From: Monocercomonoides exilis PA203
Taxonomy: Eukaryota > Protista > Preaxostyla
NCBI GenBank assembly: GCA_001643675.2
Contig: LSRY02000018.1
Location: 1,240,001-1,304,000 of the forward strand
Reading direction: 5' to 3'
DNA: 64,000 nt
Below the pieces are notes generated by a model. The model saw only the letters and a program-made list of their open reading frames with translations, searched no databases and was not told the origin of the DNA. The position numbers and the translations under genes were made by a program. Below are positions 1 through 64,000 of the stretch, in pieces (positions within the stretch are counted from its first letter, which is position 1; each line of letters opens with the position of its first letter).

Positions 1-177
1 TTTTATTTTATTTTTTATTTCATTGGACGAATGAATGAATGAATGAATTTTCAATGATTTGTTTATTCTTATCTTGTTCTTGTTTGTTTTTATCATGAAA
101 ACCGAAAAAATTGTTTATTATGCTCATTGCGAATATATGTGAACATTTCTTGATGAATACAAATTTTGTTTAAATAG

Positions 178-276
178 ACGCATCATCACATCTCTCCGTC
201 AGACACGTACACTTTATTGAAGCAGCTCAACAAATCTGTTACTTCTGAAGTGCAAATCATGGAAGTTTGAATAAGT

Positions 277-333
<57 letters not shown>

Positions 334-602
334 ACTATTGTTCACAATTTTATAATTGTTCGATTAATATCAATGAATTATATATGCGTTTTATATGTCA
401 ATTCAACTAACGCACATAGTTGTTATCCTATCTTCCGTCAGCTGAGGGCGGAATAAACATTCTTGGCGTGTTTCTGATGCACAGCAGTCCCCATGTGAAG
501 GAAGAGATTAAAAGCTTACTGAATAAAATCCGTCATTCGCAGCACGGGCTAATTGCGTTGGGGGCTTTGAATAAATTCCTGTCATTGGAATTGTCTTATT
601 AG
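178..602 (+). CDS. 3' end of an unknown gene entering from upstream (exons 178-264 and 420-602)
   Basis: AG acceptor at 176-177, 87-nt open exon, GTTTGA donor at 265, branch-like CTAAC and TAG acceptor at 417-419; phase-0 join into the 420-602 ORF ending in TAG. Confidence 0.55.
278..329. repeat. poly-T tract (52 nt) inside the predicted 265-419 intron
   Basis: Homopolymer seen directly. Confidence 0.95.
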
Positions 603-1313
603 AGATAAAAAATTACATGGCTATTTTGAAACAAAATTAATTGTAAATATAAGAAATGATGTATTTTTTTTAATTATTTTATTTATAATGTTATTAAATT
701 GAATCTTCAACAAAAATCTTCTTTTTTGACATTTTCATCAACGTAATTTTTTATTTAATAGAACTTACCCAAACAATTCGAGCAGTTTTTAATCTGTTCA
801 TTTTTTATGAAAATTAAAGAAAATAATTATACTCATAATTATTTTTTGTAAGAAGAATTTTTTGTTTTTGTTTTTGTTTTTCATATAGCGAACATTTATT
901 GATTGAGAGAAATGGTAAACGCAACAAGTTCTCTATTCTTGTGACAAACAAAATTTTTCTTTAAAAATTGCGAAAAATTAGAAAAAAAACATTCTCCTTT
1001 TAAAAAATCAAAATAAATTTTTAAAATAAAACAATAATAAATAAATCTGTTCTGCATAACAAAAACAATAATGAAATGTTTTCTTTGAAGAAGTTATAAA
1101 AAAATAAAATGCAATCATCTCAAAAGCAATCACCAATAAAAAATCAACATCAACAAAAATAGCAGAAAGTATAATCTTTAAAAGCGCAATTCAAAATAAA
1201 AAGAAAACTAACATAAATATGTTTGTCAATATTAAAGCACACAGTCAAATTTAACATTTGACAAATAAAAAACGGCTCATTAAAATCTCAAAAACAAAGC
1301 ATGTTTGCGAGTC

Positions 1314-2561
1314 TCAAACATATCCGTCTTCTTTCATAATTGCTCTTGGTTCCACTTCCATTTCCACAGCCACTGAAGAACTGAAAGCTTGATTGGTGAA
1401 CTTATCATTTCCTGCTCCACTTGTACCAACTGTCATGACTTGTTTCATTTGCAGCTTCTCCATTTCAATTGCTGCCTCGCGACTTAATTTCTCGTTTTCT
1501 TCCTTTTTCTTTCTTTCTTCTTCCTCTTTGTCAATTTTTTCTTCAATCTTTCTTTCTTTTCTTGTCAAAAACCATCTCCACTCCTTTTTCCTTCTCCAGT
1601 CTTTTATTCTCCGCTCCACACACGGACGCATGACTCCTTTCAATTCGTCCGAAAATTCATCATCCGACAAGGATCTCATTACACCCAATGAAAATAAGCA
1701 TGCCAAAAAGCATGAACAAATTAATATAATCACATAGCAGGCAATTAGAGATGCTCCAGTTGCAATCAATGCGATTCTTGCATTCCTCGTGGTGGATTTC
1801 CCCTTTATGGATAATCCAACAATTAAAATTGTAATTCCAGCAACAAGCAGAAACATCGCAAATAGTCCCAAATTTGAATCTGTGAGACAAAATCTTTCGT
1901 TGCAAGCAACTCTTTTCTTCTCTTTTTCCCAAATTCGTTTAAATTCAGCTATCACAGCTTTTTGATCTTCATCAAGGCATCTGTCATTTAGAAAAGTGTT
2001 ATTTTCTATTGATTTCCTGGCAACTTCGCGTTGAACGTCTGTTGAACGTAAAAATGGAGTTTTTTCCTTCTCTGGCTCTTTTACTGCTTTTATCCCTTCC
2101 ATCAGCTGAGAAAAGAATTGCCGAGAAGGAACACCTTCTTCGTCAATAATTGGCGCAACAAAGCTTAATTCCCATTTATTCTTCGGGGCAGCAGCTCCTT
2201 CGTTTGTGGGAGGTTCGCAACAAACTTCGTCTGCAACTAGCACCAAATTGTTTGTTCCGTCAAAATTCGGTGGTGTTGCAGTACATGCGTTAATGTTGTC
2301 AGAAGTGGGCAAACTTGGCAATGGAACGGGATTAACAAATTGAGCCTGAACTTGAGAGACTGCTTTCCAAAATTCTGCCTTTTCTGCAATGCTGAGAGTT
2401 TCGGAAAATTCTTCCAAGTCGATTGGCAAAGGCAAAGAAGGCAAGAACTTTGAAAAGAGGCCTATGCATTTATTCTTAAGATCCTCTGGCAAACTCATTG
2501 CAAATTCCCTTATTGGTTGCGGGATATTATGTTCAGTTGATTCAAAGGATTCTTTATTCAT
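1314..2561 (-). CDS. hypothetical intronless membrane protein, 415 aa, two adjacent TM helices followed by a charged coiled coil
   Basis: Long ATG-initiated ORF in AT-rich flanks; hydrophobic LGLFAMFLLVAGITILIVGL and IALIATGASLIACYVIILICSCFLACLF segments; K/E-rich tail. Confidence 0.8.
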   Translation of the reverse strand: MNKESFESTEHNIPQPIREFAMSLPEDLKNKCIGLFSKFLPSLPLPIDLEEFSETLSIAEKAEFWKAVSQVQAQFVNPVPLPSLPTSDNINACTATPPNFDGTNNLVLVADEVCCEPPTNEGAAAPKNKWELSFVAPIIDEEGVPSRQFFSQLMEGIKAVKEPEKEKTPFLRSTDVQREVARKSIENNTFLNDRCLDEDQKAVIAEFKRIWEKEKKRVACNERFCLTDSNLGLFAMFLLVAGITILIVGLSIKGKSTTRNARIALIATGASLIACYVIILICSCFLACLFSLGVMRSLSDDEFSDELKGVMRPCVERRIKDWRRKKEWRWFLTRKERKIEEKIDKEEEERKKKEENEKLSREAAIEMEKLQMKQVMTVGTSGAGNDKFTNQAFSSSVAVEMEVEPRAIMKEDGYV

Positions 2562-2864
2562 TTTAAGATTTATTATTCTTTCAACTATATAAAGCCCTTA
2601 ATAGAGTTTTTATTGATCACGATTTTATTGGTTTTGTTTTTTTCTTTTTGATGATTATAAAATGAACATTTGATCTAAGCCTCTGCGACAGACCGACATT
2701 TTCAAATCAACTCGACAACTCGACCGACAATTTATTGAATCTATTTTATTTTGTTATAAAAAATTTAAAATGTAAATTTTATTATTTTTTAAAAAAAACG
2801 AAATAAAATCTTTTTCAATGTTTTTTTATCTATAAATATTAAAAATTTTATAAGGAAATGAATA

Positions 2865-3259
2865 CAGATATCGAATTAAATACCGGACATCGCACAAAAT
2901 ACCGGACAAGATCGATTTCACAATAACCGCAAGAAGAAAAATTCTGACAATTTTCCTCAAAATACATCTCATCAATACAAACTCACGTGACATATAAGAC
3001 TTTCAAAATAACTTCATTTGTGCTCAGAGAAAATTATTAATGAAATATCGGAGAATCTCAACAACCTATTTTTCCGAAATTTCGATATTAATTTTTCTGA
3101 GCACAAATGAAGTTATTTTGAAAGTTTTGTATATCAAATGAGTTAGCATTGTTAAGATATATTTTGAGGAAAATTGTCAGAATTATTCCTCTTGCAGTTA
3201 TTGTGAAATCGATCTTGTCCGGTATTTTGTGCGATGCACGGTATTTTATGCGAAATCTG
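2865..3259. mobile_element. hairpin MITE family A, copy 1 (395 bp, ~165-bp TIRs, TA TSD; Tc1/mariner/pogo-type ends)
   Basis: TA|CAGATATCG...CGAAATCTG|TA; arms are near reverse complements; second copy at 40862-41257. Confidence 0.9.
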
Positions 3260-3670
3260 TAATCATAATTTTTTCTTTTTTTTTCTGAAAATCTTATAAT
3301 AATAATGGGTTATCGATAGATCTTTGTCGAGATCAGTCGAACGACAAAGATCAGTCGAATTGTAAGATATAACAAAAAATAAATGATTTTTTAACAATTG
3401 CTTATTTTTTTTTTATTTTGAGACTTTCTCTCACTCAAAGATTTCACTTTTATTTAATTTTGGAATCATACTTGCTTTGATTTCTTATTTTGAAGATCAA
3501 TTATTTGGTAAAATATAATTTCAAATGATGCATTGTTCAAACAAGACTTTTTGATCATTTTTTATAAAAGGAAATGTAAAATAGCGTATTTAAACAACAA
3601 ACATTAATTTTTTTTTTTTTGTTTTGTTTTTAATTTTTGATTCATATTTGATCACCATTTCAAAAATAAC

Positions 3671-4144
3671 AGGCAAAAGGATATGATAGGGGAACACGAA
3701 TTTTTCAAAATCTTTATAATAAACGGAAATAATATTGTATAAGAATCATTTATAAATTAATTAAAATTTGAGATCATCAATCATATAAATTTCTTTTATT
3801 CAATCAAAACATTTTGATCTGACCCAGTATTTTTTTAATAATTTGGGTTTAAATTCAAAAATAATCTCCACATTAATAGATTGGTTTAGGTTCTAGGGTT
3901 TGCGTAACAAATCTTGGGTTTAGGGTTTGTTCCCGTTCTTCTTTTTAGGGTTAGCACTCAAAAATATCATGAAAATTCATTGATCTATCCCATAAATATT
4001 AAGAATCCTTGATTATTATTTATCAAAAAAAAATTAGATGATCTCAAATTTTTATTAATTAATAAATGATTCTTATACTATATTGAATTCGTTAATAATA
4101 AAAAATTAGAAAAAATCGTGTTCCCCTATAATATTCATTTGCCT
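3671..4144. mobile_element. inverted-repeat element / MITE family B (~110-bp imperfect arms) with telomere-like motifs in the spacer
   Basis: Left AGGCAAAAGGATATGATAGGGGAACACGAATTTTTC...TTTGAGATCATC pairs with right GATGATCTCAAA...GAAAAAATCGTGTTCCCCTATAATATTCATTTGCCT. No clear TSD. Confidence 0.7.
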
Positions 4145-5595
4145 ATCTTGCTCATATCTCTTTTCATTTTTCAATTCCGCCATCTTCACTATTTTAGTTC
4201 CAAAAGAAAATTTTTATCCACAATTTTCAGATCAATTTGTATATAAAAAAATAACTGATATCTCAAACTTATTTTGTACGATACAGCGGATGGATTTTTT
4301 CTGTCAATTCTTTTTGAAAAGGTGAAACACACATGTGTTGGTAGAAAAAATAATATTTAAGATTATTTTTGAAACTGTTTTGTTCCATTTGAATGAGGAA
4401 ACCAACAAAATAAAAAAATTATTAAAAATAAATAATTATTAATATTATTAATAATCATCAGAGTGCATATTTTTTATTGCAATTTTTTATTAACCCTTCG
4501 TTGTATGAATGATTATCAGTTGAATCAAGATATCTTTTTGGAGCGAGGATTATGACAAAGTTTCAAATCAGTAGAAAATCAATTCTTGTCGAAATTGTCC
4601 ATTTATATTTATGATGATAAAAGCTTCTAAGAACGGAGATTGAAAAAAGACAAATAACTTCTTTTTTGATTTGCCAACTTTTTTTCTTCGTTCAATCTTA
4701 TTTGTTAAAATTTTCAAACCAAAAATAAAGATTTATGAAATTTTGATTTCAAACGCAATCACCTATATTATCTTCTGTAATTTTTGTTCAATAAAATCAT
4801 ATTTGTAAAAAACTGAAATGAACAAAAAACATTAAAATAAGTTTGTTGATATTTCGAAGACTTGAATTAGAATTTGAAAACAGATTAATGTTTTTTCTTT
4901 TGAAAACTTAATTTCACATTTTCTGAAAAAGCTTGGTTGAGTCGGAAAAGCTAATTAAAAATGAGCAAAAATATTTTCATCTCAATAAATCACAAACAAA
5001 AATAAAAGCATAAACCTGAAAAGAATTGAATCAACTATGTTTTAATCTCTCATTTTTTCAACAGAAAAAGTTATTCTTTTCTCGGGTGCTGTGATTAAAA
5101 ACGAAAAATGTGTCAATAAATCGAAAAGCCCTAGAAAAAGTCATCAATATTCAATGAATAAAATGTTAATAAGGACAATATTTTGCAAAACTCAAGAAAC
5201 CAACAATCATTGACAAATGGGCAATACACGCTATCAAAAGATATTGGGTGGTTTTTTTATCCGGACATTTTTTTTATCCGGACAGAAATTTTAAAAATTT
5301 GTTTAATCAACCTGCTTTTCATATTTCATATGTTGTTTTTTGTATATAAGGAAAAGTCAGCAGTTAGAAATATAGATTAAATTACTACATCTAATCTCTG
5401 ATGGGGGGAGATGGGTAGGGGGGGTTAGCTCCTGCATCTGTGATTTGTGCCTCCTCTGAAGAAATAAGGTGATAGCAAGGTGTATTACTAAGTTAGAAAT
5501 TAATCGAAAAAAATAATATTTTTATTTGTTTTTTCATAACAAAAAATTTTTTTTGAAAAAGTTAAAAATAAGATCATAACCAACATTTTATTCGT

Positions 5596-7194
5596 ATGAG
5601 CGAAGAGAAACAAAGAAAAGATAGTCGTTTGACGAAATTGAGAGATTTGATGAAATCTTTCCAGTATCATCAAATTCAAAATCGATTTGAATGTGTTGCT
5701 ACAATTATTGCTGATGGAAAATCCCATGTTATCGACTCTGCTAATCTCAATGAATTCTCTCATTCATCGGTAAACTGAGCCGTTGCTGCAGTTGAAAAGG
5801 GTAGAACCGTGGGAAAAGTTGGTCGACCAGAGCTTTTCACAAAAGAAGAAAAGGAAGTGATAACAGGAGTTATCAGAATTGAAAGCATGACAGGAGTGAG
5901 TTATTCTTTAACTCCAACAAAAAGATTGGTTTGCATTAATTTTTTTTCTTATCAATATTTGTTATTTATTATAATGAAAGATGGAATCAGTGCTAACTGA
6001 CAGAAAAATTCGAAGTGGAGAAGAATAAGATCAAGAAGTTAAAATTTCAAAATCAACTCCGTACTCATTTGTCAAACGACATCCAGATCTTAAGACATCC
6101 ATTCCTCATAACGTTGATATTCAACGTTTATTGGTATCAAACAAGCAGTCTCTTCAACCTTTCTTCTCTCTTCTGCAATCACTTAATGACTCTAACAAAT
6201 ACTCCACTTCACTCATCTTCAACACCGACGAATCCTCTTTACGTCTCTCCGACTTTTCAAAAAATCTTGCCGTTCATCTTTCGGATGTTCCAGTTGGATT
6301 TTCAAAAGCTCCAATCGACATGTCAAACTCCACTCTTGTGGTTGCAGTTGCTGAAGATGGTAATTCTTTTCATAATCTTATTCTTTAGCAGTCGAAGAAA
6401 TTACAACCAAAAATGAAGGTCTTGCTCAGCCCGCAACTTCTTGCCTGGGCAGGCAATGACGGATTAATGACAGATGCATTGTTTGCTCGCTATGCTGAAA
6501 AGATACTACTGACTGGAATTGTCCAAAAAAGAAAATTATTTGATAGGAACGAAGATAGATGCTTGCTTATCTTGGATTCTCATCCTTCACGGTCACAGCC
6601 AGATCTTTGGCAAAAATTTGAAGTTGCATCAATTGGTGTCGTTACGTTTATTCCACATTGCACTCATCTTTCACAGCCACTTGACTGCGGAGTTTTTGCT
6701 GTGTTTAAAAGATGTTTCAACTCAAAAAATGTTGTTCCATCTTCTTCTTTGATCGCACTCAGACGAAAAGCAGTTGCAAATGCCTTGCCACAGGCTTTGC
6801 AAACTGCATTGTTTCCTTCAACAATTCACTCTGCATTTGAAAAGATCGGGGTGTTGTCTGGGCAATCCAATTCTGAATTTGTGAAGTTGTCTAACACTCC
6901 TTCAGTTCAGCTGAAAAAAAATCCCATCGTTTCAATTTCCATGGAAAAAATATATCCGACCAAGCATTTTTAGATGAATGGAAAGAATACAAAAAGATGA
7001 AAGATGAAAAGAAAATTGATGATTCTTCTGAAGAAAAAATTGAAAAAGATTTGTTTTTTGAAGAGAAGCCAAAAAAAAGAAAAATATCCAAATCCCAAAT
7101 TTTAAAAGATGATGATTTAGAAGATAATAATGAAAAAAAAAAAAATACCAGAAAAATTATTAAAAGAGAATTTATGGATTATATTTGCTATTGA
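5596..7194 (+). pseudogene. pogo/DDE_1-family transposase pseudogene with intron 5929-5980
   Basis: GRP motif before the HTH region; catalytic motifs IFNTDES, LLILDSH and HLSQPLDCGVF with 35 residues between the 2nd and 3rd Asp; in-frame stops at 5776 (TGA), 6026 (TAA), 6386 (TAG); frameshift near the A-run at ~6915. Confidence 0.9.
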
Positions 7195-7233
7195 TTGATG
7201 CATTTTTTCTAAAATTTCAACTTGCGATTTTAA

Positions 7234-7259
7234 ATATATATATATATATATATATATAT
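7234..7259. repeat. (AT)n microsatellite inside the transposon 3' region
   Basis: Seen directly. Confidence 0.9.
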
Positions 7260-7988
7260 TTTTATCAAAAAATAAAAATTACATCCGGATAAAAAAATCA
7301 CCCTAATCCAACTTCCATTTGATCGATTTTGATATCAATTCTTTTTTTTTCTCTTTGATTTTTATTTTGTAAAATAAGCGTTTTGCTATTAGAAAAATAT
7401 TATGAGTTTTCAAGGTTGTGATAAAAACCCAACAACAATAACAACAGCAATTTTGATGATTTTATTTTCAAAAAAATATTGATCCCAATGAATCTTTGAC
7501 CCTTCAAAAAACATATCCAAATATTTTTTGGCTGATATGTTTGATGCGCAATCATTATGAAAACGAATATTTCTGAATTTTTTCCTTTCTCATTCGTTTC
7601 TTGGGGAAAACAAAAAAAGAAAAAAAGATTTCAGTTATTGAATACATGGATATTATGATTGTTGTTTGAAGTGGATGAAGTGATTCACCGACAGCACAGT
7701 TGCCATCAAACAAAAAGTGTAAACAGTCATCTGCCTGCCCATTCACGAACAGCAACACCCTTCAAAAAAACCCCTGCTATCCATTAATGCAGACAGATCC
7801 TGCACGGCATCTTCATCTTATTTCTTTTCTTTTTTTCGAAATATTCATATCCCTCTTGTATCTTCCCCTTCCCGAAGCACATAATCGTTTCATCAAATCA
7901 AGTCTCATTTCCTTCAACTGATTGGGAGATTCCTTTGCTTCTCTTCTTCCCGTTTATCTCCATTCCCTCCATCCCTGGTCTTCTCTCC

Positions 7989-10924
7989 TCATTCAAATGT
8001 GCTGTATCCACTCACAACACTTCCACTTTGTGCATCTCCACTTTGTGCACTTCCACTTAGTGCACTTCCACTTTCTATTTTGCCTCTGTCTGTTGTTTCC
8101 TCCAGCCCAATTGCATCAGACACTGTCAGAACAGCACAGCCAGCCGGAAAATGACTGATGAATGCCCGCTTCAAGTCTGTGAGTGTTGGCCTGGCGTACC
8201 GGCCCATTGACAGACAAGCGATGGCTGCTTTCACTCCATCTGGCGAGCCTGCCCTCGCAACATCTGGCCTCTCCCCATTCGCTATCTTCTGTCCCGCCAC
8301 CTCTGCTGGATACTCCCCAAACGGGATCTCCAGCGTCAGGCACTCCCACAGCATCATCCCTATCGAGAACACAACAGACTTCTTCGTTGCCCCCATCTTC
8401 CTGTTCATCAGCAATTCTGGTGCCATCCATCGCAGACTTTCCTTTTTGTAATCGTTCTCATCCCCAAAGGCTGATGAAGGCAGAGAGTCACTGTCATCAT
8501 CATCATCACTTGCAGATGTCACAACTGTTGTTGATGAGATCGATGAGGAATCTGAGTCTGAAGATGAGAAGTCAGAGTGCATCACAATGCAGATAACCAT
8601 GTGTTCTGAAAACAATACAATGTGAGGGCTCAGAGTGGAAAGAGAAGATAATCCATTTTCCATTTCATCAAAGGAGTGAAGAGCAAGATTAGCCACCCAG
8701 AACAAGATCTGGGCAGCTGTCTGCTCCCTCTCCTGAAGAGTCCCAATTGCCATTTCTTTCTTCTCATTTCTTCCATGCAGAAGCATGAACAATGAATCCC
8801 TCAGATCCACAATCAACTTCTCATGTGGTGATGAGCATGCCATAGCATCCACCAGATTCGACATCGATGAAGTGGTTGGACATAGATCTTCACCTCGAAC
8901 AAAAGTTGTATCAGTATCAGTTGTTGAAGAAGTTGAAATGGAAGAAATAGAAGGAGAAGGCGTTCTCTTCCTTATCTCTTCTTCCTCTTCTTTCTCCAAT
9001 GCCCATTCAGGAATCTTGTCAGAGTCTCTTCCAAGAATGTATTCAGTCGATCCACTCTCAGATAGAAGATGCTCAGATGACTCTGAATGTTCCAAATTTG
9101 AATCACACACCCTCTTCTTTATTCTCTCTTCATTCTTCTTTTCTGCCTCTCTTTCTGCTCTCCTCCACTGCTCCTCGGGAGACATCTCCATCGTTATCAT
9201 CTCAATAAGCTTTGGATCCTTCTTCACTGTGTCATTCACAATCTCTCTCAGATCTTTTGCTTCATTCCTTGCCTTTCTCCATCGAACAACAAACATAATA
9301 AATCCAATCAAAGCTATCAGAAACAACACAGCAAATATCACAATCACAATCAATGCCCATGATGATTTTTCATCTTTTCCTCCTTTAACAATTCTTTCAT
9401 CGTCTTTTGATCCAGGACCACTTGCATTCTTTAGAATGAACGAGTTTGTTGAGAAGAGAGTATTCGAATTCTCAAACAAAATATGCACACTCACCTCAAT
9501 ATCACTTCCACAATTGCTGATTTTATCCTTTGCCACACTCCCTTCAACTTCTCTTTCTGACAAAAACCCATTTGAATCAAAATCATAATGTTCAATCTCT
9601 TTCTCTTCTCCCTTCTTCTTCACAACTGAGAACGATATATTGCATGGAACAAGAAGCATTCCTTTGAATGTCAGTTTCATTCTATCTGCCTCTTCTTTTG
9701 CTTCCACACTCTCCAGAACAGGAATGAAAAATGGAGATGCCCTCTCGGAAACAATCCCTTCAAAACTGCACCCATCATTCAACATCCAAAGTGAAGAGTT
9801 ATCCTTCCATCCATCTCCTCCTTTCAAACTTACCACATTCAATGTTCCAGAATCTGAGCAAATGATGTTTCTTCTCAATGATGTATATTTTTCAATTGAT
9901 GGATTATTATTTGAGAAATTTCCTGCTTCAATTATCATTTTTCCTCCACTCATTGTTATTCCACCATCTGGAGAATTTGCAATTGTTGTGTCTTTCATCA
10001 TCACGGAACTCTTCACAACATCCACAAGAGATCCATTCCATTTGCATATCTCATCGGTTCTGTCGTTTCTTCTCGATTCTTCTTTTGCTTCATTTCCCAA
10101 ATCTCCAAGGAAGTTGCAGGAATCAAAAATTGCATCAACACAATTATTAACGAACACAATCGTCCCTTTCTCCTTTGAGCTAAAACATTTTCCAAACGAA
10201 CAGTTCGACAAGCCAACTCTCTTTGCCGCATTCTGGATTTTCGCCACACTTCCACTTCTTGAAATTGTGATGTTCTCAGCATCCAATTCCTTCAATTCCA
10301 CTTTTGCAGTGTCCCCAATTTCAATCACGTTTCCCTCTGATTTCAAATCATCAATTCTTGTTTCTGAAATGATTGCTTTCGATTCCCCAATGAATTCCAT
10401 CAATGGCACTCTCAATTTCATTCTCATGGACACACATTTGTCCATCTCCAGTTCTCCTCCTTCAACTGCCATCACAATGCTTTTAATCGTTAATTCAGAT
10501 GTTGATGACAAACACTCACACTCCCTCATCATGGCTGTCCCGTTCTTCACTTTCATAACGCATTTGTGATTTGCTTCAAAGAGCTCTCCAAACTCATGCA
10601 CACATCTCTCCACAACACACTCATTCACAAATACAATCACACTTCCTTCACTTCCCATCTCTTGAATTGCTTCATTGAAATGAATTGTTGCCTTCGCCTT
10701 CTTCATTGACTTCACACACAAATCTCCAACAACACATTCACCTCCAATGTCTCCTTCGCCATCAATCCAAATAACATTTCCCACACCTCTTTGGATGTGA
10801 CTCACACTGCAGCTGACACTTTTGCACGGATTTGTCTGCGCTCCACACTGCCTATTGTTACTCCCATTTACTGAAATAAACACTTGCTGCCCAAAGAAGA
10901 ATGTGATCCGCGGAATCAGATCAA
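7989..10924 (-). CDS. 3' half of the transposon-interrupted giant receptor-like gene: end of ectodomain, one TM helix, kinase-like (pseudokinase) domain
   Basis: Open for 977 codons after the junction; TM WALIVIVIFAVLFLIALIGFIMFVV; kinase subdomains VIII-XI (LRWMAPELL, VVFSIGMMLWECLTLEIPF, GERP) but no HRD or DFG. The first ~19 aa of the listed 997-aa ORF derive from the element end. Confidence 0.85.
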
Positions 10925-11889
10925 TATGGCAAAATTTTTTTGAAAAGTTCCTCGAGTTTAATTCTATCCCACAAAAGATCACATTTGATCAAAAAATGTT
11001 GATCATTCCGTTCCCATTATTGTTTTATTAATATTTCATATTGTCATTTTCTGAGTTTATTATTGAAAAATAAGATACAAGTTTGTTGATATCATATGAG
11101 ATGTAAACTCTCGTTTCATATTTGATATTAAAAACAATCATTTTGTTGTTATTTGGAACATTCAAATGTTTTTGTTAATATTTGCCTTTTTCATTACATT
11201 AGTTTGAATATACATCTTGCTTTTTTGGATAATTACTCTTTTTTAATATCCTTGGTTGTTAGAAATTTTATAGAAAAAATTTGCTTGATTTGGAATGGTT
11301 TTTTTTTTGAAATTTATGAACAAAAAAGACTTGACATTTCACATCTCAAAACATGTGAATGATGTTCATTCAGTTGTTTGCAAAGGACAGTTTTTGATAT
11401 GAAAATTATAATATATATAAATATGAATAACCAGCAAGTTAATAATTTAAAAACCTTGGAATTGTGAAAACAAGAAAAGAACACATTTTTCACTCGTTGA
11501 ATCAAATCATGAATTGCATTCATATTCACTTTCGTTTCCATATTTATCTGACTTTTCAAAATACTTTTCTTCTTTCTTAAACGTGATGTCCGTAGAAAGC
11601 ATTCTCTATCTTTTTCCAACACTCGAAAATTGTGAGATTTTCTTTTCATGTTAATTTCACTGGAATGAAATACGAAGTTGTTACAGCTCCACCAATAAAT
11701 ATGCCCGAAAATGTGATTGAATTGACCAAAATTCTTCTTTTAGCAAACGAAAATCAGAAATTATCTCTTTGCTCTTCTTTAACTTCATTTTCATCTTTTT
11801 CAGTACATGGAGTGAGGAAGTGAGCATTCAGATCTTTTCACAAAAGATGCGTATGCATTCATGCCAACAACTATCTGATTTATCCTTCG

Positions 11890-14650
11890 TTGATGCTATC
11901 TGTGATAATACTGTTGGTGTTGCGATCTCCGCTGTTAAGGCTTGCGATGGTGAAGATGAATGACGAAACGATGGGTCGAGGGGTTGTAGTGTGTGAAGCG
12001 GAGGAGATCATGGAGAAGGGGCTGAGGATGGATGATGTGGTTCTGTCGCCTGCGGCTATTGAGCTGGTGGTGCTGGAGGAGCGAAAAGAGTAAGAGGAAG
12101 GAAGAGAAGAAAAAGAAGGAGAGTTACAAGATTGTGAAGCAGGAGATGAAGACGAGGTGTTCAGTATTCGCATGCTGTTGCAAAATATCCAAGATGACAA
12201 GCGGATATAGAAGCCGAATAGCGCTCTAGCAGAGCTGATGTAGGAGAATGACAAAATCAATATGATGCTGGAGAAGAAGATTCTAAAGTTGACCGAGAAG
12301 AACTTCACAGAGTTGAAGAAGCTGCAGGAACAGCTGCTGGAGACGCAGGATAAGACTGAATTTATTGATGAAAGGATAGAGAAAGAGAAAAAAGTGCAAG
12401 ACGCAGTTGTGTGTAGTGGTAAGTGTGGATAGCAATCTGTTGCCAGAGGGTTGGGTGTGTCGCTTGCCAAAACTTCATCGTTGGCCTCAGCAGGTCGCGG
12501 AATAGTTCTGTCTTCGGCTTTATTGATTCTGCCTTCAGGGCTGCATGAAAAGTTGTAGGAGAAGTTAATAGAGATCATCAAAAATGGAAGTGCTGCGATG
12601 CTTGGGCAAGATCCGAACAGGAAGGTTGTTACTGTGAAAGTCGGGAGCGAGATGAGTGTTGCATGAGAAGAAGACAGAGGTCGGGCTGAGAGTGCAGGAG
12701 GAAGTGGTGGAGGAGGCGAATGAGGAGTGGATGCAACAGTGCAGGAGAAAATGAACAAGATGGAGAAGGAAATGAAGATGCGGACAGTGATGATGAAAGT
12801 GCAGGAGCAGACGATAAGCGAGCAGAAGGTGATGTTCAATAATGTGACTGAAAAGCTAAAGACGGGGCTAATACAAAGCGAGAAAAAGCAGAAGAAAATG
12901 AAGGTGTTATACGAAGAAATTGTGGAGAGGTAGGTTAAGCAGGCTAAGGAGCTGGAGGAGCAGGTTTTGCGGGGGGAGATTGGCGGTGGCAGGGAAGGAA
13001 GGGCAGAGGAGAAACGGGGGAGAAGGAAAGTTGGGGCAGGGAGGAGGAGGAGGAGCAGCAGAAGCGGAGGGGGAGAATATAAGGAGGCATAGGAGGGGGA
13101 AAAGGCAGAAGAAAGAGATGCGGGTGCGGTGTATGGGATTCAGCTGTCGCTGCATGAGGATGCGAAGAGAGAGCGGGAAGACTGGATGCCAACTGGGGCA
13201 GAGGAAGGGGCAGGGAAGGCGACTGTTGCGCAGCGGCTGAACATGCTTCTTGAGCAGACGACAGACAGCCGAGACCGGGAAGAGTCGGAGTGGCCAGTGT
13301 CTTCGTGTGGTGGAACGGGGGCAGGGCAGCCTGGGGAAGGTGGGGTGTCTTTGCCGGTGGGGCCGACAGCGATGGAGCGGCTGATGAGCGCAGTGTCGGG
13401 GTCGCTGGGGCAGGTGGCGTACGAAACGGCGCATGTGCATTGGATGCCGCACATATATAAGTTGCATATTCCGATTCAGCTGAGTCAGCAGTTTCCAAAG
13501 ACAGGACTTAAGCAGAAGCAGGCGTGGACGCTGTCGAAGATTCAGGGGGTATATGGAGACAAGATATTGGCAGATTTGAGCGACTACAGAGCTTGCCGGG
13601 AAGGTGTGGTGCTTTCAATACAGGCCAAGAAGACTTTGAGAATATGTGATCGTGGGAGAAGTGCTCGGAGATATAGAAGAAAAATGTTGTGCTGATGGCA
13701 ATGATCTGCTTGATGTAACTATTCCGAAAGGAATTTGCGGAGGTGCGGCTGTTAGGAAGCATGTTCCGCAGGAGTTTTCCGAAGGCGAGCTGTCGTTCTT
13801 CCTGTACTGCTACACGGTTCTGTTTGAAAGCATTAAGACGTGGCAAGCTGTGGAAAAAAACGAAAACTTCCTGATGGTATTGTTCAAGGTGTATTAGAAT
13901 GCATCAGCACGGTGCTTGAAGTGCCGTCGGAGAATAAGATCAAGATGTCTTTTGGGGAGTTTGATGGGGTGAAGTCGGAGAATGGGGAGTTCGACGCATC
14001 TGTGTTTCTTGGATAGCTGTTGAATTACTACCGGGCAGAGGCAGTGAAGCGGAAGGAGGAGATGAAGAAGCTGCATGGTGTGATATGCAGTTGCGATATA
14101 TTGACTTTATCATCAGGCACAGTGTTCAGAGAGATCACGTACTCTGAGCTGGAGTCTCTTCTGCGTGCGCGCTATCCGCAGATGCAACAGGCGCTGTCGC
14201 AACAATCCTTCTGAGATGCATCCCATCTGTCGAGGTGCTTTCTGCCATCGTTTGCGTCTGTGCTGGAGGCGTGCTAGCCTAACAACTTCATCGCGCTATT
14301 CCTGCGACTGCAAGACATGCTTGTTTCAACCGATAGACAAGTGTTTCTATCACCTTTATAGAACAGTGCAGCTGCGGAGACGGTGAAATGGCACCTTGTG
14401 CTGCTGAAGCCTGCACTGTACGACCTTTGTATGTGCTTTCGGAGCTATCTGCAGGGATAGGGTTGAAGCTGTGCGCGAACGCTGTATAGTAGGCGGTGGG
14501 GAAGAAAGAATGGCGGAGGGCGCTGTTTCGAATGGCGCGGCTGCTGGTGGAGCTGGTGGGGCTGCAGCTGGGGAGGAACGAGGTGGGAGTTTTATTTTCT
14601 TTGGTCCGCTTCCGCTGGGCATGTAGTGCGTGGTGAAGATTCATGAGGCA
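11890..14650 (+). pseudogene. GC-rich decayed coiled-coil/Gly-rich gene fragment carried inside the TIR element
   Basis: One frame stays protein-like from 11890 to 13695 through 9 internal stops; further broken frames at 13646-14214; sharp GC step relative to flanks; no family recognised. Confidence 0.6.
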
Positions 14651-15019
14651 ATAATGTTGTTGAAGGAGGGATAAGAAGGCTATGCCTTTCCAACTGCTTT
14701 GTCGGAATTGCCATTATTAATGTTATCTTCTTTTCCTTTTTAATTTTCTTCCTGCCTCTTTTTCTTTCTCTTCTTTTTCTTCAAATCTTTAACACTCTGT
14801 TATTTTGGAATCTCCATTTTTCTTCCCAATTTGCTTTTGTTCCATCCAACAGCTCATTTTCCCAAAATTCTCCTTTAATAATTCACATCAATTTTCTTTC
14901 AAAGTATATTTTGAAAGAAACAAATATTTTATCAATCTTTTTTATGAGTTTTTTCTCAATAAATACTTCTAAAAAAAATGTTTGAAATGCAGGAAATGAA
15001 GGAGTTAAAGAAGTTTTTT

Positions 15020-15870
15020 CTGAATTTCTTGAACAATTATTGAATGAGGAGATTTCAACAGAAATTATTACAGAATCAGAATCTTGTATCACAATGTTGT
15101 ATCCTTTTAATAGCTTCACATCATCAGCTACAACCCAATTAAATGTAACTTCTTTGCTTTGTCCAATTTCAATGATATCTGATGTTGCCTCAATATGCTC
15201 TAATTTCACATTCATCAACGAAATCTGATCCCCACGAAGCACGAATGAAGGCTTGTAGAATGAAAGCATTGTTATCGAGCAGTTATCAACATGCAGAACT
15301 TTATTTTCGATGGTTAACAATGTTGGATTGAGAATAACAGATTCAATATTTTCTGATTGGACAACCGAAGAAAAATAAACAGATGAAAGAGAAAGTTGTC
15401 CGTTTGTTTCATGAATGATTGAATTGCCTGAATATGAAAACGATTTCCCAAAATTGAATTTCAATCTTTCAATTCGAATATTCTCTGTGGTTGTGATAAG
15501 GCTTCCCGCATTGCTGACAATCGTTAAGTTCAGATTGATCAGAGCGGTTGAGGGAGATTTCAACGAGTGAATGCTAACATTTTGCAAACTGCATTATCCA
15601 TTGATGATGGTTTCCTCCGATATCAATAGTTGCGAATATGATGAAGGAATGATGTGTTGAACTCCAACATCCAATGAATAACAGGGAGCACTCAACTCTC
15701 CACATTGTTTGCTATCTGCGTGATTGTCTGCAGTTATAGACACAAATATCGTCTCACTCTGGTATCTCATAACCCTCAGCAGAAGATATACTTCACCAAT
15801 AAACGAGTCGGTTGTGCATCCCCACATCGCCAGCTCTTTCTCAAAAGGTGCTCAGAAATCTGTAACACAT
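15020..15870 (-). pseudogene. captured internal fragment of a beta-helix surface-protein gene (same broad family as the host gene)
   Basis: IFVS...DSKQCGELSAPCYSLDVGVQHI matches the VFVS..D...CG....PC.S module of the host gene; ORFs 15594-15827 and 14883-15587 share a frame separated by one TAA; no start, signal peptide or TM. Confidence 0.75.
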
Positions 15871-16367
15871 TTGAAACACTAAAAAAGAAAGTGTCAAAAT
15901 TAATTAAACATAAAGAAAAACAAATAGCAAACCATCAATTTTTTAAAATAATTTTGTTCACTCCAACTTGTGCAAGCTGTATTTGCTTCCATGAAAGATG
16001 ATATTCAATCTGAGTTTAAAAAAATTCTGATTAAGTTAAAACTTAAGTGATCATCAGAATATTTGTTTATTCCTTTAAAAAATCTAAACAAACCATGAAC
16101 AATTCATGAAGTTGCAAATGCAAAATAGTTCAACATAATAAAACTCTTTTTCATTGTGAAACAAATAATTAAATTTTGATCAAAAAATCAGATATATAAT
16201 TTTTTGTGACAAAATGTTTTTTCTCATTTTGAAGTTTGCAATGAACTGATAAGCATTATAGTGAATTTTTTCGTTTTTGATGAGAATAATGGTAACGGAA
16301 TGAACAATAATTAACTTCAATGGGTCAAATATTTGATCTGATGTCACTTTTCAAAAAAATTTTGCCA

Positions 16368-19300
16368 TATCAATCTTTCCCTCCCCATCGCTCCCACATA
16401 TCGAGTCCTTCCCCTTCAGCGCTTCCTGGTCGAAATCCAGTTCAAACAGTCTTTCATTCAATTGTGAATCAATCGAATCACATCTGATGAACACATCCTT
16501 CCCCACAAACGCATCATTCATCATGAATCGGATGTTCTCCAATCTCAATCCAATTGGTAACATTTCTGTGTTGGTGTTCTTCTCATTTGGATCAAGTGCG
16601 TCAATCATCATCCCTCCTCCCCTTCCTTTGCCTGTTGAGCACACACACATCCCTAATGAACATCCACTCACTTTCAACTCCGACACTCCTCTCTTCAACA
16701 GCATCTTCATCCCTCCTCCTTCCACACTCTTCTCACTCATGCACTTCGTCATTATGCATCCTTCCACCACACACTCCATCCCAGCTGAGAACGATCCTGC
16801 ACTCATCACACATGCTCTGTTATCAAAACATGTGATGTTCGTAAACGAGGAGCAATTCACTTTCACTGTTTGTTTTGTGTTCTCCATTGCATTGTTGATC
16901 AACATATTTGCTGTGGATGACTGACTCAGTGACATCAGACTGCTTTCAGATATCGTTATGTTCGATATCGACATGTTCATCACATCAACAGTGTTCACAT
17001 CTGTTGTGAATTCCACGAACCCTTTCGCCAACAGGAACTGAGAAAGTGTGCAATCCTCAATCGCCACACTCCCTCCATCTGCTTTTATCAGACAATAATT
17101 CACTTTCATTGTTTCATCCTCACAAATAAATGAGCACCTCACAACTGAAAGTGTTGCAGAGGAGGTTGAAAATGATTGAATGAGCGAAGAATATCTCCCC
17201 AATTCATTTGGTAAACAAAATGACAAATTCGTGAATGAAACAATAATATTCGATGCTATCATTCCCCCTCCTTCTCCTTCACCTTCATTCCTTCCACCCT
17301 CACTCACTTTCAGATCTGTTCCTTCTCTCTCTCCCTCAACGGAAACAATTGGTATGGTTAACGATGATGACAGCAGTGACATTGATTTCTGAAGCAATCC
17401 TGATCTGACTATTTTGATGTGTGATTCGCCTTCTCCAAGTGTTGAATATCTCAGTGATTTCAGATAGTCAATTGATGAACATGGTGCTTCTGAATGCCCA
17501 CACCCACTGAAGTCTCCTCCTTTCTCCTTTGAAACAAACCCATCCCCACTCCAATTATCCCACAAATACACAACAAGTGGAATCACATATCTCTCCTCTC
17601 CTGTCATCTTCCTCTCCCATCCACACAACTCATCCAATGACTTCAACTCCCCTTCACTCATCTCCCATTTGAAGTGCTCCTTGTTCACAATCTCTCTCAG
17701 ATCCCATCCTGACACAAACACGTTCCTTCCTTTCCAAGCTTCGCATCCCTCAAATGTCATTCCTTCCATCACAAAGGATCCTAACTCTTCTGGAAGTTCA
17801 GCAAATATCCCTCCTCCTAATCCTCCTTTTTTCTCTGAACTATCCTCTGATGGAACTTCACATCCTGATAAATTCACATTTTTCATTTCCAAACTTCCTT
17901 CACTTCCAATTGATATCATCATCCCTCCTCCTTTCATTCCACTTCCACCTGAACATCTTGAGGATATATTGCTTTCTTCAATTTTCACATTCCCATTAAC
18001 GCCCATCCCAACATTCAAGCATCCCCCTCCTCCATTTCCACCTGCCATATCCACCTCCACTCCATTCATTCTGCTGTTCAATATCTCCAGTTTCACTCCA
18101 CTTGTCATTGTGATTGGTGATTTCCTATTCATCTTCAGTGTCACTCCACTTTCCATCACAAATCCATCAACAATCAGATTTCCTCCTGCCATCTCAATGA
18201 TGCTGTATCCTATCTTTCCATCAGTCAATGCCCCACTTTCAAATGAGACTGAACAGTTCGTCACACTGAGTGTTGATGATGTTGAATGGATGAATGCACT
18301 TCTCCTTGAATTCAGCTGACCTTTCACAACAAATGAAAGTCTGCTCATTGTCAGTGAACTCGAACATCCAACGAGCCAATCTTGTGTGTCTGATCCTCCA
18401 TCACTTACATTCACTCCCATCCTCTCTCCATCGGAAGAAACTATTCTGCCTGAAATTAACACACCAAATGATGGTACTGTGATTTCCTTGGTTATTGACG
18501 AAGGTGAGATAACCTCTATTTCATTCACAGTGCTGCTCAATCTTGAGTTCGCACAATAATCAACTGTCTGGCACCTGAATGCCTCAAATCCACAATGGTT
18601 GTGATCCATCCCATTTCCTCCACTCCCATCAACAATCACCTTTGTTCCCATTGTGCACAAATACACAAACAGTGGAATAACTTCATTTTCATCCCCATTA
18701 TCACTCCCACTCAGTTTCAACACATCTGATGGAATCGACAGTGGAGTGAAGAATGCAAATGAGCTGGTATTCACTTTTGACTCCAAAAACACTCCACTCC
18801 CACAACTCACAAACACATCCTTCCCATATGTGGCATTATTCTCAATCACTTTCGAAAATTCAATATTCTCTCCAATTGTCAATCCACATCCCCCACTCTC
18901 CATCTCCACAAACATCCCTCCTCCTCTCCCTCCATTTCCTTCAATTCCCACTGCAACACATCCATCGATCACACTCATTCCATTCATCACAACTTCCCCA
19001 TTATCTGTCAAACAAACACAAATTCCCCCTCCATTTCCTTCTTCACACACGCAATTTTCAATCGACACATTCTGCACAGAAAATTTCTCTCCTCCCTTTA
19101 TACTCTTTTCCACCACGACTCCATTTCCTTCTGTTGTCCGATTCACATTTCGAACTGTCACATTCACTAGCATTCTCTCTCCGGATGTTGATCCTGCTGA
19201 TGATGGTTCAACAAACAGTTGCTGAGATATTTTCATGTTTTTGATCTCAACGTCACTCATCCTCAATTGCGACAGAGCCATCACAAATACCGATGAAGAT

Positions 19301-21570
19301 ATTACGCTCTCTTCTGATATTGAAGAATTGATCAGAACATCCTCCAGTGAAAGTGTCCCACTCCCAGACGAAACGACAAACACACTCGGAGATGAGCTCC
19401 TTGTCGTGTTGTGATCGATACCCAAATGTTGAACATTCAACTGCCCACTCTTCACACTGAACAGTGTTGTTGAAGATACAGAAAGCGATTTTGTTCCAAT
19501 CAGACTTTCTTCTCTTCCATTCCCCACAACACTAATTATCTTATCTCCGATGTCAATTGTTGAGATTTCGCTTTGATGTTTCCCACTAAGGACTGTGATT
19601 GTCGAGCTCGATTGCATCAAACTCACAAAAACAACAAACTCCACTGTTTTGCACGGCACTGCCTCGCTCATCCCACACAAACTCCTCGTGTCGTCTCCAT
19701 TTTCCCCAACAAACCGATTCTTTGGCCCTTCCTTTAACCACCATTTCTTTTCTGTCATTTGAAGACTACTCCCATTGTAACACACTCTCTCATCATTTGT
19801 ATTTGTCGTGTACGATTCATAGAACGGATTGCTTGACGAAAAGAGGTTGTTATCATCTTCAAAATACACATCATGGCCATATGGAGTGGAACTTGTGCAA
19901 TTGCAATTGTGAAAAAAGATGAAATGGCAGTAATGACTGTTGCTCGAAACTGTTTCCATTTGTGGGTCCAAAAGCAAGCCTCCTCCATATGACGATGCAT
20001 TGCATGAAATAAACTGAATGCTCCTCATTTTGAATTCACTTGGAATATTGCGACAGGACAAGCCTCCACCATTATCATTCACAACAGAGCACGAAATGAA
20101 GCGGCAATCAAACACACATGCACTCTCACCTCCTCCGTTTTCTGATTCAATGCAGTTTGTTGCTGAAACCTGAAAGTTGTCGAGATTAATCCCTCCTCCA
20201 TTGCTTGTTGCTTTGCAACTCTTGAATTCGCATCTGCTTATCCGAACGCATTTTGAAATTGTAACAACATACATTCCTCCTCCAAAATGGTTTTGAGCCG
20301 TACATGAGTTGAATGTATTGTATTCTATGTGAGCAGATTTAACTGAATGACACATTATTCCCCCTCCGCGACTGTGCGCAACGCATTCATTAAAGGAACA
20401 GTGAGAAACAGAAAGTTCTCTATTCCCCAAATTTACCATGCATATAGCCCCTCCATTCGATAATTTGTCTGTAGAAGAATCACTCTTTCCTGTTGTGCTC
20501 GATCCGTTCCACTCGCACCAAGTGAATATATTTGCTCCATTGTCTGTTATGTTCTGTCTCCCTGGTTTAAACGGTACCTCTGCTGTTCCATTAATAACTG
20601 CATTTCTTGCCCTTCGACACTCTATGAACGAGGTGTTTGAGACTGTCAAAGATGCAAAGGGGTTATTTATTGAAGGAACAATTCCCCCATCATACACATC
20701 ACAGACTGATGAAAATGAGCAATCATTGATCAAAGTGTTTGATCCACATCGCAAAGATGAAGTGACAAATCTGTGTGTTGGAGCTGTTGAAATATTGGAG
20801 AAAAACAAATTAGTGAGTGAAACACTCTCAACATTTGAAGAAGACAGAAATGGAGGTGAAGAAGTCTGGAATGAAGAAAATTCAGATGAGAAAATTGAGA
20901 CAAAATTGGAAGACTGGCTTTTTAAATCACTCAATTTTGTGGAGAAAAGAGGAGGCATTTGAGTTTGTTGTGAATTCCAAAATCGAAGTGTCAAGTTTGC
21001 CAACAATAATCGACTCCCACACAAATCAAATGGGCTTATTCCATTTCTGACTTCAAAACGGCACCCGATGACCATTGCAACACTTTTAATGCTTAAGGTT
21101 ATAGAACTTGTATTTCCATTTCCTATCAAATCCAGATTCGCGCACGAAAGAGACGAGTTACTCAGAATAACATGGCTCATCACTTTGCTTTCTTCAAGGC
21201 TCGTCCAAATCCTCTTTCTGTTGCGCACATAAACATTTTGTGCATCTCCTTCAATTAAGTCAACATTCCTGTTTGTGTTTGTGTTTGGAAATTCAATTCT
21301 GTTGTTCTGATTCTTTCTCCATTTACCTTTCCATTCCACAGGCTCATAGTATTCAGGCTTGTTCTCGTTGTATTGAACTTGAATGTGAGTTTTCTTTGTA
21401 TTGGAACTATTTTCAGTTTCCATTGAAGCTATTGAAGCATCTGCAGGAATTATTTGCAAAATATTCAAATCACGAATTATTCCAATTTTGTCGTTTGTAG
21501 CATCTTCGTGAAAGCAATGTCCGTAAATTATACTCCCCAAAATAGCAGCGATAGAAATCAACAAATTCAT
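16368..21570 (-). CDS. 5' half of the transposon-interrupted giant surface protein gene: signal peptide plus Pmp-like/pectin-lyase-like parallel beta-helix repeats
   Basis: ATG at 21570 (MNLLISIAAILGSIIYG); repeated GG(A/G)(I/M/L) motifs preceded by FxxC; recurring CG....PC modules; 1734 open codons to the junction; the terminal MAKFF* is read from the TIR. Confidence 0.9.
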
Positions 21571-22769
21571 TTTGGCGTGCAAAATGGATTTTCTTTTTTC
21601 TTTTTAGAGATCAATTATTATTAAGGGTCATATTGATCATAAATATTATAATCAGATTTTCAACTGAAAATAGATTTGTCTTTCATTTCATTCCTTTCGC
21701 AATAAAAATGAAGAAAATAAATAGCGCATGTTGACCTCTTTCGTTTTTCCTTCATCATTATTTCAGTTATCTTCTCAAAATATGTTCCTTTTCGAAGTTT
21801 TCATTTCAGAATAATGATGATGATATTTGAAAGTCTTCAGAATATCGAGAAACATATGTCACTTATTTTTTCTTGCAATTTCACAAAAAAGAAATCTTTT
21901 GAAGCAACTCTAAAAGAAATTTGTTTTTCATGATCTCCAATTCTCATTTTTCCATGTTTATTTTTCAACTTCATTCTTTTTGATTGTTCTCAATTATATG
22001 GTTGGTATCCTCTTTCCATTGAAAAAAGTGCCTCTTTATCAATTGAAGTGGAAATATCTTGCGGTATATCACGAAAAGAAATTGTTTTTTTTAAAAGAAC
22101 ATAAAAATTGCTTCAGTGATAAGAAGCAGCAAAAACCAAGGATTCATCAACCATGTCCCAAATGTTTCAAACGTTTTATGCTTCCTTTCTGAAAAGACGT
22201 GAAATCCGAATTCTCAGTCACCTGAACTTGAAATGACTGAATGTTTGAAAGAGATAAATTAGATTGAACAAAAGGCTAAATAAGAATAAATAATTGAAAT
22301 CCGATGCACAAAAGAAGATGCAGCAGTGAAAATAGTTGCTTGAGTTTTTCACTCATGAAAACGCAAGGAGACGGTTGTTGATGTGTTTTTTCGTTCTTCT
22401 ATGAATACATGACCAAAAGAAACAAATTACGTGATTAATTTGCCTTTTCATATTTCTTTATAATTGAAATACCGAATATCGTTATCCTTGGCTGTTTTGA
22501 AGAGATTTATATGGAAAAAACAAAACAAAAAATTGTTCAAATATTTCTGCCCATATCAAAATTTTATTATTTTTGATTGAAAAAAGATTCTTTTTTCGAA
22601 GGGCAACAACGTGTGAATTTTCATAACTTTTTGTTTGGAGTGCAAATTTCGTTTGGAACCTTTTTTGCTCACAGACTTACAAAAATCTGGTGCACAATTG
22701 CCATTTTATTTGCTTCTTTTTCATAGGTCACCTTTCGAGCCTTCACCTCCTCAGCAAACATACGTGATA

Positions 22770-24013
22770 CTCTTTCTGATGGGAACAAGGAAGTTGATAA
22801 AGCTCCGAATGAACTGTGCAAAACCTTTGAGGAATGAATTTGAAAGATAAATTACTTCGTGGTGTACTTTCATGTGGTTTTGACACACCATCTCTTGTTC
22901 AGCAGATGGCCATCAAGCCAATTATTTGAGGACGCGATGGTTTTTGCAGGCTCAGTCAGGACAGGGAAAACATTTTGCTTAATTGATTGCTTGTTTGCAG
23001 ATTGCTGATCCTTCTCTGCACTTCATCCAAGCAGTGATTATTTCTCCAAGTCGCGAATGTGCATCGGGTGAGTTTTGAGTGTGTGCACTTTTATGTTGTT
23101 ATACACAATAATTTCGCTTATTTCTTTTTTTTCAGGCAATGAAGGGACTTGCAAAATACATTAGAGGAATCCACATTTATTGCATTTTCGATGAGGACCA
23201 CGTTCATGAAGCTGCACGAAAAGGAGCCGAGAAGCCTCAGCACATGATTATTGGAGGTCCCGAGATTGTGGAGAAGATAATATATTCTGAGGTTATTGAT
23301 GTTTGGCATCTACGAATCTGTGTGCTTGATGGAGCATGTGCATATCTTTCAAAAGAGTGTAATGTTATGATAAAAGACATTAACTCATTTTCCCCTGAGA
23401 TAACGCAATCGTTTGTGATCGTCAACAGGATGCCAGTTGAATTCAATAAAATCGCTCGATTGAATTTTATGTTATTTGATTCGAATAATGATTTCTTTAG
23501 AAGAATTTTCACCTGATAGAATTCGACAATTCTATGTGGATGTTGTGAAAGAAGAATACAAGAAGGGAGTGCCATTCGGTCTTTTTGAGACAATTCCCAT
23601 TGCTGGATATGTCACCATCTGCAATTACCAAGAGAAAGTGGATTATATCACAGAAGCGATAAGAAGTTGAAAGTTTTCAATGGATTCGATTCGTGAAAAA
23701 ATCGGAAAAAGAAGACAGAGATCGCATTGTGAAAGATTTCAGAGAAGGAAAAATCAAAGTACTTGTGGCAACAGATTTATTAGCGCATAGCATTGATGTG
23801 CAGCATGCTTCGTTTGTTGTGAATTTTGACTTGCCAATTAATGTGGAACCATTCATTCACAGAGTTGAAAGATCCGGCTGCCATGAAGGGAAAAGTTATG
23901 TAATTAACATGGTTACTGAAGCAGATGAGAAAATGCTGAAGGACATACAGGAATACAACGAAACAAAAATTAAAGAGCTTTTTGCAAATATTGATGAATT
24001 GCTTTTGAAATAG
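22770..24013 (+). pseudogene. eIF4A: eIF4A-like DEAD-box helicase pseudogene
   Basis: Q-motif region LLRGVLSCGFDTPSLVQQMAIKP, AQSG.GK, SPSRE, and C-terminal FREGKIKVLVATDLL/VVNFDLP/FIHRV; several stops and frameshifts; intron ending at 23136; DEAD box reads DGAC. Confidence 0.8.
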
Positions 24014-24595
24014 CAACAGAGGAATGGACATGATAAAGAAATTATGAATTATTCAAAGAAGGGGAAAACAAGCATTTGAGAAGAGAAAGAGGTTTTGAAG
24101 ACTGTGTTGGAAATGAAGAAGAAATGAAATGCAAATAATCATTGTTTGGAAAAGGAGAAATTATTGAAATTATCAAATAATTCGATATGCTGCAAAGAAT
24201 AAGGATTGAAAGTGAAGATATTTTGTTATTTAAAGGCAACTTCATAAAATGTTCAGCGGTGTAAAAGTTATATATAATTCTTTTGTGCTGATCTTTTGAC
24301 GTTTTGAGTTTATTTTCTTTTATTTTGGCTGTGATATTTCCTTTCATGTTTTGTCTATGAGTTTGATGTTTGAGTTATTTTTTCTTTTCCTTTTCAATGA
24401 GCTTTTTTGTTGACTTTTGCTTAATTATTTAATTCGTGCGATACTCAGTACCTTTGAAGAATTACAGTTTCTCAGAAATGAAATGTTGATTCTGCCCACT
24501 TTTTTTTTAAAATGCCGTATAATAAAGTTTTTATCAAAAATAAAAGTTTCTCTGTCTTGCTTAGGACGGAAACATAAACGTGGAAATTTTGTTGC

Positions 24596-27069
24596 ATGCT
24601 TGAATGGAATAAAGCTTTTAGAGCAGGTTTGGAGCAAAGAGGAATTTCCGGTAAAATTTGTTTTTTTTAATTTATAATTTTGTTTTGCAGAAGTTGGGCA
24701 ATTTTTGGATGATGCACAATGCTTTTATGCGTGTACTCAAAAAGCTTTGTCAGTGAAGCTGATTGACCAATTGTCAAGTTTTCTCTCTTCCCAGTCTCCA
24801 AATTGTGAGGAATATCCGTTTGAACAGCTGCGATGTGCAATCATGGAATGTCGCAATGAGCCAAAGGAGCTTCAATTGCTTCTAAATGGACTGGTATGCA
24901 TATTAAAGCATTGCTACTGTTTGACTAATTCCAGTCGTGATGATCCTGCATTCGGAATGCTTTTGAGCCATAACTATCCCAAGTTGGTTGAAGATATGAC
25001 AACATTTTTTTTCAGCGTGCCACGGCGTTCGTTTAACGAAGTGGTTCCTATTGTAGAGCTGCTGTTTCGTGTTGTTTCATATGGAAGGATTTTCAGTGAA
25101 ATGAGTAAAGGAGCTCAATCACAGATTGTTTTCTATTATTTGGACAGCGCATTTCTGGAAATGCAGAGCAACGAAAAGCCGATATTGTCAGAAGGATGGT
25201 TGTTCTCTTTATTTGTCATAATTTCGGAAAAGAGCATTAATCGAACAAATATTAGTTTGTTCAATGATTACAGATTGTTTTTGGTAATTTATATTTTATC
25301 GCTGTTTATGTGTTTGTTCAGGTGGAGTTTTGCTGAGCAACAAAAAATTTGTGAAAAAGCGAATATTTCACATTCTTAAGCAGCATAGCAAATGCGAAAG
25401 CGAAAGACTGAGCTTGTCGGGGTTTGCAAAAGGGATGCTATTGAGGTTGGTGTGGAACTTGGACAATGCGATTCGGGCAAAAGACAAGGAAGAACGGATC
25501 GAGCAAGGATTTAAAGAATACAAGCGAATACTTAAAGAGGAATATGATGAAAAGAAAAGCATGAGTTACCTTGACGGGCTGTATTTCTCGCGCTCGCCGT
25601 ATGTTGAGGATGAAGAAGCATTCGGGGATGTTGTGTTTGACACAGCCTGTGACACGCTTTGCTGCTGGCACGAATGTGTCTATGGTGATGGAAAAGAATG
25701 CACTTGTTTCAGCAATGATGAAGTGAGAAAGGGAGTGGGTAGGAAATGGGGAAAGGTGTGGTGCGCCGTTCATAGAATGATGAATGAAACTGCGATGAGG
25801 ATGCTTGAGGTGTGCTGCTTTGGGAAGAAATATCTCGGAGAGAGAAGAGACATTACTGATGATGCGGGCAAACTGATGGGCTTGAAAAGGAAGAGACGAT
25901 CGAGACTATTAACGCTTTTTAACGATGATGAGGTGGTTCGCAGCATAATGTCCGCGGTGCACTCAAGTCAAAGACGAAGCGTGGATAAGCCGGCATTGAA
26001 ACTGCTGACATCCATAATTCGTGCCGGAAGAAATGAAGGAAGAAGCAGAGCAAGAGCGATGCTTTCTGGAGTTTTGTCGACCATTTGCGAACTGCTGACG
26101 AGAGGAAAAGATTGTAGAGGATATAAATATCGAACATGGCTGCGTTTTGTGGGGGACATGATTCAAACAACAATCACACGGCCTTGGGCAAAACTGAAGA
26201 CACTAAATGGGTATTTTGGAAAGGTAAGCCCTGTTTTCTTTTATGCAGACATTTTGGCGCTTCGGGAGATGTTGGAAGAGGAAGGGTTTGGAGATCTGTT
26301 GGTGGCTATTACCATTGCAATGTGTGAATCATATGAGTGGCTTTCAGAGGTCATGTTTTTGTGGTATGAGCTAATTTGCAGCTTTGTGACGCTGAGCCGT
26401 GGAAAGACTTACGAATTGTTCAACCACAACATTTTGAGAATACCGAATCATAATGACGAATTCGACGAACAATTAGTTTGGTTGTATTTCTATCGTGGAA
26501 GAGCGACGTATCACAAGTGGACTTTTGATGTTTCAACACTCAGCGATTCATCTTCATTCTCCGAGTTGGAAGGCGGAAATGTTGAGAGCGACACCTCCCC
26601 TGATCCTTATTGGTATGAGCATTTCACAACCTCTGATTCATCAGAGGCAGGCAACGAGAGCGAGGAGATCAGATGGGTGCAGACTCCGCATGGATTGTGG
26701 AAAATGAAAAAAGATGAAGTGGTGCCATTGTTTGAATTCACTTACACGAGCAGATTTTTCGGTCGCAAACGAAAATACCAGTCGAAGCACAAGTGGAGGA
26801 GGGTGCAGACGAACAGAAGGAGAAAGCGGAACAAAGGAAAGGTGCTGATGCAGCTGAAGAAGGAGGAAGGATTTCGAGAAAGAAGGAGAAAAGGAAAGCA
26901 GAGAAGGGACGATGCGAAGTTTGAGCTGAGAACGGAAATGTGGGAACGTGCACTTCATGAGCTTTCTGAAGACGAATACCTGGATGAAGAATGGGAGTGT
27001 TCTGAAAAGAATGAAGAAGATAAAAAGGAGGAAGAGAACGAAAACAAAGAGGACAGTTATCGAATTTAA
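24596..27069 (+). CDS. hypothetical protein (exons 24596-24650, 24691-25254, 25322-27069), helical core with basic then acidic C-terminus
   Basis: GT-AG introns 24651-24690 and 25255-25321 (GTTTGT donor) join the 224-aa and 579-aa ORFs in frame; no family recognised. Confidence 0.7.
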
Positions 27070-28241
27070 AAAAAAAGAAGTATATTTGCCGAAAAGAGTA
27101 CATGAATTCATACAAAAGAAATAAACTCTTCTGCTTTGATAGGTTTTTTTATATGCAAACAATCGAAACAGAAGCAATTAAAGCAGAAATGATTGTTATT
27201 GCTTTGCATTTTTAAAGATTCAAGATTCGAAAATTGCGTTATTTATAGATTTTGTTTGTGAGTTGTTGCTGTTTTTTTGAGTGATTTTTTGAAAGTGTTT
27301 TCTTGCATTTTTTTATTTTCTCTCTTTATTTCAAAATAAACTTATTTTTGAATCGAGTTCTGAATTGAATGATGAAGTGACTGTGTGCTTTGGTGGCTGT
27401 AAATTGTTTTTACTTCTCTTTATTTCTCTTTATTTTTTTGGATAATCTTTAGTCATTATATTTCCGTTGGTTTTTGTTAATTTGTCATTCAAATGTTTTG
27501 TTTCTTTTATTATTTTTGTAATTTTTGTAGCAATTATTTTATTATTATTTACAGATTTCTATTTTTGATTTTGAAGATTTTTCTTGAAGTGTTCTGTTAT
27601 TTTCAATCGAAAAACAAATTACAATGCGTCTGATATGATTTTACAAAATAAAAAATACCAATAAAAAAGATTTATTAAGATTTTTCCATTTTCAAATAAG
27701 AGATGATATACTTTGAGTTTGTGTTTAAATCAGTCTCCGATAGAGCTCAGACATTCAAGACACAAAATCGGTAAATGAATCATTAAATCAATTTCCGTTT
27801 CTCCTTTATTCAAAGTGAATCTGAAATCATTTGGAGAAAATGTGGATCTTGTTTCAAAGCACATGAAGTATCAAATTAATTTTCTTGACATATATATCTA
27901 TTAATTAATTTATTTTTCGTTTTTTTGGAACGAGCATTGAAAGAAAACGTATTACGACATTTCATAAATATTATCAAAAATGACTCGAAAAGTTAACTAA
28001 AATTTTTTTTTATCATTTTCAGATAATAACAAATCATTTTTTCGTTTATAAGCTCCAAAAGAACTCCAATTAATGTGATATTTTATTTTTCCGAAGCTTC
28101 GTTTATTTTTCTTCCTTTTTGACGAAGTATTTAAATGTGAAAAAAAAACTATTGGATAAATTGAATTTTTAAAACAACTCGCTTTCAAAATATAATAAAG
28201 TTAACTCTCATTGTTTTTGACAACGAACAAGTATCTGGTCT

Positions 28242-29570
28242 TTACTGCTTCTTCACTTGTAATGATTTTGCCATTGCCATCAAAGAAGCAAGATCTTCGT
28301 CTTTGTCTTCGTTTTTGGCTTCTTCCTCGTCTTCCTCTTCAGCCACATACGATTCAAGTGGATACTCAAATACAAGCTCTGGATTGGCAGTTGTATCTAC
28401 AACGTCAACGGACTCGTCAATAATCACAATGCCAAATGGATTTTCTATCTCTTTTTTTGGCTTTTCCGATTCTCCGCTGGATGACGAAGAAGACGAGCTC
28501 TTCGATTCTGCTTCTTCCCGTTTCTTTTTCTCGAGAAATGCTTTAAATTCCTCTTGTCGCCTCCGGCATAATTCATTCGTGCATTTTTCATTGGGATGAA
28601 GTTCCACTTGCGGGAAATGATCTTTCAATGCATTATATCCGATGTAGGACACAACAGATCCAAAGTGCAGCAGATGCTTCAAGGTGTTTTGAACCATAAT
28701 TCCAGCAACGATTCCCATTGTGGTTGGAAGAGACGCTGCACAAACGCCTTCTCTCTTTATCTTAGATTCATCCACATCCATTGACACTGACAATGGTGGC
28801 AGGCACTCAAAGCATGGGGTTGCGCCAGGCTTCACAAACTGAATGTGGCCAGAGATGGCTGTCTCGCTCACTCCGCTTTCAAACCAAACAATTCCCAATT
28901 CCAGACATGCTCTGTTAATGGTAATTCTTGCTGTGTGATTATCCACGCAACACAAAACTAGATCAACGGGGCGAGGCTTAGATGGATCAGATGGATCAGG
29001 AAGTCCTTCTGTTTGAAGAGTTTTAACGAAAAGTTTATAATTTGGAACTGTTGTGATATTATAGCAGTATGGAGTAATTACCACATCAGGATTAATTTTT
29101 CCCAATGTCTTTGCAGCTGCGTCAGTTTTTGTCATACCCACCTTTGTTTCAAGAAGAAATTTTTTAAAAAATAAATATTTTGTAAATATATAAAAAAATT
29201 TTTAAAAAAGCATTAAATCATATAAATCATTAATTTCGAATATTTTGCAAGTAATGTCATCAAACTTGATCGGGGGTAAAGAAAAGCCTATTCATATTTG
29301 CAAGTTCAACTTTATCATAATCAAAAATTATCAATTTTCCAATTCCGCATCTCGTTAACATTTCACATGTAACGCTTCCGATTCCACCAACACCAATAAC
29401 GGCCACGGTTTTTTGTCGAATTTGCTCATAATTTGGAGCAATTCCCATCTTTTTAAGTGCCATCAAACGACTGTACGGATTCTAAAAAGAAAACGGAAGG
29501 AAAACGCATCAATAATCTAATTTCTCCAGTGGTATGCTTCGCATACAGAGTCATTTACTTCATCGTTCAT
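28242..29570 (-). CDS. UBA5: ubiquitin-like modifier-activating enzyme 5 (UFM1 E1); exons 29570-29547, 29481-29266, 29141-28242
   Basis: [51 protein letters not shown], catalytic [15 protein letters not shown] (LIR/UFIM-like) and C-terminal [11 protein letters not shown]. Confidence 0.95.
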
Positions 29571-29769
29571 TTTGACAAGTGTCTTTCAGAATCAATATTT
29601 AATAAAAGTTCAGATCACTCTCCAGTTATGAAATATCAATGGGCAAATCATTTTTGAAAACTTCGCTTTCTGAACACTTTTTTTTAAATTTAATAAGAAA
29701 TCAAATGAAAGTTTCAAAAAAAAAAAAAAATCAAAGTGCAAATTAAAACAGAAAAAAATTATTTAACGT

Positions 29770-32290
29770 TTAATTCCTCAAAAATCGAGTTTTGATAAAA
29801 AATGATTTCCATCTTTCAATCAGTTCATCAGCTAAACAACTTCCATATCCTCTTTGAGCATTATCTCCTGATTTACTAAATATTGATAAAAAGTTTTCTC
29901 CAATTGTGGATATGGCCAAATGTTCAGCAGAACGAATAAGAGCTTGTGATGCTTCAGGAATTTGAAGGACTTCTTGAGCAGTAATTCGCTTTGAAGGATC
30001 CTTTTGTCACAAAAAATAAATCATAAACAAATAGAAAATCGATTGAATATTCAAAAATCAATATTTTCAAAAAAATGTATTTTAGATTAATATAAATGAA
30101 TGATTGGATAATTTGCAATCGAATTTGCATACCACATTTAGCATTGATGCGATAAGTGAATGGAAACTTTCAGAGAAATAGCTTGGTAACTCAAAGTGCG
30201 CTATATCTGCGCTGTCTCCAGAGATAAGTTGAGCGATTAAAGCACCTAACATCCAAATGTCTGTTTGTGGAGATCCTCTGAATAGGGAAGAAAAAATTGG
30301 AACGGATATTTTCAACAGCAAATAAATTAGTGAACAAATAAAATTTGAAACAAAAAATCCAAAAAATAATTATAATTAAACAAAATTGTGGAATATGAGG
30401 AAGAAAGCAAAAGAGAGAAAATTTATCAAACTTTGCGTTGTCTGCCCATTCTGGTGGTCGATTAGGTGAAGCTGTGTTCGAATAGCATGGTAAAAATTCT
30501 GAATAGCCGCCTAATTAAATCAAAGAAAATTGTAAAAAGCAAATATGTCGGAGTGACACAAAAGATATAATTTTAGAAAAACCACATGAAATAATAAATC
30601 ATTTATTGTATGGCATTTTGTAAAAAAAGGTTATAACGATAAGCATACTGAGTTGGAAATGTTTCCTGTGAAAAACGAATACATGAGTCTTGTAGATGCG
30701 ATTGTGAATAATGTTTTGGGAGTGGAGTGTGCAAAGTGCTTCTGCCATTTCAGCAATGAAACGCCAAAGACGCTGTTTGAAAGTTTAGGAATGGCGCAAA
30801 TTGTTCAAACGATAATGATGATGATTACAATGAGGAAAATAAGGTTAAAAAAAAAGGCTCTTATTCAATTTATTCTCGAAAATGTCTATTTCAATAATGA
30901 CTCGTAAAAGAAAGAAACCACAAATCTTCATTTCTTCTATTTCCCACAGCATTCTCTTTCGTTTTTCAAACCTCTTCGCTCCACGTTTTGTGCTTCTCCT
31001 TCATTTCATTCTCGAACACTTCCAGCGCAATGCCTGGCCTTGTGAGAGCTGCATATTCAAACAGATTATCCTCAAACGCATCCACAACAGAAAGAAGAAA
31101 TGGAGAGCGCAAAGTGGTAAAGCTTCGTATTTTGTCTAAGTCGAATGCAGACGGTTGTGATTCCATAAGAAATTGGGGGAAATTTGTGGAACTATGCGAG
31201 GGAATAAGCCGAGCGAGAGTTGGAGATAAGAGAGCCAGTTCATTTGTTGATGATGATGATGTAATTGATGAAGTTGTGGATGATGATGATGAAGAAGACG
31301 AAGAAGAAGATGATGATGACGATGATGAAGATGATGAAGATGATGAATGAAAAGGCAAAATAGGTGAAGATTTCTCAGCTTCGACGCATTCGTTGCCTGG
31401 ATAGATCGGCAACGGAGGAAGAGGCCGAATAACCGTCGGCCAAATCGCTCGCATAAGCGGAGTGGGAGGTGGATTAACTGTATTACTTAAATAACTGATA
31501 TGATACTCACTAGACTCGTCAGTCGATTGCAGCCCTTTTTGTATTAATTCTTGTTCCTGCTCGTCTGAATGTGTTTCGGTGTTTGCAGATTCTCCTTCCT
31601 GTTCTCCATCTTGCTGCCCAGAAGCTTCCACATCGCTGACTTCTGCCTCGTTCTGAACAGAACTTTCAGAACGCGACTGAAGCTCATGCTGAAGTTGAAG
31701 CTGACTTTGCTGTTGCATCTTGTCGTGCCGTTCTTGTGCAAATGAGTAATAGCTGTCACTGGGTATGGATTGCTGATGCTCTGGGGAATTTATCCGCTTC
31801 GGTGCTTTGATGATGATCAGATCTTCTGTTGTGTGCTTGTTGGTGGCGTAAAGGCACATGATGTCGTGTGTTATCCTAAACTTTTGGAAAATGTCATCTG
31901 CAACAAAATATTTTACAGAGAGAAAGAAAATGTTTTATTTAAATGCGAAAAGAAGAAGAAGAAGAAATTATTTTGTTCCGATTGCAAACAAGTATAAGAA
32001 ACAAAAAGTGAAAAAGTGGAGGGGGAAAAAAGAGTGTTAAAAGAAAAGTTAAATAATCAAAATAATGAGTGTCCAAACAAAATTCTATCTTTCCGTAAAT
32101 TTGAGGTTGCCTGTCTGTTTCCAATGAAGCTGATGAAGAAGAAGAAGAATTAGTTGATAAGATATCCAATGGAAGAGGTGGATGAAGAAGATTATCAGGA
32201 CTGAAATCGATTTCATTCGAAGAAGAAGAAGAAGAAGAAGAAGAAGAAGAAGAAGAAGAAGAAGAAGAAGAAGAAGAAGAAGAAGAAGAA

Positions 32291-32330
<40 letters not shown>

Positions 32331-35172
32331 TGACATTGGAAGAACTTGATTGTTGATCATCAATTTTCTTTTCAATTTTCTCGCTTTCATCTTTTTCTAA
32401 ACTTGATTCTGATTTTTTCTCTTTCTCTTCTTTTTTGCCTTCACCACTTTCACTCGATTCTTTCCCACTTTCCTTTCCTTTATCCTTCTCTTTCTCTCTT
32501 TCTCTTTCTCTTTCTCTTTCTCTTTCTTTCTCCTTCACCTTCTCTTTCTCTCTCTCTTTCTCTTTCTCTTCTTCAAAAAGCGGCTCCGCGCAAAGCGTCT
32601 TTATCTGCTGCACAATAACTTTTGTTTCTGTTGTCAAAATATAAAACTTCTCCACCACTTCCACAATCTCCTTCACTTTCTCGTTGATAAGGTCGTATTC
32701 TTTCTCAAGAGGCCCTTTAACTCTGCATTCTCCCTTTCGCTTTGCCTTCAATTTGAATTGCGATCTTTTTGCAGCTTTTTGCTTTGCATTCCTTTTTGTC
32801 CTTTCTATCGGCAGCTGTTTTGATTCAATTTCCTCGTTTCTTTTTCCTTCGCTTGTCTCATTTGAATGATTATTATCATAATCACCACCATTTTCAGCAT
32901 CACTTTCATTAAGAGTACTGCTGCTGCTGTTTTCACCCTGTTTCTCTGATTGCTTCTCCTTTTCATCTGAAACTTCGGCTTCTTCTGAGTTGTCTGGTTT
33001 GTCTGCCTTTTCGGTTGTTTCAACGTTGCCTTTGTCATATTCTTCATCCGCTTCTGCCTTTTTCTCTGTGCCTTTATCATCTCCATCACTTTTAGTTTTA
33101 ACCTCATTTTCATCCTGTGTTGATTCCTCTTTTTCTTCTTCTTCATTCTCTTCTTCTTCAAATTCCTCGTCTTCTTCTTCCTCCTCTTCCTCTTCCTCTT
33201 CTTCTTCTTCTCCCTCTTCTTCTTCCTCCTCCGTGTCTTCATCGAATTCGTCTTCTCCTCCTTCACACATTAAATCGAAACTAAAAACCCCTTCCTTTTT
33301 TCTAATCCTCCTCCTCTTCCTCCTCGCTTCTTTCACTTTCTCTCTCTCTTTCTCCTTTTCTCTCCTATTCCTCTCCTCTCTTTCCTCATCAATCTCCTTC
33401 TGCGCCCTCGTCTTCAGCACCTCCAGAACCTGCTGCAGTCGATTAACCATCGCGAAGATCTTGCAGATCGTCTTCACCTCTTTCGGCCCTGTTGTCAGCG
33501 GCATCACAGTCGTCGACGGCATCGGGATGTCCCCCATCGCCGACAGCGGGTGCCGGAATTTGTTGAATGGAGGCGTTTTCAGAGGCCTGAGTGGGTCGTA
33601 GTTTGCGTTCATTGTCTTCATGAAGAGATAGATGATTCGGATGCCGTAGTTCGGAAGGTATGGTGCGGAGGTCGCGTTGAGCAGGGTTATTCCCATCCGC
33701 AGGTGGAAGTCGTCGATCTTTGAGATCGTGTCCATTTGCTTTGTGGTTGATGACCACTGTTGGTGAATGAAAGAAGTGCATTGACAAATTATAACAGAAA
33801 GTGCATTGCAATTCATTTAATTCGAAAAGAATAATTTAAAATTTTTATTTGAAGGTTACAAAATTTGAAAAAATATGTATTTTAATTATGTGTGAAAATC
33901 AAACTGAGAACAAACCAGTCCGTATATCATAAACTGCTCGATTAGGCAGACAGTTTTCTTGATTAATGTCAGTCCTTTCTCTTCGGGAATGCTTTGCTTG
34001 TTGATGTTACTCAGGAAAATATTCATTAAGCAAGTGCCAAATCGTTGAGTTTGTATTAAATGCCGCGGGAGGATTATTAAAGATAACTGAATTTATGTTG
34101 ATAATATTAAAAGGCGAAAAAAACGATTAGGATTAAATTAAATATGAAATAAAAAACAACAAAGTTGTCAAATTTCTAAATTGAAAAGCAACGGTCAAGG
34201 AAAAATCAAAAACTCTTAAAACCTAATCAGTTTTATCCTCATTTTAATTTCTTCTATTTCAATAAAGTGAGTTTTATTCAAAAATGTCTTAAGCCTTTAT
34301 AATCCTATTTTCACATACAGTTCTCATTGCCTTGAGAATACAATACATTTGATGGTACGTTGGACAATGAGGTGGGCGTGGATTTGTGCTCCAGTCAGTA
34401 AACATTCTTGTTGTTATAATCTGGTTAAAGCGATGCTTAACCAATTTGTTGGTTAGACTCAGATGAATGTTACAGCCAGAAAAGAATGAAAGTGTGGCAT
34501 GTGGATCCATAAGTTCCTTTAAACTACTCTCTGGAACATATTCTACTGGTTTGAGCTCTTTTCTCATCTTTCTCTCAGCAGCAGTTGTAAGTGTATCAAA
34601 GTTAAAAGGGAAAAATTGTCCCAGAAGATCAAATGCTTCTGTAAAATGAGGTTGAGTTTTTATAACAAGGAGCACAAATGATAGCGCTTTTCTCATAAAT
34701 TTTCTAATTGCGATCAGTTCATCCGTAGGATAGTCTCTGTTTCAAAAAATGACATATTTCATAAATATGATTAAAGGCAAAAACAAACTTGATTTTCGCA
34801 ATTGTTTTCATTGATAATGATATTAAAGAAAATAAATGCATTAATATGTTTGTAGGAATTTGTTCGATTTTTTCTTCATTTCGAAGCTCCAAAAGAGGAA
34901 TCATTTCAGTTACAGCAGCAGCCAAAACACCTTTAAAAAAAGAAACATATGAAAATAAATATTGTTATTCGAAATTATCTCTTGCACAAACAGATATCAT
35001 CGGAAGTAATCAAAGGCTTCAATTCCTTTGCAATAAGTTTAAGATTCTCTAAAGACTTGAGAGCAGGATGAATTCCTTAAAAAGCCAAGTTTTTTGTAAA
35101 GAGCGTTAAGAAAAATGTAATGTGCATACGTAATTGAAAACGTGTGCGTGTATAAACGATTTTATCTGACAT
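29770..35172 (-). CDS. large multi-exon protein with acidic/Ser-rich middle and a C-terminal degenerate (NEK-like) kinase fold
   Basis: ATG at 35172; ORFs 34719-34925, 34289-34696, 31939-33816, 30966-31859, 30082-30321 all on the minus strand separated by AT-rich GT-AG gaps; kinase landmarks IIIK, LWRFIAEMAEALCTLHSQNIIHNRI, PPEW, TDIWMLG, DPSKRITAQEVL; TAA at 29770. Joining everything into one gene is inferred. Confidence 0.65.
32219..32329. repeat. (GAA)n(GAT)n coding microsatellite encoding poly-Ser on the minus strand
   Basis: Seen directly. Confidence 0.95.
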
Positions 35173-35254
35173 TTTCAATGAAAATAAAAAATGTGATCGT
35201 TTATGGACCATATTAATTTTATGAATTACTTATTTTTGTTTTCATGTTTCATTA
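35173..35254. promoter_or_regulatory. putative bidirectional promoter (82 bp between divergent start codons)
   Basis: Predicted ATG at 35172 (-) and ATG at 35255 (+). Confidence 0.5.
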
Positions 35255-38148
35255 ATGACAGAAAATTCTGAAACTACCGAAGGAACACCCATTTACATCA
35301 ACGTTTATGATCTTTTGATTAAAGGCAAAAATTTTAACAATCGATTTTTTGTATGTATCTTGAAAATGTTTTTTTAAAATAATAACGAATTTATATCGTT
35401 GCTTAAATTTGTATTTATTCTTTTGTTTGCTTTATTCAGAGTTTTTATCATAGTGGAGTCCAAATTGGCTTTAGAGGTTGATATTTTTGCTTTAGGATTT
35501 TTGAAATACTCTTTAACAATTATTTTTTTCAGAATATGCATTTGGAGGTGGAAGAAAGGGAAGCGGGGTTTGGGTTCAACCTCCTGCTTATGCTCCTAAA
35601 GGGTGCGTGTTTAGAGAAACAAAGTTTATTGGTAATTGCACAAAAACAAGTGAAGAAATTCAAGCATTGATTTCAAAAATCAGTGAAGAATATCAGTCTT
35701 CCTCCTACCACATTGTTAAACGAAACTGTAATGATTTTGCGAATGATCTTTGCTTCAGATTATGTGGAGTTGTATGTTATTTTGCAGTTAATATATTTTC
35801 AGTTTTTTTACTAAAAAATTTATTAAAGGGGATACCAAAGTGGGTAAATAGCACAGCTTCATTCATTGGGAAATTTATTGGAAAATCAACAAGTTTGTTT
35901 TAATATTTCACATTTTTTATTTGTAATGTGCTTTGTGTTGCTGTGATATAAAGTGCCTGGGGATCTAATAGCAACACCTTCAAAAGAAGGTGAAGCTAAT
36001 TCAATTGGTGAAACTGATTTTGCAGACTGGGAAGAGCTGACATATGAATTTCCAGTTACATCATCTCCACATGATTCGGACTCTGATAGATCTGAAGACA
36101 TTAAAGAAGATCAAAAGAAAAGAGCTGCCAAAAGCGAACAAAAGGAAAATCGAACAGAAGAATCAGGAGAAAGTGAAGACAGTGAAGAAATATTTGATTT
36201 TGAAGGAAGCTTTGAATTTGCAGCGGTGAAGCCTTCTGAATATCTTTCTTTTCCTGACGAAGGATCGAAGGGCGATGGAGATAAGGACGAGAGAAAAATC
36301 GATGCTGCTGATTTAAACGCAGAAATATTGAAGAAGCTGAAGAAGAAGAAGAAAGAGAAAAAGAAACAGCAAAAGCAGAAGGAGAAGCAGAAGCAGTCTG
36401 CGCATGAAGATGAAGATGAAGAAGACAAATTGCACACGGCAGGCGCATCTGCTGCCAGTTCTTCACCTCCTTCTCCCGCTTTGTCTTCTTCTTCTTCTGA
36501 TTCTTCGGATTCATCTGAATCTTCCGATTACCTGCCTCCTTATCACTTCAGAGCATCTCGCCATTTGGATGCTCCAGTTGTCACAAAAAGATCTCATTCT
36601 GCTTCAGATTTCAAAGGAAAGCATGGAGAAAATGAGAAGAATGAGAGAAAGAAAGATAATTCAAATGTTTCCAATGAAATAGGCACAAATAAAGGATCCA
36701 CTGACAGTATTTCAAGGCATTTAACTCCATCGGGAAGTGAAGAGTCTCTTAATTCAGTGGACTTTCTTGAAGGGGTGGAGAAGAGAAGAGCGCAGAGAGA
36801 GAGAGAAAGGCAGATGAGACACAAAGTGCGTCATCGCTCTGTTGTGGAAGAAATCATGAATAGCAAAAATAACATGGATATCACATCACTGCAAGTCAAT
36901 AGAAAGACTTCTGGTTCTTCTGGTTCTTCTCATTCTTCTCATTCTTCTTCTTCTTCTTTGCCTCCTTTGCATCCTCCGCACCCTCATTCCCGCCATTCCT
37001 CAATCAATTCACGTGATCATTCACCGGCTCCGTATGCTCCATCTCCTCCTCTTCCTTCCTCTTCTCGCACATCTTCTTCTCATTCCCCTTCTTCTTCTTC
37101 TTCTTCCCATTCGCATTCACACCTTTCCTCCTCTCCCCCTTCTTTCCCTGATTCTCATCCTTTCCCGCCTCCTCCGCGCTTCGCACTCGACATGGCACAT
37201 TCTCCCTTATCTTCGCGCATCCACCCTCCGCCTGCCTCATTCAACAAACAAACAGAACACAGCTCAGCAAGTTCCTCACATTTTTCTCATTTATCTTCTC
37301 CTCCTCCTCCTCCTCCTGCTTCTTCTTCTTCTTCTTCTTCTTCTCTCCCTCCTCCTCCTTCTCATTCACTTCCTTCTTCTTCTCCCCTCAAACAGAACAC
37401 TTCCTCTGCATCTGATCGTCATTCACCATTTCAGCCACGTTATTCCTCTTCCCATTCCAACGGCCCTTCCAAAATTACTTCTGCCACTCGTTCACCGCCA
37501 CCTCCTCCTCCTCCTTATTCAATGAAGTCTTACCCAACGTCAAATCCTTCATCATCTTCTTCTTCCTCTTCCTCTTCTTCCTCTTCTTCCTCGTCTAAAC
37601 ATTCACGTCACAAAAGCACAAGGCATCGCCATCAGTATGTGGATGATGATAACGATCCTGCTTTTCTGGCTGCCATTGAAGAGTCGAAGAGAGAATACGA
37701 AGAATACCAGAAGAGAATGAAGTTGGCACAAGTGACTGAAGAAGGAGGAGGAAAAGAAGGAGACGAAAAAGAAGAGAAAGAAGAGAAAGAGAAAGAAGAA
37801 AAGAAAGAGGAAAAAGAGAAATACGATCGAGAAAATGCGAAGAATGCAACTGACCACAAATCTTCTTCTTCTTCTTCTTCTTTATTTGTACCAGCGTCTT
37901 CTTCAGATCATCGCAATCATCCCCAATCTTCTCTTCCAAAAGTGATGTTTTCTCTTCCACCTGCCCTCACACTCGCAAACACAGTCACAACTAAGACAAC
38001 ACATTCAATCACAACTGGGTCTTCCCTTTTGCCTTTGGCTTTGCCTTCTCCTCCGCCTCGGCACACTTCAGTTTCTCCTTCTCCTTCTCCCTCTCCCTCT
38101 CCCTCTCATTCTTGCTCTCATTCTTCTTCTTTGCATGTGTCAAAATAA
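35255..38148 (+). CDS. DeSI/PPPDE (peptidase C97) isopeptidase with long low-complexity tail and a UIM-like motif
   Basis: Spliced N-terminus: IYINVYDL, FYHSGVQI (catalytic His), EYAFG, YHIVKRNCNDF (catalytic Cys), IPKWVN; last exon is the 731-aa ORF. Confidence 0.85.
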
Positions 38149-39110
38149 CTTAGAGATTTTTTTCAATTTATATTTTTTTTTTCATTTTTCCTCTTCCTCC
38201 TCTTCGTTTTCATTATTTCTTCTTGTTCAACTTGCATTCCATATGCATCACATCAAATGTAATTCAAGTTCTGTTTAAAAATCGATTGGATCAACAAACA
38301 TCTTCCTTCAAAGAGATAAGTGTGAAATGACTTTCAATTTGCTTCTATTTTTTTAAGCTGTTATTTCTGCACAGAGTTACTGATTGTCACTATTTCTGTG
38401 TTTGTGTTTTTGAAATTTTTATTTTATTTTATTCATTTTTTTGTTTGTTTGTTTTGTTAAAATGATTCATTTTCTCCTCTAAATTCATTTTTGAGGTGTT
38501 GTCGTGTTGTTGAAGAAATGAATCATATTTTTTTTTTATTCAGAAATATTATTGTTTATCAATTTTCAGTCAGAAGAGAAACATTTATCTGACAAAAACA
38601 GCCTCTTTTTTTCATTTTTTCCAATCAACTGTATTTTTTTGTATTCTTCTTGCATTGCTTCTTGTTTCTGTGTTATTTGTTGATCCAATCAGATTCCTAC
38701 AAAACTTCAATTTTTTCTGGAAATTCTTTTAAAAATATTAAAAAAAAAGTTTTTTTTTCTGATTTTTGAATAAACTAAATTTCAAACCTTGAGTTTCAAT
38801 TGTTATTTTTTAAACTTCTTTTTCTTCTTTGTTATATGAGTCATTTCAATAAGTTTTCATTCACAACATTGAAAGCAAATAAATAATAAAATGAAGCAAG
38901 ACAAATCATTATTATTTTCTATTGGAAGCTGTTTGGTGTAAATACAACAAGACATTCACTCCCATTCAACACAAAGAAAAAGAAACGAAAAATGAATTTT
39001 AAAAGATATGATATCAACGCAAACAAGAATAACACGCAAGTGGAAAAAGAAATTAAATGTAATGAGAAATTTGGAAATGTGTGTGATTTATGCCTTCTTT
39101 TTTTCATTGT

Positions 39111-40150
39111 TCATTCAACTTTTATCTTTTCGTTCTCGTCTTTTGTCTCGGATTTCTCTGCTTTCTGCTTTTCCTTCTCTTTTTGATATATTACCAATAA
39201 TTCAGAGTCCATTCTTTCGCGTCGTACCAAATCTCTACTCAGTTTTAATTCAAGCATTTTCCTTCTATATGCAACTTCAATCTCTTCTTTTGTACTTTTT
39301 TCACCTCCTTCTGTGTCTTCTTTCAAACAGCTTCGGTAGAAAAATGACGCAATACGCCAAAGTATCATTCCCCATACCCAAACCACAAATGATAATGTTG
39401 TTATAAAAAGAGCTAAATTGCTCACAAAGAATGGATTAGGTAACGATAGCAAAGGGGGATAATCGTTAATTGGAAAATAGTAGCAGCAATGAGCATCAGG
39501 TGCGCTTCCAGTATTTGAATGATGTGCAGGCCAGCTTGTAAGATCTCGTGAAGTGTTTGTGCATTCTCCTGTTCTATAAAACAAAAAACAATGTTTTGTT
39601 GAGAATAATGAAATTAAAGCAAACGTTTCTTCTGTTATGACCCTATTAGATCGTATTTTTCGATTCATTTTATCCGTGCTCCAGTATGAAACATTAAAAA
39701 GATGTTTACATATTTTTTGAGTTGAATCTTACAAAAAATTACAATTGTAATATCAAGAAAAAGATAAGTATAAACCCGTTCCCAGAGGATCTGAATCCGT
39801 TTTGTTGAAATAAGCTTTTAGTGTGCACTCAGTTTTTTTCATCTTCATTCTAACAATAAATTTTTTAAAAATGAATTCGAATTTGCAAAAAAATTCGAAG
39901 TTAAGTCAACCTATATTTTATTGTGTCAGCAAAATCGATCCAAGTATCACGTACACACACAAAAGCGACTATTGAAACTTTTATAATTAAGAGAATAATC
40001 AGAATAAGGAAAATGTTTGTGATGTTTTCAAACCTGCAACAAACAAAAACATTCGACGAACTCCATATTTCTTTTGCTTTTGTTCTCCTTTTTTCTTCTC
40101 TAAAAATATTAATTAAGTGGCAATTTATAATATTCAATCGCAACATACCC
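39111..40150 (-). CDS. hypothetical small multi-exon membrane protein
   Basis: Last exon open with TM-like ALFITTLSFVVWVWGMILW and charged tail; upstream exon-like pieces at ~39780-39850 and ~39920-40010 (second hydrophobic segment); start uncertain. Confidence 0.45.
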
Positions 40151-40861
40151 ATATAACGCAAAACCTTGGAAAAAGAATCTTTGTGAGAAATAAAAAAAAT
40201 TATATAACCATAACCTTTTATACTTCAAAAATTTTTTATTCGAAAGGAAAAAAGTTATTAAAGTATTTTATCATTTTTAGCAGAAAAAAAATCTCATTTG
40301 ACAAAACAGTTAATCAAAATCTGCATGAGAGAAAATATCGAATCATTTGAATTCATTTCGAATAAGAATAAAATTCTTCTGATATTTGTTTGATTTTTTT
40401 TTATATAAAATACATATAATATTTTTTTATTCTTTGTGTTTTCCTTTTTAAATTATTATTATCTTTATCTTTTTTGGGATTAAATCATAAAAACCATTCC
40501 GTTTTAGGAAAAATTTCCCATCTAAAGATTTGTTTCGAAAAAAAAAAATTGAAAAATGTGTACTGTTGCATCATAAATCGAAATTACTATCTAATTTTTA
40601 TCTCAAACACTTGGTTTTGCAAATAAATCATGCATTCAGCATCAGAATGATAAATATCTCAAAAAGACAAAAATCCTTTTCATAAGAATCACACAAAAAA
40701 TATTTTGTGTTCAAAAATAATCACACATATTTTTTTCTCCAAATTATAGACCAGAATCAAAAAGTAAAAAAAGAAAAAGCAAAGATGAATAATATTTAAA
40801 ACGACCATCATGAAAATAAAAGCATATAAAAATTTGATAAATAATTAATTTGTACCAAATA

Positions 40862-41257
40862 CAGATATCGCATATAATTCAGGACATCGCACAAAATACC
40901 GTACAAGATCGATTTCACAATAACTGCAAGAGGAATAATTCTGACAATTTTCCTCAAAATACATCTCTTCAATACAAACTCATTTGAAATACAAAACTTT
41001 CAAAATAGCTTCATTTGAGCTCAGAAAAATTAATGTCGAAATTTCGGAAAAATAGGTTGTTGAGATTCTTCGATATTTCATTAATAATTTTTTACTTAGC
41101 TCAAATGAAGCTATTTTGAAAGTTTTGTATTTCAAATGAGTTTGTATTGAAGAGATGTATTTTGAGGAAAATTGTCAGAATTATTCCTCTTGCAGTTATT
41201 GTGAAATCGATCTTGTACGGTATTTTGTGCGATGTCCAGTATTTTATGCGATATCTG
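40862..41257. mobile_element. hairpin MITE family A, copy 2 (396 bp, opposite orientation to copy 1)
   Basis: TA|CAGATATCG...CGATATCTG|TA; near-perfect arms; spacer is the reverse complement of the copy-1 spacer. Confidence 0.92.
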
Positions 41258-41788
41258 TATAATTTTTGCTATTTTTTTTTAACTTTATTGCAAGTTTTGG
41301 ATGGAAAACAATACCAAATATCTTTCAAAAGAATATTTTAATTTTTCATAATTACAATTTCAAACATTTACGTCTTTCCATTTGGAAAGTTACAAATGTT
41401 TAATTGTCGATCAATTTTTTTTGATTTCATTTCTTGATCGGATTTCATTTCTCGCTCACAAAACTTCACAAAAATAGAAGCTATCACTTGACAATGAAAT
41501 AATATTCTTTCAAGAGAAGTTTGCAAGCAGAAAAATGAATTAGATCAAGAAAAAAATTTTTATTTTTTTAGAAAATTAAACATTGAAGTCTTTTATTTTT
41601 GAAAGAATAACACATTTTTGAACTCTATTGAATTGTTTTGTTTTCGTGCGAAATCTTTGAAAAATTTTTTTCATTTTTTAAAGAAAAATATTTTCATTTC
41701 ATAAATATAAATTAATAATTATTTTGTAAAGATAATTTTTTATTTAATAATTAAATGAAAATGAAAATTTGAATATTCACGTCTAAAT

Positions 41789-42028
41789 GGGAAATTATTT
41801 TTGAAAAGTCGCAAATGTTTAATTTTCAAATAAATAAAAATTTTCATATTTTTATGAAATTTTTGTATGCGAACATCAAACATCACAAATATGGAATCTA
41901 TTTCTGGACAATGCTATTTCAAACATTCTTAAGAAGATTAGTGAGCTGAAACAGAAATTTGAATTAAATATGAATATTTTGATTTACTTAGAAATTAAAC
42001 ATATGCGACTTTTCAAAAAGAATTACCA
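41789..42028. mobile_element. 240-bp MITE family C with ~80-bp imperfect TIRs and 4-bp AAAT TSD
   Basis: AAAT|GGGAAATTATTTTTGAAAAGTCGCAAATGTTTAATT ... AATTAAACATATGCGACTTTTCAAAAAGAATTACCA|AAAT. Confidence 0.7.
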
Positions 42029-43462
42029 AAATATTCATTTCAATTCATCAAAATTCACCTCAACAGAACAAAAAACATTTTCAAGTGTATTTCCAAAGTT
42101 GTGAATTTCAAAGAGTTAGTTTGAAAATTTGATGAAAATGTACTATTTTCATTTGCACTCTTAATTTTTTTTTAAGAAACTGTTCAAAATTATTTTGTAT
42201 TATGACTGCAAACTGGGTGCTTATTCCTTTCCCGCAAAAATACCTTTGATTACAAAAATAAACACAAATTTTTGCATGAAAAATGCTTATGACTTTTCTG
42301 AGTTATTTATAATGAAACTGATTTTTCTGAATTTTTGATTGAATGCGACATATTCACCGGTTGTTCTGATAGAATAAAAAATACTAATAATTCGGAAATT
42401 AAATAAATCGAATAATTTTTGTCATTGTTGAAATAAATAGACACGAAACTCGGACTTTTTCGAGTTTGAAACTTTTGAATTGGATATTCAATGTTTTATT
42501 TCTTTATGAGTTTTTCACAGACATGAAAATTTCAACAAATATTGGTTATTATTTTTGAAATCATATATTTTCACCAAGTTTAGTCAGTTTTAAAATATAT
42601 CCCATGTCATATTTCATGGACACTGAAATCTGGAAACACCAAAATATGAAATTTTTGTATTTGTTTTTTCTCCAACAATGGCTTTTGTTTCAATTGCAAT
42701 TTTATTTACCATCAAAATGCAATTTTTAAAGACAGAATCAAAGAGTTTTTGAAAACGTCAACTCTTTCAAAAAATGTTTAATTACAAAAAAAAATCTCTC
42801 AAATTATTAAAAAACTTAAAAAATATCAATTGTTATTGAAAAACGAAAATTATTTGAATTAAACTGCAACATATTTTTGATTTTTTTTATTAATCGAGGG
42901 ATTAATGAAATCATTAGTGTCAACCATGAGAGGATAACGAATGAACAACGTATTCTCTGAAAACGCTTCTTTTTTATAACAATAACGAAAACCATTTTTC
43001 CATAACCGTTTCAAATAATGATGAATCGCATTCACGTCAATTACGTATTTTGTTGATTTTTTTTGCAAACATTAATAAATGACATGAATCTCTCTCTCTC
43101 TTTTTTTAAGATAAAACATCAATCAAAAAAAACTTTGAATCATTTTTTCCCTAAATTTTTTAGTATTGATTTCTTTTTTACTCCTGCTGAATGATTTTAT
43201 AATTAATTTTTTTCAAAAACAAAGGAGATTCTTTGAGTCTTTTTTTCATATCATATTTTTTCTTGAAAAAAGGAATTCTTTATGTAATTTTTTTGAAATA
43301 TTCAATTTTCAAATAGTATTTGAATGAAGTTAAATATTTGTGAAAAGAGAAAATTTAATTTCCCGAAAAGAAAAAGTGTGTCAGTGAAATAATTAGCTAC
43401 TTCTCATCCCAAATAAATCCCCCACTTTCTTACTCTAATCTCTCCTCTCATGATACACTTTC

Positions 43463-45826
43463 TCAGTAAGTCAGTGAAGCAAATGCAGAGATGACTTCCT
43501 CGTGAAGTTCCTTGTAATACTGCCTGGCTTTGTCTTCATCCTCAACTTTAGATACATTCACCATTTTCATCATAGACAGCTTGGCAATTGTATCAGGCAT
43601 GTGCTGCTTGATGGCCATGAAAGTGGCTTTGTGCTCTGTTTCTCCCAAAGCAGATGCGGCAGAAGAAGAAGCAGCAGGTGCTCCAACAGTAACAGCCTTC
43701 TGAGCCAAGTCGTGATAAGTTACAATGTTCCTAATCATAGCAATGGTCTTCCACAGTGGGCAGTATCTATCGTAGTCTGTGTAGCTGTTCTGTTGCAAGA
43801 AATCTTCTCTGATCATTTTCGCCACATCCAATGTAACTTTTCCTGCTTCATCCAATGAATCTTTACCGACCAACTGCACAATTTCGCTCAAAGCATCTTC
43901 TTGTTGCAAAATCTCGTGGCATTTTGTTCTCAGGTGAATGAATTCGGGATCCAACGACTCGTAGAATGGTTCGAGTGCTCTTTCGTACTTCGAATATGAC
44001 TTGAGCCAGTTGACAGATGGGAAATGCTTTCTTTGAGCCAACTTCTTATCCAGACCCCAGAACACCTGCACAATGTTCAGTGTGGATGTGGTAACAGGAT
44101 CTGAGAAATCACCACCAGGAGGAGACACAGCACCCACAATTGTGACTGAACCTTCACGAGACGATGGGCCAGCACGCTGTGGGCAGCCTGAGGAACCAAG
44201 GCATCTGACACGCCCTGCTCTCTCGTAGAAAGTAGCCAGACGAGCTCCCAGATAGGCAGGATAACCAGAATCTGCGGGCATTTCTGCCAGACGCCCTGAA
44301 ATTTCTCTCAAGGCTTCGGCCCAACGCGAGGTGGAATCAGCCATCATAGCCACGTTCATACCCATATCACGAAGATATTCAGACAGAGTGATACCAGTGT
44401 AGATAGAAGCTTCACGAGCAGCCACAGGCATGTTGGATGTGTTGGCAATCAGTGTTGTTCTGTTCATGACACCGACTTCCTCTCCTTTCACGTGAATGGT
44501 CAGTTCTGGGAAATCCAGCAACACTTCAGCCATTTCATTACCACGTTCTCCGCATCCCACATAAATAATAGCATCTGAGTTAGAGTATTTGCTAAGTGCC
44601 TGAGAAATAACAGTCTTTCCGCAACCGAACGCACCAGGAATGGCACAGGTACCTCCTTGCACCACAGGGAACAAGCAATCCAACACTCTCTGGCCAGTCA
44701 ACAGTGGGTTTCTACCAGGAAGTTTCTCGGCAACTGGACGTGGTTTACGCACAGGCCATTTGTGGGCCATGGTGTATGAAAAGACTTTGCCCATAAACTC
44801 AACCTCAACAACAGGGGTTTCAAGATCGTATTCTCCTTCTTCAACAATGTTCACGATCTTTCCCATGCACAACGGTGGAAGCATGATAGAATGAACCATA
44901 AGTTTGTTCTCTTGAACCCACCCGATAATATCACCTCCAGTAACATTATCGCCAACCTTCCAGTTGTTTGGATGGAATTCCCAGGTTGATTTTGGATCAA
45001 GAGCAGGTGTATTAACACCACGTGGAATGAAAATGCTCTTGGCCAAATCTGCAATACGTTCCATAGGTCTCTGAATACCATCGTAAATTTGGCCCAAAAG
45101 ACCTGGACCCAATTCGACTGACAAAGGTGCACCAGTTCTAAGCACTTGATCTCCAACAGTTAAACCAGCTGTTAATACATATCGAAAATTATAATTATTA
45201 TTATTTTAATCAATTACCAATTATTGTTAAATAACATTTCAAAATAAACCTGTATCTTCATAAACTTGAATTGTGGCTGTATCTCCTTCCAAACGAATAA
45301 TTTCTCCCACAAGCTCGCTAGATCCTACACGAACCTATAAAATATTCATGACAAATATTACCGATAAAGATGTGCCAGAAAATGTCAAAAATACAATTAA
45401 AAATATTTATTAATAAAATCGTAACTGATATTCTTGTAATTAAACGTGATCATTTCATACCAATTCATACATAGCACTACCGCTCATTGCCTCAGCAACC
45501 ACAACTATAATTATCAAATGAGGAATGATTGTTAACACACAACGATCATTTTAAATGATAAATGTTTTGAGTACATTTCAAGACAATTTCGAAACATATG
45601 AATTTCAACAAATTATTCAAAAAATAAAAAACACACCAGGCCCGGACACCTTTAAAACGCGTCCAAACAAGCTCTCCTTTTCTGTGTCTCTAATTGTTGG
45701 CCCTTCTTTCTTCGCTTTCTCCAGAATTGTTGTCTAAAATTTGTACATATAGCAAATGAATGTATTTATGAGCAAAACAAGCAATTAATAATGTTCTAGT
45801 ACGCCATTTAAAGAATAACAGACCAT
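43463..45826 (-). CDS. ATP6V1A: V-type H+-ATPase catalytic subunit A
   Basis: GAFGCGKT P-loop, [31 protein letters not shown]; upstream exons [24 protein letters not shown]...IQVYEDT; first coding exon appears to be ATG alone (45826-45824, GTCTGT donor). Confidence 0.97.
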
Positions 45827-45926
45827 TCTGCTGGAGGTGTACTTATCAATTCTACCACTATTCGTATAAAATTCTTGATCATTACAACCATATATTAGAT
45901 TCATATTTATTAAACGATCAAGAACA
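45827..45926. promoter_or_regulatory. putative bidirectional promoter (~100 bp) between V-ATPase A and the Ca2+-ATPase
   Basis: Divergent predicted ATGs at 45826 (-) and 45927 (+). Confidence 0.55.
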
Positions 45927-48900
45927 ATGTCGTACATGAAAAAGGAAGATCTATTGAAGATTATGGAGAGTAAGGATATGGCGACCTTAGAGCATTTCGG
46001 AGGAATAGAAAAGGTCATGGAAAATATTAAAACTACAACTGAAGGTCTTGACCCGAATAACCTTGACGAAGCAAATCGTTTAGAAACGTTTGTGAAATTA
46101 ATATTTTAAATTGATTATAAATAAATTTAATTCCGGCCTTTAATTATTGAATTAAAAATTCTTAAGTTACGGAAAAAATGAATTTTTGAAACCGAAAACA
46201 AAATCATTTTTGCGTCTTTGGGGAGAAGCTTTCAATGATACAACTCTTATTATTTTGATAGTACTTGCAATCATTTCTTTGATTATTGCTGGAGCCGTTG
46301 AACACATGGCAGATTTGTCTTGGCTTGATGGAACAGCTATTTTGGTAACAGTTATAATCGTAACTGGTTTGTTATAATTTATTTTAAAACATTTTCTTTT
46401 CAATATTACGTAATTCGAAATAATTATTTAAATTAATTTGAAAAAAATATAATACAGTCGTTTCTGCATGGAACACATGGTCACAAGAACGTCAATTCCA
46501 AAAATTGAATGAACGCCAGAAAGATCGTCAAATTCTTGTTCTTAGAGGTGGACAACCAACAAAAATTTCCATTTTTAATCTTCTTGTTGGTGACATTTTC
46601 ATTATCAACACCGGAGATGCCATTCCTGCTGATGGCCTTTGCATCGAATCTCATAACATATCATGCGATGAAGCTGCAATGACAGGAGAATCTGATCTTA
46701 TCAGAAAATCACCAGAAAAGCACCCATTCATGCTTTGTGGATGTAAAGTTCAAACAGGATACGGAAAAATGGTTGTTGTTGCTGTGGGAATGGAAACACA
46801 ATTTGGTATCTTGAAGAAGGCAATTATTACTGCTGCTGAAGAAAGAGAGGACACTCCACTTCAACAAAAATTAGACAAACTCGCAAAACAAATTGGATAT
46901 GTTGGAATGGCAGCAGCAGCATTCGTTCTGGTGCTTCTTATTATTTTCTGGTTGGTTCCTGCTTGCCAAGATACAACAAAATTCTCTGATGGTAAATATT
47001 GGATTTTGCTTGTTGATTACTTCACAATCGCAGTGTCCATTATTGTCATGGCTGTTCCAGAAGTATGTATTTTATTTTGAAGCATTAAATTTCGAAAATA
47101 TCGTTTTTCATTTCAAATGATTAGGGTTTGCCTTTAGCTGTGACAATTGCTTTAGCATATTCCATGGGAAGAATGCTTAAGGATAACAACTTAGTGCGTG
47201 TTCTTTCGGCCTGCGAAACTATGGGTGGTGCAACAACAATTTGCTCAGATAAGACGGGAACTTTGACTCAAAATAAAATGAAAGTTACAAGAGGATTCTT
47301 TGATGGAGAGATGGTTGATGTTGAACATGCATCTGCAGCGTCATCATCCAGCGAACCAGTGTTCAGAAAAGAATATATGGACATTTTAACAGAAGCTATT
47401 TGCTTGAATTCTTCTGCTGATTTGAAATTTACTGATACAGCAACTGAGTATCTTGGAAATGTTACGGAGTGCGCATTGCTTTTGTTCATTCACGAACAAG
47501 GAACAGATTATAAGGTTATCAGGCATAATGAAAAATTGGTTCAGACATATCCTTTCTCTTCAGACAAAAAGAGAATGACTGTCATCACTGATAAAGGAGA
47601 TAACTACAGAATATTCACAAAAGGAGCAAGCGAAATTGTTAGCGGACTTTGCAACAAGATGATCGTTAAGGCTGATGGAGGAAAAGCTGAAGAAATAAAC
47701 GAAGAGAAGAGGAAACAGATCAATGACGTTATCCTTGACATGGCTTCAAAAGGACTTCGTACCATTGCCATCGCATACAAAGATGTGCCAAAATCCGAAG
47801 TTAGCTCAATGGTATCAAAGAAAACAGCCGACGTACAAGAACAAGCAGAGCCAGTTGTTGAAGCTACTTCAACAGAATCCGCTTCGACTGAAGCAGCTTC
47901 TGAATCATCTTCTGAATCATCTTCATCTTCGAATGAAACAGAGAATAAAGAAGTTAAGGAAAGTGTAACATCTCAACCAAAATCTTCTTCATCAAGCACA
48001 GATGGAGATGCAGATGCAGAACCATCTGGACCATTTGGAGAAGAAGCTCCAGAATCTGACCTTATTCTTATTGGAATCACAGGAATTAAGGATCCACTGA
48101 GACCCGAAGTGAAAGTTGCTATGCAAGATTGCCACGATGCACACATTGTTGTTCGTATGGTTACAGGAGATAATATTATCACTGCAATGCACATTGCTGA
48201 AGAAGCTGGAATCTACGATCCAAAGGAAGGAATTGCAATGGAAGGACCAGTCTTCAGAAATCTGAGCGAAGAAGATAGAAAGAAGATATTACCTCGTCTT
48301 CAAGTCCTTGCTCGTTCATCACCAATTGATAAGCACACACTTGTTAGTGGCTTAAAGGATCTTGGCCATGTTGTTGCTGTCACTGGAGATGGTACAAACG
48401 ATGCACCAGCACTTTCAAAAGCTGATGTTGGGTTTGCTATGGGAATCACAGGAACAGAAGTTGCAAAAGACGCTTCAGCTATCATCATTACAGATGATAA
48501 CTTTGCATCAATTGTAAAAGCAGCTATGTGGGGAAGAAATGTGTATGATTCTATCAGAAAATTCATTCAATTCCAGCTGACTGTCAACGTTTCAGCCATT
48601 GTCATTGCTGTGTTTGGAGCCATATTTGCCATTACTCCATTGAGAGCTGTGCAGATGTTGTGGGTGAATCTTATTATGGATACTCTTGCTGCCTTGGCAC
48701 TTGCAACTGAGACTCCAACAAAAGAAATGTTGAAGAGAAAGCCTTATGGAAGAACAGATTCAATTATCTGCCCTTCAATGTGGAGAAATATCATTGGTGG
48801 TTCTGCTTATCAGGCCATCATCATCATTATGTGCTTGTTCTTGTGGGGACCACAAATTGTTGGACCAAATGGTGTTGATACAGATTGGAGCAAAGTGGCA

Positions 48901-49452
48901 TGCCCTCTGCTTGAAGACAAAGATATCATTGAATGCTCTCATGTTATGTTCCCAAAATCCATTTGCCGTGGCTTTTTGTTGGATCAAAGAGTACCAATCT
49001 TCTCTGAGCAGCACTTCAGCTTCATCTTCAACACATTCATTTGGCTTCAAGTATTTAATTGGATTTGCTCTCGTCGTTGCTACAACGAGATCAACTTCTT
49101 CAAGCGTATTTTCAAGAACGCTATGTTTATTCTTATTTGGGTTATTGTTGCAGCACTTCAAATTATTATCATGCTTGTGCCAGGTTTGAGAGATGCATTC
49201 ACAGTCATCCCGATCACACCTCAGTTGTGGGGATTCTCATTCTTGTTTGCCATAGTCATCGTGCCTGTTAAATTCGTCCTCCACCTCATCAAAATGCCAG
49301 ATCCATTCAATGGAGAGATTCCATTCCAAGCTGTGGAAGGTGTTCCTGCTGGTGTTTACAGCGTTGGTGGTGTGCCTCCAGAAGGTTGCACGCTCAAAAT
49401 TCCAACTGCAGACGAAATCATGGGTCGCGCTGAGAAGAAAGCTAGCGCGTAA
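45927..49452 (+). CDS. PMCA: P-type IIB (PMCA-type) Ca2+-transporting ATPase, 4 exons
   Basis: TGES, AVPE/GLPLAVT, ACETMG, CSDKTGTLT, KGASE, MVTGDN, LARSSP.DK, TGDGTND, IRKFIQFQLTVN, QMLWVNLIMDTLAALALATE. Confidence 0.95.
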
Positions 49453-50603
49453 AAATTAAGCTGAGTTTCTCTTTCTCTTCTTTTGAAAATAATAATTCTT
49501 TTTATAAATTAATCTATTCCTTCCTTTCAACTATTTATTTACTCTTCATAATTATGTACATAGCTAATTTTTAGATTGAGTCTGCGGTGTTTTATTCATT
49601 TTTGTTTGAAATATTTTTCCATCATTTTCTTTTCTTTGTCTTTGATGATCTTCCGTTCAACATACATAATCTTAGTTATTTAAAGGTAAACACATTGTTT
49701 AAGATTGAAATAGTTAGATTTCTATGCAATTTAAGAATATTGATTCAATCGTTGTGTTCAATTGTGCAACAGACAATATTCCCATAGAAATCAAGTTAAT
49801 TATATTTTCTTTATTATTTTAAGTGTACCTTTACAAAGTATTCAATGCCTTTTGATTTAATAAAACAATTTTTATGCTTTTCATCATTAAAGATGTATTT
49901 TCAATTATCTTGCTTTTCTGTTTGTAAATACATATCTTCAACTCATTTGCCCATATGAGCTGTATTTTTTATTTGAACATGTTTTGTGTTACTCTAATCA
50001 CATCACCAGTAAACCTTATCTTTCTTAATCTAACAGATAGTTTTAAAAATTCAGATTGAATTCCTTTTTTGAAAGGTCAAAGAGATATTTTATTGCATCA
50101 GATATTCTTTTGTTCTGTCAACTCAAGTCTAGTTCTGAGAATTTCTTTTGGATTTTCTTTTTGTTTTTTTCAATCAAAAAAGTTATACCAATGCTGGATG
50201 AAAGCCTTATCTATCTTTTTGTTTTTATAACATGCTTTATCAAAACGAAGAGAGGATGAAAAAATAAATAAATAAGAAAATAAATAAATAAGCAAATAAC
50301 TAAACGAAATAGCAACTGAATGCGATTCCATGCAATTGTTAGACAAAAATATCGAACATTGCATCAACAGCATAATCATCATTCCTTACAATGGATCTCT
50401 GAACAACTGAAAAACAATTTCAAAAATTTTACAATTAAATTAAATTATCAAAAAAAAATAAATAATAAAAGATAAAGAAAAATTCCATTAAATCTTCGTG
50501 AATGTGCATATAACTTCTTTTTTCTTGCTTCTTCTTCACCAAACTCTGCTAATTCCAAAGTTATAATTACAATTATTATCTTAATAATGACAAATCTGTC
50601 TAT

Positions 50604-53600
50604 TTATTGTTGCTGTTGCTGTTGCTGTTGCAGTTGTTGTTGTTGGAGCTGCTGTTGTTGCTGTCTCTGTATCTGCTGCAGCTGCTGAATCTGCTGCAAT
50701 TGCTGCAGCTGTTGTAACTGCAACTGCAACTGCTGCTGCGTCTGGAGTGATTGAAAGTCTGTAAAATAACCACCAGACAACACTTGCAGAGGAAATGCCT
50801 GTGTATTTGTTGCACCAGCGATAAGTGGCTGAGTAAGGGCATGTGCAGCGAGCTGGGCAGAGGCAGAAGAAGAAGCAGAAGAAGAAGCAGAGGAAGGCGT
50901 GAGCAAAGCAGAAGGAGCAGTCATTGCCTGCACAACAGGATTGGCAGTCAGAGCAGCAGCCAGTGTGCCGAGGGGAACAGAAGTGCTGTCATTCTGTCCT
51001 GTCTTCATGGCTGACACGTTGGACGTTGACAGAAGAGATATGGAAGAGTTCTGTGCTGGTGCAAAGAGAGAAGGCAACTGTGAGTCATTTTGTGGGGCTT
51101 TTCTTGTTTCTCTCTGGCGAAGTGGTGCTGGTGATGGAGAGCGGGACGAGTTGTCAGGAGAAGGTGAATGAGAGAGGGAATTGGAATTAGATCGAGAAGA
51201 GGAAGAAGAACGAGAACGAGAACGAGAACGAGAGGGAGAGCGGGAAGGAGAAGAGGATGGGGTGGAGGAGAGAGAGGCATTTGAAGGAGAGGAAGAAGGA
51301 GAAGGCGAATCTGCATCATCAGAATGAGTCAGATGGGTGGATTGTGGTAGTTGAGAATGAGAAGATGTTAATGAAGAGCTATTCAAAGAAGAAGGAGATG
51401 TTGTTGATGGATTAGCAGCAGCAGCAGTCGAAGAAGAAGAAGAAGAATTAATCACATTATTCAGCGATGCCATTGCACCAGCTGATGAGCTGCCTCGTTG
51501 AACAGGCTGTCCAGAAAGTGATGAAGGCGATGTGTTCATGTTCAGATGCTGCTGACCCAATCCAAACGGAAGCAGCTGCGAAACAGATGGCGGGGTGCTC
51601 AGCAGAGAAAGGAGGGACTGCAGATTGAGTGGAGAAGACAGAGCAGACGAGGAAGAGTTGGCAAGAGAAGTAGCAAGTGCTGCAGCATCAGAGGAAGTGC
51701 CAAGCAGCTGTGAGGCTTGCGATTGGAGTGACTGAAGGAGGGATGAGCTGGAAGGAGAAGAAGATAAAGAGGACAAAGAGGATGCAGATGAGAGAGAAGG
51801 AAGAGAAGAGAGAGAAGAGAGAGAAGGGAGTGCAATGGGCTGAGTTGGCAGTGTGGTGGTTGTTGGCTGAGATGCAGCAGAAGAAGGAATTGTGGAAGAG
51901 GATGATAAATCTGAAGAGGGAGTAGATGATGGCGATGATGAAAGATTTTCTGGAATTACAGAAGAAATCGAAGAAGTGGAAGAAGAAGTCGATGAAGAAG
52001 GTGTTGCCAAAATTGGTGTCTGTATTTGTTGCTGTGCTTGTGCTTGGACAGGCAAATCATTCTGTTGTGGAAGAGCAGAAGAGTCAGACGCTATTTGCTG
52101 GCTCTGAATTTGAGTTTGTGGTTGTGCCAGTGTTTGTGCAATCGCTGGATTCTGCTGTCCTCCTTGCACAATCTGCGCAATCTTAGCCATCTGCTCGTTC
52201 GTCAGCGACAGCATCGCTGCCAGCGCCTCTGCTCCTTTGCCTCCAAACGCTCCTCCTATTCCTCCTGCCCCAGCTCCTCCTTCGCCTTCTCCACTCCCTG
52301 CCGCTGCATTCGGTCCAGACACAGAAGATGCACTTGCTTCACCCGCATTCCCTGCACTGCCTGCATTCAGCGATGCAAACTGAGCTCCGGCTGATGGAAG
52401 TGCCAATCCGCCTCCAGCAGCAAGAGCAGGCAGCGACATCTGTGGCAGCACAGCGCCTGGAAGAAGCCCGCCAAACAGTTGCTGCTCAAGTGTCGTCCCC
52501 TTTCCAGCACCAAACAAAGAGCCAGGAAACATTTGCGAGCCAGTGCCAGTGCCAGTTCCAGAACCAGTGCCAGAGTGAGGGTGAGTGCGAGAGCGAGAAT
52601 GCGAACGAGATCTTGAGTGAGTGTGAGTGTGAGCGTGTGAGTGCCGTGTGTGTCTGCGGGTGGAGTGGCTCTTTCTGTGCCGTCTGTTGTGTGCTCTGTG
52701 TTTGTGATGGCGTCTCCGCCTTGAACGAGAAGCGATACGCGAAACGGAGCAGGAGGGTGTGGTGGAGTATGAGGAATAACCAGAGGAAGAATACGAGCCA
52801 GAGGCTGAGGTGTTTGAGGTGCTGTAGGAGGAAGAAGAGGAAGAAGAGAAGGAGCGGGAGCGGGAGCGGGAGAATGAGTGACTGGCTATCCTGGCAGGTG
52901 TTTGTGCTGTGGATGCACCAGATGAAAGAGAAGATGAAGCAGCAGACTGCGAAAGAGCAGCATCAGAATAAGCAGGTTGCTCATCACGAGAGCTGCGTCT
53001 TCCTCTCTCTCTGCCTCTTTCTCTTTCTCTTTCTCTTTCTCTTTCCCTCTCTCTTCCGATACTGCTGCTGTTTGTGAGGAAAGGATCCAATTGTGGCGGA
53101 GGCAGAGGCAGAAGCGGAGGGGGACGAGAATATGAGGCATAATCGCCAGAAGGCAGATGCCTTTCTCGGCTGTATGAAGAGCGATGTCTGTGAGAGTCGT
53201 GAGTGTGTGAATGAGAATGAGAACGAGAGTGAGAAGAAGAAGAAGAAGAAGATGATGATGATGACAATGAAAGAGAAGAATTTGAGAGCAACGGAAGCAT
53301 TCCGCGGTTGTATGCAAGAGAGACAGGAATAATGGAGCTTGAAGGTGTTTTGAGGAGAGGATCAACATTGACAGGCATCCGAGAATAGGGAGATGCGAAA
53401 GAAGGTGTATGAGAAAGAGGAGAGGAGGAAGAAGATGATGATGAACGATTTGACTTATATGAAGAAGAAGAAGAAGATGATGATGATAATGATGATGAAA
53501 GAGGTGGTACTGGTGGTGTATCTAGCAGATGTTGATGAGAAATACCTGGCTGGCTGATGCTGTCTTTAAATCTACTCCTTCAATGGATCATTCAAACAGA

Positions 53601-55172
53601 TAGGTGAAAAGTGAACAAATCAAAAAAGAAAAGATGTTGAGTTAAAAGTTGAAGAAAAGCAAATTGGTTATAAATTGAAGAAGAACATATGACAAGAAGA
53701 TGATAGATAAATATGTGTTTCATAAGAAAACGTGAAATATTCATCCAAATAATCGATGAAGAAAAATGAAATATTCATATTTGTATCAAAAGTGATTGAT
53801 GATGATGATGATACAATAATGACAATGTTGTTGTTGATTCAAAAATTTGAATATCCAATTTCATTTGATAGAAATATTGTGTGCAACGTCATATTTCCCA
53901 AAGATTGTGAATAAAAAATTGAGCAAGATATTGAACAACAATTTACATAAATGAAGAAGTTCACATGATCACACGCAAATAAAAGATGAAGCATATATTA
54001 TTACGCAGACAATCATTTTCCGAATATGACCATACAACAGCACATACATCACATGTACCAAAAATGATGCCATTTGAGAAGATGATCGCATAGCGAATAA
54101 ATGATTGCATGTACAAAGTGAATTGACATAATTATTTGAAATTGAAAGGATATGAAGATAAAGAAATAAGTGTTTTGCAATGTTAATAAAACAATGATGA
54201 ATGAGTGTGATTAATGCAAACATTGGTTCTCTCTCTGCATACGCAACGATCAGCTCACACCCATGAAACATTGTTCTGTCCAATGCTTTCTTAGCTCGCT
54301 CTGCTTCTTCTTTTGTCTCAAATAAAATATGGGCAAACGACCCCTTTTTGACTGTGGTTAGCACTCTTCCATATTGTGAGAAGTGCCTCGTAAGAGCCTG
54401 ATATGGTGTATGAACAGGATCAAAACCAACAACAAACAGTGTCCTACTTGGTGGCGCTGTGCGTTGTTGCAATTCTTCCTTCACCCTCCTAAAGAGATGA
54501 TAACAGATGAATGATGAATATTTATATATTAGATGTTTTCACATGCTGTTTTATCTTACTTTCGTTCATTGAACGCTGAACGATAATTGGATTCTCTCCA
54601 CTGACTAAAATACGATTTGTCAGTTCTTCAATAGCTTTCTGATGATCTCCACGCAATAAAACAAACGCATAACCCCGTTTCATTTCTGTTGAATAATATT
54701 AATAAAAGAGTAATCAAGTAATGAAAGTTGGTTCAAGAAGAAACTGAATAAAAAAACCAATTTTCAGCACTTTTCCATAAGGTTTAAAAATTTCCCTTAA
54801 ATCTGAAGTTCTAGTCGAAACGGATATGTTGGAAACATGAAGAGACACAGCTTCATCAATCTCCTTTAATTGTTCATTTGAACAATGTTGATTACTTGAA
54901 GGCTCATCATCTTCAATTGGAATATATTCTGGTTCAGGTGACATATGTTGTTGATGCTCGACCGTGCTTTCGATTTCCCCTTCCTCTAAATCTGCATTTT
55001 TTTGAGGTGAAACTTGTTGATATTCATTAATGTCTGCATTTCCCCCAGAGTTTGGGGATTCCTCTTGATGCATTGAAGGAGAAGGTAAATCTCTAATAGG
55101 GGAAGATTGTTTGCTTGGTTCATCCTCAATTTCTTCAAGAGGATCAGGTGAAGGAGATCTTATCCTTGACAT
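50604..55172 (-). CDS. two-RRM SR-like RNA-binding protein with RS/RE repeats, long low-complexity region and C-terminal poly-Q
   Basis: RRM1 LHVSNI...DLREIFKPYGKVLKIEMKRGYAFV (spliced at 54758/54685); RRM2 TLFVVGFDP...HFSQYG...SFAHILFET; last exon includes the 924-aa ORF. The join to the last exon is inferred. Confidence 0.75.
50607..50740 (-). repeat. CAG/CAA poly-Gln coding repeat at the C-terminus
   Basis: Seen directly. Confidence 0.9.
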
Positions 55173-56082
55173 AAAAAAAATTAAATATTTGATCTTGACA
55201 TTTTTAATATGTTTTTCTTTATCAAAAATTCAATTTTCGACTGGTCAATCATTTTGTCTTTAAAAATTGTGCGAAATGTTAATAGAATATCTCAAAACAA
55301 TATTCGTATTGAGAAGAATTATGAATTTTATATTCGGACAAATGAAATGAAAATATATTTTCTTAACAACTAATGTGTCATCACGCACTAAATAACAGCG
55401 TTGGTGAACGCAATAATTCTCATAAATTAAATAAAAATCTTTAACAAAGCTGCTTTTCAATTTATTTAGAATTAATAAATGAAAGATAAAAAGAATGAAA
55501 TTAGCAAACGTTTAAGAAAAAAGGAGTTAAATCCATTCTCACGGAATGAAAGAGAAACAGCAAAAGAGTGACGAAGAAAGAAAACGAAAGAGCATCAGAT
55601 TTCTTGTAAAAGAATATATTAAAAAAAAAAATTCAGAAAATTTGAAAAGCTTATGAATTTGAGATAATTTCTGATAAAATCACTAAAATATTCTGTCAAA
55701 AAGATTGGTGATGATATTCAATTGTCATGTTCACTGGACATTACATGAAGCTGAGAAATAAAAGATATTTGACAAAGAAGGAGATAAATAATTGGGAAAA
55801 AAAAAAAAAAACGAGAATAAAATTAAATACATAAAATTAAATAAAATTTGAATGAAAATATTTCTTTTTTTATGCCTTTTGCTTTCATGTTATTTGAAAG
55901 AGAGTATTTTTATTGTTAACACAAGATAGAACATGAAAAGAGGAAAAAATAAACTGAAAAAATTAATAAGTTAAATACTGATAAAGTGAAATAGGAAGAA
56001 TTTGAAGAAAGAAAGAAAGAAAAAAAAAGAAAACAGAAAGATAACAACAAATAAGCAAATGAAATGGAAGCTGAAACACAAT

Positions 56083-57275
56083 CTATGAAGAAGAATCCAA
56101 CTCACTTTCTTCGACTTTTTCGCTTCTTTCTTCATTGCTCTTGTCTTCATTACCTGCTTCTGCATTATCATCATCAACTACTTTTGCTTCAGCTTCTTCC
56201 TCTGCTTTTTCTTTTTCTTCTTCTTCTTCTTTTTGTTCATATTGTTCTTTTGCTTCATCAATTTTTTCATCTTCGTCTCCTTTTTTCTCTTCATTTTCTT
56301 CATTTTCATCTGTTTCTTTTGTTTCTTCTTTCTCTTCTCCTTCATCTTTTCCTTCTTCTTCATTCAAAATTTCATTTTCCTTTTCTTGTTCTGCTTCTCT
56401 TCTTTCTTCTTGTTCATCTGCTTCTTCTTTTACAGCTATGCTTTCTTTTGCTTCTGTCACTTCAGCATTTTGCGGTTCAATTTCTTCCTCTCTTTTTTGT
56501 TTTTCTTCTTTTTTGGTTTCTTCTTCACCTTCCTCTTCACCTTTCTCTTCTTCTCTCTCTTCTTTCTCCTCCTTCTCTTCTTTTTCAAGTGTGTCTGATT
56601 CATTCAACAGTTCATTCTTTTCGATCTTTTCTTCAGTTTTATTCATCTCACTTTCAACAACATCTTTTTCTTCTTTCTCTTCTTCTGCTTTTTCTTCTTT
56701 TTCTTTCTCTTCTTTTTCTCCTTCCATTTCTTCCTTCTCTTCTAATTGCACATTATTTTGTTCTGTCTCTTTTTGACTCTCACTTGCTTTGATATCTTCA
56801 TCCTTTGTTTGCTCTTCAGCTTCTTCCACATTTTGGCTCTTTTCTTCTAATTCTCTTTCTCTTTCTCTATCTTCTTCTTCTTTTCCCTCTTTTTCATTCT
56901 CTTCCTTCTCTTCCTTTTCTTTCTCTTCCTTCTCCTCCTCACTTATTTTTTCTTCTTTCTCCTTCCTCTCTCTTTCCTCTTCTTTTTCTTCCATTTTTTC
57001 TTTCTCTTCATCCTTCTCTTCATCCTTCTTTTCTTCCTTTTCTTCTTCCTTTTCTTCTTTCTTCTCTTCTTCTTCTTCATCAAATTCTTCTTTTGTCTCG
57101 TAAATTATCGAAGGAACAGAGCGATGGAAGCAAATCACCTCAACAGATGGGCTCTTCTCCATGTGTGGCTGATCGTCTGATGGGTTATTATTATTATTGT
57201 CATCTTCATTAACATTATTGTTATTTTCATTATCATTTTCTTCTTCATGAGAAGAAGAAGAAGAAGAAGAAGAAG

Positions 57276-57307
<32 letters not shown>

Positions 57308-60300
57308 TCAGAAAAGGAAGAAGAATCTGATGATTGTTGTTGCATGTTTCCATCATCCATCAAATTCGATTCGTCTGCCATTTCTTCATTGGCGTTATCA
57401 GATTTTTCATTCATTTCTTCCTTTTGAGTGTTTTCAATTTCTTCATTGGAAGAAGAAGAAGATGATGAAGAATTATCTTCCTTTTTTGGAGAAGCAGCAG
57501 AAGAAGGAGCAGAAGGAGAGGAAGAAACATCATCTCCATCATCACCAACAGCATTATTTCTTGCAGGAGATGGCTGAGCCAATGACTCATTCACAGCAAC
57601 AGGTGAATTATCATCTTCCTTCTTCTTCTTCTTCTTCTTGTTCTTCTTCTCCCCTTCTGCCTTGTATATTGCTTCAGGTGTGTTGTGGAAGATTTGTGTG
57701 CCAGAAGCAGCAGCAGATGCAAGCAATTCGTCTTTTTCCTTCGTCTTTTGGAATTTTCGATGGAAAACAGCAGAATAATCGATGAAGGCCTGCTGATGAC
57801 GAATAACTGGCTGGGAGAGGATGTCGAGGCGAGAAGGAGAAGAAGAGGAAGGAGAAGAAGAGGAGGAAGAAGAAGAGGAGGAAGAAGAAGAGGAAGAAGA
57901 AGGAGAATGAGAAGGAGAAGAAGGAGTGCTATATCGTGCGTGTGAATAGGAATTTGTTGGAGAAGAAGAAGCAGATGAAGATTGAGAGGAGGAAGGAGAA
58001 GGAGAACATGAGGGAGAATTAGAACAAGAATTGGAAGGAGAAGAAGAAGGAGAAGAAGAAGGAGAAGAAGAAGGAGAAGAGGAAGCTGATTGATTATTAT
58101 ATCTATACGGTGTTTGCTTTGCTTTATCAGCATATTCATCATCTTCTTCATTTGTCTCTTCTTTTCCATCTTCTTCTTCTCCTTCTTCTTTTATTTGTTT
58201 CTCTTCAGTTTCTTTTTGTTCTGTCTGGCAGTATTCTGACTCTTCAATTGATCGTTCAGTTTCATTTCTGCTGCCTCTAACTTCCTCTTCTTCTTCCTCT
58301 TCTTCTTCCTCCTCCTCTTCTTCCTCTTCCTTCTCCCTCTCCCCCACAACCCCCCTCTTCTCCTCCCTCTCCTTCCTCACTTTCACCCTCTCCTCCTCGC
58401 TCTGCCTCTTCACATGCAGCACCGTCGCACTCAGCACCTCCATTTCATTGACATCTCTGTTCCCTTCCAGCAGAGGCGAAGGATGAACGGCAGAAATCGG
58501 AGGTTCGATTGGCTGCTGCTTCAGAAGAGAAAGAGAAGACGGATCGAGCGAAGGAGCAGATAGAGTGGGGGAGGAGGTGACGAAGAAGGCGCGATTGAAG
58601 GAAGAGGAAGTGGAGGAAAGAAGAGAAGAAGATAAAGAAGGAGCTGCTTTTCGAGTGGAAGAAGAAGAAGTATGAGAAGAAGACAGAGGTGAAATGGAGC
58701 GAAGAGACACGATTGAACCAGAAGTTGATTCGAAGACGACGTCAGCTGGGAGAATGGAACGTTTGTTGGGTTTGGCTGTTGAAGAAGAAGAAGAAGAAGA
58801 AGAAGAAGAAGAAGAAGAAGAAGAAGAAGAAGAAGAGGAGGAGGAGGAGGAGGAGGAGGAGGAGGAGGATGAGGAGGAGGAAGAAGATGATGATGACAAT
58901 GAAGAAGAAGAAGAAGACATTAGGGTGTGATAAGGGAATTGTGGTGAAGGATAAGATAGAATTGGCTGAGAAGGGTATTTTGAGAAGGAAGAAGAAGAAG
59001 AAGAGAAGGAGGAAGAAGAAGAGATGGAGGTAGAAGAAGCATTCATGAAATTATATGTATTCATCCCACTTCCTTCAACAATATATTCAAAGTAACTTTC
59101 TCTTCCATTCTCTTCCTCATTCTCGTTCTCATTCTCGTTCTCGTTCTCACTCCCTTCTTCCTTCTCCTTTCTGTTTGCTTCTTCCAACTCCCTCTTAATC
59201 TCTTCTTCTCTCTCCAGCAGCTCCCTCTCCTTCTTCTGCCTCTCTCTCTCTTCTCTCGTCAGCACAAACACCTCTTCACCTCTCAGCTCGGCCTCCTTCG
59301 CCGCCCTCTTCAGATCCTGCTCTGCCATCTCGTACAGCACATTCCCTGGCTTTATCCCTGCTTTGATGAGCGATTCTTTTCTTGATGCCAACACTGCTAT
59401 CATTGGCAGATCTGTCTGTTCGGTTGCTTCCAAACTCAGACGCTGTGGGCTGAGCGATCGGGTACCTCGTCTGATTGTTTTGGTGATTGGCATTGAGCGA
59501 CGGAGATTGTTGGAAGAAGAAGAAGAAGAAGAAGACGAAGAAGAGGAGGAAGAAGAAGAAATAGAAGATGATGCAGGGTGGAGCAGAAGCTGTTGTCTTT
59601 TGAGGCGCTGTGCAGACTGATCCATCCACACGGGGTATTGTCCATTCACAAGCACCACACCCCGATCAGCAAATGGATGAGAAGAAGATGATGAAGAAGA
59701 AAAAGGCAATGAAAGGGAGGCATTCATTGGATATGATGGATATGCATTGGAGGTGTTTGGAGAAGGAGAAGAAGAAGCAGCAAAAGCAGTAGAAGAGGAA
59801 GAAGCTGTTGTTTGATTAGCACCAACTAGTTTGGAATCAATGAATTGCAGGCTGTCAGCTGAGCCTGTGACAAACGTAGCAGTTGATGAAGGAACAGGAA
59901 CAGACGATGAAATCTCACTTTTATCCATACTCTTCCCATCATTCGCTGCTTCTGCTCCTGCTGCTGTTGTTTCATCTTCTTTTCCTTCTCCTTCTTTTCC
60001 TTCTTTTCCTTCTTTTCCTTCTTTCTCCTTCTCTTCCTCCATCCTCTCCTCCACCACTGTCTCACACACTGTACTCGCCACACACGAGTCTCTTCCTCCA
60101 TAAAGCGCAAAATCCACATCATCCGGCACAAACCCCAATCCATCTCCATATTTCCCTCCTCCTCTTCTTCCTCCTCTGCTGCCCCATCCCTTGAAGCACA
60201 GCTCATCTTCTTTGTAAGGGTTCCAGTATGTCAGATAGCGTGATGTCTTGAAGGGAGGACGGTTTGCCAGCTCTTCTTCGATCTTCTGCTGCTGTTTGGG

Positions 60301-62015
60301 AGACTTGGAAGGAACAAACTTGCGGAAGCGGAAGAAAGAAGAAGGAGCAGTAGAGTCAAGGGAAGTTCTGTTGATGTTGTTTATGTTGCTGTTTTGAGAT
60401 GATTGCGATGCTGCTGATGTGCGAAGTGTTTGAGAAGAAGAAGGAAGAGGAGAAGAGGAAGAAGAGGAAGAAGAAGAAGCAGAAACAGCAGCAAGCATTT
60501 GATTGTTTGTCTGGTCTAAACCGCTTTCCACTGATTGCTCAACATCCATCTGATGCTGCGAATCATAAGACTGACTCACTGCCAATTCATTTCTTCCTCT
60601 GCTTTCCTTCTCCTTTCTTTTAAAACTCGAATCAAATCCATCTCTTCTCCCTTCTCCCTTTTCCGCCCCGTTGTCTGTTCCTGTCACTTCCCGCGCCATC
60701 TTCAGCAGCTCCTCCAGTTCTTTCGTCTTCATCCCGCCCAAACCTCCTCTTTGCGCAAACTTCATTGTAATCACTGGCGACTCATCGGAATCGAAAATAG
60801 AGCGAGAAAAAGCAGCTGTGGGTGGGTTTGCCTGCTTTTGCCGGCGCGGCTGGAGCGAATGATGGATGGCAGCAGCAGTGCGATTCATTGAGTCTCTTTC
60901 TGTTGTCCTTCCTCGCTCATTCTGCTGTGAGCGGGTAGGGAAGGTGCTGTTGTGTCTGTTTGTGGTTGACTGCTCATTGGGAGAAGAAGATGATGATGGC
61001 GAGTCTTGTGAATGAAGCGACGCCCGAGAAGAAGAGCGGCGTTGGTCAACAGAATTTGCGACTATTGGATAATTTAATCGTGCAACAGGAACTGACCGCA
61101 TGCTGCCTCTCTCCTTTGAGGCGCTAATTTCTGAAGTTGGGCATTTTTCTTTTTCAGTGCTTTTTGGGTTGAGTTCTTCGATCATATAGACAGCATCCCC
61201 AACTCTAAATGGATTTTTCATCAACTTTGAGATTTGCTTTGGCGTAAGTGTTGATAGTGAGAAAGACGCTTTATTATTACCTGTCTTGTTTCCCTGGCCA
61301 TTCACTGATGAATTTGTATTTGAAAATGAAGTTGTTGAAGTGGCTAATTGTTGAGTTGAAAATTTTGCCTTCTTAGATTTGCTTGTTGACCTATACGTCT
61401 CTCTAATTATGGAAGAAGAATATTTGAATTTTGTTTCTGGAGATGGTAATTGAACAGCTTTTTCTAATAAGCTTGCTGTTGTATCCGACAGAGGTTTTTC
61501 TGATTTTGGAACTTGTTCCTTTGAATCAGAATTTACTTTGCATGCTTTTGCATTTTCCTTTGCGCTTTTGTTTGATGACTTTGATCTCGAACGTTGCGTA
61601 TTATGAAAGCAAGAATAATTCATTTTGTCTTGTTCTGTTAAACCCGAAGAACCATTTCTTATGATTTCCAATGAAGTCCGCATTGACTTCATCAGTTCAA
61701 CATAATGAGATGAAGATTTTGGTGAAGTATCACTGGAGGATGGAAAGTTTGATTTATCTGAAGTTATCGATGAATCTTATTATAAAACATAATAAAACAC
61801 AATTATTTAATAATTTTTGACAAATATATTATACCTTGCGATAGAAGTTCATTGCTTTTTGATGTATCCTTTTATTATTTTTAAAAATTCATTTGTTTTG
61901 ATTGAAAAGTAGGATTTCAATAAAATTCGAATCGAACACATTTATAACAAAAAATATCTTACTAATTAAATATTATACAATAAACCTCATCGACTGAAGA
62001 TGCAATCGTTGACAT
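56083..62015 (-). CDS. very large (~1900 aa) low-complexity Ser/Glu/Lys-rich hypothetical protein
   Basis: 1869-codon open frame plus two small upstream exons (ATG at 62015, MSTIASSVDE|GTTTAT; exon ~61835-61868); no recognisable domain. Confidence 0.8.
58781..58917. repeat. (GAA)/(GAG)/(GAT) coding microsatellite (poly-Ser on the minus strand)
   Basis: Seen directly. Confidence 0.9.
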
Positions 62016-62198
62016 TTAGCTGGAAATGCCGAAAAAACAATTCTTCTTGATCATCCCCACTTTTTTCATTCACAAAAATCTTTGAATCAATTATTCAAGA
62101 AAATACGTTTTTATCTTTAAAAATTTTTGTTTTATTCAAACTCAAATTAAAAAATATAAACATTTAAGGTTTAGTTAAAGCTATTTCAGACACAGCGT

Positions 62199-62468
62199 TC
62201 ATTTCTCAATAATTAATGCTTTCTCACCGAAAAGCTGCTTAATTTGATCTTCTGCTTGCGAAATAACTGCATCAAATTCATTTTGAATTATTTGAATTTT
62301 TTGTTCCGTGATATGGCAGAGGTATTCTTCCACGGTTAAGTCTTCGAGATCTGAATTCTTTGCTACGACTTCTTCATCTGGGTAAATTATATAAAAATAA
62401 AAACATATCATTTAAAATAAGAACTTGAGATCAGAAAATATCATACTGTCTTCCTTTTCTTGTTCCAT
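62199..62468 (-). CDS. small (~67 aa) two-exon helical protein; candidate helix-only Survivin/BORI-like CPC subunit
   Basis: ATG at 62468, GTATGA donor, CAG acceptor near 62379; product MEQEKEDNEEVVAKNSDLEDLTVEEYLCHITEQKIQIIQNEFDAVISQAEDQIKQLFGEKALIIEK. Confidence 0.6.
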
Positions 62469-62671
62469 AGGCTGAAAAGGAAAAATTTGTAATCTTGAAT
62501 AAAGAAATATGGGGTTATATTTGAAACTTTTATTATTTGTTTCAAAAAGAAATAAATCCACACAGCAAAAGTATCAAAACGATGAATTCATATTTGTGTT
62601 ATTTTTTATTTTTATTAAAAAAAAAATTAAAACAACAAAATTCTAAAAATAAATTTTTTTTGAAATGATTT

Positions 62672-63899
62672 TTAATAATGCGGAGTTAAAAATGAATCAT
62701 CAACAGGATACTGAGGAGCAGTTATCAATTGATTTTGCGATCCTGGAGTAACCATCGAAGCCCCATACTGCGCTGTATTTTGCTGCGTTCCTGTGAATTG
62801 CACTCCAGCATTCTCGTCCATTAATGAAATGCCATCTTGCTCTTTAGCTTCATCTGAAATGATTGTGTGTTCCATTGCTTCATACTCCTCTTTCCTTTTG
62901 TTGTGTTTATGAACCTCTTCCAGCACCAGCCCTGCTGACTTCTCAATATGTACATTGCCACATCGTGTGTACTGCTCCAGCACTTCTATTGTTTCTGGCT
63001 CATCCATAGCTTGTGCAACCACATTGAAAGGAACAGAATCAGCAGTGAAATGAAGAGCATTGCTACTTTCTCCTGTTCTGTCATCGACCATCTCATCTGC
63101 CTGCATCCTGTTGCTAGCACTGTTATCATCATCTCCTTCATCATCTCCTTCTTCGTCATCGTCACTTAATTCTTCAATCATCATCGTTCCAGTTCTTGTT
63201 ATTCTCTCTTCTCTCTTCTTCTTCTTCTTCTCCTCTTTCATCATTCCCATCCCTATCTCGCTCCTTTCTGCCATCTGCCTCTTTCTGGCGAGTTCTGCCT
63301 CGTCCAGCATCTCCTTCAGCACCAACAACACAATTCCATCCACTTTCAGTGAAAAGCGATGGATGCAGAGAATCATTGCCTTGATGACTTCTTTGCAGGA
63401 CAATACAGCAAATGAGATGGAAGGGGGAGAAGGATGCACAGACAGGTAGCGAATGGCAAAGAGGAGCTCAATTGCCACTTCTGTTGGACCAGCCACAAGC
63501 GCAGGGACGATGTGGCGAAGGAGGCCGTGTTGAAGGAGATGGGAAGACTGATAGGGGGGAGGGGGGAGGATATGTAGAATAGGGAAATAAAGGAGAAATT
63601 GAAATTAGACATATGCGTATGGATTGATATGAAAGATTAATGATTGAGGAGAAAGTGATAAAAAAAAATGAAATTTTTGAAAAGAAAATTTTTCAAAAAA
63701 AAAAAAAAAAAAAAAAGAAAAAGAAAAGTTAGAAATAAATAAGTCCATATAACTCCAAAATAAATAGAATTCCTGCAAACCGTATAAGCATCGCGACATG
63801 AAAGATTAGCAACAGAACAAGCACATTGGTATCTGACACTGACAGCCTGATGGCAAAGCAGCAGAATCATCAGTCGGACACAGTCTGTTGTGAAAAGAG
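62672..63899 (-). CDS. 3' part of an ARM-repeat, divergent importin-alpha-like protein (continues beyond the window)
   Basis: Exons ~63899-63781 (VRYQCACSVANLS) and ~63546-62672; NVVAQAMDEPETIEVLEQYTRCGNVHIEKSAGLVLE resembles the last ARM repeat of importin alpha. Confidence 0.55.
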
Positions 63900-64000
63900 G
63901 CTAATCAGAGTAATTCATTGAGAATTATATATAGATGCAACGAATTGTTATTCATTTATATGTATGTCAGAAATATTAAAAACATAAGTAATGTTTTCAG

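Follow-up and report, generated by a model that had tools for sequence, protein, structure and literature searches.

A putative tyrosine-kinase-like surface-protein gene of Monocercomonoides exilis interrupted by a candidate cargo transposon

The interrupted gene and its relatives

The window, i.e., the whole stretch of 64,000 nucleotides analysed here, is part of contig LSRY02000018.1 of Monocercomonoides exilis PA203. On its minus strand lie two giant open reading frames (ORFs), which are kept apart by an inserted element. Their features, in order of position, are as follows:

7989..10925, minus strand: downstream half of the gene, 978 codons plus stop; remaining ectodomain, transmembrane segment and cytoplasmic kinase-like tail
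8163..8453, minus strand: kinase-like C-lobe (PF07714, E = 1.2e-8, profile positions 162-257 only)
9291..9359, minus strand: transmembrane segment WALIVIVIFAVLFLIALIGFIMF, the sole strongly hydrophobic one in the rejoined protein (hydropathy scan)
16351..16353, minus strand: premature TGA stop inside the terminal repeat, five codons (MAKFF) past the junction
16369..21570, minus strand: upstream half of the gene, 1,734 codons; signal-peptide-like N-terminus and large ectodomain, with the last residues ...GEGKID at the insertion

The 3' end of the upstream ORF was read as GKID-MAKFF-stop, while the downstream ORF runs across the junction as ...KKFCH-IDLIPR. Deletion of the element and one TA yields a single minus-strand ORF of 1,734 + 978 = 2,712 codons with the joint GKIDIDLI, in agreement with the rejoining that an earlier note on this DNA had proposed from the perfect 22-bp repeats. 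The same note described the split as exactly in frame. This is true but not special, as the frame of any interrupted ORF returns once the inserted element and one copy of the duplication are taken out; frame restoration counts solely as evidence for the single-gene model. Both halves are still open. Outside the terminal repeat, the downstream ORF lacks a start. Since the transmembrane segment and the kinase-like tail are found in the downstream half only, the predicted product of the upstream ORF is an ectodomain that lacks a membrane anchor, as also suggested earlier. This upstream ORF matches the older gene model MONOS_6328 at 100% identity, a 454-based annotation in which the upstream half forms a gene of its own and the model ends 13 aa short of the junction.

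Elsewhere in the genome, more than 100 paralogues are continuous across the homologous point, as single ORFs of 2,700-3,100 aa. The last 300 aa of the upstream half match at more than 130 paralogous loci, and so do the first 300 aa of the downstream half, in a match directly adjoining the upstream one; at 35 loci or more, the two matches are base-adjacent within a single ORF. The nearest paralogue (C12:1328575-1330371) is 89-90% identical and lies within a 2,739-aa ORF, which shares 83% amino acid identity with the interrupted gene over the full length. The DNA alignment over the rejoined site is gap-free, showing neither insertion nor deletion. Paralogues are thus colinear over GKID/IDLIP, and the single gene split by a terminal-repeat transposon, as claimed in the earlier note, survives the alignment that had been suggested as its check. 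Taken at the level of sequence, the two seemingly separate giant ORFs appear to be one pseudogenised member of a tyrosine-kinase-like family.

A crude count of dN/dS against the nearest paralogue gave about 0.45 and 0.38 for the two halves, values that reflect the history before the insertion and are silent on decay since then. The other giant ORFs of the window (56083-61692 and 50604-53378) were considered as paralogues and found to be unrelated to the interrupted gene.

Homology with the family members is colinear over the full length, including the PF07714 tail. The names of the matched proteins, together with the published description of a tyrosine-kinase-like (TKL) 'protein tyrosine kinase' family in M. 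exilis (PMC6759080, PMC8767320), were used for assignment, and the interrupted gene belongs to this expanded family of surface proteins. It is a typical member, with about 2,700 aa, a signal peptide, a huge ectodomain, a single membrane segment and a PF07714 match at the C-terminus, from which the present copy differs by being interrupted. The catalytic HRD motif is absent from the host gene and from all 70 of the full-length relatives, and DFG/DFS is present in 9 of 70 long relatives. Since HRD is lacking throughout (0/70), the 'kinase' of this subfamily is probably a pseudokinase; the missing motif would count against catalysis, not against membership in the TKL family.

The inserted element, its family and its cargo

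The element and the features within and around it are listed below, with the strand where one applies:

10925..10926: target TA, left copy of the duplication
10927..10948, plus strand: terminal inverted repeat, End A, with the subterminal TCCTCGAGTTTAATT common to miniature and other long copies
10927..16367: putative non-autonomous cargo ('Pack-type') transposon, 5,441 bp, delimited by terminal repeats and target duplication
12136..14691, plus strand: decayed fragment of a GC-rich multi-copy gene of no known identity, recognised by DNA similarity to other loci
15009..15860, minus strand: decayed piece captured from a related giant surface-protein gene and oriented like the host gene
16346..16367, minus strand: terminal inverted repeat, End B, with the subterminal GACATCAGATCAAA common to other long copies
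16368..16369: target TA, right copy of the duplication

The two ends of the terminal repeat TGGCAAAATTTTTTTGAAAAGT are identical at 22 of 22 positions; even with 3 mismatches allowed, chance would yield about 0.02 matches in the window. The inverted repeat can be read as 25 bp solely because of an ATAT palindrome. The target is A-TA-T, in the linker that connects two modules of the ectodomain. Longer duplications were rejected: a 6-bp ATCAAT duplication would remove two residues relative to every paralogue, and an 8-bp one of the Merlin type (8-9 bp in Merlin) is not compatible with the 8-bp flanks of the window, C18 and miniature copies, which are not direct repeats.

Genome-wide, the terminal repeat has 526 matches, belonging to a family made up of cargo copies of 4-8.6 kb and miniature copies of roughly 240-242 bp. 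All seven paired family members possess their own 2-bp direct duplication (TA, TT, CT or AA), and across the 30 ends sampled the duplicated dinucleotide is TA in 16 cases, AA/TT in 10 and another in 4. The flank reads A-NN-T at each of these 30 ends. This can be explained by a duplication of 4 bp (ANNT) and GGCAAAA termini just as well as by one of 2 bp; duplications of 4 bp are the type of the Sola superfamily, whose transposase is of the DDD kind. The flanks are otherwise unrelated, as 2 of 30 sampled match the family of the interrupted gene, both being the window's own.

No ORF with a Pfam match and no transposase domain was found in the interior of the 5.4-kb element, nor did Pfam, which lacks a Sola model, reveal a transposase in the ten longest of the 139 ORFs (110 aa or more) from 11 long relatives. 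This is in line with the non-autonomous nature that the earlier note had assigned to the element. A search for an autonomous partner with the same terminal repeats found none among the loci sampled, and the DDE_3 and mariner-type (Transposase_1) loci, considered as partners, lack the repeat at 10 of 10 sampled loci. The only transposase remnant within a family member is a DDE_1 remnant in the long copy L031, by which the family might have been assigned to pogo. However, this remnant has its own GGGTGA end, preceded by TA, 335 bp inside End B, and so lies in a nested pogo-like element of another family with different ends; the assignment was dropped. The earlier note also held that the element is mobilised in trans. 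No transposase source for the family was found, and we only infer that the enzyme is encoded elsewhere.

Combined, these features argue for a non-autonomous cut-and-paste DNA transposon with terminal inverted repeats. Similar to Ds in maize exons and to Tc1/mariner- and pogo-derived MITEs, the family shows short perfect terminal repeats, a short TA-preferring duplication, hundreds of copies including the roughly 240-bp miniatures, the lack of an internal transposase, and an exon insertion that truncates the product. It differs in its duplicated dinucleotide, which, if the duplication is read as 2 bp, is not strictly the TA of the Tc1/mariner-pogo superfamily.

The interior of the element is full of stops, as the earlier note had observed in calling it heavily decayed, but it is composed of decayed fragments of other genes and not of a decayed transposase. 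At least 150 giant ORFs (2,500-3,100 aa) contain an internal part with 60-67% amino acid identity to the surface-protein fragment. The DNA homology of the fragment starts sharply at 15860, and only 23 codons separate this start from the point that corresponds to the present insertion site. The GC-rich fragment shows 69-76% DNA identity to loci on C42, C41, C9, C59 and C52, with protein-level similarity for the ORF at 13129-13695. At the loci compared (C42, C59, C52 and C9), the ORFs are longer; three of the four show no terminal repeat over 9.9 kb, and a single End-B repeat is present at C52. An ESM Atlas look-up of this GC-rich cargo gene gave no match above chance. Since several long family members carry parts of the same cargo, at least one capture must be old. 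Like plant Pack-MULEs and Pack-CACTA elements, the transposon has its ends in common with a MITE family, is still mobile, and has its interior replaced by unrelated host-gene fragments in differing orientations. It differs from the plant Pack-type elements in its host, an oxymonad protist, and in a duplication of 2 or 4 bp rather than the 9 bp of Mutator.

Age of the insertion and competing explanations

A twin element on another contig (C18:1044845-1050279) is 99.8% identical to that of the window, with 4 substitutions inside 5.4 kb and 2 more in one terminal repeat, and these two are the only copies of this 5.4-kb element. Since the twin has unrelated flanks and its own TT duplication, the last jump was recent. 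The perfect terminal repeats and the two open halves likewise point to a recent insertion, which had been the view of the earlier note.

We consider it highly probable that an intron-less 2,712-codon TKL surface-protein gene has been disrupted by the recent cut-and-paste insertion of a 5.4-kb non-autonomous cargo transposon. The element would have kept only the ends of its family, its interior being made up of decayed surface-protein and GC-rich gene pieces, and would have been inserted by cut-and-paste at A-TA-T in the inter-module linker. The upstream part now terminates five codons into the terminal repeat. The downstream part, to which membrane anchor and kinase-like tail belong, would have lost its start and promoter. 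The function of the gene has presumably been lost. As far as the data show, the insertion is a fixed knockout in the sequenced clonal strain.

A plain insertion polymorphism in the culture or the species, with the ancestral empty allele beside the occupied one and no switching between them, would suit a very recent insertion as well as one contig of read run X2, which skips exactly the element plus TA (5,443 bp) at about single-copy depth. However, the bases of this contig at 10869 (C), 10875 (T) and 16415 (C) are those of the uninterrupted paralogue C12:1329461, and its end is close to the point at which the two nearest paralogues diverge. We attribute the contig to the paralogue, the bases compared lying beyond about 15 nt of the joint. 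Furthermore, the occupied left junction was seen in run X3, where a short-read contig spans 10650-10961 and extends 35 nt past it, and the sequenced culture is reported to be clonal and monoploid, at a SNP density of about 0.04 per kb (PMC6759080). Such a polymorphism is unlikely. The earlier note had gone further and proposed a reversible switch, whereby precise insertion and excision toggle between a membrane receptor and a shed, anchorless ectodomain. The stop five codons into the terminal repeat, the position of the membrane segment in the downstream half only, the insertion into an inter-module linker and the recent movement of the family would all be compatible with this, and the X2 contig could be taken for the empty site. 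Yet that contig carries the three diagnostic bases of the paralogue and ends near the paralogue divergence, the assembly contains no exact empty site, and just two copies of the element exist, in a culture that is clonal and monoploid. In addition, excision of cut-and-paste elements with 2-4 bp duplications usually leaves footprints, most of which would shift the frame, so precise reversion would be rare. The search for an empty-site junction, suggested in the earlier note, thus gave nothing in the assembly and a sole skipping read contig that is assigned to a paralogue, and we regard the switch as very unlikely. Bacterial phase variation by insertion sequences is alike in idea only, as a mobile element toggling a surface gene; here the host is a eukaryote, the search revealed neither an empty nor a reverted allele, and nothing points to precise excision.

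Misplacement of the C18 copy into an intact gene by the nanopore-based assembly (PMC8767320) is extremely improbable. Small assembly errors do exist, since the A at 12388 in the window is missing from all four read runs, but the left junction is bridged by the short-read contig with its 35 nt, the junctions fall exactly at the ends of the terminal repeats with a TA duplication, both variants of the 4 substitutions between the window and C18 copies are present in the reads, and the end of the 454-based model MONOS_6328 lies 13 aa ahead of the junction. Two separate genes with a transposon in their spacer, a reading that could draw on the separate upstream gene of the older annotation, have virtually no probability. 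Judged from the sequences, this reading is already refuted by the continuity of more than 100 paralogues across the point, and the rejoined sequence without an indel and the absence of a downstream start outside the terminal repeat also speak against it. A broader proposal, that an active cargo transposon family moves pieces of giant surface-protein genes and that linker insertions create expressed truncated ectodomains, diversifying the largest gene family of the protist, appears quite improbable; one hint in its favour is the short distance of 23 codons between the start of the captured surface-protein fragment and the counterpart of the insertion point.

Meaning for the gene family and the genome

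With disruption by a cargo transposon as the preferred explanation, the split gene is an ordinary knockout and not a demonstrated switch, and nothing indicates that the insertion has a regulatory role. For the older annotation, this means that MONOS_6328, although modelled separately, is the upstream half of one gene. At least one non-autonomous DNA transposon family has moved very recently in M. exilis. A third of the genome has been described as 'unclassified repeat' overlapping surface-protein genes (PMC8767320), and cargo elements with surface-protein fragments may partly explain this share. In a repeat-rich genome, about a third of which may be taken up by this gene family, a transposon insertion into one of its members is to be expected.

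Anatomy of the insertion and of the split gene

The 5,441-bp element at 10927–16367 of the window separates two long ORFs on the minus strand:

16351–21582, minus strand: upstream ORF of 1,743 aa, ending ...GEGKID-MAKFF-TGA
7989–10982, minus strand: downstream ORF of 997 aa, starting within the other terminal repeat and continuing ...H-IDLIPR

The plus-strand sequence TGGCAAAATTTTTTTGAAAAGT at 10927–10948 recurs as its exact reverse complement at 16346–16367, with about 0.02 terminal-repeat matches of up to 3 mismatches expected by chance in the window, and TA adjoins both element ends (10925–26 and 16368–69). The final five codons and the stop of the 1,743-aa ORF come from the terminal repeat. 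When the element and one TA are removed, the junction reads GKIDIDLI, and 1,734 + 978 codons join into 2,712. The terminal repeats, the duplicated target and the rejoined GKIDIDLI are all as described in the earlier note. The matching frames of the two halves are a necessary result of any insertion into an ORF and no additional feature. Besides these two, a degenerate terminal-repeat match (3 mismatches) at 41788–41809 on the plus strand is possibly an old solo end.

The 300 residues on either side of the junction served as separate queries against the organism's own genome (82.3 Mb, 101 contigs), and each query matched more than 130 loci. At no fewer than 35 loci found by both queries, one match ends where the other begins, with no base between them, in a single open frame of ~2,700–3,100 aa, for example at C34:210113–211012 followed by 211013–211939. 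The nearest relative among the matches listed (C12:1328575–1330371) is 89–90% identical and lies within a 2,739-aa ORF. The rejoined DNA aligns with this and a second close paralogue over 457 bp with zero gaps; across the junction, the paralogue reads GKTDINLIPLIT and the host GKIDIDLIPRIT. The abutting matches and the gapless alignment confirm the proposal that the two ORFs are one split gene, colinear with its paralogues over GKID/IDLIP. A 6-bp ATCAAT duplication would cost two residues relative to the paralogues, and the gapless alignment therefore favours duplication of TA. The second-closest paralogue (C12:1417000–1425000) is itself split into frames of 1,541 aa and at least 796 aa, the shorter one still open at the edge of the sequence examined; this break is a frameshift, with no transposon at it.

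The host gene is a member of the tyrosine-kinase-like family, which is the largest gene family of M. exilis and accounts for 320 of the 332 predicted tyrosine kinases (PMC6759080). A large share of the 'unclassified repeat' fraction overlaps with this family, and the assembly is a nanopore one (PMC8767320). Once rejoined, the protein combines a signal-peptide-like N-terminus with a single strongly hydrophobic segment, located in the downstream half (9291–9359), and its PF07714 match (Pfam) is confined to the kinase C-lobe. DFG/DFS occurs in only 9 of 70 long relatives of the subfamily (P0002–P0120; host region 7989–9360), and the HRD motif is missing from the host protein and from all 70, suggesting from sequence that the cytoplasmic domains are probably pseudokinases. 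The upstream half is matched at 100% identity by the older gene model MONOS_6328 (1,690 aa), whose end lies 13 residues short of the junction.

The transposon family and its cargo

With up to 2 mismatches, the terminal repeat has 526 matches in the genome versus 1 for the reversed control. The ends of the family are of the TGGCAAAA type, and its copies comprise ~242-bp miniature elements as well as 4–8.6-kb elements with two subterminal ends, A and B. The two bases outside TGGC...GCCA form a direct duplication (TA, TT, CT or AA) in all seven paired elements; of 30 ends, 16 have TA and all 30 have A one base further out. Two readings of the duplication fit: 2 bp with a preference for TA, flanked as A-NN-T, or 4 bp (ANNT), in which case the termini are GGCAAAA; the empty site is identical under both. 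The flanks do not fit an 8-bp duplication.

The element carries two gene fragments:

15009–15860, minus strand (same orientation as the host gene): decayed surface-protein gene fragment, recognised by protein similarity
~12136–14691, plus strand: decayed fragment of a GC-rich multi-copy gene, with more intact copies elsewhere

The surface-protein fragment shows 60–67% protein identity to an internal part of other giant ORFs; these number at least 150, are 2,500–3,100 aa long and form a sister family of the host gene. Its DNA homology starts sharply at 15860, directly after ...ttacag, which resembles a splice acceptor; the first residue of the fragment is homologous to host ...FEL|DFDQ. The present site of the element (16369) corresponds to a position just 23 codons further downstream. 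Judged post hoc, a start this close (within 70 bp) in a gene of 8.1 kb has a chance probability of about 2%, and the closeness may reflect coincidence or a preferred linker target.

The GC-rich gene, which had no match in Pfam or Atlas, comprises coiled-coil and low-complexity parts in three reading frames over about 4 kb; it may be a host gene or belong to another mobile element. Of four loci examined, only that on C52 has a terminal repeat, a single one of the End B type; the other three have none in 9.9 kb. Its copies (L063 = C42:799500–809400, L064 and L066) have 56–70% GC versus 37% for the genome. Several long family members have parts of the same cargo at 67–83% identity, so some of this cargo, at least, was captured long ago.

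Pfam detected no transposase in the element, nor among ORFs of 11 long relatives, of which the ten longest were sampled. One relative, L031, contains a DDE_1 remnant, which begins, 335 bp inward of End B, at a TA|GGGTGA terminus of its own and is colinear with a separate element in the window:

5246–7303, plus strand: decayed pogo-like element of ~2.06 kb, 0.7 kb past the 3′ end of the split gene

This separate element has 32-nt terminal repeats starting GGGTGGTTTTTTTATCCGGA, with helix-turn-helix and DDE_1 pieces scattered over several frames, and shares 47–57% amino acid identity with the L031 remnant. Other loci, for example C25:502308 and C28:909926, have DDE_1 segments with 90–94% identity to that remnant. 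Because of its own terminus and this colinearity, the remnant was rejected as the family's own transposase and is a nested insertion. Uninterrupted DDE_1 and DDE_3 frames are numerous in the genome, and none of ten DDE_3 and mariner-type loci examined had the family's terminal repeats. Pogo/Tc1-mariner and Sola are the candidate superfamilies. A 108-nt inverted repeat (3671–3778 and 4037–4144; 85% complementary, 258 nt between the arms) is probably another small terminal-repeat element.

Age of the insertion and the proposed switch

A second copy of the element, at C18:1044845–1050279, is 99.8% identical; the next closest relative is 83% identical. Between the window and C18 copies, the interior of the element shows 4 substitutions, one 3-bp indel and four 1-bp indels in homopolymers. 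The left terminal repeat of the C18 copy has 2 further substitutions; it reads TGGGTAAATTTTTTTG (L041, C18:1043845–1051279), with two changes relative to the family consensus, and the DNA flanking this end is a TTTCGATT-type short repeat. The C18 copy has flanks unrelated to those in the window and its own TT duplication, indicating transposition rather than segmental duplication. Both copies are real, since the four interior substitutions are visible as variant bases in public reads. One homopolymer A at 12388 is missing in all four public runs relative to the window, reflecting either a small assembly error or survival of only the C18 version in read contigs. Combined, the perfect terminal repeats, the two gene halves that are still open and the twin at an unrelated site provide good support for a recent insertion, in agreement with the earlier note.

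The same note proposed that insertion and excision reversibly switch the gene between a membrane receptor and a shed form. A 32-nt junction probe, allowing up to 3 mismatches, found no exact empty site in the assembly; its sole matches are the two close paralogues, each differing from it at 3 positions. Four public DNA runs, all from one sample, were aligned to 10650–16640 at a 95% threshold. In run X3, one contig spans the occupied left junction (10650–10961). In run X2, one contig skips 5,443 bp (10923 to 16367), precisely the element together with TA. This X2 contig has that run's single-copy depth, and the mismatches expected near its joint would fall under the reporting distance or share threshold of the read alignment. 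The window's own flanks near the joint read CGC at 10909–10911, C at 10922, A at 16373 and G at 16390. Its three differences (10869 T>C, 10875 A>T and 16415 T>C) are all bases of the paralogue at C12:1329461, and it ends near the divergence point of the two nearest paralogues. The culture has been published as clonal and monoploid, at about 0.04 SNP per kb (PMC6759080), which makes a second allele differing at 3 positions in about 190 bp implausible. Therefore, this contig, the only one to skip the element, is probably the uninterrupted paralogue, admitted by the 95% alignment threshold, and we found no evidence of excision, polymorphism or a switch.

The element that split the gene is a non-autonomous cargo transposon whose family is undescribed, and we infer a recent insertional knockout of one gene in a family of several hundred. 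Such a knockout is biologically ordinary; the split gene is useful for annotation, and the insertion is evidence that transposons have recently been active in an oxymonad.
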